DNA of 63,623 nucleotides, counting the filler. It is 9 parts of 9 records of this genome, joined end to end, with 100 filler letters (N's around TTAATTAATTAA, not from the genome) between each part and the next. Parts side by side here need not be neighbours in the genome. Positions count along the whole stretch, not along the records: positions 31,930 to 38,552 come from SRR15195285_637; 8 more parts are not named here. The stretch is one strand, 5' to 3'. The position numbers and the translations under genes are program-made. Under the pieces are notes generated by a model. The model did no database searches. It saw only the letters and a list, made by a program, of their open reading frames with translations, and was not told the DNA's origin. This document shows, piece by piece, positions 1-63,623 of the stretch (position 1 is the stretch's first letter; each line of letters starts with the position of its first letter).

Positions 1-1
1 A

Positions 2-687
2 GGCCCTAGTCGCTGGCACCCGCCAACCTGTACAGGCAAGTTCATTGATGCGCTGAAATACGACACCGCTAGAGCAATCGGTCCTGAGGCGGCACGAGCC
101 GCAGCTGAACGGGCTGCTAGGAGTCCTCGACAATCGACCGGTGGTAGTCCATCTACCACCGGTCGACTGTCGCTTCGATCTTCCTCCCGAGTGTCGACCG
201 GTGGTAGTCAATCTGCCTCAGGTGGATCTCGTCGGTCAGGTTCGAGCCCGAGGGCTGAGACTACAAGTATGCCGCTGAACGAGCAGAAAGGGTGTGCAAA
301 GTGTGGGGAACCAATGCGTGCATCACAGGAGACGACATGGGCACGCCATGGGCCAAAAGTTGGGCTCCACTACCACAAACGATGTCGCGATATTCCCTGG
401 CCCGATCCAGCACAAGTCGCCCTCTACACAGGCATTCCAGAGTGTTCTTCGGTCAGGAAACCACCGGTCAAGCTCAGGATTTCGAAGTGCAATGTCTGCG
501 GCCAAGGTAAGCGGGCACGGCTAGTGTAGCTGCCATTCGATGCGCAAGCACCACCTACCCTCCCGCGACCGTCTGCACACTTCAACTCGATCTTGTCTTA
601 CGCGCGCTACCCAAACGGATGTGCTCAGGTCCCAGTCGATGGCATGCGGGGAGTTGCAACGGCAAGTTTGTTACCCAGCCACGATAG
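2..687 (+). CDS. 5'-truncated protein with repeated C-x2-C-x7-H-x3-C putative zinc finger; exons <2..506, 629..687
   Basis: Frame is open from position 2 (GPSRWHPPTCTGKF...). Removing intron 507-628 (GTAAGC...CTCAG) gives KCNVCGQGPSRWHAGSCNGKFVTQPR*, which repeats the first motif. Confidence 0.7.
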
Positions 688-880
688 GGTAATGATGCTG
701 ACGCAGCTTCCACGGGTCATCATTGATGATATTCAATTCATCATCGTTTTCATTGGTGCTTGAAACACAGCTGCAGCGCGTTTGTCATTGCTTGTAGTTG
801 CGAACTTCCTGCTTCCACTGCTGCAGTGGCGCTGCTCTACCACACACCGCACTTAGTGAGCTTTTGTGTATCTTCTGAAC

Positions 881-3191
881 TCATGAGGCATTGTCAGCTT
901 TCTGAAACACGATCGAGTACAGCTCTGCGTCTTGCAGCACAATGCGTACCCGAAGCCCACCGTTCGCTACCGCCCGAAATGCTGGTGCCACGTCAGTTTC
1001 CAGTCGCACACTGCCAGGTGGAGGCATTTCGCTTGGGTCGTTCTCTTCGTCGCAGCTAAAGTTGAAACCTGGTGGCGGCGAAAACGATGCCCTCCACATG
1101 ACCGTTGCCCTCACATCATTACCAACAATCGGCAACGATACGTTGTAACCATGTATTGGCGACCCATTGCCACCATGTATCAGCTCGACAAATACACGGC
1201 CAGAAACACTGGTCTCTACATTGAGTGCCAGTTCGATAGATCCAGTTTCTGCAAGCGCCTCTGGCGGCAATACAATCGGGCGTGTGAGGAGCGTCCCACT
1301 GGTTGCTTGCCCATGCTTGGTGTCAAAGGTAGTAGACACAGAGACGAAGCCTTCACGCCGCCACTTCAATCGGCCAAGCCCACGTTTTGCGTGTGGAAAT
1401 TGCTGCCCTAGATGATAAGCTTCGAAGCCATGCGTCAGTTGACCCCCAAAGTAGTACTGTGTCGCATGGGTAGGCTCTGCAGGAATGTGGACTATCCCGG
1501 TTCCCATGACTACCATCCCGGCATCCCACTCTGCACTGCCTTGATCAACAATCCCTGTCAGTGGACTGCGGCGCCCTATTCCTCGTGGCACCGTCGGTAC
1601 AGTGCTAAGCGCCTCAAACAGCGCAGGTTCTCCTGCTTGCATTCGGGAGAACGCCATACGGACATCCAATACTGCATCGTTCGTCGTGCGGCAAGAGTCG
1701 TACGGACTCGGAAACTGGGGCGAGTCTGGCTGTGCAAGGTGTAATGTGGCTGACGGAAAGATCAGCGTCACACCATGTACATCAACTGCGCTTGGATTGT
1801 AAAAATCAACGCACCCAGGGTCGCGACCGACCTCGTTAAAGAACACCGCCGTGGGTTCACTGCGACATCGGCAAGATTGCGTCAGTGTCGTAGCGCAACT
1901 CTAGACTTACTGTAGCACTCCCTATGGCAATCGGTATGCACATTTGTGTACTGCTGAACACGTACCTGCCAGAGAAATCTCTGTCCGAAAAAGGTATGCT
2001 GTCGTTCGTGGCCTGCGGGCCGCCTTCTAGCAACACACCCACTCTCCTGAAGTTGCTTCCTGAGTTGCAAACAGCCCCCGGACTGCCAGCGTCGATCCGT
2101 CCGAAAGCAACATACCGACCAAGCCGCGGTACCCAGAGCAGGCACGTGTTCGTATCGGCAAACTCAGCGGTCGGGACCATCGCACCGTCAGATGTGGACG
2201 CCATCAGGAGCCGCTCCCAGTGCACTCCGTCTGGCGAGGATGCGACCAGCAGCTGTCGAGGCGTGAACGGAGAGGTGTCTGTGTCGTACGTCATCTTGAA
2301 GCGCTGACTTGCAGGAACCCCAGGACGAGTGTCATGGATTACACTGTTAGCCCAACCAGTCCCAGCATGCCCTCCGTTAGTGCCACCTCCGCCGGGCAAG
2401 AGCTCATACGGCGTGGCCCACACGATGTTGTTGTTCGTGTTGTTTCCGTATGTATACAAACTGAGGTTCAACGGTTTTGAAAATGAGATGCCGTCCGAGC
2501 TGATTGCCACGCACAAGAACGTCACGCTTGCGTTGGCTGGGCCTGTGCACCCATAGTAGAGCTGATAGCGCATGGAAGACACCTGCACTACACTGGTATA
2601 AAAGCCAATCCACGCCTCCCACGGGTATTTGGGCGTAAGCACGATTCCCATCTTCTGCGGCTGGTGCGCGAGGCGTCGTAGCCCCGAGGATAAGTTGGCA
2701 ACAATACCACGTGTATCCAACACCAGCTCTGGCTCACCCATCTCCACAGTCCAAGAGGCGTTCGGACGGATTTGTGGTGGGGCTGGTTGGTCGACGAATC
2801 CAGAGGTGCAGCCGAGCTCCGCCGTGCTCGCGCTGCGATTCACCGCGCTGGTGCCGAACAGATGGCACTGACCAACGAGAGAAGGCTTGGTGCTGGACGC
2901 TTGGATCCAAACCCACGCCCGGCACGGGCCAGTGCCAGGCCAGGCAGTACCATTTGGTCCTACGGACGCACAAGCCTCGCAGCAGCCACTGGCTGAGGGA
3001 TACGCCTGGGGGGCACCTTCAGGCGCGTTCAATCGCACATCGCTGTGAAAACACATCCCAGGCTTCTGCCGGCCGCGGCATTGATCCCGCCGCAGCAGGG
3101 CGCCAGCGGACAACGCTGGACTGGTACGACTGGCCACGCAACCCAGTAGCGACCCAGCAGCCCAACAGTAGACGAGCAACGCTACCGACAT
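881..3191 (-). CDS. Secreted putative glycoside hydrolase (beta-propeller GH32/GH43-like plus C-terminal beta domain) with N-terminal PAN/apple-like module; exons 3191..1966, 1859..881
   Basis: Hydrophobic N-terminus MSVALLVYCW; CCEAC...CRAWVW module; Asp-box-like SSDGISF and SPDGVHW. Intron 1965-1860 (GTACGT, CACTGAC branch, GCAG) joins the two ORFs in frame. The C-terminal GFVS..GTLLTRP..LNV..VEL..LYS pattern resembles bacterial propeller hydrolases. Confidence 0.7.
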
Positions 3192-3448
3192 CGCACTGTT
3201 CCCGGGCGGCCCGCGCAACAGATAGACCCGCCATGCATCGCACTCACGAGCCAGCGCGCGCATACGCAGGACCCGCGGCCGCGATGTTCGATTGATAATG
3301 TGCACGTCCCGACCGGGTATGCAGTGCCCAGATTGAAATGGCTGAAATTGAGTGGCAAGTGGCACAAAAAATGCTCGCGTGACGCAGCTGCATTCTGAAA
3401 GCTGGTGGCTAATTCGGTCGATGAGTCGGACTCGCGTCAAAAATTCCG

Positions 3449-3548
3449 NNNNNNNNNNNNNNNNNNNNNNNNNNNNNNNNNNNNNNNNNNNNTTAATTAA
3501 TTAANNNNNNNNNNNNNNNNNNNNNNNNNNNNNNNNNNNNNNNNNNNN
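3449..3548. other. Artificial contig linker 1
   Basis: 44 N + TTAATTAATTAA + 44 N. Confidence 0.98.
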
Positions 3549-4088
3549 AGGGAAAATAGATCAGGGAAAATAGATCAGAAGATCAGGGAGGATGGAAATC
3601 AAGCGCCGGAATTGATTAATCTATAGTACTACACTGGGTCGAGTGGGTGCAGATTGCGATCGCCCAGCCATCCAGGTGGGAGGGGACTGCCCACCACCTC
3701 TGCAAAGAAAACTCGTACAACAATGGTCCAGATCATGGCCTTCCGTCCGCTCCCGATCAGTCGAATAGCCCGTCGCGTCCGATGGATCATCGAAGAAGTC
3801 CGCTCCCGGTCGAATACACGCATGCTGCAATGATCAAAAAATGTCTACACTGAATTGGTAGTGTCTACCGTACTGTGTGTACACACAGCGACGCGATCCG
3901 AAATACCAGTTTATACAGACGTGAATCGACAAAAGAGTCTCGATAAATACTACGAGTTTCGCAGCGGGGCTGGTTGAATGGGAAGTTGTGTTTGGAGCCA
4001 CGCCGAACACGCCTGTGCGTGGGGCCCGTTGTTCGCGGCACCACCAGTAACGGCTCGGTAACGGCTCGGCTCGGGAAACGAGGTGGCG

Positions 4089-4932
4089 ATGGCGAACCCG
4101 GTGGTGTTCATGGATATTACGATCGGAGGAGCAGCTGCAGGGCGGCTGACGTTTGAGGTGAGTGGTGGCGGCTGCAGCCCAGCAGCGCTGGAGCCTGTGC
4201 GGCGCGGTGCAGCGGAGGCACCGGCGTGTGACGGCTCTCCCTGGCTGTCTGTCCCTAGCTCTGGCTACTGGAGTGTGCCTGTCTCAGTATCTGCCTCCAT
4301 CGTTATGCAGCGCTCTGTCTCTGCCTGCCTGCCTGCCTGTCTGTCGCTGTCTGTTTCCATTTCTGTTTTCTGTTCTCTGGCGAGCTTTGTACGTCTCTCT
4401 CGGCATGGCGCACCCGTCGATACCACTCGCACGCGGCCACCCAGTTTCCTGATGTCGCTCGCCACGTGCGCAGCTATATGCCGACGTCGTGCCGAAGACG
4501 GCCGAGAACTTCCGCGCGCTGTGCACCGGTGAGAAGGGCATGGGGCGCCAGGGCAAGCCGCTACACTTCAAGGGCTCCAGCTTCCACCGGGTGATCACCC
4601 AGTTCATGTGCCAGGGTGGCGATTTCACCAAGGGCAACGGCACGGGCGGAGAGTCCATCTACGGCGAGAAGTTCGCCGACGAGTCCTTCGCCGGCAAAGC
4701 TGGCAAGCACACCGGGTTCGGTTGCCTGTCCATGGCCAATGCCGGCCCGAACACGAATGGCTCGCAATTCTTCTGCTGTGTCGCGGACACCCCGTGGCTG
4801 GATGGCAAGCATGTTGTTTTTGGCTCGCTAAAGGATGGCGCCGACTGCCTCAAGGCGATGGAATCCATGGGGTCACAGTCCGGGCAGACGAAGAAGCCGA
4901 TCGTCATCGCTGACTGTGGGCAGCTGGCTTGA
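4089..4932 (+). CDS. Cyclophilin-type peptidyl-prolyl cis-trans isomerase, 175 aa; exons 4089..4157, 4474..4932
   Basis: [14 protein letters not shown]...[62 protein letters not shown]. Intron GTGAGT...GCAG, 316 nt. Confidence 0.97.
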
Positions 4933-5128
4933 GCGCTACCACACTGCATGTGGCTGTACAACACGACGAGACCTGCGGCTGCACAGCATCTGTGTGCGGT
5001 GTGCGGCGTGTTTGCGTGTCGGCATGGTTTTTTGAACGAGTGCTTTATACACACTACCTGACGCTGCATCTACCTGCCCGCGTCCCCCCCTCCCCGCGGC
5101 TTCTGTCTACCTGCTGGTGCGCGCGCTA

Positions 5129-8100
5129 TTACTGGTGGTCCGCCTTTGGAAATCTACAGACATGGCAGCCAAACGCATGTCGGTCAGAGGGAGGCGTAGG
5201 TGAGCACGGTTGGAAAGCTATCGAGGCAATCGGCCGAGGTTGACGCACCCGCATTTGCATAGTCCGAACGTCGCCGCGGCCATGTCCAGTCGGTAGTTGT
5301 CGCATGGGCCTGCAGACGCCGCCGACGTACTACCTGCATCGCCGCCAAGCACACCGGCCCCGGATTCACCACCTGAAGCAGCACCGTCACCAAACTTGAT
5401 CTGTCGCAGCTCTTCGACCAGCGGTAGAACCATGCTGCCAATCCCGAAGTAGTCCACTTCGCTTAGCAACGCCTCAGCGTCGTCGACTGCTGTCGGCCAT
5501 GAGACCTGTCCGTCACGGATGAAATCCATGATATATTTGAATTGGTTGGGGTCGCGATGCCAGACGTAGTTGCCGTCCTGATCTTTCGAGGATGCATTCG
5601 ATGGGTCCGAGAAAAACTCTCCGAGCAAACCTTCCACTCGCTTCATTTTCATCCAGTTGCCAGCGAAGACATCCTCTTTTAGCTTTCCGTCAGAAAATTC
5701 GGTCGCCTGCAGATCTGTTTCGCTCGCGGACGGATCGACCAGCTTAATGGATATCCACATCTCGAATCCGCCACCACCCCCTCCGCCTGTGAAAAGCTTC
5801 TTCTGACCAAGTGGTTTGTCCCCAGTATACTTCGCAACTAGGGCATCCATTTGCTTCGTGAACTCATCCTTCGCGCCTCCCATTTGGTTGACGATGGCCT
5901 TGAATTTTACTCCGGTCTCTCCCGAGATCAGGCGGAACAGCCGCTGGACTTTTTCTGCCGATGCCTTGCCCTCGGCGCGGGTGATGAGAAACTTCTTGCG
6001 CTCCGCGGAAGCCCGGATCAAGGACTGCAAAGCGCGCGCCGCACTGGCCTCACGTTTGGCGCCGAAGAGTTCCTCGGTCTCCTTCTTGGTCACGATCATT
6101 CGGCAGAGACGCTGCAGGAGCAGCGCTGCTGCATCCTCCTTCTTTTTAGCCTGCGCTTCCTCGTAGTTCTTACGCTCCAGGTGAGCGCGGCAGGCTGCTT
6201 GAAGCACGATCGCTGCCTTCTTCTTGCGCGTCTCGACTGTCTTCTTGAGGTAATCCTTGCGCACCGGCCACATGCGGCACGTGCGGGCGATGGTGCGTGC
6301 GGCAACCTTGCCTTTGATCTTGAAGTAGTTCCTGCGTAGGGTGCGGATGTAGACCAGCATGAGGTCAGCGGCCTTGTACCACATGTGCATTGCATGCACG
6401 CTGCGGAAGAGATCGCCCGCCTTCTTGAATGCGACGGCCTTGGCAACGCCCATGCGCCACTTCCGGCGGATCACCCAGCGTTTGACGCGAGCCGTGAGTT
6501 GCTCGTGTTGCTCCGGAGTGATGTTGTCGAGCTCATCGAGCATGGCTACTTTGCCAGCGCGGAAGAAGATCTTGGTTTGGCCGACCTGGTAGTTGGCCTT
6601 CGGGAGACCGTAAGCCCAAACAAGCGCGTTGGTGAAGTCCTTCGGACTCAAGCCGATGTCCATGATTGCCTTGGGCATCTTGGGGGCGAAGCGTTCCTGC
6701 AACTCCCCGTAGCCGATCCGCGTTGGATAGCCAGCCTTGAGCAGGTCGCACAGAGACAGCAAACCTTGGTCGCGCAGCTGCATGATTACGTAGTCTGGCT
6801 GATAGAATCCAGGCTTCATGGGCGCGTTCGTCTTGATGGCGCGGATGAAGTGCACCTTCGTCGAGTCAATCTTTTCGGTCAGCTTGTTGATAGACTTCAT
6901 GAACGCCTTGCCGAGGCCTTGGAACTTCTTGCGCACCTTCTGGCCGGACGCAGTCGTTGTGGTGAATGTGCCGAACCGGCCAGACGCCCACAGCGATTTG
7001 ACGAGATCGGCCTCACAGTTGTTGCGGCATAGATCGGTGATGTCTGCTGAGATCGTGTCCTTGTTCTTATCGAGCCAGCCGTCGGTGCAGTATGTAACAG
7101 GGCCGGCGTAGTGTTTGATAATGAAGTGGTTGCGGGCTTCACGCGGGTTCGTCCTCGGAAAGGCTTGGTTCTTCTTCGTATCCCACTCCTGGTGCAGCAT
7201 GTCAGCGAGCTTGTCGTCTGTCGCGCGGGGCAGTCGGCAAGTCGCATCGAGAACATCGAAGACACCGGTGCCTTTGCCAGCGATCACGGTCAGTGCGTCA
7301 TCATTGTTCGGGCAGACAATGCCGAGCCACTGAATCTGTTCCTCCTCGTACAGCCGAAGCTCGTCGTTGAAGATGTGCTGGTTAAACGTCGCCTGCAGCT
7401 TCTCATTCGTGAAGTTGATGCAGAACTGCTCAAAAGAATTTTTCTGGAAGCTCTCGAATCCAAAAATGTCGAGGACACCGATAGCGCTGTCTGACGAGCC
7501 ACCGCCCAGGCACGTGTTGACGTTTTGAACAAGATCATCGAACACACGGCCGTACATGTTGCGCGCAAGCGCGTCACGGGAGTTCTCGGCTGCCGCAGCG
7601 GGCAACGGCGTGTGGATTTTCTCGCCGGCAATTTCCTTACTCTCGTGCGTCAGTGCCTTCTCGAGGTCAGCGGTCGTGCAGCCGAACAGCTTGGCACAGG
7701 CCTCCAGTGGAGCAGGGTCGGTAACCTTGGCCTCGTCGCCCTCAAACTGAACGTTGCCGAGCCACAGGATCGCGGCAAGCGTATCGTAAACGGACTGCGC
7801 ATAAGAGTCATCCTCCTGAACTGCAGCCAAAGCCTTGAGGACCTCCGAAATGCCGTTTTCGCCGTCTTTGTCGTCAACCATGTCAGACCCATAGACACCG
7901 CTCTGGTTGATGTAGTGGTAACTCTCCTTCGGGGCAAGAGCCCACGCCGATTTGTCGAGCGTGGAGTCTTCGAACAGGTGGTAGAAGCAGTGATACTGCG
8001 CATCGGCACGGCCGCACCCAGTCAGGCTCGCACAGCCGCAGCAGCACGCGCGCGAAGGACAGTGGATTGGTACGCACGTTGCGCTCGCCAGCGCCCTGGA

Positions 8101-9230
8101 ACACGACGCGCGACTTCTCCAGCAGGTAAGTCTCCACAGTCGCACCACAGAGGGAGTTGCCGTCCTCGAACTCGAGCTGGGTGAACTTGCCGAAGCGCGA
8201 CGAGTTCCAGTTGCGCGTAGTCTTACCGTTGCCGAAGGCCTCAAGGATCGGGTTGGCAGCCAAGATTCGCGCAGGGAGGTCTTCCTCTCCCTCCATCATC
8301 GGGGAGACCGTGGTGATGTAGTTCATGACGATCTTCGCCGACTCCGTCTTGCCAGCGCCACTCTCTCCGCTGATGATGATCGACTGGCTCTGCTCGCCGT
8401 TCGACTTGGTGAGGTCTTGGTACGCGCCATCCGCGATCGCGTAGTTGTGCGGGGGGTTCGCGTCCAGCCGCTTTCCCACGTAGTCCTTCGGGTCGGGCAT
8501 CTGAATCCGCTTGAACGGGTTGCAGACGACAAGGACGCGGCCGATGTACGACATGATCTTGTCCTCGAGGTAGCGGACCTCCAGGTTCTCGGACACGCCA
8601 GGCTCGTGCAAGTAATACAGCGACGTCATGTCATCGTAGCTGCGCCGCGCGCGGGTGGGTTCGTCAGTTGTTTTCGTAGGGGAGCAGGCAGTTGCCGCGC
8701 GCGCGTGTGCACGGAGCTGCTTGCGCACTTGGTCTTCGGGTTGACCGTGTACAGCTCCTTGACCTTCTTCAGGTCGACGGTGACGATGCCTTTGCCGTCG
8801 TTGAGCTTGACGTTGATCTTGGACTGGCCTGCACCCAGCACACGCCGTCCACGGCCCCACACGGTGAGAGCAAGAACACAGGGCGCGCCCACGCAGCTCA
8901 CCTCTCGCTCTTCTCTCTCTCTCTCACTCTCTCTTGCGCACGCTTTGTCGCTCCACGCTCACCCCTCCGCTGTCCCTCACTACCCATGGCCTCCGTCTCT
9001 TCCCTGCTCTCTCTCCGTGCCCGCCAACCCCGCCCGTCTCGCACAGCGTTGGACCCTCCCACCGCAACAACCCTCGGGCCCGTGCACTCACCTTCCACCC
9101 CCACGACCTTCCCCTTCGCCCACACCTGCTCCTTCTCCACCAGCTTCGCGTCCTGCACGTGCACCTCCGCCCCCATCTCCCAGCCCGCCTCATCGCCAGC
9201 CATCGGGACCCCTTCAGGCAGCGTGCTCAT
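5129..9230 (-). CDS. Myosin heavy chain, myosin-VI-like, 1190 aa: SH3-like, motor, insert-2-like, IQ repeats, BTB/POZ, C-terminal Cys/His motif; exons 9230..9092, 8828..8729, 8639..8078, 7995..5249, 5153..5129
   Basis: GESGAGKT P-loop, NSSRFGK switch I, DIFGFE switch II, EQFCINFTNEKLQ, TKIFFRAG. Four GT-AG introns give one 3573-nt frame. Confidence 0.93.
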
Positions 9231-10198
9231 AAACTGGCCCCAACCACCCAAGAGCCCAACGCGCCACGGGTACCGCCTAGATAGTACGGAATTCGTGGGC
9301 CTACCGTAGTTCTGCGCCGAATGACGAATCGGGGCACATCGTGCACCGGGGACAAACCACGGGACTTTTTGTCCTGGGAAGCAGTTTATTATGCCGAACA
9401 GTGTGTTGTTGATACATGTGTGATGACTCCTCACTGAGAATTAGTCCGGAGCGTCCGATGCAGCAAGGGTTGGAAATTAGTGGTGGCCGAAACACCAGTG
9501 AGGGCTCGGGTTCACGGGGCTGTATATCCACTTTATCGTTTATGTATGATGCTGCACCATTGAACCTGTAGAATCGAAAAATGTTTGGGCACACGCCGAC
9601 GAGCCAACGATTCGGACTAAACATACGGTAATCCGGGGTGGATACGTAGCTCGGGAGAACTCACTGAGCAATCCGGCGCGCCCGTCTGAGCATCGAGGAG
9701 TGCTGTGTTTGCCGCGCATTAGTAGGAAAATTTGGGGTGTTCGGATGTTCGCACAACAGCTGCGGACGAGGGATTGATCTCCGCGGTCTTCCCGCATTCT
9801 CGCTCGGGTCGCTGACTTACAAACTCGACTTTTCAGAGTGGAAATCAGGGAGTCTGACGAGCGGGGTCGGCATGACAGGAATTTCAGTACAGTTGCGCGC
9901 AAGAACAGGGAGCGACTCGAGGTGCTCATCGAAGAGCCGTTCACCCGTGGTTCACCGGTGATTGATGAATTGTTCCCGTCCAACCCAGTGAGGTGACCTG
10001 ATTTTGGATGAAGAAAGCAAGGTTAAAGGGTTACTGTTAATACGACTTCTTTAGGCGAACTGCTTGCGTACTCTTCAATGATACCCCGCAGAATTGGATC
10101 CGGGTGTGTCCGCGAGACACACGGATCGTCAGGAGGTGGCCTCCGCTTGGTGTGGAGCACATACCAGTATGTAGAACTCACTGATAAATGCAGCAGAC

Positions 10199-10298
10199 NN
10201 NNNNNNNNNNNNNNNNNNNNNNNNNNNNNNNNNNNNNNNNNNTTAATTAATTAANNNNNNNNNNNNNNNNNNNNNNNNNNNNNNNNNNNNNNNNNNNN
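10199..10298. other. Artificial contig linker 2
   Basis: N44-TTAATTAATTAA-N44. Confidence 0.98.
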
Positions 10299-10520
10299 AC
10301 GCCCCGTCCGTCTTAGAAAATCAATCGCGCGGGAGGGGAAAATCCACTTGGCCACCGTCTGAGCAGCTGCGTCGCCCACGTCGACGACATCCTCGACCTC
10401 ATCCTCCTCCTCGCTCAGCGTGTCGTCCTCGCCCTGCTCGCCGAGCGCGAAGAACGCAAGCGGTGGATCTTCTGCCTCGCCGCCATCCAAGCGTGGTCGC
10501 TTGTTGGGGGCCTGCGCCAT
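10299..10520 (-). CDS. Hypothetical protein, 3'-truncated at contig end
   Basis: ATG at 10520; MAQAPNKRPRL (NLS-like) followed by an acidic tract; runs into the gap. Confidence 0.55.
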
Positions 10521-11006
10521 CTACATGCGCCGCACCGCCACCGTCCTGAGAGCCCTCTGAGAGGGCTCTGAGAGCCCGATCCGAGCACCCTCGGGCTCGC
10601 CCCCCAGGGCAGCTTTCCACACGCTACCGCCACGCTCTGCCCGGTCCAGGCACCCAACCGAAACGGCTGAGCGCGCCAGAACCGCGCTAGCTACCCGTAA
10701 CCCAGCCGTTACCCGCTCCTGGGAGAAAGCCGCTCCTGGGAGCTCTATTTTTCTCCCAGGAGTGGCTTTTTGAGTCACCCGGTCCTGGGAGTTTACTCGA
10801 TTTTGCCAATCGGCACTCTCTAACTTACAGACACCTCGGCGCTTGTGGATTCACAAGCATCTGGTGGGCCGGGCCGTTCGCGATGACGATAACAACGACG
10901 CCCCTGTGACCAGCACGCTGCCCTCCCTCCCAGCGCTTCTCAACCCCTTGGGCCTTGGCGGCAGGCAGGTAGGCAGGCAGCAGGTACTGGCGGTCTGGTG
11001 CGGCAG

Positions 11007-14000
11007 ATGGTGCGGCTCGCGACGGGCGAGCTGCTCTTTCAGCGCGGCGATCTGGATGCGCCGCCCGATGCGAGCGTGGAAGAGGCGCCGACCGTTGCGA
11101 GCGTGGTTGATGGGAGCGCGGCTGAGAACGTGGCGGCGGGGGTGGTCGAAGAGGATGCTGCGGAGGTGAGCGATGCTCTGGCAGCTGCCAAGATTCAGTC
11201 GATGCAGCGCGGCAAAATCGCTCGTCGAGAGCTGGGTGAGCAGCGAGCTGCTGCCACCCGGATCCAAGCCATGCGGCGAGGGAAAGTCGCCCGGCGTTCG
11301 TGCTCCACTTTAGACCGTTCGCCACGTGCGCCCATCCCTGACCCTGAGCCCGAGCCCGAGCCTGATATAGCATCCAAGAGCGTTCCTAAACGGACTGGCA
11401 AGGGTGGAGGTGTGGTGAGTCGACTGACAGCCAAGACATACGACCAGTCCATCGTCGAGAAGGTGAAAGCACGGAAGAAGCCACAGTCGAAGAAGATTGA
11501 TGGCGATTTCCTTTCGCGACTGAACCGCCCGACAGCTGGGGCACGAGCTGAAGCAGAGGGTAAAACATTATCAAAGGGGAAGTCCAGCTTTGGGGCTGAA
11601 GCAGCTCAGCGCCGCAAGACGCCACCGAATGGCAAACAAAGTAAACAAGTGGTAGTGCGAGGATCAGTGAAAGCAAATACTAGGCCGGTTGGCGCCGCAA
11701 CGAGCGCTGCCGGCACGCCGCTAGGAGTACCCAACGATACAGAGGACGGTGACGAGACTGCGCCACCGGTCGTGACTCGGGCGATAGTGGATTCTACCCG
11801 CGGCGGCGGGCTGCTGCAGCCGCTCCTTCGTGAGATCAACAGCAGCATGGGCCCGGCAGCGACGACATCAGCGACCGAAGACCCAGCGCTAGTCGGCCTG
11901 GACCGCATCAAGAAGTTCGCGGACTGTGGAATTTTTACTCGGGAACAGCTCATGCACACACTACAAACCCGGGCCTCGCAAGGCCTCACGCTCCCTTACG
12001 AGGCGTACTTCCGAGGGCGCTGCTTCCTGTTTAATGAGCTCATTGCAACGTGTTCCAATGGAGAGACAGAGGTCGTCGAGGTTGCTGATGCGCTGGCCGC
12101 TGGAATCACTGCACGTGAGGGCGTGGAACTCGGAGCGGCGACACATGATGCAGATGGTCAACCAGGTGTGAACCTCGAGGCGCCTCTGGCGGCAGCACTG
12201 ATCTTGGTGGACAGGACTGATATTCGGCCGCCCTTGATGCGGATCGGCATCACGACAGTCGCAGCGTTTCTCCAAGCCACAGACAGTATTGACGTCGGCA
12301 GCTCGATTATTTCTGTTGAGCTAAATCAGAAAATGCGTGCCGCTGGAGAGCGTATCTTAGCGGAAGACACGCTCAAGCGGATTCGCGCCTGCTGTGTCAA
12401 GCAAGCAGATCCACCTGGGCTGTCTGAGTCAAAGACTGATGGCGCGAATAAACCGCGACGTGGACGAGCCGTGCGTGGCAAAACAGGGCAGGGGACGCAG
12501 GGGAAGAAGAAGATCAGCAATGAGATGGATGGCTGCAAGCTGAAAGGCACGCACGGCAGGCAGTGGTCGATCCTGAAGAAGGAGACATCACGGCTGCCTG
12601 GCGCTCCGGAGACGACAGCGGCAGCAGATGCTGCACAGGAGAAGAGGGGAAAGCGTGGGCAGGCGAGGGCCGTGACATCAAGAGATAATGGCGACCCGCC
12701 GGATGTATATTATGTTGAAGGGGACCTTCCAATTGTAATTGGTGTACCTTTTGCAGGAAACGCAGGCTGGTCTGGCTGCGGGTCTGCGAGCTCAGTCAAC
12801 GAGTGGAGCGGTTTTGGCAACGGCAACGCCGAGCGGCGAGTCGCCTTGTATCCCGAGCCGCGAGGTGAGGGGGGCACAACAGTTGGCGACATTGGCGTGG
12901 GCGTGGAAATGACCGACCCAGAAGGCCGTGTGCGTGCGGAGACCACGCGGCCGCTTGGGCAGCAGGATAAGTTTCTCTACTACCACCTACTGCCGACCAA
13001 CACCGTCGACGACGATACCGGGCGCCCGGTCGACTGGGAAGTGAATAGCTGGATTTATCTCGCCTCAGATCAGCGACTGGCTGTAGGTGGTGGCACACCG
13101 TCAAGCTTTTTCAAGGTTGCTGCACAATCTGAGCCAACCGGACAGCTGGATTCGCACTGGTCTGAGGCTGAGAGTGGACGTAGAGACGTGCTAGAGCTGG
13201 TCGACCGGTTGCGGGAGCGATCCTTCGATACTGTTGGCGGAACGCCGCACGTAGTAGTGGTGTCCCTCCACCCAGCGATAGTGGATGTTACCCTCTCTCG
13301 CGAGCACTGCATCGCCACATTCAGTGGGACAGACAGCTTGCGGGCACGCGCTGAGGATGCCTGGTGCAACTACCACACGTTTGTCGAAGTGGCCAAATGG
13401 CGGCAGATGGAAGGGAGCAAGAAACGGCGTGGCGGGACGGGCCTGTTTGCCGAGGTATCTCACCGTCTGTTGCAGGGCAGCAGCGGCAGTAGCAGCAAAA
13501 TGGTAGAGTTAGGATATGGGCTGGCGAGATTTGAGCTCGCGGCAGCGCTGAAGCCCCCGGACGGGAAGATGAAGCCACCTGACGACCGCGTGATCGCGAA
13601 GGCGTTCAGTATGTTCGACACGGACGGGTCTGGCTCCATCGACTTGAACGAACTTCGAGGTGTGTGCAAGCAGATCGGAGTACCGATGACAGATGACGAT
13701 CTGCGTGCTGCGATGGCAGAGATCGACGAGGACGGTTCCGGGGAACTAGACAAGAAGGAGTTCAAAGCGTGGTTTAAGTCACTTTCAGCGGCTGGGACCG
13801 GGGGCAAAGGAGGCTCAAGGCTGGAAGAGATAAAAGTACGGTCCATTCTGTCGGGCTCGACCGTAGCTGGCCTTTCCCGACGTATGCAGGGCGGATCCTC
13901 ACCACGGGATGCACTGGTCGGCGAAACGGCGCTTGGCACTTTGTTTGGCGCGTATGGGTTGGAATGTGCGCCGTCTGCTACGAAACCAAGTGGGAACTCT

Positions 14001-14339
14001 GTTGGCGGTGCAGTTGGTGGCGGTCAGTATTCGGTGAGCGCCCACGGCTCAAAGCAAGGAGGATCGACTGTGGACTCGGTGCAGATTGGTCTGCCACCAG
14101 GATTGTGGAAGGATGCAAACCCAGACGGAGGCCCGAGCAGCGACCTTATTCGCCTGGCCGCATCATCCGTGGCCGACGGACTGGTCGCGTACGTTTCGGC
14201 GAACTGTGGGTTACAGAAGGTGCCAGGTAGTGGGGCGCTACGGCGTAGCCGTGGACTCAAGCGAGACATGTGGAAGCGGTTTGTGACAGAAACGAGTGTC
14301 ACTGGTGTCCAGACGGACGGCACGCTGCATGTGCGATAA
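11007..14339 (+). CDS. IQ-motif and EF-hand protein with a degenerate N-formylglutamate amidohydrolase-like domain
   Basis: Two IQ motifs (IQSMQRGKIARR, IQAMRRGKVARR) and two EF loops (DTDGSGSIDLNE, DEDGSGELDKKE). The flanking GDLPIVIGVP, AWCNYHTFV, VELGYGL and HGSKQGGSTVDSVQI match that amidohydrolase-like family. Start is uncertain. Confidence 0.75.
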   Translation: MVRLATGELLFQRGDLDAPPDASVEEAPTVASVVDGSAAENVAAGVVEEDAAEVSDALAAAKIQSMQRGKIARRELGEQRAAATRIQAMRRGKVARRSCSTLDRSPRAPIPDPEPEPEPDIASKSVPKRTGKGGGVVSRLTAKTYDQSIVEKVKARKKPQSKKIDGDFLSRLNRPTAGARAEAEGKTLSKGKSSFGAEAAQRRKTPPNGKQSKQVVVRGSVKANTRPVGAATSAAGTPLGVPNDTEDGDETAPPVVTRAIVDSTRGGGLLQPLLREINSSMGPAATTSATEDPALVGLDRIKKFADCGIFTREQLMHTLQTRASQGLTLPYEAYFRGRCFLFNELIATCSNGETEVVEVADALAAGITAREGVELGAATHDADGQPGVNLEAPLAAALILVDRTDIRPPLMRIGITTVAAFLQATDSIDVGSSIISVELNQKMRAAGERILAEDTLKRIRACCVKQADPPGLSESKTDGANKPRRGRAVRGKTGQGTQGKKKISNEMDGCKLKGTHGRQWSILKKETSRLPGAPETTAAADAAQEKRGKRGQARAVTSRDNGDPPDVYYVEGDLPIVIGVPFAGNAGWSGCGSASSVNEWSGFGNGNAERRVALYPEPRGEGGTTVGDIGVGVEMTDPEGRVRAETTRPLGQQDKFLYYHLLPTNTVDDDTGRPVDWEVNSWIYLASDQRLAVGGGTPSSFFKVAAQSEPTGQLDSHWSEAESGRRDVLELVDRLRERSFDTVGGTPHVVVVSLHPAIVDVTLSREHCIATFSGTDSLRARAEDAWCNYHTFVEVAKWRQMEGSKKRRGGTGLFAEVSHRLLQGSSGSSSKMVELGYGLARFELAAALKPPDGKMKPPDDRVIAKAFSMFDTDGSGSIDLNELRGVCKQIGVPMTDDDLRAAMAEIDEDGSGELDKKEFKAWFKSLSAAGTGGKGGSRLEEIKVRSILSGSTVAGLSRRMQGGSSPRDALVGETALGTLFGAYGLECAPSATKPSGNSVGGAVGGGQYSVSAHGSKQGGSTVDSVQIGLPPGLWKDANPDGGPSSDLIRLAASSVADGLVAYVSANCGLQKVPGSGALRRSRGLKRDMWKRFVTETSVTGVQTDGTLHVR

Positions 14340-14503
14340 CGTCGCAATACGGATCCCTGTACATTGTTCTGTTCAGTGCGAAGCAATGTTGCATTGTTGT
14401 GGATGGAACCTGCCTTACCACCCCCCACAAACCAGCGCACTATCGAGATGGGACACGGGAGCTTGTGGTCGATCTTTGCCTAGTCCAAACGAACTTTTGA
14501 GAG

Positions 14504-16040
14504 CTAGAATTTCTGTCGGATAGCTTTGCCATCGGGTCCGTAGTCAGGTGGCAAGATGAGGTTCACGCCCACAGCCTGCGCGTAGCACAGACCAATGCCT
14601 ACGATCTTGATTGCGAAGAGGCCGAACGAGATCACCGCCGAATCTGGTTTCGCCACCGTAACCGCAGGCTCAGGGCGAGGGACAGACAAGACATGCAAAC
14701 GAGGGATGCGCGTAGAGAGAAGAGAGATATGCTGCAGTGGATCCGCACATTGGATGTATGCCACAGTGTGGGCCGGCTCGTTTGTAGCCACGTAGATACC
14801 CAGTATCGGCAGTGCCATCTCTGCGAAGATCATCGGAATGGGAAGTTTGGTCAAGGTGTCGTGAATAAGCTCAAGGCACATGCGAGAGAAACCGGCAGAT
14901 GTTCCAAGCATGAAGAGCAGCTGGGTATCGAAATTGTCGAGCTTGTCAGAGAGCACCGCTGCCCACTTAATCATCGCGAGCAGATAAGCAAAGTATGGCA
15001 GTAGATCCCGAACGGCATTGACCATTGCCTCTGACCACCAGTCGGCCAGACTGTCTCCAGCCACGGCCTTCTTGACATATCGCATCGAGTCCGTGAAGCC
15101 AATGACCATTGTCATCATGAGGAATGTAGCCAGCAGCTGGCCGTCCGTCTTGATCCACTCGCCCAGCATGTCGTTCGCTTGGCCGCCAATACCGTCGGTC
15201 GGCAGCGCCCCTTTGAGCATGCTGAGATAGGTTGTGCCGACCCACGTTCCGGGCCAGCTCTGCGCCACAGAATACAGGCAGATGAAGACGGCAGTGTACT
15301 CCGATTCGTCCGCAGCGATGTAGTCCATACTGCGCGACACACCACAGCGCATCTCAGCAGTCCGCTTGATTAAATGCTCAGCGGCGCAGCGCTGGGCGCG
15401 CGGGGCTGGACGCGTGATGGTAGCTGCTCACCGCAGAATGTGTGTGTAGTGTTCCTCCCAAGCCACGCCGATCCACTGCACCATACCCATGGCGGTGAAG
15501 ACGACGCTCCACATTGGTGGCAGCGCGATCACGATTCCGAACGTGCTCATCAGCAAACCGATGGTTAGCGAGTCGCAGCCGTGGTCCATCATCTGGCCTA
15601 GCGGAGAGCCCATGCCGCGGCGGCGCGCCAGCTTGCCATCTACGTTGTCCAGCGTGTTGTACATGACGACGAGGAGAGCGCCGAGTAAGATATTCTGGGT
15701 TGCCGCCTCCTCGTCAGCGTCTTCGCCTGCGGCGAGCTTGCGTGCGTTGTTGGCGAATAGGACGACCGACCACGAGCACATCGCGCCCACCACCGTCACG
15801 GCGTTCGGGGTGATCGCCATTGGCAGGATCGCGGCGATCCAGTCCCATACATCCGCCAGCGGCGAGTTGCACAGGATACTGCGGTTCACCGAGTTGTACT
15901 GGTAGCCCCGCAGCGCATTGATCTGGCCCGCGTCGATCGTCGTCCCCAGGATGCTGATCGGCTCCGCTCCCGCCTTCCTCCCGGCGGCACTCGAGCTCCG
16001 CTTCGCCGGCGCAGACGGCGAGCGCGAGCTCTTCCGCTTT
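14504..16040 (-). CDS. CDP-alcohol phosphatidyltransferase (choline/ethanolamine phosphotransferase-like), 5' exon missing; exons 16040..15432, 15329..14749, 14643..14504
   Basis: Signature DNVDGKLARRRGMGSPLGQMMDHGCD; ITPNAVT; multiple hydrophobic segments; introns 15431-15330 and 14748-14644. Confidence 0.88.
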
Positions 16041-16275
16041 CTGCCGCCGCACACCAACACTCTCAGCCACCCCGCCCACAGCCCCCCAAAACAGACAGCG
16101 AAGCGGCGCGGTACACAACAGCAGCTACACAGAAGGCATAGAGCCTGCATCCCACCAACGACGACTTTCCACACGTCACGCTACACCCCGTCCCTCCTCT
16201 ACCACGCCTACGGAGCCCCCAGGACCCCAAATCACCGCCGAAAAGGACGGACCAGAAACAAATAAGGCGTAAGGT

Positions 16276-16302
16276 TCTCTCTCTCTCTCTCTCTCTCTCT
16301 CT
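16276..16302 (+). repeat. (TC)n microsatellite at contig end
   Basis: Direct reading. Confidence 0.9.
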
Positions 16303-16402
16303 NNNNNNNNNNNNNNNNNNNNNNNNNNNNNNNNNNNNNNNNNNNNTTAATTAATTAANNNNNNNNNNNNNNNNNNNNNNNNNNNNNNNNNNNNNNNNNN
16401 NN
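16303..16402. other. Artificial contig linker 3
   Basis: N44-TTAATTAATTAA-N44. Confidence 0.98.
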
Positions 16403-16693
16403 CGAGCTAGGTATTCCTATTTTCAAAAAGCCCGATCCGCCACGGAGGTCCTGCCCGCCTCCTGCGCGTGTGCCGCAGCGCGTGCAGCTCAGCCATGCAG
16501 TGGCATGCACGCATGCAGCCCTCTTGCTGATCGCCCATGCCTCGAATGCCAGATGCCACCGGCGGCGGACCTCCCTGGCGGCGGACGGAGCCACGGTCAC
16601 CACAGCAACACAGCAAGGGGCTGATCAAGGGAGAGAGAACTGGCGGACTGGGGAGGGGGTGGCGGGGGCAGACTGAGAGAGCAGGTACAGGCG

Positions 16694-19600
16694 ATGGCGG
16701 CCGAGCAGGAGGACGTGCCAGCATGGTTGAAGGCGAACAACCTGGGCGAGTACGCGGACGAGTTCATGAAGCACGGCTACGACGATCTGAAGGACTTGTG
16801 CCAGTACACGGACGACGAGTTCTGCGGCCTTAAAGAACTCGTTGGAATCAAGCAGGGGCATGCCAACAAGCTTCGCCGCCTGCTGAAGGCCCGCCGCACA
16901 AGTGGAGCTGAGACCGCTGCCACGAACACCACCGCTGGTCCAGCAGCAAAACGAAGCCCGCCTGCCTCAGCCGAAGATCATACTGCCTCAAGGGCAGCGA
17001 AGAAGACCCGTACGGTGGGCACTGAGCATGAGCTGAACGGACATAGTGGAGCGCCAGCGAGTTCGGCGGCAGTCGGTAGCGACGTTGACGGTCCCTACGC
17101 TCGCAGCGCTGGACCCCGGGCCCCAGATTCTTCTGCACTGCAATCAAACGGAAATCTGGCAGACAAAGAGCTCGCCCGCAGCAACCGTCGTTTGTCAGCC
17201 CCATTCTCTCCTGTCAGTGTTCCACAAATGGTGGAGAGGGGAGTCCCAAAGAGTGCTCACTTGGATGGCGAGGGCCCAGATGCGTCTACATGGAACGACG
17301 ATGGCGATGGGGATGTTCTATGCCCGCCGTCACTTGGTGCGCCTGGCGCCGACGAGGACGGGGGTCACCCCCTACATGCGAACGAAGACGCGACAAAAGG
17401 ACACTCCGCATCCACTGTACAACAGATGCCCGAGCAGGACGAAGGAAACTACATTGACGAGGCGAGCTCCGCCGGCCGCAAGCGTCGCACGCAGGACAAA
17501 CCAGAAAACGTTTGCAAACGACGTCCAGTGGCAGAAGCCTCAGCTGCACTGCTGGCCTCAGCTGCAGAAGCGCCTCGCGATGATTCAAGCCTTACTGCTT
17601 CCAGCGCCATGTCAGCGGCTGCTGCTAGTATGTCCATCTCCGCAGCTCAGCTGAAACCAACTGTACACGACGTTGCCCTTCTGTGGCCGCAAGAAACCAC
17701 ATGCATCCAGCTTGACGTGATGAACCCGCTCTTTGCTGACGGGGCGCACTCAAGTCGGCACCACTTGATCCAAATGTGCGCGTCAGATGACGCGCAAAGG
17801 CAGCTACTGACCAGTTACTGCCACGAGATTGCGTCGGGAAACTTGTCTTCAGAAGACGCTGGGGTAAAGTTCTTTCCGATTGAACAGAAGGCCACCCTGC
17901 AACAGATCGTCAAGGTGTTGCGAAAGCAGCTGCCGACGAAGCTGCCGAGCTGGGGGACAGCGGCGTCAGGAAAGCAGGAGCAGCATCGGGCCATTTTTGG
18001 CATTCAGAAGCGAGCTACAAATTCGATGTGCGATATGCGCGAAGAGCTGTTCAGTGCTTTTTTCAATGATCCAAAAGGTCTCAACGCCTATGACCGAGAA
18101 GTCCTGTGGTGCCTGCACGTGCTTGAGACTCTCCAGCCGAACCCGTGGATTCGAATTCGCTACACCGGCTCAGACCAAAGTCAAGTAGCTAACAGCCTTA
18201 TGATTCCGCAAACTGTCGAGCGGTTGAAGATTGACGTGCTCCAAGCGTCGGCCGCAGCAGCTTCACTACCTGACCGATCGAGCGAGAACATTTATCGTCA
18301 GCCATGTTACTGCCTCTGGCGTGTAATCTCAGCAGCTCTTCCTGAGCAGCTTGGGCCTCGGGCTTCTTCGGACTGGGCGCCTGGCCTACGCATGCTGGAA
18401 GCAGCGTCGATTGTGACCAGAGAACGCCGCCAGCGAGAGGGCCAGGACGCCTTTGCCTTGCCTAGAGAGCAAGAACAGATCTTGGGCCAGAAGGTTGCCA
18501 CACAGCTGTTTCCGTACCAGAAAAGCAATCTCGCCTTTCTCTTGCAGCGCGAGCGACACGATGTGCAGCCCGCGGGTGCAGACCCACTATGGTGCCCGCT
18601 TCGCACTCATGGTGGCCAAACCTTTTGGTTCGAGCCCACCGAGGGCTACGTAAGTACGAAACCACCACAGGATGTGTCGCCTCCTATTCGTGGTGGAATG
18701 CTTGCAGACGAGATGGGTCTTGGCAAAACTGCTGTTGCGATCGCACTCGCACACCTCCATCCGCGTCCTTCGAACTACACTGCGCCAAATCAGGTGTACG
18801 AAGTCGACTGGGCTCGGTCAACATCGGCACATTGTCCCGATAGTGCGTTGCAGCACGCCACCACCTGCGAACAAGCTGCGTTCTCATTCAAGAAGTCAGA
18901 CCTGTCGCAGCTGCTGCGCGAGTCGCAAAGTCCACCGCGCTCGCAGTGTGTCTTCCTCATGGTCACACTGGGGGATCCGAACATCAGTGTTTGGGTTGGT
19001 GCTGGCGCGAAAAAGATACACTTGCCCGACCTCCAGTGCACGCGCTGGGATCTGGGGGATATGATTGGGAGATCGTTCGCAACACAGCAACACTTTGAGC
19101 GCGTGGGGACCATCCGAGTGAACCTCCAAGGACACATTATTGAAGACTTTCAGCACTGGCAGTTTTGGAGAACGCCGCAGAGTAGACGGCAGACGGCTGC
19201 CACATTAGTCGTATGCCCGCAGGCGCTGGTTCACCAGTGGGAAAGTCAAATCAAGATGCACAGCTGTGAGCCTCAAAATGTGTTCAGATACCAGTGTGCC
19301 GGCAACCAGCAGCAGCAGCAAGCGGCAGAGGAAGCACTCGTACAAGCAGACTGGGTCGTAATGACCTATCATGAACTGGCACTGCTTAACGCTAAAGACG
19401 CGCCTGTGTCTATTGAGTGGTGGCGTGTAGTCATCGATGAGGCTCAGACCATGCAGGATGCAAAGCTACTACAGAAAGCGTTGGCAACAAAACTGCAAGC
19501 GGTGAACCGCGTGCTGCTGTCGGGGACACCCGTTACCATTGGTAGTACCGTTGACGACCTCTCACCCCTGTTCAAGTTTTTCGGGATCCAGCCATACTGC

Positions 19601-22600
19601 GACTCCTGGTTCTGGGATGAGGGCGTCAAAGCCAAGGTAGGAGACGGCACACCCGCGGAAACAGCACGGCTGGAGAAGATACTTGGGCAGCTCATGACGA
19701 GGACACTCAAAACAGACTTTTCGTCTGCAGAGCTTGGCCGCATGATGAACGATCAGCACGAGGAAAAGATATCGGTCAGATTCTCTCAGCTCGAAAGCTG
19801 CCTATATAAGCATGAGCTTCAACTACTGAAGGAGAAGCGGACGACCATGGAAGCGATCCATATGTGTTGCTCGTATCCGATGCACTGGGGCAAGGCGGAC
19901 AGTCTGGCTGAGATGTGCGAGAAGCAGCACCAGATTGCGATGGACAACCTGCAGATGAGTCAGCACACAGTGCTTGCCAGGATTAATGAGCGCGGAGATC
20001 TCTACAAGTTACTGTTTGATCAGCACACGCACACGCACACGCAGCAACTACTCGACCAGGCGCAAACCGCATACTCGGATGCGCTGTCGTTTGATGTGAC
20101 ACGGCCAGATGTCGATACGCACTACCAAAAGGCTCACGCTGCAGCGTGCTTGGTTCAGATAAGCAATTCACACGGCGATGAGATTGCTCGTTGGGCCAAC
20201 GCGATGATTAATCCAACATTTGAGCTCGCGAAAGCTGCGGTGTCCGTCGTGGAACAAGCATCCACGCAACCAACGGACATCTCGTCCGTTGTCGGAGATG
20301 AAGAGGCGTGCTGGGACATCGTCCAGGACTGGTCCAAATCCAAGACGACGTCAGAGTTTGACAGTGTTAAGCAGCAAGTCCAAGAGGCTGGCTTTGCCCT
20401 GGCGTATTATAAGACTGAGGATCAGGCCACAGGTGATGATAGGTTAACAGGAATCGGCGGTCCCCAGACTACTGATCGTGCGACGAAGTCAGCCACGGCA
20501 GGTTCTGCAGTGACAGACAGTCGAATACCTAAAGGTCAAACGTTGCCAGCAGTCGGGACTGAGCTTCTAGTGGAACTCCCGATCGATGCGCTAACTGGAG
20601 AAGTAACCACAGAGCTTCATCGGTGGGCGTCCAAAAAACGCAAAACCAAGAAGGATAAGGAAATAGAAAAAGATATATGCAAAGAGCTGGAAAAGCTGGA
20701 ACGCATTAAGAAACTTCGAGGTAGACACAAAACGTCGATCGCCACAGTCAGCAAGCACATCGACAAGACGACGTTCATTGTAGAACTGGAGCGCATGCAT
20801 CACCATCAAGATAAGAAGTCACCAACGAAAGTACTGACGCTCGGCGATGCTCGGTTCCAAGTAGTGAAGAGAGGAATCGCCGGGGTGTTGGAAATCCCAG
20901 ACTTGTTTGTACAGCTCAGGGACGAAAGCAATTTTGTGGACCAAACGGATGGTACTAAATTCTTTAAAGCGATGACCCGGAAAGGGCCACAGGATACGGA
21001 TGTGCCAGTAGGTGTGACTAATATGGCGGTGCTGATTGAGAGGCTGCGGCTATTCTTCAAAGAGTGCCGACATTGCCAGCAGAATGCTCGCAAGGAAATA
21101 GCGGCGCTGAGTGCGATGGTGCTGTCGTCTGGAGCTGAACAAAGTATAATATCTCAAACGGCCAAGGACGTTTTTGACGCCAACCAATCAACGAACTTTC
21201 GGCCCAGCATGTGGACAGAGTATGCTACATGTGTTTTCCGTTTTGGCTCGTGCATTTTTCGGGTGGAGAGTCTTTACTTTAACGACATCGAGGACGGTGT
21301 CAATTCTGGACGATGGCGGACTACAGGCAAAGCATTTTGCAATTACACGACACAGATGGAAGCCGTGCTTTGTTGGATTGCTGAGAGGCCACGCCAGTGC
21401 ACGATGATCAAGGACGCGGCAAAGAAATTGGTCTCAGAAATTCACGGCTGGAAAGTAGAGTTTATGGCTCAGCGCTCCGCAGTGATCCAGACTCTGCAGC
21501 ATTTGCACCGGTTGCATTTAAGCTCTCGAGCCAAGGCTGCACCTACCATGCTAGACCGTCATCGCGAAATGATGGAACTCCGGGCCAAAAATGCGCAGCG
21601 CGCCAAGAACCCAATCCTTCGCTACAGTCAGCAGGAATGGGACACGCCACAGTCAGCAGCGGCAGCGGCACCGGCGAACGAGCCCGGGATGCGAGAGCAT
21701 CCACCAGCGTGGCAGTATGAGGTGGGCGGTTCGGAGGGTCAAAGTGGGATCGAGCAGCGGCTGCGCCAAATGATTTCCACAGGCACTATTGCGCTGAAAC
21801 GGGCCAAAGAAGACTGTGCAACTGCCTCCGAGCTCGCGCACAAGCTGCAGGAGCTACAGCAGCCGGTGCAGTGTACCTTCTGCCAAGATCGTATTAACCC
21901 CGGTGCGGTAGCAGTCGTACACCATCTGTACACCATTACCCTTGAAAGTTTAGTACAGCTCGCGCGACATCCGTCGACGTGTGTTCGTAGAAATTCGTTT
22001 CTACTTGTTTTCTCTCTGACAGAATGAATGTGGCTGTGGAATGACCTGCGATTGCTCAGGTGATCTTTGCGCGAGGTTGCCGTGTGGTCACAGCTGTTTT
22101 CACAAGACATGCCCCACGGATCAAGGAAGCAGCAGACAGCAGCAGACAGCTGCCGCCAATATATCTACATGGGTGAGGCAGAATGGAGATTGTCCAATCT
22201 GTCGCAAAACGCTGAGCAGTGGGGCCTGGACCACAGAGGTTTTTGATCAGGTAAAACGCGCATGTCTGAGCTTCTGCTCCTTGCCTCCCAAAGAGCGATT
22301 TTATCTGGTCGATGAAGGTGATTCGTTTGTTGCTCGTCTGCTCAGCGCAAGCATGCGCAGCAGCTGCTGGAGCAGGCAGAGAGGGCTTACAAGCACAAGA
22401 CGGGCGTAAGGGGTTCCGACATCAATGGCGCTAAGATAACTGCCATGCTGGAGGAGATCCTGAAGATCCGTAAAACTGATGCCGCCAGACTGTCCGATAC
22501 TAGTGACGCCAGTAGCGCCACTGGCGCTCAAGAAAATAGACGTGACAGTGCTGATGACCACGAGAGTTCGGATAAGAGCGGTGGTATCGACAGCAGTCGT

Positions 22601-23180
22601 GGGGGGCGGGGCTCGAAGATCATTATTTTCTCAAAATGGCCAGAGGTCCTGCAGCGAATCTCTGCCGCGCTGAAATTGAATGGCATCGCCTGTGCGTACC
22701 CATCTGGCAAGCGGCAGGACGGCTCGCAGCCGAATGATCCCAACGCTGAGCTGGACCACTTTAAGACATCCGAGCAGACGTTTGTACTTTTGTTGCTCGT
22801 GGACGAAGGCGCGGTACGTACCAATACTCCTTCATACTGAGCAAAACTCGAACTCAGATGACTCAGACCGCGTTGCCATCGACTGAGTGGCGCAGGAAGG
22901 GCTCGATCTAACTGAAGCAAATTACATCTTCATTTCATCGCCGATTGAGCACTACACGAAGGAAGCGCAGATGAAGGCACGCGTCCGTCGGCTTGGGCAA
23001 TCGCGACCGACATTTGTAAAGCACTTCATCGTCACGGACACGGTCGAAGAGAACCTCTTCGAGCTCGGAAGATTGCAAAAGATGAATATGAGCCCTGCGC
23101 TGTCGCTCGTGGCCACGCAGCCGCTGTCACGACAAGAGCAAGAGGTTCTAGAGGCAAAAGAGATCGCAAGGCTAGGATAG
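16694..23180 (+). CDS. SAM + SNF2 ATPase + RING + helicase-C protein (SHPRH/Rad5-like E3 ligase-translocase), 2050 aa; exons 16694..21902, 22060..22250, 22346..22813, 22896..23180
   Basis: LFPYQK, GGMLADEMGLGKT, TLVVCP, WWRVVIDEAQ, LLSGTP. Spliced RING CTFC..LPCGHSCFHKTC..CPICR; KIIIFSKW; GA|EGLDLTEAN; ARVRRLGQ. N-terminal WLKANNLGEYADEF..GYD resembles a SAM domain. Confidence 0.9.
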
Positions 23181-23780
23181 ATGTTGTCATTGATCAGTGG
23201 CCACGAACAGACACTGCCTCCAATCACTGCCTTTCTTCTCTCCCTGTCTCTTTCGCTCTCACTCTCTGTCTCTAGCCGTCGGGGCCCATCACTGCATGTT
23301 CACGCCCGCGACTGCTGCAGAGGCACTACGGTTCGTGTGGTAGTGGACCACATAGCTACAGTATCCACGCGCGCGGTGGTAAATTCTGCTCTCATTTCTC
23401 GTGCGTTCCTCCGGCCAGAGGCAACTCCGAGACACACAGGGCATACGGCCGGCCGTATACCCTGTGTGTGCGTTGCGCTCTGGGCTTGTAGCCGAGTGAG
23501 TCGCTCGATGGACAGACCACGAGCACCACCTTGACCCACGGATGGCGTGCATGGTACCGTATCAGTCTAGCGCAGCCATTTTGTTTTTCACCAACAGTAC
23601 CAACAGTGCCCATCAGTGCTGTCCATACCCAGGTTCGAAAAGCCTTGCCCGATTCCGTCCGGGCGCTGATGATTGTGTCTCTGTGCATTGTTGGGCAACA
23701 CAAAGCTGATGGCGGTTGCCGTAGTGATCATCGACCCCGCCGCGGGTCCCTCTTGTTGCGTGTCAGTACGACCTACTCCA

Positions 23781-24326
23781 TCAGTCTGATTCCGGACGGG
23801 CTACCACGACCAGCTCATCAGCAGACGACTGCTTCAGTACGAGGATTTGCTTCCGCCGCAGCCAAGAATTCATCTCTTCGGCCTGCTCCTGCTCCCCGGT
23901 TTGCATGCTTGCCATTGCCCAACGCCTCACTGACTCCTCTATCACAGACCGCATCTCAGGTGAGGAACTGCCCGACCACTCGACCTTCGTACTGAAGCAG
24001 CGTGCCGCGCAGGCCAGGCGACCGAGATCCTTCGGCGCAAGAAAACTGCAGATATGCACCAGCACTTCCGAATCCACGATATTACCCAAGCCAGCTGGTG
24101 CGACCTCAGGCTCAGGCTCAGGCTTAGGCTCAGGCTCGCGCGTGGGCTCTACTGCCGACCGCTGCGGCTGTGAATGACCGATCAGAAACCTGAAGGGGCT
24201 AGCTGCTGCGCCGCACTGAGCGTCGCCACAGTCGCAAGCCGTGCTCCCGGCGGTGCTCAGGTTGGAGAGCGACGTTGCAGCGTCGGTGGCCAGCTTGGTG
24301 ATCGTCGCCAGATTCTGAGCGAACAT
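23781..24326 (-). CDS. Small F-box-like protein
   Basis: EVLVHICSFLAPKDLGRLACAARCF is F-box-like and preceded by a PEPE linker; ATG at 24326. Confidence 0.6.
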   Translation of the reverse strand: MFAQNLATITKLATDAATSLSNLSTAGSTACDCGDAQCGAAASPFRFLIGHSQPQRSAVEPTREPEPKPEPEPEVAPAGLGNIVDSEVLVHICSFLAPKDLGRLACAARCFSTKVEWSGSSSPEMRSVIEESVRRWAMASMQTGEQEQAEEMNSWLRRKQILVLKQSSADELVVVARPESD

Positions 24327-24983
24327 ACCCGCTAGCGGCGCCGGCGCCCAGCAACAGCAAGCCACTGCGTGTGTCGCGGCTAGGCCCTAGGCGATGTAGA
24401 ACCGGATATAAAGTGGCACAGGCGGCTAGGTGCTGAGCTAGGCCACACCACACCAACCAACCTCCCGCCGCGGCGCGCTACATGTACGCGATACCTAGCA
24501 CAAACCTGGGTACCTGGTGTACTCTAGAGATCTAGTCTAGTGTGTACACACATGTGTACACGGTACCCACAGGTACGATACCGACGCACGCAGCTGTCGT
24601 GGACGGCCGCGGCGGAGCTGCGTCGGTGTTTATTGGCGGGTGTATGTACACGGCTATACACGCTAGCGCTCGCCGCGCGCCCTGCGCCGTGGCCATTCGA
24701 GCCATGCGACAATGTGATTTTGTGGCCCGCGCGCCGGCGCCCGCGCGGGATACGGATCGGGGACGTGGGGATGCGCATGCGCGGCGCTGGCGGACTCAGG
24801 CTGGGTCGGATTCGCTTGGACCATGGAGAACTCACTAAGAACTACAGTCGACTCCCGCTGACCATCTCGAGTCGCCGCATTTTCCCGAAGATCACTATTG
24901 AAATTACTATAGATATCAGTTGTTGTGACTCCGGCGTTGGCGCTGTCGGGGGCCCTTGCCACTGGCGACGCGCTTGTTCGTGC

Positions 24984-25092
24984 GGTTGTTGGTGTTGTTG
25001 GTGTCGTTGGTGGTGTCGTTGGTGTCGTTGTGGGTGTTGTTGGTGTGGTTGTGGGTGGGTGTTGTTGTCGTTGTGGGTGGGTGGGTGGTTTG
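24984..25092 (+). repeat. Low-complexity (GTT/GGT/GTC)n tract just upstream of ATG 25114
   Basis: Direct reading; it produces spurious Thr/Pro-, Val/Gly- and Cys/Trp-rich ORFs. Confidence 0.85.
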
Positions 25093-25113
25093 GTGGCGAG
25101 CGAGGCTGCTGTG

Positions 25114-27732
25114 ATGCGCAGGGTGTCGTCGCTGCGGCGGCTGGGGCTGCCCTTGGCGCCAAGGATCGGACGCTGCCCGTGCCCGCATCGGCCACTGTCC
25201 AGCGCAGCGGAGCCGGAGGCGCTCGCTGATGCCAATCCGGTGCAGGATCTGGCGCTCAGCAAAGGCAAGATGAAACGCCTCAAAGCGATCGCTGCGCAGA
25301 AAGGCATCGAGTCTGCCGGCGTGAGTCGGCCGGAGCTTGTGCAGCGCATCTTGTCTGCGAATCCAACGGCAGACAGCGCGTCGAACCCACAGGGCGCAGA
25401 CGACCACGACGAACCACAGTCCGAGTCACGCCCTCGCATTGAATACTCCGAGCAGCTGAAGCAGCTGTCGAAAGCCTACCACCAGCTCGTCACAAGGCTG
25501 GTTGCGCAGGACAATGACACGGCCGTGAGCGCAACTCTGACTCGAGCGCGCGCCGCGGGGGTCGAGGACTGGGTGCTGCAGACTGCCTTAGAGCAGCAGC
25601 CGATGCCCGACCTCGACATAGCCGCAGATCCTACCCCACCGGAGGTCCAGGCGCGGCTACAGGCCGCTCGGCAGGAAACCGCGCGGAAGGCCGCAGAGGC
25701 CGAGCAGCGTCAGCAGGATCAGGCTGCCGCTGAGGCAGCACAGCGAAGAGCGCAGCAGGTGGAACAGATCGAGCAAGCGATCGGCAGCGACGAGCGCAGC
25801 GCAGCCGAAGTGCGCGCCGAGTGCCGCGAGCACGGCCTCAGCAGCGCAGCCGCTCGCGACGAGCTACTGCGTCGACTGATGCTGCACCAGATCTGGGCCA
25901 GTGGAGAGCCAGAAGGCAAGCTCCCAGATGACCTCGCCGCTGTTACGCTGGAGCACTATACTGCTGCGCAGCTTAAAACATGGTGCATAGACAACAGGTT
26001 GCCACACACTGGCACCAAAGGCGATCTAATTGATCGGCTCGAGGGGTTCAGCCAGGGCACCGGTGATCATGCTGCCCGTGCGAAGTCGCGCGACATCCAG
26101 ACTGGCGCCGTGAAAAAGTACGCGCCATCTTTCGTGCAACCCCAGCCAACCAAGGTCAGTGACAAACCATTTGTGGAGAAAGCGTGACACCGCCTTTTTG
26201 TGTCGCCATCGTAGGTATGACCTGTGGGCTATGAACCAGTCGGTGAGTCGCGCACCGCTGCCGTCCTCAAGTTGCCTGCTCTATCGTATACAAACAGCGC
26301 ACGCATTGCGCTGAATCGTTTCGGTTTCTGTCTGCCGTGCGATGCGGCGCATACCTGTAGGGCAATCAAAGCACGACGTTCATTGGCATTAAGAGTAACG
26401 TGTGCTACGTTGACCTTGGACCGGGGCACATAGACCGCATGGACTGGGTGAAATCTGCACGCCGAATACTCAACTTGACTCACGACGACCACAGCAGTAC
26501 GTTGGCAGACGCTGCAAATGTGGCGGCACCCAATGATACTGGTATCCCAGACAGCTATGGAGTCGGAGGATACGGCGCGACAGGGTCGGGTTCAGACTTC
26601 TGGGAAGACGGGAACTCGCGACAGCACACCGCTGCGTTCAGTCAGCGAGATCTATCCTTGCCTCGTAGCGTGCATGGTTACTTGGCAAAGGAGACACTGC
26701 CTGGTTCTTTCGGCAGGGAGCAGTTGAGAATGACTTATGATGCTATCGTCGCGTACTTAGTTCCGCAGTCTGATGTGCACACTACTGTCCCGGATCCGAC
26801 GGAAGAAGTGTACGAGAACATGCAACGGGCTGAACGGATGATTCATGTGGCCGAGCGTTCACTGGTCACCAACGGGTCTATACTCATGGCTACAGGGCAA
26901 CTGGAACTGTCACAAGCGTTGGAGCTCGTCGATCGCATGGATCAGTCCTTCTTGGACGTGATGGAACTCAGCCATGGCAACGCTCTAGCGCGTGCGCGCA
27001 AGGTGATGAACGTGCTTACTCAGCGAGCGTACATGAGTATCGATCGGCAACGCGCAAGCCTGGCACCGACGACTCAGCAGCAAAGCCGTGCAGCTGGACC
27101 GGGAGGTGTTGTCAGTGGGACAGTTGGTGACATGGAAGCTCGAAGGCTCGTAAAGCAGTGGTTATCGCCATCGAACCGGGAATTCGCCGCCAGTGTGAGC
27201 AACGCTGCCGCATTTGGCCCGGACGGCCCGAGCCGGTACAGGCAATCCGAGGAACGGACCTGCGAAATGATTTCGCGAGAGCTCAAAAGGAACCGCCTGT
27301 TCGAACCGGACAGGACTGACTTCTACCTACTGCTAGGCAAGAATAAGGTCGAGGCCACCGTTGGTAACCAGCTGAGTGGGCCCGAGACATCTGCCACTAT
27401 GAACGGACAAGTCGATCTCGACTGGCAACTGCGGCTCAACGGTTTCGCGGTGCGTCTGCTGCTATGCCGCGGCGTTTGCTTCCGTGCCTGGTCTGTTTCC
27501 GCCGTGTCTTGCCACCTGCAATATCAGATCATTCTCACAACTGCGTTGCTGCGTGATCTTTCACAACTTTTTGTACTCGTAATGCCCTTCTACATAGGCG
27601 GATCTCGAACGGGAGTCGCATAGCGTTGCCAGCCACGGCCACAGGCTTGAGAAGCAGGCGCACAAGGAGAGTCGCGCACGCTGGGCTAAGCCAGAATATG
27701 TTCGGCTCGGCTCCCCCAACGATACGCCATGA
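25114..27732 (+). CDS. Protein with three SAP-like motifs and an Arg-rich mitochondrial-type presequence; exons 25114..26117, 26215..26242, 26361..27449, 27598..27732
   Basis: MRRVSSLRRLGLPLAPR; motifs RLKAIAAQKGI..RPELVQRI, EVRAECREHGL..RDELLRRL, QLKTWCIDNRLPHTGTKGDLIDRL. Three GT-AG introns restore the frame; the last exon is less certain. Confidence 0.7.
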
Positions 27733-27876
27733 GACGCAGCACGAGGCCACGATCCTAACGATATCGTTGTGTAGACGAATGTTTGCAATACAAATGCACC
27801 ACAGCAGCATCGCCTTAATGCCTAGTGTCTCTACGCAATATATTCATTAGCTGACATCCCACCGCATTGTCTCGTG

Positions 27877-30800
27877 CTACGCCTCTATGCCGCTCACTTC
27901 CGCCGCCACGGAGTGCTTTGGCTTCGATCCTTCGGGCGGCCTGGGTTGAAGTGCGATCGGGGTGTCCCTCAGCTCACTCTCGGCTCGACCAGGCATCCGA
28001 GCGGCAATCTCCGAGCCGGATGGCGCTTTACGCTGCTCTGAATCGAAGAAGCCATAGTCACTCATTCCTGATACGTCCATCCAGCCATTCGCTCTGTCAC
28101 TGGCAGCCTTCGCCTCCTGCTCCCGCGTCCGTAGCGCAAGTACTTGCTGCCACGCAACCTCAGCTGCAGGCAGCTGCTCGATTGCCTTGGAATTCGTCCT
28201 ATCGATGTCTAGTGCTTGCTTCCAGGCCCTGAGCGCTAGTTCCTTTCCAGGTTCTTGCCCAGCCCGTGTAGGCGATGCAGCTGCTGCGGCCTGAGCATGC
28301 ATACCAACAGCCACAGCCACCTGACCCGCTGCGTCAATACGCGCTCTGGTCAGGCGCTTCCGGAGGAGGCCAGCCCCCGGGTGAGTGATTAGTCGCCAGC
28401 TTGTTAGCTTGCTAACCTCTTCCAGCGAATTCGGGGTTGCGGGAAGCTTGAGGGCTATTTCGCTGCCCTCGTCTGCCGAATTGTCATCCAGCTTACAGAC
28501 ACGCGCGCATACAATGGGCACGAGTGAAATTACTCCGAACACTCCAGCAGCACTCTGAGCAGATTGTTCAGCGCGTTCGCTTTCATGAGCAGCAGCTTCG
28601 GCTGTCTTTGCTAGCGAGTGATCATCGACGTGTCGTTTCAGAAGCACCTGGGCTACGTTGTGGATCATGTCTAATACCGTATCGAACAGCGCTGCCGCAT
28701 CAGGATGTGTGCACCGCACAGCTGCATCCTCAATCTTGTCGATAGCTGCTCGCAAAAGTTCTGCACACTTGCTGCCGTCAGCGTGATTCTCAGCTACGGA
28801 GAATGCCCTCTTCACAAGCAACTTGCATTGTTTTCCTGCGTCTATTCGTGAATCAAGTACCGCTTGTCGACCTGCGACTTCTTGTGCAATTATGTCCATC
28901 ACGCGAGCTCGAATTGCCTTGCGCCGCACCATCGCCTCGTCCAAAGCAGCGTTCTGCTCGTGCGATGTCCTGTACCGCAGCGGGCCCCACTCCAGATGGC
29001 GGATGAACTCTGCATAAGAGGTCTGGCCATCAAACATCCCCCCAGCTTCAAGAGCCATTCGAAGTTCGTGCAGATTAAGCAACTCTCGCTTAGGCAAATT
29101 GATTCCTTCTGAGTCTTCCTCATCTTCTGTCTCACCGACTTTGTCCTGAGTTGCTGCTACATTCTCGAGTAAGCCTAGGTTTTTGAAGCCTAGCTCCAGC
29201 TCGACATGTGATAAGAAGCCACCTCCGTCGTCACCTGCTGTGTCGAAGAAGGTGAACGCTTCTGCACAGTCGACGAACCCTCGGTCTTGCAGTCCCTCCC
29301 GAGCAATCCGTATAGCGTTCTGTCCTGCGCGCCGAATTTGGCGACGCTTTTCTGCTGCTGCCTTGCGCCGTTGATCGAGATCGTCTGCCATACTACCTGA
29401 GATTTCACGCCGGAGCTGAGCTACGGCAGCTTGCACTCGGTCCTCCATCTCATGACGTCTCTTCTCTGCACGTTTCAGTGCCCGCGGAATAGAGCGGGGG
29501 ACACCGCGCTTGCTCCAAGTCAGACCATGTACAAACCGTATCGCACCACATTGATGATGCGGATCCTCGATGGCACGAAAGGCCTCATCACAACTGATCG
29601 ATCGATCCAAATCAAGGCGGCGGAATGCTCGTCGAAAGTCGATTGGCACCAGCACTTCATTTGTGTTGTCATCGAAGAATACAAATGCCTCTGCCGCCTG
29701 TAACCCCCAAGCCAAAAGCAATATAAATCTTTGGCAGGTATGGGACAGCTAGCAGTCAAGTAAAGTAGACGGAATCAGACAGAGGTTGCCAATAGAGGTA
29801 GAGGGATCGTACGTCTTTGAACCCTCTACGCTTGAGCTCCTGACGCAGCTGAGTGAGAATTTCGTGACTCTGGCGTCGTCGAACTCGTACTGTGCCAACT
29901 GCGCCACCTTGTGCAAGGATCTGCGCAGACTTTTCCTTGTCTGCAAGCCTCTGTTGCTCATACTTCGCTGGATCGTGCGGAGCATATATAGGGTCACCAT
30001 AATATTGATCCTGAGTGACAGGCACAACACGCCACACGGGTGGCGACGATGCCCGCCAGTCGTCTGGGTTGGATGTATTGTGGACACTACGGGTTTCTTC
30101 GCTGTGTTGTTCCTCGCTGGCTTGCAATGAATCTGCGTCGTTGACCTCTCGCTTTGCTGTGGTGTAGGAATCTTCGACCAGTTTTTCCGCCACACCTTCG
30201 GCAGCTGCCGCAGCAAATTCGACCTCCTCGTGCAGGCTCTAGGCATAAACAGGATCGCATTTAGTGACAAGTGGGACACTTGGTAGCACTAGATGGCATG
30301 ATCGCCGCAGGCAACTCACCTGAGCACCGTCTGCAGCATCTTTTGCTCTGCTTAGCAACTCCTCTGCCGTTGGAAGACAAACTTGACGATTTGCGACTAA
30401 CTCTTGTACTTTGCGCACCGCGGCCCGGATGGTCGCTCGCCGAGTAGGGCGGCCAGCGGATGATAGGCTCGCTTTGACCGCAAATGGGTGCATCTTTTTC
30501 TGGGTAACTTTCGATCCGTCGCTACCGCCCCACTGCTGCAAAAAGGTTGATGGATCGACGAGCCTCCGGCCGCCCTCGTGCTCAGTAAGTGCATAGAGGA
30601 GCTCAAACGGGTCGACACTAGTGATTTTCAATGCCGCCAGCCCACGCGCCAAATTTCCTTCCCAGATTGATGGTGGATCGCTCGCAGGGCGGCGCAGAGC
30701 GTTGACGCGGGCTTGGCCGCCGGCACCGCCGTCAACACTGTCCGCAAAGAACCAGAACGCGTCAGCTGGGTCCGTCAGTCCGCGGAGACCACACTCCTGG

Positions 30801-31684
30801 CCAGCGAGGCTGAGTACCGCTCCACCATCCAGGTTACCCTGGGCACCAACCAGCAAATCGTCCTCCGTCATGTAGTTTGCTGCGTAGGAGACTGCTTTAC
30901 TTTCTTCGAGCTCGAGCTTAAAGCTTTGCCCCACGGATTCCAGGACAGCGCGTCTCTCGAAAATAGCAGAGCGCGTATCGACGCGCTCACGTATCGACGC
31001 GCGGCCGACTGGAGCAGCTGCGTTGGCCACAGCACGGAGGGCTGTATCTTGAGAGGCTAGTCGCCCCCACGACGGATGATTGAACACACGCAGCCACTGG
31101 CGTGCGTCGATGCAGCCGTCGCGAACTCGGCCTCGTGCGAGCTGTTCCAGGACGGACGCCACCGTGGCGTCCGGCAGCTCGAGCTCACGCAGCCAGTCAC
31201 TGACTGCTGGCGCCGCAAGCAGGCCATCCTTATCCTTGTCGGCAAATGCAAATGCCTCGGCGGCGTTGAGAAAACCCTGGTGCTTGAGCCGCATTCTGGT
31301 CTCCCTGGCAGCTGCCAGTGCGTTGGTCTGGCTCTTGCGCAAGACTCCCGATGCGACAGCGTCGGGGCCAGCATAGCTCAGCAGGTCGGTACTCAGCTCA
31401 CCAGACGCTGCCACCGACGGGTCCTCATTCTCCAGATTGTTCTCGACGCCTGGAGAGCCTAGCGACTCTTGCTGCTCGGCAATACGCGACGCAAGCTGTG
31501 CGCGTCGCCCGGGACCAAGCTGCGGCTTCCTCCGTACGCGACGACGAGGCACAGCCGCGACCGCCGGCTGCGGCTCTGGAACCGGTGGCTGCAGCGGCTC
31601 GGGGCGTGGCTGGGAGAAGCCCATCAGTCGGTCCGTCTCCTCCGTGATCTGCAGGTAGCTCGCCAGCAGCGGGTCCGCCGCCAT
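27877..31684 (-). CDS. Large protein with four repeated degenerate EF-hand-pair modules; exons 31684..30320, 30238..29813, 29697..27877
   Basis: Introns 30319-30239 and 29812-29698 join three ORFs in phase 0. The splice recreates RGFKD|AAEAFVFFD, matching the other repeat copies. Confidence 0.78.
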
Positions 31685-31829
31685 CCCTGGCGCCCGCGAC
31701 GGGAAGCGCCAACCGCTCCTGCCGCGGCCGGCAACGGTAGAGTCCGCACACCCGCCCAGTATCCAGATAGCACTACTGTAGCTAGCTAGCAGCAGTACGG
31801 TCAGGCGGGGTCAGGATTCAATCAAGGGG

Positions 31830-31929
31830 NNNNNNNNNNNNNNNNNNNNNNNNNNNNNNNNNNNNNNNNNNNNTTAATTAATTAANNNNNNNNNNNNNNN
31901 NNNNNNNNNNNNNNNNNNNNNNNNNNNNN
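31830..31929. other. Artificial contig linker 4
   Basis: N44-TTAATTAATTAA-N44. Confidence 0.98.
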
Positions 31930-32906
31930 CGCGGAAGCGGCGAAGGCGGTCCCGGGTGGGGCGGTTGTACAAGGTTTATTGTCGCCGCTGACGGACAAGA
32001 TTGTCGACGCACTGGTTGATGTTGTAATGTCAATGTCCCCAGTTTAGGGTTTGCTGGCCAAGAACGAGGATCGAGGCATCGACCTGGCTCGACTTTTCGT
32101 GTCGAATGATTGACTCGCCACTCGGCATCGAAGGAGAATACGAGCTGGCCGGCTGCGCTTTGCCTCGCAGACCCCATAATTTTACTGTAAAGTCAAAGAC
32201 CAGCGAAATCATGGCAACGCTACTGTGCAGGGCTTTTCGTAGCGCTTGGGCCGACACAGAACGCGGCCGCAGACATCGTCCGCCAGTCTCTTAGCCTGAG
32301 AGCAATTCCCGCCGTCGAAAGGCTGGACGTTTGGCATCAGCTTGTGCAGCCGTGGCTGCAGCCATAGCAGCAGCGGGGCACTAGCTGTGTGCCGTCAGTG
32401 CTACGGACGCATCAATACGCGCCGCAGCAACGGGCCGGCATCGAGTGGTGGCCTGGCCGGACGAACCGGAACGGGCATCGGGGCACACGCAGCAGCAGTT
32501 GTGTCAGCAATGCAGTGCTGACCGATCGACTGAACGAGATGCGGGACCACGTGCAACGTTCAAGCATCGCAGTAGACGGCACGGCCGTAGAGCTGATGTT
32601 CTAAATCTCCCAGTCAATCATTCAGCAAGCGCGGGTTGCAAAGGGGAGCTTGGAGCGAGAACAAGTGTACACGGGGCGATCTAGTGCGAATTAATCAGTG
32701 GTGATGACACGCCATTCCAGCACAATGTTACAATTCGAATACGCCGCTGTAACACCCCACTTGAAGAAGGACAGACTGTGCCTTCTGTTCCCCTGGAAAA
32801 TTTGTCCAAGTACGGACAAAAGATGCCTTGTCTCTCCGCATCGAACCATTCACATGCACCCGCCGTAACGAAAACCTGCATGTGCTCAGTAGCGAAGACC
32901 TGCTCC

Positions 32907-33752
32907 TCACAAGTCCATGTCCTCGTTTGCATCTTTCTGCCTGCGAAGTATATATGCGATTGCGCCGAAACCGCTGTTTTCTGCCACCTCGTAAGGTCGC
33001 AGGCCCTGCACCCACCAACACTTAAATTGATCGCAGCAAGCGCCAACAAGCAATCGCCTAAAATGTGAGCGGTGGAACCATTGGCTTACACTCAACGGAT
33101 TCGGCGTGTCGAAACTTTCATACAGGTTGTTTTCGACTAATAGCTGCACCACTCCAAGGTGCCCATACTGTGCTGCCAAATGCATCGGTGTGGCTCCATC
33201 TGCAATACAAGTTTCGTGCACGCCTCAGCAGGCTAATTTTACAGCGAGTAGACATCTTCGTGGTCGCACCACCAGTGTCGCGTTTGTGTACAACGAGCGA
33301 TCGAGCCGTTGGAGCAATCGGAGCTTACGATCATTCACAGCCTCAATGCTTGCGCCCTTCTCCAACAGCACACGCCCGAGGCCAACTTGACCATTTGCTG
33401 CCGACCAGTGTAGCGCCGTGTTGCCATCCTCGTCCCTTGCGTCCACACTCGCACCACTAGCTGAGATAGTTCACAGCATGGTGTCACTGGGAGTACCAAT
33501 CAGCACGATCACTCGCCAGTGGTTAAAAGAAGTGCGTTGCGTACCTAGTAGCTGTCGAATGGCAGCGATGCTCTCGTGTTCTGACGCCGATCTCGCCAGC
33601 TGCACTACGCTCGAGCCGCCGGTCCGCTGCAGTTCTTCGGAAGACACTGGCCTCATGCAAGCAAGAACTGCAGCGACAGCGACAAGGCATGTCGCGCGGT
33701 CTGCTGAGAACTGCTGTTGTGGAACCCTAGACTGCGCGGTGGAAGCTCCCAT
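32907..33752 (-). CDS. Small ankyrin-repeat protein; exons 33752..33545, 33460..33329, 33199..33090, 33005..32907
   Basis: GASVDARDEDGNTALHWSAANG, HGATPMHLAAQYGHLGVVQLLVE; three GT-AG introns in compatible phases. Confidence 0.85.
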
Positions 33753-34539
33753 CGTCTACCGCAATTCGCGCTGGGGATCACGTCTCGCGCGGCAAGGGCC
33801 CGCGCGCCGCATCTGACTCGAGTCGTGAAAAGGATCCTACTACAGCCCGGCACCGGCCGCGCACGCAAGCATCACGCGCCTGCAGCCCGGCACGGGCACC
33901 GGCCGCGCACGCAAGCACCACGCGCGTGGGCGCGTGCAACCGTGCATCAGTGCGGATTCCTACGACTACGCTAGGATCCTATAAATAGTGTACACGTCCT
34001 GAACGATGGATCAACTCGCCGACCATTGATCCTCAGTTTTGACCGCGCGTCATCACTCATCAGCATGCAACGAACACGCAGGGTTGCATGATATTACCGG
34101 TACCCCTGGCTCATGGCTGACCCAGCCCCTGACGTTGACAACCCAGCTGAGTTTCCCCTCCTTCCCTTGGTCTGAGCGACGGCGGTGCTGCTGCTGCTGC
34201 TGCTGCTGGCCGTGGGAGCAGATACTCATACAGCGTGCGGTAGGCAGGAGGGGGCAGGGCAGGGCAGGCGGTAGATACACTCATACAGCCAGATCTGCTC
34301 AGGTGGGCAGGGCAGGGCAGTGTGTGCCTGGGACGGACGGACCTGTGCGCGAACTGCTGCTCAACGTCGACGTGAGCTCTGCCTGCGCTGTTCCGATCGA
34401 TCCCCGCGACAAGAAGCACGTCAAGGCAGCGGACGAGTAGCTAGCCCTGCCACATCGTTTGCCCCAGCGCCCAAGAAGCTGGTGCTTCCCGACTCCTGAA
34501 CACTCCATGTGACCAGTTTCGACGGCTGACGGCTGACGG

Positions 34540-37500
34540 TTGACGGCTGATGGCGGCGAGGCACGGGCGAACGTGCGCGGTGGCAAGCGCGCGGCAGCCA
34601 TCAGGCTGGTGCTGACGTCGATGTATGCGGTGGGCGGCGCGCTGGCTGCGCCGGAATCCACATCAACGACCTCGACCGCACGCGAGAACGCTGCCGCCAC
34701 TGTCGCCTTGCTGGGCGTGCTGAGCCCGATCACCGGATGGGGCACGGAGGTCCACTCTCCTGCGAGGCCTCAAGGCAGAGCTCTGGAGCCGCGCGTCGAC
34801 GCGTTCGGCCCGACTGCTGCCTGGCTAGAAACCGATGCCACTGCTCGAGCGGAGGATGGACGCGCTGGCACGCGCACGGATCTCCAGCGAGGTCGCTCGG
34901 GCATGGTGACACCGACCGAGCACAAAGACTCGTCGCTGGAGGTTGCCGTCCTGGAGCTGCGCACGATCGAGCCGGGGCCCAGCGTGCCGCAAGACAGAGA
35001 GCCTTGGCGCACAGTGCCGACCGGCGCGCGGGCAAGAGACGCCGAGCGCCTCGCGGCAGACCACAGCCTGTTCCTTGCGACGCCACTGTCAGAAGAAGCG
35101 CCCAGGCCGGCCCCGGTCAAGCGTGGGACCCAGGCGGTGGAGGACAAGTGGCAGGCTATGGTGAAGTGGGAGAAGGAGAAGTACGACCGGCGTGAGAAGC
35201 AAAAGGCAGCAGAAGATGCGAAGAAAGTGGAAGCGGAAGAAGCGGTAGTGCAGAAAAGCCGCAAACGTATTCAGCCACAGCGGCAAGGAGACCTCTACAC
35301 AAGGCTGGCAACGACCGACCGGCGAGGCAAGCCTCTGAAGCGAGGCTCGACGGCAACGAGGACTACCCCGTACGAACAGTCAATGAGACGTGGTCGCGAC
35401 AGCAGCACTGGCACCTGCGTCGCAAGGAGGCGGGATGCGTCCATAAGCAAAGCAAAGAGTAGTGCTGCCAGCCCGACGACTAGCAGAGCTAGTACGGACA
35501 ACCCAGCGGGTACCACCGAGACGCCATCAGTTGTGGCCAGGCTGTGCGACACTCGCGAGTACACGGGTGCGCATAAAATGCGTTTCGATGCGTCCGGCAG
35601 GGGCCGCGGAATCCGTGGCAGAAGAGATTCCATCGCACCAGTGCACGACATGGCCGCCTACACACGCAGAGGCCCACTGGCCGCTGAACAAGGGCAGCTG
35701 TGTGGTAACTTGAGCCTGACTGCGGCCGATGCTTCAATCTCGATTCTGGAGGGTGATCCACCGTCTCCAGAATCGAGATTGAAGCACAAATTTCGAGGGC
35801 TGTCGTACACAACGATGGGTCAGGATCCAAAGCTGCTTCTCAGATCGTTCGATAAGGACCGATCGGGCGAAATAGACATTCAGGAGTTCATCTCTGCTGC
35901 GCGCAGAGGCGCCGGCATGACACGGGAGCAGATGCCAGACGTAGAGCTGCGGCAACTCTTCCGAGCTGTTGATTCGGACGCTAGTGGGAGTATCAGCATA
36001 GATGAGCTGGTCACTTTTGTCTGGGGTAGAGAGGGATCGGTTTCCCTAAGTGTTTCACAGGCGGATGCCTCCTCCAAGCAGAAGCGGCTGCCTGGACGAG
36101 AACAGCCAAACGCGACTTGTCCAGAGCGATCCGATGCGTCGATCACTACAGGTACCAGCGCTACAGCAGCTTTGCCTGTTTTTCAAATGGATACTGTGGT
36201 CCAGGAGCTGAAAGCTCAGCAACAGCAGTCACAGCTCGCAGTCGTTGTAGACAATGAAAGCGATTCCGAGTCGGAGGAGGGCTCGGGTGGTGGGCAGCTC
36301 GCATGCCCGCTTGCTGACCAGGCATTGGATGAGCTGCAATCGGAGATGGATGCTCGATTCGACAACTTATTGGCAGCAGTCACGTCGATACCCGACGCGA
36401 CTTCAGGAACTGTCGAGACCGAGACAGCGCCAGAGACAGCAACAGGCGATGCTAAGCTCGACAACTTATTGGCAACAGTCAGTTCGATACCAAATGCAGC
36501 AATGGATGCGGTAGTGAAAACAGATCCACAGCACGAGCGGGAACTAGAGGTTGAGCTGGACGATGGCCAGGAGCAAGGGCTCCAGCCAGAGCCAGAACCA
36601 CAGCCCGAACCGAACCCACGCGTGTGCACGAGCAGTGAAGACCGTTCCCATACCGAGATTCAGCGCAAGCATGTTGCGCTAGAGTTTCTATCAACAGAGA
36701 CAACATACAGGGATGGGCTGCAGTGCCTGAAAGTAGAATGGATGGATCAATTGCGGTTCAAGAGTTCACAAGCGGTGAAGTCGACATCGAGTCAGATGGA
36801 CCAGTTGCAAGGTCAAGCTCGCAAGCAGAAGCGGGCGTCAATGCGACGAATGTCACGGGGAGGTGGCGGAAGCAACGCTAGCGCCGCAGCTGCCGCGACG
36901 ACGGCGGCCATGGGATTTCCTGATACACAAGACGTCGACAAGCTGTTTAGCAATGTGGAGTCGTTGCTTGTGCTGAGCGAACAGTTGTTGAGTACGCTGC
37001 AAGAGAGGATTGGGGAAAATCCTCCCGGTTCACAGTGGACGCCGAAGCAGAAAATCGGAGATATTTTTGTGACGCTCGGTCCGTACTTTACGTCAAGTTA
37101 CAAAGAGTACGTGGCGAACTTCGACAACGCAACTGCCCATGTAGCTACGATGCAGGCCACGTACCCTCTGTTTGCAACCACTCTTGATCAGCTGCGAGAA
37201 GTGCAGGGAGGTCTAGATCTGGCCAGCTATATGGTGATGCCAGTCCAACGCCTTCCACGCTACAGGATGCTGCTCGAGGAACTGATCGCGAAGACGTCGC
37301 CAGATCATGATGACTACACTGACCTTACAGCCGCACTCGAGATCATTAAGGATGTGACAACTGCTGTCAACGAAGCTGCGAGGGAAGACCGCAGCGCTGA
37401 GACAGAAGCGGAGACGTTGCGCCGCGAGCTGGCGAAATTACAGCTTCGCAACAGTCACAGCGACAATGACACTAAACGCAGCACCATAAGCGGCCACAAT

Positions 37501-37755
37501 GGCGTAGCGGACAGCAGCCAGCTCACACTGTTGCAGAAAGAGAAAGAGGATGCAGAAACTCAACGTCTGATAGCAGAGCAAATGAACGCTAAGCTTGCAC
37601 AGGCATTAGCTGCGAAGGATGCAGAGCTCAAGGCCGTTCGAGACAGCGCAGCAGCATTGACCGCAACCACACATATGGCTGCGACAGGCGTGGGAGAGAT
37701 CGGACATAATCTAGACGCTTTGTACGCCGAGCATCAGGTGCCGACAGAGAAATAG
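34540..37755 (+). CDS. Partial p25alpha (TPPP) motif + EF-hand pair + RhoGEF DH domain + coiled coil; true start probably upstream (possible exons from ATG 34113 and around 34303-34437)
   Basis: RLCDTREYTGAHKMRFDASGRGRGIRGR; EF loops DKDRSGEIDIQE and DSDASGSISIDE; DH motifs RKHVALEFLSTETTY, LFSNVESL, IGDIF, YMVMPVQRLPRYRMLLEEL, VNE. Confidence 0.85.
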   Translation: MTADGGEARANVRGGKRAAAIRLVLTSMYAVGGALAAPESTSTTSTARENAAATVALLGVLSPITGWGTEVHSPARPQGRALEPRVDAFGPTAAWLETDATARAEDGRAGTRTDLQRGRSGMVTPTEHKDSSLEVAVLELRTIEPGPSVPQDREPWRTVPTGARARDAERLAADHSLFLATPLSEEAPRPAPVKRGTQAVEDKWQAMVKWEKEKYDRREKQKAAEDAKKVEAEEAVVQKSRKRIQPQRQGDLYTRLATTDRRGKPLKRGSTATRTTPYEQSMRRGRDSSTGTCVARRRDASISKAKSSAASPTTSRASTDNPAGTTETPSVVARLCDTREYTGAHKMRFDASGRGRGIRGRRDSIAPVHDMAAYTRRGPLAAEQGQLCGNLSLTAADASISILEGDPPSPESRLKHKFRGLSYTTMGQDPKLLLRSFDKDRSGEIDIQEFISAARRGAGMTREQMPDVELRQLFRAVDSDASGSISIDELVTFVWGREGSVSLSVSQADASSKQKRLPGREQPNATCPERSDASITTGTSATAALPVFQMDTVVQELKAQQQQSQLAVVVDNESDSESEEGSGGGQLACPLADQALDELQSEMDARFDNLLAAVTSIPDATSGTVETETAPETATGDAKLDNLLATVSSIPNAAMDAVVKTDPQHERELEVELDDGQEQGLQPEPEPQPEPNPRVCTSSEDRSHTEIQRKHVALEFLSTETTYRDGLQCLKVEWMDQLRFKSSQAVKSTSSQMDQLQGQARKQKRASMRRMSRGGGGSNASAAAAATTAAMGFPDTQDVDKLFSNVESLLVLSEQLLSTLQERIGENPPGSQWTPKQKIGDIFVTLGPYFTSSYKEYVANFDNATAHVATMQATYPLFATTLDQLREVQGGLDLASYMVMPVQRLPRYRMLLEELIAKTSPDHDDYTDLTAALEIIKDVTTAVNEAAREDRSAETEAETLRRELAKLQLRNSHSDNDTKRSTISGHNGVADSSQLTLLQKEKEDAETQRLIAEQMNAKLAQALAAKDAELKAVRDSAAALTATTHMAATGVGEIGHNLDALYAEHQVPTEK

Positions 37756-38552
37756 ATTAGAAGATGGGCACCAGGCGACACGCTTGTTCCAACGGAGGGA
37801 GTGGTACGTTGAAGCTCAACTCGGTGGTGGGTGAGACTTGTGGGCCAGTCTCGTGTGACTACGACGGCACTGGTGGTTAGTGCATAGAGACCACTGAGAC
37901 GACCGCTGATGCCCATTAAGGCGCGTTTGAATGTTAAGGCGGGTGCCAGTATTCAAAATTCCCACTCGGCGTGGCGTTCTTGACTCGTTTCGCTCATTCG
38001 GCACACGCTTGGTGTCGGTCATTTTTTTTCTCTGGCCGCCGTCGCCAACCACTTCCTCAACTAGATGATTCAGCGTGGATAATGCCACAAGTACTCCCAA
38101 CACGGTAGCTTGGTGTTGTGTCAATCGATAGACTTGGCGCCCCCCAACGTTGCAAAGAACGTTGCTTTAATGACACTGCGCGCGCCACGCGACTCCGTTG
38201 TATTCAAACGGAGTCGCGTGGCGGCCGGAATCGCCCGACCCTTGATCAAATGCCACGAGCACATTCTCTGCGCCACGGACACATTGCCAGAACATTACGG
38301 AGAAGTACAGGGCCGCAACTGTGGCCCTGACTTACACCTAAATTGATGCGTGCGCTTTAGGATGTAGTTGTGGCCAGCGCAAATGACGAATGAAATCTGA
38401 CCATAGGCACGCAATGAACTCTGTAGAAATACCGATATACCGGGAAGGCGGGGGGGATGGGAGGGAGCGGGGGCGACAGTATGGTCCTAATGGCATCCAC
38501 GTATGCAGACACCCCGGTGGACAGTTCTTCTAGGGAAGAGGCGCCTCTTCCC

Positions 38553-38652
38553 NNNNNNNNNNNNNNNNNNNNNNNNNNNNNNNNNNNNNNNNNNNNTTAA
38601 TTAATTAANNNNNNNNNNNNNNNNNNNNNNNNNNNNNNNNNNNNNNNNNNNN
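38553..38652. other. Artificial contig linker 5
   Basis: N44-TTAATTAATTAA-N44. Confidence 0.98.
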
Positions 38653-38656
38653 GGCG

Positions 38657-38694
38657 TGACACCGGGCATAAGGCCCGCCTTATGCCCGGTGTCA
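38657..38694. repeat. Palindrome, 18-bp arms TGACACCGGGCATAAGGC with 2-nt spacer
   Basis: Perfect inverted repeat read directly. Confidence 0.95.
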
Positions 38695-39100
38695 GAGACC
38701 CCCTCTGGCGAGGGGACTTCCACCAACGCCACAGCACGGTCGAAAACTGGCTACCTGTGCTATACACAATCAAAACTACACCTAGCTAGAGGAACCTTCT
38801 GGCACCCTGCAACCCACTACGTGGCTCTGTTTTAACAACTGTGAGACAGCCGACGCGAGCCTCAGTAAAAACCCCTAGGCCAATGTCACCCGAAACGTGT
38901 CGAACTAGGGGTGAAAAGGGGCAAAGCTGGCGCCGCCCCTTTTCAACGTGGCTTAGGCATGCTGCCCCCGAGCATTGTACCATCGTACGATTGTGCCAAT
39001 CGGGTGCGCATCAATGACTGATAGTCATCCATGTTCATTCCAACTGTAAAGTACGCTACAGTTTGCTAGCTCAACTTCTAGTATGCTGCGTGTATCTCGG

Positions 39101-42100
39101 CTAGACTGCGACGTTGTCGTCGGCTCCGTAAGTGTGGACACACTCGTGCACTACAGCGAGCTGTGTCTTGAGGTCGGTCTGAGCCGTCTCAAGCACACCT
39201 AGGCGCAAGCCCACCTCCGAAAGCATCGACTTAATGTCTCGCACGGCCTTATCCAACTCGGCATCTTCCTGAGTCTGTTCCTGCTGGCGGAAGCAACGTC
39301 CTTTTGGTAGCCATGCAACCGAGCCGTGTAGAATCTCTTCGTACACAAATGCCTCAATGGGCGTTAAGTTAGACTTTGATCGACTATGGAGATAAACCAG
39401 CAAGAACGCGTACTGTACGTGGCTTGTGCTCTTCTCAGGCATCACTTCGCTAAACGTGATACCAGTTATGAAGCATGTGTTCGAGCGGTAAGCTACTGCT
39501 TCGTCCTGTTGCGTACGAAGCTCACCGAAGGTGTCACAAATGATACCGGTTATGATCGCGATGATGATGCACGAGGTCATAAGCATGAAGGTAACCTCCC
39601 ACAAAATGCGGCCTGTTTTCTCGTCTCCGAGTTCCGCAAAATCTTGAGGAATTGTCACCAGCTCAAGCCATTGTCCCAGTCCCTCTTGTGTCAGACCGAC
39701 CATCGAATAGCTGACAAAGCAACTCAGAAGGTTATCACATGGACCGTTATCGTTTAGGGTCCGATCGGATGTATGATCTCCTTGGAAGACTATCACTCCC
39801 AGGATCGCGAAGTAGTACATCAATAGCAAGGCGAGCAGCAGCGTTGTTGCAATACGAGCCATATTGTACCAAATGGACTGCAACACAATATTCGCGCCCG
39901 CAATATTCTTCACGCGATACAGGTGCCAGCTTAAGCACAGGGGGGACGTGAGGAAACCAGTCACTGAGAACACAATATCGAAGACCGCCTCCCAGAATTG
40001 CTTGTTGTAGCGAAGGAGATACATTGATTGTAGCGGAACTTTTCGTCCCATGGGTCCCAACAGATTGAGGATCGCTTGTAGATTCGTTACTAATATGTAG
40101 CCAGCGGAACTCTCTGCTGTGGAAGAGACCTCGTACTCTAGCTCGTCGACAAGTCGTGCCAAATAGCTGCCGGTAGAGTGAATGTAGTCATCGTCCACCT
40201 CTCGAATTTGAATCTTCATCTCTTTTGAGTGCTTGTGGCGCATCATGACGAACTGATCGTCGGGGTCACGACGGTGGCCATCTACAATGACGTTGTTGTT
40301 TTGCTCGCACTCCTTCAGTATTGTCTGTTTGGCACTGGTATTGGTGAAATTGAGGATCACCCAGCTATTCACCGCACCGGGGACTTTGACAACTTGGACT
40401 CCCGCAACCACACCGTAATGTGAAAACAACTTGGTGATAGTCAATTTATCGGCGATGGTTTCTGGAAATCCGTACGCATGTATGGTATGCTTGAGGAAGT
40501 CCTGGTGATCAGAATCGTGGCGACCTTCGCCACTTAAATGTAGTGTACGTTGTTCACGTCCGCGAGCTTTTAGCATCACAGGTACTCGCACGGCACTGAA
40601 GTGATAGAACGCAAGGAGACAAACGAACAGGTGCACCGTGGACAGAAACTGGTATAGCGCCCACATTTCTGGAAAGCTGTCATCGAACACAAGGTTATTC
40701 CAGCGCAAGTATGTCTCTTTGCTCAAACTCTTACCATTTGATACGGGGTCCCCTTGTCCCGAAGGTACATAGGAGATGATGCATACGACGCTGGTAAGGA
40801 AGCTGAAGTACAGCACTGCGTCTCCAGAAGAGAAATTGGTTATCCAATGGTGCAGCCTAATAAACTTGTCCTCCTCGACCTTGAGATCCTGCATGATGAG
40901 ATTGACAATATCCATGCACCCATCGACGAAGTCACGAAGCTTGTCGTCATCGTTCTCGCGTGATGCGCCATCCATAACACGCAGTATATCTTTCTCAAGA
41001 TCCCGTCGTTTGTCGACGTCCATGTAAATATCCGGCATCCAAAAGAAAATGCGTTGAAGAATCCCGTCCGGCCCAACGACTTCTACCTCTCCAAGACGCG
41101 CATGGAAATACTCAAGGGTCTTGGGGTCGGAAATCAATGGCTTGCGCGTGTCCTGCGAACCATAGCGATTGCCCTTACCTTCTTCTTCACGCAGCAAAGC
41201 TTGAACCCCATACGTTGTCTTGTCCACGACTGTCATGAGCTTGAAAGCATCGCCTGATATCCACGCAGCAGTGCGATCCTCCAGTGGAACACGATTGTCT
41301 TCGCGCTGTTCGAATTCCTCATCAAATTCAATGGATCCGTTTTCCATTACTCGTCGTAAAATTTTCAACTGGTTACCCCAGGCGGTCCAGTTCAAACCAC
41401 GGCATACAGTATTCATCACATGGGCTGGAGGCTCACCGTCGATCAATGTGACCAAGAGTCGGCTGATCTGGGCAATCAATTTGCGTTTCGGGCTATGTGT
41501 TCCAGATTTTAATATGTCGCGATGGTTGTATTGACAGTAGGATAACATGCGATTGATGATCGAAATGATCTCGGTATTGCAGATAGCCGACTGAGCGTCT
41601 CGGTTGGGGCCACTGCACACAGCAATCAAGATTCTTAGGCCAGCGTAGCACTGCTCCAGCACTGCTGCAATCGGCTCTTCGAAATTGTCGTCTAGCCCCC
41701 ACTGTTCCACGTACACCTTGGTATCCCGCTCAGCTTGATTGAGGTAGGCCACAACATCAGCCACCAGGTTCAGGTCTCGTAGGTGACCTGGCTGACGTAG
41801 GATATAGCATTGCATCCCTTTGTGGCTGCCTAAGCACATATTCATCATTAGTGTGAGTGTTTCTGTAGCGTAGCCACTCTCGTTCACAGTGATTGACGAA
41901 TCAAGCTTGACGTTCTGCTCCTCCGCCTTCTCCTTTTCTGCTCTCAGCTTCCGATGCAACTTGAGGTCTTTTACACTAGCGCGCAATAGACGCCGGAGAG
42001 CCCCGGCACAAATCTCTGTTTCGCTCGATTCCATCTGGGAAAGCAGAGAGTTTTGCACGTCAACGTTCCCTAAGCGTAGCCCTCCCCCAGTCATCGCGAG

Positions 42101-44872
42101 CAGCAACCGAAGCGCGCAGAGATGTAACGCGGCAAATGTCTCGTTGTCCAATATCCGAAAGCACAACATCCCCCATCCTTGATCAATCATGGATATCTGC
42201 ACCCTCGCGACATCGGGGTTTGATGTGCAGTCCAACGGGGCTGCTTTGATGAAAGCATAAAAGCAATGTGGTGACGTGTCCATGCTGTCCGATGACTCAT
42301 AATGCTCAGACATCGCGTATGGAATACCCCGAGCAGCATCCAGCATCGCGAGCAGCTTGGGTACACTACTGAGGTCAGACGTCTTCAACATTCTGTCTAA
42401 TTCATAATTCAGTGGTACAAGCAAGCAACTCGCGTAGTGGATTGGTTCCCTGCTCTGCTCTCCGATTCCATCATGCGGAACGAATTGCCACAGTGCTTTT
42501 GACACGCGCATAAGACCTTGTCCGACAACTCTGTTCGTTTTTGTGATAAAGCGGATGTCCATGGTTTTAATGAGTGTTCTGACAATGGACGACCACGACT
42601 CGTTGCCTGGTGACAGTCTCTCTTTTGACTGCTCTGGGGCTGTGAGCTTTCGTAGGTGGTGAATCGGCTGGCTCTGTGGCCAGAGTTGTGTAATCTGTTG
42701 CAACTGTTCGAGAGCGTTGCGTTCCTGCTCAGTCCAAAACTGATTGGAGCCGTTCAATGCCGCACGCATCAGGGTGCCCAAGTCTGCGAACGCGTTCTGC
42801 ACAACACTGACGTCTTCGCGTGCGACATCTTTGAACGGCATCACCTCCGCAAACTGAATGAAGAACAAGATAGCCTGTTCAAAAATATACCGTCTATCAT
42901 TCGCGGAGATTATGCACTCTCCACGCGAGTTTGCACTAGAACGGAGGTCACGCATGTCTTCAATTATGCTCAACGCAATTGGTTTGGCAAATGGTGCGTG
43001 GGTTTTCTCATCACAGGACCAGACGCCATTGAAGGGACGCTGTAGAGCCTTCAGAATGTGCGTAGAGTTGGTATCAACGAAGACGTCCCTGAAGAAGCAA
43101 ACCGTGCAATTTTTGATGCCAGTAATGTCTTCTTCGGTTCGTTGCAAGTCTGGGTGGTCATAAATCTCGTGAAGCCGCGTAACGACCACGCTGAAAGGCA
43201 ATATTGACGCACACAGCAGCTCTGTTGTGGGATTTTTCCCACTGGCACACTGTGCAAGGATAATTAACGATGAAGCGTAGTACTTAGCTTCGCATGTGCA
43301 TCGCCGGCACAGGTCTCGTTCTTCAGCATCCGCTGTCCCATCATCGTAGTTGAATATCGTCGCCAGCATACCAACCCGGTCGCGTCCAGGACCAACTCCC
43401 CATTCATCTTCATCAAGTTGAGCGGATACCTCTAACATGTCTTTCGACATCATTGCACCCTTACAGACCTGAATCTGCATCTCCACAAGAGGCTTTCCGT
43501 CAACGAATAAAAGCTTTTCAAGCAGGTTCATCAAGCTGAGTTTTCGCCCGAATGCCTTCGACAGACCTGCTACGGCATCCACAAGCTGTTCGCCGAGCAT
43601 GAGCGATAGCGGCTTGTTGTCTGTCACAATGCTGCGGACGCAGTGCGCTGCCGCATCGGTGTAGTTTTCATCCCATAGCAGCCTCTTGAAGATACTATCC
43701 ATGTGAGTAGCCATCAGCATTTGATTCTCGTCATTGCCGTCGCAAAACTTCTCAACAAGAATGAGCGTCTTTCTCATCAACGTCTGGAATATCGGCGTGC
43801 CCAGTCGCATAAGCAGCACGCGAGAGGCGTACTCTTCAAAGTTGAGGTCACGGAGCAGGTTTTGTCCAGCCAAGGTAGTGCAATGCCTAGCAAGTTCACC
43901 CTCAACAAGTGCAATACACTGCGTGCAGTCGTCTTCCCTGTGCAGCCACTTCCGCAGCCGTCGGAACTCTGACATAGCTTCGTATGCCTCGAAAAATGTT
44001 ATGGCTTCTTCCGGAGTACACAGCACGGTCACATCACGCAGCACTTTTGAGAAAGCATAGTTCTGAGAAAGATAGCTGATCAGCGTTTCGAACCCTTTGA
44101 ACCCGAGATCAGGGTCCACAGTGTACTGCAGGACGTCCACGAGAATGTGCGTCATCTCTTCGTCATATTGTGCTGGGAACACGCGGATGCTCTTAATTTT
44201 CGCCAGCGCTAACTCAGCCATCTTGTCCATGTTTCGATCCCTTGATTTAGGTGACATGGTGTCCCAGCTGCCGTCGACTCCATGTTTTCTGACGGTCTTA
44301 CTCTTCTTGTCATTCGTCGAGGCCAACTCTGAATCGAACGTGCTGGCGGGGTTAGTAGCATCACTTGTGGGATCGTGCGATTCATCCATGGACAGAGGAT
44401 TCGAAAACCTGACACCACCGTCGTCAGGAGATGTCTTGGTGGGACTGGTGTCAAAAGACTGCGGCGTGGTTGAACTAGCACGAGGAGTCACAGGGACTGC
44501 GTCTGCATAAAAATTCTTGAGAAGCTCAGCTACCCGTGTGCTAGCACGCATAGCAAAGAGCGTATTGATGACCTCAAGGATGCGCCTTTTCATGAACATC
44601 ACCGTCGAGTTCTCGTGACTGAGGACGAATCTATTTACGCTGGGATTTCCGATGTCGTCTTTCCTGCCGTCCAGCAATGGCAGTAGCGCCGTACCAAGTG
44701 ATTTTCCTTCTTCGCCTAACAACAGGACACCGTCGCTGTGTTTGTCCAGATGAAATGAATTATCGTACACTCCGCACAGTAGTAGTTGCTGCACCAAGTC
44801 GAGAATTGCACACAAAAATTGGTTTGCAGCAATTTGCATCCTGTCAATGTTTCCTTCTGTTCCCTTCAGCAC
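39101..44872 (-). CDS. IP3-receptor/ryanodine-receptor-like Ca2+ channel, 5'-truncated
   Basis: RIH-like FCDGNDENQMLM; RIH-associated MCLGSHKGMQCYILRQ and CSGPNRDAQ; GEVEVV..GILQRIFF..P; TM segments; CDNLLSCF; IITGIICDTFGELR; NTCFI. Confidence 0.88.
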   Translation of the reverse strand: MLKGTEGNIDRMQIAANQFLCAILDLVQQLLLCGVYDNSFHLDKHSDGVLLLGEEGKSLGTALLPLLDGRKDDIGNPSVNRFVLSHENSTVMFMKRRILEVINTLFAMRASTRVAELLKNFYADAVPVTPRASSTTPQSFDTSPTKTSPDDGGVRFSNPLSMDESHDPTSDATNPASTFDSELASTNDKKSKTVRKHGVDGSWDTMSPKSRDRNMDKMAELALAKIKSIRVFPAQYDEEMTHILVDVLQYTVDPDLGFKGFETLISYLSQNYAFSKVLRDVTVLCTPEEAITFFEAYEAMSEFRRLRKWLHREDDCTQCIALVEGELARHCTTLAGQNLLRDLNFEEYASRVLLMRLGTPIFQTLMRKTLILVEKFCDGNDENQMLMATHMDSIFKRLLWDENYTDAAAHCVRSIVTDNKPLSLMLGEQLVDAVAGLSKAFGRKLSLMNLLEKLLFVDGKPLVEMQIQVCKGAMMSKDMLEVSAQLDEDEWGVGPGRDRVGMLATIFNYDDGTADAEERDLCRRCTCEAKYYASSLIILAQCASGKNPTTELLCASILPFSVVVTRLHEIYDHPDLQRTEEDITGIKNCTVCFFRDVFVDTNSTHILKALQRPFNGVWSCDEKTHAPFAKPIALSIIEDMRDLRSSANSRGECIISANDRRYIFEQAILFFIQFAEVMPFKDVAREDVSVVQNAFADLGTLMRAALNGSNQFWTEQERNALEQLQQITQLWPQSQPIHHLRKLTAPEQSKERLSPGNESWSSIVRTLIKTMDIRFITKTNRVVGQGLMRVSKALWQFVPHDGIGEQSREPIHYASCLLVPLNYELDRMLKTSDLSSVPKLLAMLDAARGIPYAMSEHYESSDSMDTSPHCFYAFIKAAPLDCTSNPDVARVQISMIDQGWGMLCFRILDNETFAALHLCALRLLLAMTGGGLRLGNVDVQNSLLSQMESSETEICAGALRRLLRASVKDLKLHRKLRAEKEKAEEQNVKLDSSITVNESGYATETLTLMMNMCLGSHKGMQCYILRQPGHLRDLNLVADVVAYLNQAERDTKVYVEQWGLDDNFEEPIAAVLEQCYAGLRILIAVCSGPNRDAQSAICNTEIISIINRMLSYCQYNHRDILKSGTHSPKRKLIAQISRLLVTLIDGEPPAHVMNTVCRGLNWTAWGNQLKILRRVMENGSIEFDEEFEQREDNRVPLEDRTAAWISGDAFKLMTVVDKTTYGVQALLREEEGKGNRYGSQDTRKPLISDPKTLEYFHARLGEVEVVGPDGILQRIFFWMPDIYMDVDKRRDLEKDILRVMDGASRENDDDKLRDFVDGCMDIVNLIMQDLKVEEDKFIRLHHWITNFSSGDAVLYFSFLTSVVCIISYVPSGQGDPVSNGKSLSKETYLRWNNLVFDDSFPEMWALYQFLSTVHLFVCLLAFYHFSAVRVPVMLKARGREQRTLHLSGEGRHDSDHQDFLKHTIHAYGFPETIADKLTITKLFSHYGVVAGVQVVKVPGAVNSWVILNFTNTSAKQTILKECEQNNNVIVDGHRRDPDDQFVMMRHKHSKEMKIQIREVDDDYIHSTGSYLARLVDELEYEVSSTAESSAGYILVTNLQAILNLLGPMGRKVPLQSMYLLRYNKQFWEAVFDIVFSVTGFLTSPLCLSWHLYRVKNIAGANIVLQSIWYNMARIATTLLLALLLMYYFAILGVIVFQGDHTSDRTLNDNGPCDNLLSCFVSYSMVGLTQEGLGQWLELVTIPQDFAELGDEKTGRILWEVTFMLMTSCIIIAIITGIICDTFGELRTQQDEAVAYRSNTCFITGITFSEVMPEKSTSHVQYAFLLVYLHSRSKSNLTPIEAFVYEEILHGSVAWLPKGRCFRQQEQTQEDAELDKAVRDIKSMLSEVGLRLGVLETAQTDLKTQLAVVHECVHTYGADDNVAV

Positions 44873-44873
44873 A

Positions 44874-44973
44874 NNNNNNNNNNNNNNNNNNNNNNNNNNN
44901 NNNNNNNNNNNNNNNNNTTAATTAATTAANNNNNNNNNNNNNNNNNNNNNNNNNNNNNNNNNNNNNNNNNNNN
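44874..44973. other. Artificial contig linker 6
   Basis: N44-TTAATTAATTAA-N44. Confidence 0.98.
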
Positions 44974-45016
44974 CCAGTCATTTTGCCAGTCAAACGGCAC
45001 CCAAGGCATCGTAGAT

Positions 45017-45115
45017 CCCTAGTATGCCCGTACCCGACCGTTACCCCTAGTATGCCCGTACCCGACTGTTAGCCCTAGTATGCCCGGACCGACCGTTACC
45101 CCTAGTATGCCCGGG
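45017..45115 (+). repeat. Minisatellite, about 3.5 copies of 27-28-bp CCCTAGTATGCCCGTACCCGACCGTTAC
   Basis: Units start at 45017, 45045, 45073 and 45100. Confidence 0.92.
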
Positions 45116-45589
45116 TAAACGTGCTAGTGACACCGGGCATAAGGTGCTCACATAGGGGGGCGCCTGCAGCCCAAACCACGGAAGTTCAATGTTTTTAAAA
45201 ATGTCCCGAGGGCCCGGTAAACCGGCGCCCAGGCCGAGCACGACGGTGTGGTGGGCTTTGTAGGACCTATACCCAGCAGTAGTGAGTAGATCTACCGGTA
45301 ATTGCAAGTTGGATCGAGATTCACATCTGCAGCTGAGATCCCGCCACCCCGTGTTCTATAGAGATTAGAGTGTCGCGGTGCGCGCAGCTCCCTCGCTAGG
45401 CTGGAGGCTCTCTTGATCAGCAGCTCAGTAGCCGCTGCACAAGCCGACTCAGCATAGCAGCACAGGCACGACGAGCAGCACTGCGTGGCCGAGCTCGCTC
45501 GCTGGAGCAGTCAGGCCTTCGGATGGGGTACGTATACCGCGCGATGTGCCGAACTACCGATACAGTACACGTGTCATGTCAGCTGCCGC

Positions 45590-47481
45590 ATGACAGACCC
45601 CGCGGCCTCTGGTACTGCACGCAGGTGAGGCTAGGGCGTGCGCGGCTGTGCTGTATAGCGCTGCAAGTGCGCAGGCGTAGGCCAGGCGGGCGTCCTGAGC
45701 GGTTGAGTCTGTGGCGCGCCTGACTCTCATTCAGGGCAACCTGGTTGAGGCCCATGGGCGCGAAGAAGACGAGAGCTGCCGCACAGGATCTGCGCCGTAT
45801 TGCTGCAAACGACCAGTCACTTGTCCACGTACACTGGCGAAACGACGGGCTTGGACCGGAGGTATTTCGCCAGCTAGCTAGCGCGCTGCGTGGCAACACG
45901 TACGTCAAGACTCTAGATTTATCGCTCGTGAACCCAGGAGTGACGGACGAGACGCTGGGGCTACTTGCGGATGCTATCCCGTGTAGCACCATTGAGCTCG
46001 TGGTCTTCTTCTACGAAGAGTTTAAGCAGCAGAATTTGCAGGCTTTCGGCCCGACTTACAGCCTCGAGGCAGCGCATGCTGTCGGTCGAGAAGCTCTGCT
46101 GAACTGGATTGCAAATACAGTTGCGCGAAACGACCCCAGCGTGACTGTAGTGGAATGGGGAGACGCTTGGGATGTAACTGGCGTCGACGATGTGACAGTC
46201 GGTGCGCTGGCGCGGGCGCTCCGATACAACACACACATTCTGACCCTGGATCTAACTAACGAACTGAATCGCATTTCGGGTCGATCTCTAGAGCAGCTGG
46301 AGGCGGCGGTGCGGTTCCCAGACTGTAATGTTCATGATGTGATTGTTCTCTACGAGCATACCGAGGAAGACGTCGAGGCGGCCCAGAAACTACAGTCGAC
46401 ATGTATGGACAAATTTTTGTCACGTATCGCCGCAGATCACCCATCAGTGACAAGCGTGAAATGGTTCACCCGAGCGGATGATACGCTAGTCGGCAGACTA
46501 GCTGACGCACTGCATGGTAACAGCCATGTGGAGTCTATCGACATCAGGTGGTCCGACGTCACCGACGTCGGCCTTACCTGCTTGGCAAAAGCTTTGCCGC
46601 AATGCGCAGCATTTCAAGTCAGCCTGGGCTTGCAAGACGACGATGCACCTGCGACGTGGAGCAAGGAATGCATAGAAGCGGTGTTTGCTGCATGTCTGCC
46701 TCAATTGACTGTGCGCGTTCAGAATGACGATCCAAAACTTGTGGATATTGACTGGAGATTTTATCAGGGAGCGGTCAATACAGATTCTGTTGCGCAGCTA
46801 GCAGCAGCCCTCCGCACCAATACGCACGTGCGAAGAATTAACTTAAGTGACAGCCCGGCGCTGACAAACGAAGACTGTGCATTGTTGGAGGACGTAGTGT
46901 GCGGAGAGATGACTGCCGTAGGTGAAGTTTATCTGAAGGAAATTGATCGTTCGGGGAGGATCGATGAAAGCGTGGCAAACGAATCCCAGCTCACAATGAC
47001 GATGGTTGGGTGCGATGGGCTGCGTAGAAACTATGTTAGCGGACCATTCTCATCGACGTATCAGTGCAATGAGTCAATGCTGGAGGGATGTCAGCGCAAC
47101 ATCGCTGCAGATTTCTCCCGCTCAGTTTACCGGCCGTTGCAGCGGCTGTTGTTGGCATGTTTGGGCCAGTGGGTCTCGCATGATCTTCTGGATGAGATTG
47201 CTGTACGTTTAGCAGCCTCACGAGTCTGCCCGTGTGATTCCGTTGGGAACTCCACGCTCCCTCTTTCGACGGATGGCTTGGTGAACCACAATGGATCTCA
47301 CAACCTTTTCTCTCACTACTACGGCGACACCGAAACCGCCGAGTATGTGGCTGCGGATGCAGAAATGCTAGCCGCGGCAATGCAAGACTTCACCTGGCAC
47401 CAGGTGGATATTATAGCTTTTTCTGGCGACGACGATGTCTCTACACATGCCAAGCGACAACGGCTATTCTGCGAAAACTGA
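45590..47481 (+). CDS. RNI-like/tropomodulin-like leucine-rich repeat protein with four internal modules; exons 45590..45624, 45735..47481
   Basis: Four copies of approximately RIAxNDPSxxxVxW...LAxALRxNTHVxxLDL; intron GTGAGG...CCTGAC...TCAG. Confidence 0.8.
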
Positions 47482-47523
47482 TCAACGATCTGACATGGCC
47501 AACTATATCCACAGGAATAACTC

Positions 47524-47625
47524 TCAAGATTGTTTTTGCGTGCCGTCGCTCTCCAGTGTGTGGAATTCGCCGCCAGTAAAGTCCACAGCAGGATCGCTTA
47601 GCACAATGTCCACCGTTGCAAGGAA
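47524..47625 (-). pseudogene. Possible relic of a 2OG-Fe(II) oxygenase gene
   Basis: TVDIVLSDPAVDFTGGEFHTLESDG followed by a stop; no HxD or distal His/Arg strands found nearby. Confidence 0.4.
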
Positions 47626-47863
47626 GTTAAGGAAAGAATGCTGGTGTACTTGAATGCTGTGGCACCGGGCATAGGGTGCACACGAGCCAATAGCTACAGC
47701 AGCCTGTCGTGCAAGCTGAACAAGTGTGAAAATTGAGGTAGCGACGAAAGCTATCATGCGTACGCCACACGGTCCATTGCTGGAAGTGCGTTAGATTCAT
47801 AAACACCAATTGTTTGTATTGTTTACAACTACATCACACCAAAACAGGCTTCGCTTACTGTTC

Positions 47864-47897
47864 TGATACGGGGCATAAGACCTTATGCCCCGTATCA
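47864..47897. repeat. Palindrome, 16-bp arms TGATACGGGGCATAAG with 2-nt spacer
   Basis: Perfect inverted repeat; variant of the 38657 element. Confidence 0.95.
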
Positions 47898-47938
47898 TTC
47901 GACGCAAGCCGTCGTCCGATTCCACCAAGGTCGCAAGG

Positions 47939-49471
47939 TCACAGCTTAGGCCCTTCGGCACGGCACGCGTCTTGCAACGCGATGCGAAACGCCTCGACGA
48001 CCGAGGCGTTGTCAGAGCGTAATAGGGATGGGTTAATCGTCAGCGGGAACTGTGGCCACTGCTGCTGGTCCCCAGCCGACGGTTCTTGGCCGTAGCTCGC
48101 CGTCCCTGGACAGTGCGTTGGCGCGCAAGTCGGCCGCGAGGCGAATGTTTTACGAAGAAATGACGGCTGATGGCAATGACGGCCACGTACCAGTCGAAAC
48201 GCGAATGTTCGAACGTTTCAGAGACTTCGTGAACCGTACCCTCCCTGCCTCCGTTGCAGCAGCTTGATCTGTCACACGAAAGGTGAAGATATTGGAGCAT
48301 TTCGTCATGGGCACGATGAGAGCCAACCCATCCAGCGTGTCAAGCTTCGGAATCAGAGCCTTTGCCATGTCCATCGCCGCTGCTGACTCACGCTGCAGCA
48401 CGCGAAGCATCGGTGTGTGCTCAAATAATTGAATGTTCACACCCATGTGCATGCCTGTTATGTTAGCTAATCAAGCTAAGTCGGTCAGCGTGGACAGCAA
48501 TCGAAACAACGCACCGGGAAGGACTTCATGCCTTCGAGAGCCATAGCGGCAGCCAGGGCGGCGTTGGTGCAGGCACCCCCCAGCATCCTTCGCTCGTGGA
48601 AAAGGGGCTTGACCAGCGCTGCCGGTCCTAACAGGAGTGCGCCCCATGGTGCACCGAAGTACCTGTCCAGATTGTCACTGTGTGACACGTCGTTCCTAGC
48701 ACTGTGCGCATGTCGGTACGAACTGTTGGCTCTGGTGAACATCTCGTTCACAGATCTATCAGAGTGCTTTCAGCTTCCTAGCCTAGACGTTTGAGAGAGA
48801 AGGTACGCTCTTAACCTGGCGGGTGCCAGCATGGCTTACTTGTGACAATCCAAGTACACCGTGTCGAAAAGGCTGGCATACTCCTTCACATCGATGCCCG
48901 TGCTGTTCGCCATCATGTGCAGCCGTGCCCCGTCGAGGTGGCAGCCAACACCAGCGGCCCTGGCCACATCCGTGATCTTCTTCATCTCCTCCAGGCTCAC
49001 GATCTCACCCTGGCGCCGGCGCACGGGGCTCTCGACAACCAGTGCACCCACGGCCGACTTCACGCGCCCACCAACTCGTCCGTCTTCAATAGCAGTGCGT
49101 GCATCTGCCGCAGTGTAGCACGGCTTGCCAGCACCGAGTGGCACCGGAGTCAGCGACAGGAGCCGCGACACGCCGTCCCCTGTGTCGTGGTAGATGTGGG
49201 ACTCCTGCGGCAGGATGACGCGCGGCGCGGAGTGATCGCAGTGCGCGAAGATGCCCAGCAGGTTGGCCATCGTGCCAGTAGGCGTCCACAATCCGGCCTC
49301 TTTGCCCAGCATGGACGCTGCCGCGTTCTCCAGCGCCGCCACCGAGCCACCGATCGAGTACGCGTCCGATTCGATGGAGCCGGCGGCGGCGAGTGCGGTG
49401 ATCTGGGCTCCGATTTCTGCCGCAGACAGGCTGACGCCGTCCCCACTGAAGACCACTTCAGTGGTGCTCAT
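47939..49471 (-). CDS. Low-specificity L-threonine aldolase-like PLP enzyme (beta-eliminating lyase family), 382 aa; exons 49471..48840, 48662..48515, 48392..48191, 48105..47939
   Basis: LGKEAGLWTPTGTMAN, ESHIYHD, HLDGARL, spliced PLP-Lys motif YLDCHKYFGAPWGA; ends in PKL. Confidence 0.88.
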
Positions 49472-50055
49472 GGTCGATCGTGATCGACGCACGTGGACTG
49501 TCCGCTGTCTGGGCGTCGAGAGAGAGACAGAGAGCGAACTCGCGGCTCCTCCGCTCAGGCTGTCCAATGTCCTCAGTCGCTAGCGAGTTGCACACCGTAA
49601 CACGATGTACCGCGGCGTACAGCCGTCCTCGAGCGGTACACGCGCGGTAGCTGATTTGTGACCGCTCTAGCTGGATGATGTGTGCACGCAAGAACGCAAA
49701 TCGAACTCGATCACTCGCGTGCACGTGCGCCGGCCGCGCGTGCGCGCGCGCGTGAAGGACATGCTCATATTCGACATATTCGAATATACCAATTTCAGTT
49801 GTCATTACAAATATACGACATATACAAATTACAGTTGTTATACCGGTATGTCATAGAAATCTGAGGAATTGACTATTGAGGCTAAATTGAGGGATGAGCA
49901 CGCGCATACAGCTGTATGCGGCTGCGTGGCGCGCGCGCCGCGCGCGCGTGGCGGCTCGCGCGGCCGGCGGCGCGCCTCGTCACAACAAGGAACCTGCTGG
50001 CCGGCCCTCCGAGGAGCTCCGTCCTCCTCCTCCTGCCGTCGTCTGTCTGCCAAGG

Positions 50056-53000
50056 ATGGACGGCGGCGCTGCTGCGCGCTTGGAGTCGTACGCGGCCGAC
50101 CGCGCCGCCCTCCTGCAATACGTGCTCGAGAGCCCGATGGTTGTCGACCGTGTCTTGTGGCCCAGCGCCGACCGGAACGCGGTGGATGCCGTGCAGATTT
50201 TGGGGCACCCGATCGACTTGGACAAGGTGGACGTGCACGATGTGTACCTGCTCCTTTGCAAAGGTTTGCTGTTTTCTTGCCAGGTGTCTTGCAGTCTGAT
50301 GATCAAGAGAGACTTTTTGTGGTCGGAGCAGGCTGCGCTGCATCCGGGAGGAGGACTCCATCATCGACCTGAGCGATGCGGTGGCGCGGGATGGCCCTCG
50401 CGAGAGGCTCAGGAGGTGGCTGCCACGCCTGTGTGCAGTGCGTGAGTTTGTCCCCGCCACCACGGAGGGCGAGGTGACAACAATGGCGTACGAGCTCCTG
50501 CTGAGCTGCACGGTGCTCAAAGGGAGCACCCCGCTACGTCCAGGAGACGAAGGGCTGATGGAGGACTACGTCCGCGTGGCGTGCAACTTTAAGATGCGGC
50601 GACACCGCGAAATACTGGGTCAGCTGCAGATTCTTGGTGCCGACGAACAAGCTGCCGCCAGCCTCGGCGACCTATCGGTAGATGTTCAGCCACTACTCTA
50701 CCGCTGGCTACTGCTGCGCAACACACGCCCGACGCGGGAGACGCATGACGTGTATCAGGGCTGGTGCCGGCGCCAACTCTTTTTCCTGCTGGTATCCTTG
50801 CTGTTGCACCTGCGAGCCGACCCAGACCGCCGGTGGCGTTTGCACGGCTTTCACTACGAGCTATCAGCTGACGAAGTTGAGGAGCATCTCACCGCGGCTT
50901 GCCAGCGCCCGCTCCGGGAGCTCTGCGGCATCGATACTGAGAACTTCTACAGCACGGAGAGGTACGATGTTGCCATGTCTGACCTAGCTCCACATATGGA
51001 CGCAGTCTTCGAACAGCTGGGGCAGAGTCGCCGCGGGCACATCGGGCTGCCAGTGGCCGCGCCTTTCTCGCTGATGCTGTACGAGGTACTGCTGAGAGTT
51101 GTCTTCGTGAGCGACGATCTAGCAGAAGATGGTGACGGTGGCAAACACCCAGAATCCGACGCGCTGATGGGCCTGTACCGTCGCTGCTGCTGGACTGCAC
51201 TCGGGGTACGGAACTTCGAGCACGGCCTAGCAATGGCAGCGGTGGGGTACGGTCGATTGATCACGCGCGGAGCATGTCAAATGGAGCAAACAGAGACAGA
51301 GAGCTACACCGGTGGCGCACGGCTAGGGTTGCTGCGGTCACTAACAGTTGAGCTCGAGGCCCTGGAGGTGCCAAACCTCCTGATACGACTCGAGAAAGAT
51401 GGGCCGACAGGTATCCGATGGCAAAATTCCACCAGTGGAGAGTCAGGGAAGTGGTTGGTCGATCATGTGTCTGAAGGTAGCCCAGTAGATTTACAACTGC
51501 GTGAGATCGGTATCGGGGGGCGAGGTCTGACGCTTCTGCAAGTGAACGGCGAGGCCGTGGCGAGCAAATCGAGAGACGAGGTGCTGCAGGATATCAGCGC
51601 CGACGGTCGCAGCGAGCGCACACCTCTCGAGCTTGGGTTTAAGCCGCCGTCTATCCTTCGCTCCGGCGAGCTCAGCGGGTCAGGACGAGGAATGATCTGT
51701 GGGATACCAATATCGCTGCCCTGTACCGGTGCAGACCCAGCGGCCGCGCGCGCTCTGGCTTCAGAACTACTAAGACCGTTGGATGACACATGCAGAGAGG
51801 AGCTATCTCACTGCTGCGTATCATTCGACATCGAGGCAGAAGAGGCATCAATAGGGGAAAGCCAGGCAGCAGTTCAGGCTATGGCAGCGCTAGTTGCATC
51901 GGCGTCACGACTACGTTGTGAAGATTCCCAGGAAGCTGAGGGTCGCGCTGCAGAAATGCTCGGCGCGTCGCTGCGCGAGTACTGTGCTAGTGTCGTGGAC
52001 ATGTCATATTTGGAGGATGGTGACCCGGATACCGTTACACAGCTGGCAAACAGGCTGCAGATATTTGTAGCATCGGGTGGTTTTGCAGCGTGTGCAAATG
52101 CTTGTCTTCCGACAGCTCAGCATTGCATGTCAAATCGAACGGGCAGAGGAGTGCAGGAGGCGTACTTCAATCTAGGGCTCCTGCTTCGGCAGTGGATCGA
52201 CGCCACTCTTCTCGACTCTGCCGCTGAGGAGAGTGATGGCGGAGTCATCGCCTCATCGAGCCTTGGCATGATCAAGTCCCTCCTGCTGCTCGAAGAGGCG
52301 CTTGCGCAGGTGTGGAAGCTGGAGGTTTCTGACACAGATCGATTACCGCCCGCTTTCAATGGCAGGACGATCACTGAGCTTTTTGAAACACGCATTGCGC
52401 GTTGGGTTGATGGTCGCATCGGAGACTGGGAGAAACACCTACAAAGGCTCTTGCAGATCGAGACGTGGGAACGAGCGGGCGTGATGCCTCACAGTCAGTC
52501 TGTGAATGACTTAATGGAAATGCTAAGTGCGCCCATGCGAATGTTTGAAGGCTCAGGGTTGAGTGGCGCCGCGTCTGAGGAGCACCGTGGCAGGTTTGTG
52601 CAGGCTCTGGCTGAGATGGTGCAGTCCTACGTGCAGCGAGTCGCCACTGGATGCGACTCTGATGGAGTCGGTGGCTTGCGAATGCCGACGCTGCCGCAAG
52701 CCAATCTGCCGCTAAATGAGCACCTCACGCGGCGGAGTGCTACAAAACAGCACGCAGAGGCTCGGTTAGGTCAGCAAGACTTTTCAACTGCCGAAGAGGC
52801 AGCAGCGAGTAGTCTAAGAGATGCTACGTTTGCATCACTGGCGATGCGGGTCAATACACTGGATATCCTGGGCAAGGCGGTCAAACAAGTCTTGTTGAAG
52901 TTTTTCAAAAACTACAGTAGTGCTGAGCTCGGCGATGCGGTCACGAGCAGCATCACGCAGGCAATTTCAGGCTTATCAGCGTTTATTGGAGCTAAGGCCA

Positions 53001-53969
53001 TCTGGCTTGACCAGCCGTTTCTACTGCAAGGCCTTTACCGCACCAGTAGTGAGGCGATTGACATATGCAATAAAGATATCGAGGCGCGTGGCGGCAAGAA
53101 GAAGGTCGACAATGACTTGGAGATTACCTGCATCCCGCCTGAGTCCGTCCTTTCTGTTGGAAGACCAGACGTGCTCGACAGCATTGATGCCCAGCTGAAT
53201 GAGCTCGAGGAGCTGGTGGTGCCGGGTCTGCGGTCGGTGGTGACAGCAGCTGTCTTCACGAAGTTTTTACAAGTCTACTCGCACGTCCTGATCAATTTTG
53301 ACTACGAGCGCATCTTTGCAGCTGTTGACGACACAGAGATCTTCACGAAAGACTTGGTGCGCTGCGAAGTCCTGCTATGACTTTTTGGTTTGTTTCAAGT
53401 CTGCCTGTTTGGATCAGCAGCCCAGTTCGCCTCTGTTACTTTGAATTGCGCACCTAATGTTGGTCTGACCAACCCCGAATATTGCCGGCACGCACCGACG
53501 GACGTAACAGGATTGCGTCAAAGAGCTGTTCACCTCGCCTGGAAATGGGAACCAAAGGCTCACGGAATCACAGCTCGATAATGTAGATGAGGTCGTTGGT
53601 TTCACGTACACAAGGGTCAAGGATCTGCTTAACTACGGGACGTTTGGGACAGACGACCTCATTGAACAGATTCGAAGTATCGAACCTGGTCAGGTCGCTC
53701 TGTCTGAATCTAACTCGGTTACACGCTTGGACCTCGCGGCGCTCGTCACCAAGAGGTGAGGAACCTGTGACATTCTGTGTCTACTCACGCAGCTCATGTC
53801 GCACATTTACCCACATGAAATTGCTCGCCGTCGCATGCTCACGTCTGCTCGTGGTGGAATGTGATTGTGGTTGGCAAACTGTACTTGCAGGCGCAACAAA
53901 GGAGCTAAAGATTTTGTAAAAAGCGAGCTTGCGGCGATCTTTCGAATAGAAGATGGCTGCGCGGCGTAG
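50056..53969 (+). CDS. PATROL1/Munc13-like (DUF810, MHD1-MHD2) protein with inserted PDZ-like domain, 1178 aa; exons 50056..50243, 50332..53356, 53511..53755, 53891..53969
   Basis: DRAALLQYVL..IDLDKVDVHDV|LRCIRE..LSDAV; AYELLL; LYEVLL; RLLQIETWE..HSQSVNDL; RVNTL; FIGAKAIWLD..LYR; spliced tail KELF..TDDLI..KRRNKGAKDFVK. These follow plant PATROL1 motifs in order (recalled by eye, not aligned). Confidence 0.8.
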
Positions 53970-54214
53970 AAGCACACAGACACTTGAACACTGGTATTCT
54001 CTCCACTTTGCAAAATTACTTCAGTTATTCTTCCGCGTGAACCTAACGCAGGGCGTACAGGTCTTCGGTCATTGTTGCCATCTCTTCTTTTCAGGCCCGT
54101 TCGGGTAGTTGTGCAAAAATCAGCTGATTTCACTGATTTGCCGTCCACTGTCCTGAGTATACTTTGTTGGTACCGTCGTCATGCGCTCTCGGAGCTTACT
54201 ATCTGTACCAAGGA

Positions 54215-55611
54215 TCAATGCCAGATTGAAAACCCACCATCCACTGGCAGTGTGATTCCCGTAACGTAGTCGGATGCAGGCGCTGCCAGAAAGAGCGCCG
54301 CGCCACCCAAGTCTTTTCCATCCCGGCCCATATGTCCGAGGGGTACTTTCGCTGAGAAGTCTCGAATAAAAGCTGGTGGTGGTCCTGCCCGCCCAGGTCC
54401 CGGCTCTTGCTTGCCTTCGATGCCACCATTTGGAGATATACAATCACCAGCAAAGCCGCCAGGGGCAATCATGTTCACACGGACGCCACGTGGCCCAAGA
54501 TGTCCGGCGAGGTCAAGAGTCAGACCAGTCACCCCAGACTTGGCCACAGCGTAGTCGATCGGTTGGCGCTGCATGGAATTGTCGTCATACATGCGGTCGT
54601 CGCGCCCCACCATGCCCGCGATGCTCCCCTGCGTTTAGCACAAAACAGCCGTTCACAGACCGAAGTTGCAATTGTAGCCATCCACTACATCTCCAGTCGA
54701 TGGATTTGGAACTGTTCAAACCTCAGCAACTCCGCACTGCAACGCAGGCTGACTCACGATATTGATGATTTTCCCGTAACCACGGTCGGCCATGTGTTTT
54801 CCAAAGACCTTGCTGCCACAGCCGAAGAGCCCAGGCCCGCACAACAAGACCACACCACATTTGAGAGTCAGCAGTGGCAGTGCAGGTATTCTACCGCAGT
54901 TCTGCGTTTGGTCGCGTGCATGGACGCACCAACACCAAAATGATCCCATGAGGTTGGCCTGAATTAGCGCCTCGACAGCGACGTTCGAGCGATCAAAGAT
55001 GCCGCCGACATTGGCACCGGGCCCCGACCCCCCACCAGCGTTGTTGACCAGAATATCGATGTGCCCCATGGCTACGACCGCGTCATCAAATGCTTTTTCT
55101 ACGCTGGCAAACTCGCTCACATCCAGAGCCAGCCCCTTGACTTTGACGTTGTATTCCTCAACGAGGGCAGCTGCAGATGCCTCAGCGCCAGCAAGCGCCC
55201 TGGAGGTGATCACAAGGTCGCAGCCAGCGCTTGCAAGCGAGCGGGCGATCTCGAGCCCGAAGTGCCTGCAAGCGCACGTGGGTGGCATCGATTGACACCA
55301 CGCAACACAGACACATACCTCGATGCAGATTGACAGGACAAATCCACGGCATACGTGTAGTGTACGTCTGGGCGAAGCTGTCTACTGCTTATTTTCAAAG
55401 ATGGATAGAATGGCACGTGCTTTGCAGCAGTAGAGCGACTGAACCTCGCAGAAGCGTACCGTGCCCCGCCAGTGATGAATGCGACACGACCGTCCAGCCG
55501 AAACGCCGCCATGCCGAGGTGCTCCGACGATGACTCTAATGGCGCTGGAGCCCCTGTGGAACACACCTGCTGTATGTGCCGCCCCACTGCAGCAAGCCGA
55601 TTCTGGGCCAT
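54215..55611 (-). CDS. Classical short-chain dehydrogenase/reductase; exons 55611..55460, 55265..54930, 54812..54758, 54628..54215
   Basis: ITGGAR|HFG, DILVNNAG, GKIINI|GS, YAVAK catalytic motif, VRVNMIAPGG, YVTGITLPVDGG. Confidence 0.92.
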
Positions 55612-55834
55612 CGATATCCGAGAGACACGCACAGCACAGTGTCCGCGCGTGCGCCGATGCCGGCGCCGGTATGCGTACGACGTGCACGAGCTCCGCACAT
55701 ACCCGGTACTATCAATAATGCAGATCTAGATTCAAGATAGACCCGCCATCAGTGCAGGCTCAGCAGCTTTGCAGGGCGCGCGGCGCCCCAGCCAGCCAGC
55801 CGATCCGGCCTACGAATGCATGTGCCCAGGTTGA

Positions 55835-55934
55835 NNNNNNNNNNNNNNNNNNNNNNNNNNNNNNNNNNNNNNNNNNNNTTAATTAATTAANNNNNNNNNN
55901 NNNNNNNNNNNNNNNNNNNNNNNNNNNNNNNNNN
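55835..55934. other. Artificial contig linker 7
   Basis: N44-TTAATTAATTAA-N44. Confidence 0.98.
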
Positions 55935-56314
55935 ATGCAATCGAATTCAGAATTCCGAAATCAGCCAGCAAACCGGGGAAGTGCGGGGACCATAAGATGC
56001 ATCATGGGTTCATGCCCATCATCTGAGACGATCACGCGGCCCGGGTGCGGCGGGTGGCCGGAGGCGCACGAACCTCGAACGTCGAACGACACCACGGCCC
56101 CGCTGGCGAGCTCGACGCTGCCCGCGGCGGGACACGGAGGGCTGGCTGGCTGGCTTCACGCTGGAAGTCAAGCACCGGGTGCTAACGAGGGGGCTGGTGG
56201 GCGGGCACTGTGTCGGAAGGGAGTGTGGCACGGCGGCACGCACGGCAAGTGGCGGGCAGCAGGACAGGGGCAGCGCGGGCTGCGGGGAAGCTCGACGCTC
56301 AGAGAGCTCTGGAG

Positions 56315-57004
56315 ATGAGCTTGGGCGCTGCGATTGTGGCGCGCGTGCGGTCGATGCCAGCGTCACGCAGTACGTCGACGCTGCTGGGTGGGCTGCGGCG
56401 CGTGCCGTGGGCGACGTCGGCTTCCGCCCAGCCAGCTGCGGCGGCGGCGGCGCGCTGCGGGGAGCAGAAGCCGCTGGGTGTGATGGCGCACGTGCGGACG
56501 GTTAGTAGCTGGGGGCCGGGCCCCTCGTGGGCGGCATACGAGGGGAAGGCGTCTATCGCTCCGCTGGCGACAGCGCCCGCCAGAGCGTTCGCGACAAAGA
56601 AGGGTGGCAAAAAGAAGATGACGTTCAAGCTGGCCAAGAAACTGCTGAAAATACGGCCCGACGCCGTGCCGTTCAAGAAGCGGCAGAAGCGGGCGATCCT
56701 GATGAACTACGCACAGTACACCATCAACTATCCGTTCGAGTCCCACTGGTCCAAGTTTGTGCCGCACCGACTGGCGGCTGCCAGCGGCGCCCTCGATAAT
56801 GTCTTCCGTGATCGGTTTGGTGTGGACGTTGCAGAAACTGGCGAGATTCAGCAGAACGAGGACACGACGCCACTAGAGTTGCCGGAGCCAGGTGTGGCGG
56901 AGCTTGCGGACGCGTATCACAGCTCGGCTGGCGATTCTGATGCTCTGCTCAAGCTAATGCAAGCAGGGCACGCCTCACAGTCTCAGAATCCGCCTTCGCC
57001 GTAA
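56315..57004 (+). CDS. Hypothetical protein with mitochondrial-type presequence and Lys/Arg-rich core
   Basis: ATG 56315; Arg/Ser/Ala-rich N-terminus ending ARAFAT, then KKGGKKKMTFKLAKKLLK; GC3-rich codons. Confidence 0.65.
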   Translation: MSLGAAIVARVRSMPASRSTSTLLGGLRRVPWATSASAQPAAAAAARCGEQKPLGVMAHVRTVSSWGPGPSWAAYEGKASIAPLATAPARAFATKKGGKKKMTFKLAKKLLKIRPDAVPFKKRQKRAILMNYAQYTINYPFESHWSKFVPHRLAAASGALDNVFRDRFGVDVAETGEIQQNEDTTPLELPEPGVAELADAYHSSAGDSDALLKLMQAGHASQSQNPPSP

Positions 57005-57435
57005 GCGCACTGTCGCGTGCTGTCGCTTTTGGCGTCTACCAGGGTTCTGAAATGCACAGTTCTTTGTCACACTTACTGCCAACGCTCACCCGCACGAGCA
57101 CACGATGAGACTGCCAACCGCCGGCGGTGCTTCGGCAGTGGCGTCAGCTCAACATCGCCACCCAGGACACACTCCCGTTGTTGCTGTTAATCTATGATAG
57201 CTCTCGCCATGGCGACTGAGTCACCGAGTCGATTTTGAGCAACACCAGCTCCTCCCTCGAAAGTATTGTGAAGAATCAGCCCCGCCGGCAGGCCGAGCTG
57301 TATCACGAGTGCCTACGCAAATAGCGATCTAACAGTAGACTGGAAGCGTAAAGCTTGAACGTACTAACAGTGTACTTGCGCAAAGCTTGTCATTGTGTAC
57401 GACTGGCTGTTTCCGATCGTGCCTACAGGCAGTTA

Positions 57436-59346
57436 CTACTGCTCGTACCACCATTGCACAGTATTGGGCGCCAGCTTCGCCACGAAACTTGCGGCGGGTG
57501 TTGCAGGTGCACCAATGCTGACGTTGAAATGCTTGCCGGCGTCGTCACCCATGAAAGAGTACCCACGCCACGTGCGGGGTTTTGCATCGGCCATCCGCAC
57601 GACCACGCTGAAGCTCTCATTGAAGTCGGCCGCAGCCTCGTTGGTCAAGACCAGGATGAGCTTCCCTGGCGCGGTTGCCCCGTGCAAGGGTCCTCGGTTG
57701 ATGTGCTCCGATGGGGTTTCGAAAGCGACGACCCTTTGATGCACCCGCTGCGTGTCCTCGAAAACGTTGCGACGTAGGGAATTCCAAGGGACTGTTTTGA
57801 CGAACGCAGCAACCGAGTTCCAGTTCCAGTAATTCCACGTAAAGTGGTTCTGCTGTAGCGTCGGGAGCTGAGCTGGTGCCGGCGCCCCAGTCGGGCGCCA
57901 CCAAGTCCAGCCATACCCCAGACTCTCTAGGTTGGTCGTGGGCTTGATCGCATGTAGAATGATAGATCCAGTCGGAGAATCCTTGAATGTAAGCGTGTTG
58001 AGGAACGAGTTCACCGCTGCCACTGTGCCAACCTCGGTACCCGCAAATGGACTGCCCGGCTGATACTCATGCTCGTTCGTAAAGTCGAGCTTCTCGTAGT
58101 TCCACAGTCGCGTCTGGTTGCCGAAATCATGTGCGCTCGGTGCGTTGACTGTATGCCAAGTCCAAGCGTCGACGAGGGCCAATGCCTCGGGATCATTTGC
58201 AATGGGCGAGGCACCCACCTGTCCATTCCAAGAATTTGCGTGGATCCGAATGCGCGGATCGAGCGCTTTGATCCGCTTGGCGCAGGCCTTGAACGCATAG
58301 TAGTAATCGCATTGGTGGTAGGTGCATCTCGCATAACTGTTCGCAGCTGTAGCGGACCCAACGCCCAGTGGCGCCGGAGTGTGGTTGCTGGGCATGGTCT
58401 GAGAAGAGCTGCCACCAGGTCCTAGTGGTGGCGGTGGACAGGATGTCGTGTTGGGTCCTGCGCCTGGCTCGTTCTGAAGGCCCCACCAAGAGACATTCAA
58501 GCCATTACTGCGCAAGTATTCAACATCACCACTCACTCCGTGGCAGAACTGCGAGAGGAAATTCGCGTCAAAGCTAGCCAGTGTGCCCGAGTAGTAGCTC
58601 CCCGTCGACTTCCACCCAGCAGGGGGCGACCAGTATTCGGGTGCCCATCCCTCAATGCCACTGAGATCCTGCAGCTGCTTCAGCTCCATCATCTGTGACG
58701 GCCATCGACCAACGATACTGCGGTTCTGCGGGCCCATGCCGCGCAAGAACAGTCCCAGCGCCAGCCTGATGGTGCGGACACCTCGCAGCACCTCAGTCGC
58801 AAAGCGCTCGCGCTCCGCAGGAGCAAGGTCGTGCGGGGCTCCGATTGTTGAATTGTCGTCATCACTCACAGACGTCCCACCCTTCGGCATGCCTTCGTTG
58901 TACGAGCCGATTGAGTCCGACTGCAGTTCGACTTGCACGCCCTCGAACACTTGCCGCACTCCAGCTGGCGAAGTGTCGACGATGAACACACCGCGCGGGT
59001 TGACCGGCGGCGGCGGTGGCGGCCCCGGTCGCGCCGGTCGGGCGATGCCACAGCTGTTTCCGGGGCTCTTTGCTTGGAGCTTTTTGAACCTGTACGGACT
59101 GAGGTGGCACGGGGTGTCTGGCGTCCAGATGTGCTGAAAGGACCAGCTGGAGCACCACGACGCGTTCACGCACTGTGCGCAGCAGCTCGCTGCATCGCTC
59201 GCCGGACGCTCCCGCACGTCCTGGGACTGCAGAAAGCCCAGTGTGTCTTCGTGCGACACTTCGCCGCATCGCGGCGGCGCACTGTGCAGCGTGCTGGCAG
59301 GGGCTGCGCACACATGCAGCGACACGACTGCCAGGTGCGCCAGCAT
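57436..59346 (-). CDS. Secreted clan GH-A glycoside hydrolase (GH30-like) with PAN/apple-like module and Pro linker
   Basis: Signal-like MLAHLAVVSLHVCAA; SCCAQC..WCSSWSF; poly-Pro; YWSPPAGWKS; GLQNEP (acid/base); FTNEHE (candidate nucleophile); C-terminal VVAF..LVLTN beta domain. Confidence 0.8.
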   Translation of the reverse strand: MLAHLAVVSLHVCAAPASTLHSAPPRCGEVSHEDTLGFLQSQDVRERPASDAASCCAQCVNASWCSSWSFQHIWTPDTPCHLSPYRFKKLQAKSPGNSCGIARPARPGPPPPPPVNPRGVFIVDTSPAGVRQVFEGVQVELQSDSIGSYNEGMPKGGTSVSDDDNSTIGAPHDLAPAERERFATEVLRGVRTIRLALGLFLRGMGPQNRSIVGRWPSQMMELKQLQDLSGIEGWAPEYWSPPAGWKSTGSYYSGTLASFDANFLSQFCHGVSGDVEYLRSNGLNVSWWGLQNEPGAGPNTTSCPPPPLGPGGSSSQTMPSNHTPAPLGVGSATAANSYARCTYHQCDYYYAFKACAKRIKALDPRIRIHANSWNGQVGASPIANDPEALALVDAWTWHTVNAPSAHDFGNQTRLWNYEKLDFTNEHEYQPGSPFAGTEVGTVAAVNSFLNTLTFKDSPTGSIILHAIKPTTNLESLGYGWTWWRPTGAPAPAQLPTLQQNHFTWNYWNWNSVAAFVKTVPWNSLRRNVFEDTQRVHQRVVAFETPSEHINRGPLHGATAPGKLILVLTNEAAADFNESFSVVVRMADAKPRTWRGYSFMGDDAGKHFNVSIGAPATPAASFVAKLAPNTVQWWYEQ

Positions 59347-59395
59347 ACTGTACGACGTCGCTCTGCGTCCTGCGGGAAGTTCCTCTACCTGATGT

Positions 59396-59458
59396 CCCAA
59401 GCTCCCAATTGGGTGCCGGTATGCTCGCCCAGGTATGCTCCCCAATTGGGAGCTTGGG
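59396..59458. repeat. Inverted repeat, 18-bp arms CCCAAGCTCCCAATTGGG with 27-nt spacer
   Basis: Arms at 59396-59413 and 59441-59458 are exact reverse complements. Confidence 0.93.
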
Positions 59459-59597
59459 CGTCTCCTGCGGCAGGCGTGGCACGCCCAGCCGCAGGAGTCG
59501 TTTGCGCGTCGTACTCTATCTGCGGCAGGCATGGTAGCCCGGCCAGCAGAGTCGTTCCTTACCGGCAGGGCTTGTGGGGGGATTCTAGCGCAATCTG

Positions 59598-59697
59598 NNN
59601 NNNNNNNNNNNNNNNNNNNNNNNNNNNNNNNNNNNNNNNNNTTAATTAATTAANNNNNNNNNNNNNNNNNNNNNNNNNNNNNNNNNNNNNNNNNNNN
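59598..59697. other. Artificial contig linker 8
   Basis: N44-TTAATTAATTAA-N44. Confidence 0.98.
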
Positions 59698-59698
59698 C

Positions 59699-62600
59699 CT
59701 TGGTGGCTACTACCTGGGCGGCCACTGCCGCGCTGCTGTTTACTCTACATCTGAGCAACCAGTTCCGGTAGAAGCTACTGATATTACACTGATTGACCTC
59801 CATACGTCACCAGATGATTGCGGTCCTGTTCTTGTCGCAAATGCCAACTCCAACACTCTCGCTCACTGCGACAGACAGTACACGTTTGGATCTGGGTACG
59901 ACTTGTTTTTTTCAACTAAGCAGCAGGTCACACTGCTCCAGGACGCGCACGACCCAACTGATTTGGGTTGGGCACACAATCAGTTTGCGGCGATCTCGAT
60001 TCCCAAGGGAGCCACCGCGACCATCCACTGTTTTGTGCCGATCAGCGACTCCAGTGGCAATCTTGGTGGAGCAGATTCGAATGCTATCACGAACGGCGGT
60101 CCGAATGCAGTGGACCCGGCGGGTGGTTGGACAAACGCGTTTCACAGCTATGACGAGACTAATGGGGTCCGACGGCAGCATTACACCAAGGAGGCTACTG
60201 GTTCCGTAGTTTTGTACCATGCTACTGCAACAGGTTGGGGATACATTTACATGGTCGAGCTGCACTGGACGCTGCGTCCACCCAGCCTGCAAGTGATTGA
60301 CCTGCATTCTGAAGGTGGTGGGTGCGGCCCAACTATGGTAGCAGCGCCGACAGTAGAATCCACGATTCATTGCGATCGCAGCTACATATTCGCCGCTGAC
60401 AATACCGGCAACAACCAGCCTTGGTCTGCCTTCTTTGATGCAAAAGCTGGGAAGTACTTGTATCTGCTGCAGGACTCGCACGACCCGACAGACAATGCGT
60501 GGTCACACAGCATGTTTGCAGAGATCCGGTGGCCGATCGGCGCCACCGCTGTCGTCAGCTGCTTCGTGCCCATCAGTGACGCAACTGGAAACTTGGGCAA
60601 TGCCAACCCCAACGTTGTCGCTGACGGAGGACCGAACGCGGTCGATCCGACAGGTTTTTGGACTGACACCAGGGAGACCTATCAGGAAGGCAACGGCATC
60701 GTGCGTCGACGCTACACGAAGACAATCTCAGAGCGGGAGAGCGGCTCCAACACCTACACGCTTTATCACGCCACTGGAGAGGGCTGGGGATATGTTTACA
60801 TTGTGGAGCTGGTGTACGGGTTGCCGCCTGCAGAGATCACCATCACAGACCTCCACACCTCCGAAGACTGTGGACCAGTTTTCGTGCCCGCTCCTACTGT
60901 TGAGTCTCTGGTGCACTGCGACAGGGACTCCTACGTCTTTGCTCAGGACCAAGATCCATTGCTAAGCTACGATAGATTCTTTGTCGAACATCCTACCGTC
61001 TCTCTCATACAAGACTCGCATGATCCGAATGACCGTAGCTTCGCACACAACCGCTTTGTGGAGGTGAACATTCCGTCGGGCGCCACAGCAACGTTTTATG
61101 CGCTGGTCCCAATCGCAGATCGTGACAACGTGGTCTCAGGCAGTCATGCGCATACGGTGGATGACTATCCGAACATGATTGACCCTCTAGGCGGCTGGGT
61201 CGAGATGGGCGCTTGCACGCCTGACAACCCAACAACTGGAGGCTGTTTCAGAGAATCGAACGGGATTCTTCGCAAGATGTTCACGAAAGCAGTGTCGGAG
61301 AGCTTTTACATACTGTATCACACCACCCACCTCGGATGGGGCTATGTTTATCTCGTGGATGCAACAGGCTTACCCGCTGGAGGCACTCTGGTCGGTGCTG
61401 GTACTGCAGCGACGAATCTGTTCATCGACGACTTGCACAGCGGCGTCGGAGATGAGTGTGGCCCAGTGATGTTGGCTGGGATCACAGCAACATCCAGGCC
61501 TAACTGCGACCGAGACTATCAATTTGGCAGTGACTTTGGCATCGACGCCAGATTCTTTGATACCCGCAGAGACGAAGAGCTGTACGCTATTCAGGATGCT
61601 CATGATCCGAACGATCATCAGTGGGCGCACAACATGTTTGCTGAAGTCCACGTCCCTCCCGCGACTGACGCGCACCTGTACTGTTTTGTGCCTACCGGAG
61701 AGAACGATGGCCACGCCCATAGCGCCGAGCTGTGGCCGAATGCACTGGACCCACAAGGCGGCTGGCGCGACACAGGCATTACGTATGGCACCAATCATCA
61801 GCTCTTCACCAAGACAATCCGCGGTGGAGCAGACGGCGCGTCTTACGTGCTATATCACTCGACGACACAGGGCTGGGGTTATTTCTACGTTGTCGGTCTG
61901 GTAGCGGCACCAGTGATTGACCTAGGCATTATCGACATGCACGTCGGCACCGGGGATGAGTGCGGCCCGGTACTTGTCGCCAACCCAGGACCGAGCACAC
62001 CTGGCAACTGTGACCGTGGCTATCAACTTGACGCGGACTTCGGTATCGGAGCCAGCTTCTTCTCTGGAATTCAAGGCAACCTCTGGCTTCTACAAGATGC
62101 TCACGACCCTGATGACCATATGTGGGCCCACAATCAGTTCGCAATCCTTGAGATCCCTCCCGGTGCCACAGCAAACATCTATTGCTTTGTGCCGATGGGT
62201 GCCTCCGAAGGCCACAGCCACACTGAGACTGACCTGCCAAACGCCGTGGACCCATTGGGTGGCTGGCTGGACGCGCACACTGACTACTCGAAGAACAGTG
62301 ACGGCGGGCGGCGGCGGCGCCTGCAGGCCGATACGTACCACCTGTGGACGAAGTCAGTGTCGGGTGGCGACCAAGGTGGGGTGTACATCCTTCACCATAC
62401 GGTTCACCTTGGCTGGGGATACGTGTACATGGTCGAGCTGGTGTGGAGTATCGATACCGTCACAGTCACAGACCTTCATATGGAAGATCGATCGGGCTAC
62501 AACGGATGTGGCCCAGTGCTCACGCCAGCACCCGATGCCAACACCCTAGTCAATTGTGACAGGGGCTACACTTTCAGCAGCGACGAATTCCGGGTTGGTG

Positions 62601-62959
62601 ATGAGTTCTTTCTGAGCAAATCGCCCAGCTTCTGGGTGATTTGCGATGCGCACGACCCAACAGACACCCAATGGGCACACAACCAGTTTGCTGCAGTGAC
62701 CGTCCCGGCCAGAAGAACGGCAATGCTGTACGTCTTTGTGCCTGCTTCTACTGCGGCGAACGCCATGCCGAATCAGCTGGATCCGGTCGGCGGATGGACG
62801 CGCTCTGAGGAGAGCTACACTGGCTCCGAGCAACGCACAGTTTGGTCAAAGACCATTACCCCGCGGCAGGTGCGCGGACGAGACGTCCCAAGCTCCTACA
62901 CACTATACCATGCTATCGGTCAAGGGCATGGCTTCGTGTATTGTATTGAGCTCGTTTGA
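59699..62959 (+). CDS. 5'-truncated protein with six tandem copies of an unrecognised ~170-190 aa His/Asp/Cys-conserved domain
   Basis: Frame is open from the contig start to TGA 62959; six copies of DLH..CGP..CDR..DxHDPxD..H..F..VP..PNxxDPxGxW..K..LxH..GxG. Confidence 0.9.
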   Translation, partial: LGGYYLGGHCRAAVYSTSEQPVPVEATDITLIDLHTSPDDCGPVLVANANSNTLAHCDRQYTFGSGYDLFFSTKQQVTLLQDAHDPTDLGWAHNQFAAISIPKGATATIHCFVPISDSSGNLGGADSNAITNGGPNAVDPAGGWTNAFHSYDETNGVRRQHYTKEATGSVVLYHATATGWGYIYMVELHWTLRPPSLQVIDLHSEGGGCGPTMVAAPTVESTIHCDRSYIFAADNTGNNQPWSAFFDAKAGKYLYLLQDSHDPTDNAWSHSMFAEIRWPIGATAVVSCFVPISDATGNLGNANPNVVADGGPNAVDPTGFWTDTRETYQEGNGIVRRRYTKTISERESGSNTYTLYHATGEGWGYVYIVELVYGLPPAEITITDLHTSEDCGPVFVPAPTVESLVHCDRDSYVFAQDQDPLLSYDRFFVEHPTVSLIQDSHDPNDRSFAHNRFVEVNIPSGATATFYALVPIADRDNVVSGSHAHTVDDYPNMIDPLGGWVEMGACTPDNPTTGGCFRESNGILRKMFTKAVSESFYILYHTTHLGWGYVYLVDATGLPAGGTLVGAGTAATNLFIDDLHSGVGDECGPVMLAGITATSRPNCDRDYQFGSDFGIDARFFDTRRDEELYAIQDAHDPNDHQWAHNMFAEVHVPPATDAHLYCFVPTGENDGHAHSAELWPNALDPQGGWRDTGITYGTNHQLFTKTIRGGADGASYVLYHSTTQGWGYFYVVGLVAAPVIDLGIIDMHVGTGDECGPVLVANPGPSTPGNCDRGYQLDADFGIGASFFSGIQGNLWLLQDAHDPDDHMWAHNQFAILEIPPGATANIYCFVPMGASEGHSHTETDLPNAVDPLGGWLDAHTDYSKNSDGGRRRRLQADTYHLWTKSVSGGDQGGVYILHHTVHLGWGYVYMVELVWSIDTVTVTDLHMEDRSGYNGCGPVLTPAPDANTLVNCDRGYTFSSDEFRVGDEFFLSKSPSFWVICDAHDPTDTQWAHNQFAAVTVPARRTAMLYVFVPASTAANAMPNQLDPVGGWTRSEESYTGSEQRTVWSKTITPRQVRGRDVPSSYTLYHAIGQGHGFVYCIELV

Positions 62960-63468
62960 ACCTGTTCGATGGCCTTGGTGGGCGCCCATGGTACTCTCTA
63001 GAGCTGAAGCCTTCGCGCCCGGTGTCAGAAAAGATTAAAAGCATCTAGACACTAGCAAGAATGGTTTCTTGGCAGTATCTCGATGGCTGCAGAGCACGAA
63101 TGGATGCCTAGCATAGCTGTCCACTACTAGTAAGCTCTCCGTTCGGCACTACCGGTACGGACCTCGAACCAGTGCTTCAAGTCATCTCGTTCCGGACTCT
63201 CAGCGCGACGCAACGCTACACCAAGCCACGTGGCAGGTGGCTTATTAAACCTCGGGCACCAAGAAGACTTGAGCTCCATGGGTATTTACACGACGCGGAC
63301 GGCGTCCTCGTCGCAAAATAATTCACAGTGGAGGTACATTGTTCGTTCGCATACATTGTATGCAGGCACCTCGTGCACTCGCGTTTCAACACTTTCTGCG
63401 TAAAAATAGCTTACCACAGGCCCTAGCTTGTAAACTTGGCCACGAGTCTGTTTTACCAAACTTCCTCA

Positions 63469-63590
63469 TCAGAGCTTGGCCGACCGTCGGTGATCAATAC
63501 TCAACACCCGCTCAAAAAGGGTGTAGGCCATTGCCCTCATCTCTGGCGGAAAGTCGTGGCCACAGTCCGAATGCTCCACCACCAGGGCAT
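63469..63590 (-). CDS. Probable last exon of an alpha/beta hydrolase-like gene (rest lies outside the window)
   Basis: After GTGAC...CCTAG acceptor: ALVVEHSDCGHDFPPEMRAMAYTLFERVL...SAKL*. GHDF followed by a helix resembles hydrolase catalytic-His C-termini. Confidence 0.5.
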
Positions 63591-63623
63591 CTAGGTCGCG
63601 GCCCAGTCACTTTACACTCTAGT

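Follow-up and report, generated by a model that had tools for sequence, protein, structure and literature searches.

Can a single protein combine a tubulin-associated motif, a pair of EF-hands and a Rho guanine-nucleotide exchange domain, and what might such a protein do in the cell? The question is raised by a locus in record SRR15195285_637, which occupies positions 31,930 to 38,552 of the window, the whole stretch of 63,623 nucleotides analyzed here (parts of nine records of one genome joined end to end by 100-letter fillers). A sequence-only reading of this DNA had placed a p25-alpha motif, two EF loops and a Dbl-homology (DH) domain in one frame. All of them are indeed inside a single open reading frame (ORF), 34537-37755 on the plus strand, and are supported by Pfam. 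The features of the locus are collected in Table 1, and residues are numbered from the Met encoded at 34621.

A conserved single-exon gene

The stop-to-stop ORF is unbroken over 1072 codons in both the ORF list and the translation. The ATG at 34621 is the probable start codon because the models of the relatives P0002, P0003 and P0172 open at the same Met. Within the coding sequence 13 of the 18 population variants are synonymous, and the frame is thus under purifying selection. Near-identical DNA is present in at least 19 metagenome runs (marine, seawater and other) from 16 studies. Three RNA libraries contributed contigs on the frame with no joints seen; these contigs are 153-375 bases long, DNA is possible in such libraries, and the full frame is never spanned by one of them. 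The RNA-library contig X15 corresponds to 35476-35750 with zero differences, and a contig from an oligo-dT library covers 37128-37363. In run X13 the depth was zero in two bins upstream of 34542 where the DNA run X1 was covered; a contig gap proves nothing, so no transcript start was called.

The architecture is shared by several relatives. The orthologue P0172, a full-length protein of 1023 amino acids from a separate assembly, has the segment order and the C-terminus of the window protein and is 84-88% identical to it over the parts compared (86% in the N-terminal half, 84% in the tail). P0002 (71% identical) and P0003 (65%) keep the p25-alpha motif, the EF-hands and the DH domain and have a second EF pair. 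The more distant P0160 group, represented by models of 695 amino acids, carries two p25-alpha copies and an EF pair. Because a full-length orthologue from a separate assembly has the same architecture, the three-domain fusion is real and conserved, and is neither an assembly nor a gene-model artefact.

A chimeric assembly, or two adjoining genes read through as one, is for these reasons an extremely improbable source of the fusion. The window does derive from environmental DNA, and the gene models of P0002 and P0003 are imperfect, both breaking inside the DH domain. However, the long window frame contains no stop, P0172 is collinear from the first residue to the last, and the linkers are conserved as well as the domains. 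In addition, a DNA contig of 1728 bases from run X1, which is possibly the window's own source, runs across the motif and the EF pair and through the greater part of the DH domain.

The neighbouring myosin was compared for a taxonomic placement of the host: its close relatives (54-100% identity) are all environmental proteins, and its named matches are at most 40% identical. Only two records among the family-level relatives bear a name, both of them from EukProt and labelled Picozoa sp. COSAG01 and COSAG02; they are a DH fragment (56% identical by cluster representative) and an EF-module protein. An affinity of the host with Picozoa is no more than a lead, because co-assembled single-cell genomes can be contaminated.

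Table 1. Features of the locus, in window positions, with the evidence for each
Feature	Position	Strand	Evidence
Complete intronless coding sequence, 1044 codons and stop (probable start)	34621..37755	+	ORF list, translation, start of relatives
Conserved N-terminal region, no assigned function, mostly predicted disordered	34621..35490	+	Blocks shared with relatives; AlphaFold2
Confidently predicted charged helix, residues 169-213	35125-35259	+	AlphaFold2 pLDDT 84-94
Partial p25-alpha (TPPP C-terminal) motif and conserved extension	35500..35670	+	Pfam PF05517, phmmer against PDB
EF-hand pair, residues 407-466 by Pfam	35839..36018	+	Pfam EF-hand_1, _5, _6, _7
Ca2+-loop consensus, two 12-residue loops	35851-35886; 35971-36006	+	Loop pattern search
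Acidic low-complexity linker with a conserved unit repeated twice	36046..36585	+	Composition, motif positions
[ST]x[IL]P tetrapeptides, one closing each linker unit	36382-36393; 36481-36492	+	Motif search
Dbl-homology (DH, RhoGEF) domain	36634..37395	+	Pfam PF00621, AlphaFold2, Foldseek
Family-specific insert between DH helix 1 and the rest, about 65 residues, approximate limits	36727..36924	+	Alignment, pLDDT
Conserved RRxS site within the DH insert	36844-36855	+	Present in 15 of 16 family sequences
C-terminal helical tail (predicted): last DH helix continued, then a long helix	37396..37752	+	AlphaFold2
Long helix of the tail (predicted), residues 965-1022	37513-37686	+	AlphaFold2 pLDDT 87-93

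Domains of the predicted protein

The N-terminal region has conserved blocks in common with P0172, P0002, P0003 and the more distant P0160 group (segment phmmer E 2e-25). At E up to 1 Pfam assigns it to no family. Modelled by AlphaFold2, residues 1-520 have a mean pLDDT of 45.7, which is too low for a fold search, and the ESM Atlas returned no usable match for either the whole protein or residues 1-295.

The p25-alpha motif follows this region. Pfam PF05517 matches residues 294-343 (profile 94-147 of 153, E 3.7e-9, 37.4 bits against a cut-off of 22.6), and the motif coordinates given by the sequence-only reading, 35530-35628, are in frame as residues 304-336. The motif is of the partial p25alpha type found in TPPP and apicortin, as had been proposed, but its opening was cited as RLTD-x2-YTG; the window reads RLCD, and RLTD is found in the P0160 group. 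In phmmer searches of the PDB the motif segment matched TPPP3 (2jrf, E 2.7e-10), TPPP (9j4f, E 9.3e-8) and TgDCX (9y9z, E 5.7e-6), and on these sequence matches we regard it as homologous to the C-terminal motif of TPPP and to the partial P25-alpha of Toxoplasma TgDCX. Within the clade it hardly varies, and the P0160 group has two copies of it; in the AlphaFold2 model the region has a low confidence (pLDDT 31-48). As in the partial-p25alpha subgroup of the TPPP-like superfamily, the PF05517 match is C-terminal only and includes the GxGxGxxGR signature (35596-35622, residues 326-334). A strict TPPP, whether of the long or the short type, has a complete or short p25-alpha domain and nothing else. 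The window protein falls outside that group: its match is confined to the final third of the profile, the first two thirds of the domain are missing, and it has additional domains. Nor is it an apicortin, which would have a DCX domain, since Pfam finds no DCX family at E up to 1.

The binding experiment considered here for an isolated partial P25-alpha was made on TgDCX. According to the available text of Leung et al. 2020 (PMC7048138), a construct of the partial P25-alpha and linker (TgDCX16-134) binds microtubules weakly in Xenopus cells and leaves a large unbound pool, and a tandem dual-P25-alpha construct binds them efficiently. The same text describes TgDCX orthologues with a well conserved partial P25-alpha and DCX whose microtubule association is highly variable and in some cases absent.

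The EF-hand pair is well supported (EF-hand_1 E 1.5e-10, EF-hand_7 E 2.2e-8), and, like the other Pfam matches in this protein, its scores exceed the family cut-offs. Both canonical loops noted in the sequence-only reading fit the pattern, with D/D/S at positions 1/3/5 and E at position 12, which is the consensus predicted to bind Ca2+. The paired 12-residue loops with oxygen ligands at positions 1, 3, 5 and 12 are those of EF-hands by sequence, and the loop residues are invariant across 9 aligned relatives. The region is modelled by AlphaFold2 as four to five helices at low confidence. The linker that follows is acidic (D+E 0.18, K+R 0.06). An EB1-type reading of its [ST]x[IL]P tetrapeptides was rejected, as two copies are not above chance (shuffle mean 0.99, P 0.27) and the context is acidic.

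By profile and modelled fold, the DH domain is classified as a member of the Dbl-family RhoGEFs. Pfam PF00621 matches residues 768-917 (profile 34-180 of 180, E 7.7e-39, 134.2 bits against a cut-off of 27.6), and in P0172 the match covers the complete profile, 1-180 of 180. The AlphaFold2 model of residues 644-1044 has a mean pLDDT of 83.2, exceeds 90 over most of the DH domain, and is all-helical with no strand. A Foldseek search returned 114 PDB chains at E up to 0.001; the best 33 of these 114 are all Dbl-family DH or DH/PH structures, and P-Rex1:Rac1, intersectin:Cdc42 and FGD6 are the best matches. In a query-anchored phmmer alignment, the window protein has the consensus residue at 52 of the 66 columns conserved in 83 other DH proteins, including the QRxPRY-LL block (CR3) and the Asn-Glu of the last DH helix. 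The changes at the remaining 14 columns are mostly conservative (L/I, M/L, V/I). The Glu of helix 1 (CR1) was placed by eye because this helix aligns with the solved DH domains of FGD6 and FARP2 only at insignificant scores (1.5-2.6 bits). We take this Glu, the CR3 block and the last-helix Asn to be the positions at which DH domains contact the GTPase.

The insert after helix 1 occupies columns that are filled in less than half of the 83 other DH proteins, and its pLDDT is 51-61 over model residues 91-120. The RRxS site within it suggests an additional control by a basophilic kinase. The sequence-only reading had the DH domain followed by a coiled coil with no PH domain. A PH domain is indeed absent by Pfam at E up to 1, as are strands from the model of residues 644-1044, and long helices do follow the DH domain, but they are all beyond 37390, where the feature had been said to end. 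DH domains without a PH domain are known and accepted in the Dbl family (PMC5499878, available text). The helical tail is conserved in P0011, P0172 and P0033. A homodimer prediction for it (residues 930-1044, two copies) scored 0.13 against a mark of 0.32, a value that says nothing either way.

Precedents for the fusion

The claim that no p25alpha-DH fusion is known has held up. Outside the small clade described here the combination was found in none of 1.84 billion representative proteins and at none of 19 metagenome loci, and there is no mention of it in the literature searched; the supplementary tables of Fort and Blangy 2017 (all Dbl architectures of 175 genomes) or of the Orosz papers may list one. 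The 19 loci are those confirmed out of 337 pattern matches in a scan of JGI metagenomes with N-terminal alignment. None is a close orthologue, a DH domain was found at 0 of the 19 in the DNA examined around each, and an EF module is beside the motif at only one (L001).

The fusion is not of a wholly new kind because proteins that join p25-alpha to EF-hands or to Sec7 (an Arf GEF) have already been catalogued (Orosz 2012, 2023) and because protists as a rule reshuffle the domains that surround DH (Fort and Blangy 2017, PMC5499878), as far as the available text of these sources goes. The combination of p25-alpha and DH, described nowhere in the literature searched, fits the domain-shuffling habit of Dbl GEFs. 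In the accessible Orosz accounts, the p25-alpha proteins with EF-hands from green algae, Chromera, Vitrella and Polarella have the EF-hand pairing in common with the window protein, and the Symbiodinium p25-alpha proteins with Sec7 and cyclase domains have a small-GTPase exchange domain in common with it (Sec7, for Arf). However, these multidomain proteins contain one to three short-type p25-alpha domains instead of the partial motif, and Sec7 instead of DH. Partial-p25-alpha proteins in the Orosz classification, such as apicortin/TgDCX, are alike in the C-terminal 30-50 residues, in GxGxGxxGR and the stretch after it, and apicortin likewise joins the partial p25-alpha to a second functional domain. 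The partners in the window protein, an EF pair and a DH domain, are absent from the published Orosz tables and text that are accessible.

The DH domain is alike in sequence to those of the Dbl RhoGEFs FGD6 (9jb3), Entamoeba FP10 (8zlf), FARP2, P-Rex1 and intersectin (E 4e-15 to 1e-9). The folds are alike too: Foldseek gives a probability of 1.00, and the TM on target is 0.85 with FGD6 and 0.82 with FP10. The CR3 block and the last-helix Asn are conserved. In contrast to them the window protein lacks PH, FYVE, FERM, SH3 and EH domains, its insert after helix 1 is specific to the family, and those proteins have neither the p25-alpha motif nor the EF pair; identity is 16-25%.

A possible link between microtubules, Ca2+ and Rac

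The locus is a genuine single-exon gene that looks expressed and belongs to an uncultured marine picoeukaryote. Our preferred explanation is that it encodes a Dbl-family Rho/Rac guanine-nucleotide exchange factor with a disordered arm for targeting and regulation, and we place at roughly 0.5 the probability of this explanation as a whole, with the mechanism proposed below. The long and mostly disordered N-terminal arm, made up of the conserved region, the motif and the EF pair, would target and regulate the DH domain. The basic p25-alpha motif may provide a low-affinity attachment to microtubules or to a different tubulin polymer, for instance in flagellar roots or in cortical arrays, and the EF-hand pair would sense Ca2+. 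Together they would set the place and time at which the DH domain loads GTP onto a Rac-like GTPase, and the microtubule cytoskeleton and Ca2+ signals would thereby be coupled to actin remodelling. Microtubule binding, Ca2+ dependence, exchange activity and substrate are all properties that we infer from the sequence, and the description of the protein as a Ca2+-sensitive, microtubule-anchored Rho/Rac activator in the sequence-only reading is likewise a prediction.

Parallels exist among animal exchange factors. GEF-H1 (ARHGEF2) is dependent on microtubules. RasGRP (CalDAG-GEF) depends on Ca2+ through built-in EF-hands and acts on Ras/Rap via its Cdc25 domain, and Ras-GRF is another of the microtubule-linked or Ca2+-linked factors. 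The mechanism is alike in principle only, with no homology to the window protein beyond DH and with other targeting modules. A tentative proposal, possible but well short of even odds, is that one lineage of uncultured marine picoeukaryotes recruited a TPPP-type partial p25-alpha to target a signalling enzyme. The protein would then act as a Ca2+-gated relay stationed on microtubules or flagellar roots, from where it would activate a Rac-like GTPase. As the first p25-alpha-DH fusion, it would provide a microtubule-to-actin coupling invented independently of animal GEF-H1.

The same domain evidence would serve a mechanism of the opposite sign, in which, as in mammalian GEF-H1, the factor is inactive while bound to microtubules (here through the p25-alpha motif) and is freed and activated by Ca2+ at the EF-hands, by phosphorylation of RRxS or by microtubule disassembly. 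The RRxS site in the DH insert (15 of 16 sequences) and the C-terminal helices are reminiscent of regulatory features of GEF-H1. However, the sequence carries no indication of the sign of regulation, Pfam finds no C1 or PH domain of the GEF-H1 type, and a single partial P25-alpha, which binds weakly (PMC7048138, available text), would make a poor device for sequestration unless the protein oligomerises; we consider this mechanism unlikely. It is rather doubtful, too, that the motif binds no microtubules and is a conserved basic linear motif for another partner (soluble tubulin, a basal-body or axonemal component, or a nucleotide), in which case the protein would be a RhoGEF under Ca2+ or kinase control whose location is set by the remaining conserved N-terminal blocks. 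The widely differing and sometimes absent microtubule association of TgDCX orthologues (PMC7048138, available text) would agree with this, as would the presence of the C-terminal third of p25-alpha alone (profile 94-147 of 153) and of several conserved blocks, shared with the P0160 group, in the N-terminal 290 residues. Yet the near-invariance of the motif in the clade and its duplication in the P0160 group are in line with the stronger microtubule binding of two copies described in the available text of PMC7048138, and the characterised carriers in the accessible parts of the cited literature are all binders of tubulin polymers.

It is very unlikely that the DH domain is a pseudo-GEF, a scaffold whose catalytic function has been lost through the insert that follows helix 1. 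An insert of about 65 residues is absent from most DH domains, 14 of the 66 conserved columns are off consensus, and there is no PH domain. Against this, most of the off-consensus changes are conservative and the QRxPRY-LL block and the last-helix Asn-Glu are retained. In the model the DH fold is preserved and the insert forms an extension and a loop, the frame is under purifying selection, and DH without PH has precedent (PMC5499878, available text).

The weight of the finding is tempered by the fact that DH shuffling is common and that EF-hands and an Arf GEF have each been recorded before as fusion partners of p25-alpha, and the function is predicted from sequence and model. If the function is as proposed, the protein would represent a way for microtubules and Ca2+ to direct Rho/Rac signalling outside the animals. 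The DH domain would be a catalytic partner added to the domains that travel with the p25-alpha motif, and the role of the motif would be widened from a structural stabiliser of microtubules to a targeting tag. The gene also gives access to the cell biology of a marine protist that is abundant but uncultured.

Domain architecture of the fusion protein

The sequence-only reading placed a p25-alpha motif, EF-hands and a RhoGEF (DH) domain together in one frame. Pfam confirms the p25-alpha, the EF-hand pair and the DH domain in a single frame, far beyond chance, and a position check found the motif to be in frame as located by that reading. The ATG at 34621 is the probable start, since three relatives have gene models that open with the same residues; residue numbers count from its Met.

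Features of the fusion gene and other genes in the window
Feature	Position	Strand	Remarks
Open frame, stop to stop	34537-37755	+	1072 codons
Coding sequence from probable start ATG	34621-37755	+	1044 codons
p25-alpha (partial)	residues 294-343	+	Pfam E 3.7e-9, above curated cut-off
GxGxGxxGR	35596-35622	+	
EF-hand pair	residues 407-466	+	Pfam, above curated cut-offs
Two loops fitting Ca2+-ligand pattern	35851-35886, 35971-36006	+	pattern match
Two [ST]x[IL]P tetrapeptides	36382-36393, 36481-36492		acidic linker; each closes a unit of a twice-repeated conserved element
RhoGEF/DH	residues 768-917	+	Pfam E 7.7e-39, above curated cut-off
RRxS, basophilic-kinase consensus	36844-36855	+	inside DH insert
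Ca2+ release channel, IP3-receptor/ryanodine-receptor-like	39101-44917	-	1938 codons; RIH, RIH_assoc, Ion_trans domains
Myosin motor, IQ motif, C-terminal BTB_2	5218-8295	-	domain search
Protein with EF-hand pair, 1148 aa	10893-14339	+	long single-exon frame
SNF2 ATPase, N-terminal SAM domain	16625-22027	+	long single-exon frame
SAP-domain protein	24913-26187	+	long single-exon frame
PATROL1-like TPR protein	50303-53380	+	long single-exon frame

Residues 1-290 are conserved yet match no Pfam family, and are modelled by AlphaFold2 as disordered except for a confident charged helix at 169-213. The motif segment that follows aligns with human TPPP3 (2jrf, E 2.7e-10), TPPP (9j4f, E 9.3e-8) and residues 69-103 of Toxoplasma TgDCX (9y9z, E 5.7e-6), and these alignments show homology of the TPPP-type motif to the partial P25-alpha of TgDCX. 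The domain match assigns the protein, within the TPPP-like proteins, to the 'partial p25alpha' subgroup. Strict-sense TPPP was rejected as its identity, the Pfam match being limited to profile positions 94-147 of 153, and apicortin was also rejected. A second RRxS lies immediately after GxGxGxxGR (35620-35631).

Judged by their ligand pattern, the EF loops are canonical. The EF-hand pair is part of a separate, widespread module whose flanks are conserved; large unnamed proteins among P0014-P0159 carry up to about eight copies of it. An acidic linker comes next, with two [ST]x[IL]P tetrapeptides, a pattern typical of EB1-binding SxIP signals. Their count in the linker is not above chance (P 0.27, shuffle control) and their context is acidic. 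Both are retained in the orthologue P0172 and the second in the relatives P0002 and P0003; the first is kept in P0002, not in P0003.

Sequence and structural model place the protein in the Dbl family. Behind helix 1 the DH domain is broken by an insert that is specific to this family and absent from most DH domains. Of 16 family sequences, which represent about six 90%-identity clusters, 15 carry the RRxS of this insert, among them the DH fragment filed in EukProt as Picozoa sp. COSAG01; the remaining one lacks coverage there. Residues 644-1044 are modelled as helices only (AlphaFold2, 40-row alignment; mean pLDDT 83.2), and the best Foldseek matches are P-Rex1:Rac1, intersectin:Cdc42, FGD6 (TM 0.85 on target) and an Entamoeba DH domain. 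The solved DH domains closest to it by sequence and Foldseek matches have Rac or Cdc42 as substrates. For comparison, 83 further DH proteins were taken from the representative search, 14 members of the window protein's own family being left out. At 52 of 66 conserved columns (same residue in at least half of the 83) the window protein agrees with the consensus; the fractions are approximate because some proteins gave two rows. The matches include the CR3 block and the last-helix Asn-Glu, and the 14 differing columns are mostly conservative; helix 1 aligns with FGD6 and FARP2 only at insignificant scores. Model and alignment show the predicted fold intact and most of the consensus positions kept. 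No PH domain was found by Pfam or in the AlphaFold2 model, and the tail is modelled as one long helix (residues 965-1022, pLDDT 87-93).

Conservation, RNA-library contigs and neighbourhood of the gene

The fusion is real. P0172 (1023 aa), from a separate assembly, has counterparts to the window protein's six segments, all in the same order, and the same C-terminal end; in it Pfam finds p25-alpha, EF-hands and RhoGEF, the last along the full profile (1-180 of 180). Identity is 86% in the first half and 84% in the tail. P0002 (71% identical) and P0003 (65%) have the same architecture except for an additional EF-hand pair inserted behind the first; module numbers vary within the clade. The gene models of both break at a single point within DH, probably owing to an intron that is absent from the window genome. 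The more distant P0160 and eight cluster members are 41-43% identical and have N-terminal blocks in common with the window protein, together with two p25-alpha copies and an EF pair; their protein models of 643-696 aa (five near-full-length members) stop before any DH domain.

The gene is conserved and under selection. Four sequencing runs gave 21 listed differences; leaving out three outside the coding sequence, 13 of 18 are synonymous. Contigs from three RNA libraries match the frame with no joint anywhere, including a contig over 35476-35750 with zero differences and another, of oligo-dT origin, over 37128-37363. The contigs are short and the libraries may contain DNA, so they fit unspliced transcription and leave one mRNA unproven.

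The window looks eukaryotic, with a G+C of 50-63% and numerous long frames without introns, several of which, beyond those in the table, match no Pfam family. The Ca2+ release channel frame converges with the EF-hand RhoGEF gene at the latter's 3' end and has a run of N at its own upstream end; this adjacency is probably a coincidence, the host being a eukaryote. The myosin shares its unusual tail with the close unnamed relatives P0181 and P0183 and also with P0182, which lacks the IQ motif. Its identity to named myosins does not exceed 40%.

Distribution and precedents of the combination

A complete HMMER search across 1.84 billion representative proteins yielded 7520 matches at E up to 0.001. 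Segments were tested one by one in 159 proteins, the best 150 of the 7520 plus earlier ones, a set from which a distant fusion with a total score below the best 150 could be missed. The DH part alone was matched in 81 and the EF part alone in 64. Five had only p25-alpha, in three or four partial-motif copies each, a known type; p25-alpha with EF occurred once (P0058), and six short fragments matched other segments, one or two each. Among the 159, p25-alpha was joined to DH only in P0002, P0003 and the window protein. A word-based search for the motif region yielded three proteins from 22 candidates, P0160, P0002 and P0003, and no DH domain was present in the retrieved DNA at any of 19 motif loci in JGI metagenome contigs. 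Across these searches p25-alpha with DH is restricted to one small clade of an uncultured marine eukaryote.

The combination appears to be unreported. Literature searches over the main text of papers gave no description of a p25alpha/TPPP-like protein with a RhoGEF or other GEF. The catalogue of partial and multidomain p25-alpha proteins by Orosz 2012 (PMC3498115) includes EF-hand, WD40, B-box/IQ and PH among the partner domains, and its main text names no DH or GEF. Two short p25-alpha domains are described with EF-hands in Chromera, Vitrella and Polarella, and with Sec7 and cyclase domains in Symbiodinium (Orosz 2023, PMC10304595). Fort and Blangy 2017 (PMC5499878) stress heterogeneous domain reshuffling of Dbl GEFs across 175 genomes, and neither 'p25' nor 'EF-hand' appears in the main text. 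Fusions of this sort are known from both parent families, among them pairings of p25-alpha with EF-hands or an Arf GEF.

Possible function

In Xenopus cells, TgDCX16-134, a construct of partial P25-alpha and linker, is reported to bind microtubules while a large part of it stays unbound, and a tandem dual-P25-alpha construct to bind efficiently (Leung et al. 2020, PMC7048138). The Ca2+-sensitive, microtubule-anchored Rho/Rac activator proposed in the sequence-only reading is plausible but unproven. The p25-alpha-type motif would provide low-affinity attachment to a tubulin polymer, the EF pair would make place or activity Ca2+-dependent, the DH domain would activate a Rac-like GTPase, and the RRxS site could add kinase control. 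The effect may have either sign, microtubule binding activating the enzyme or sequestering it.
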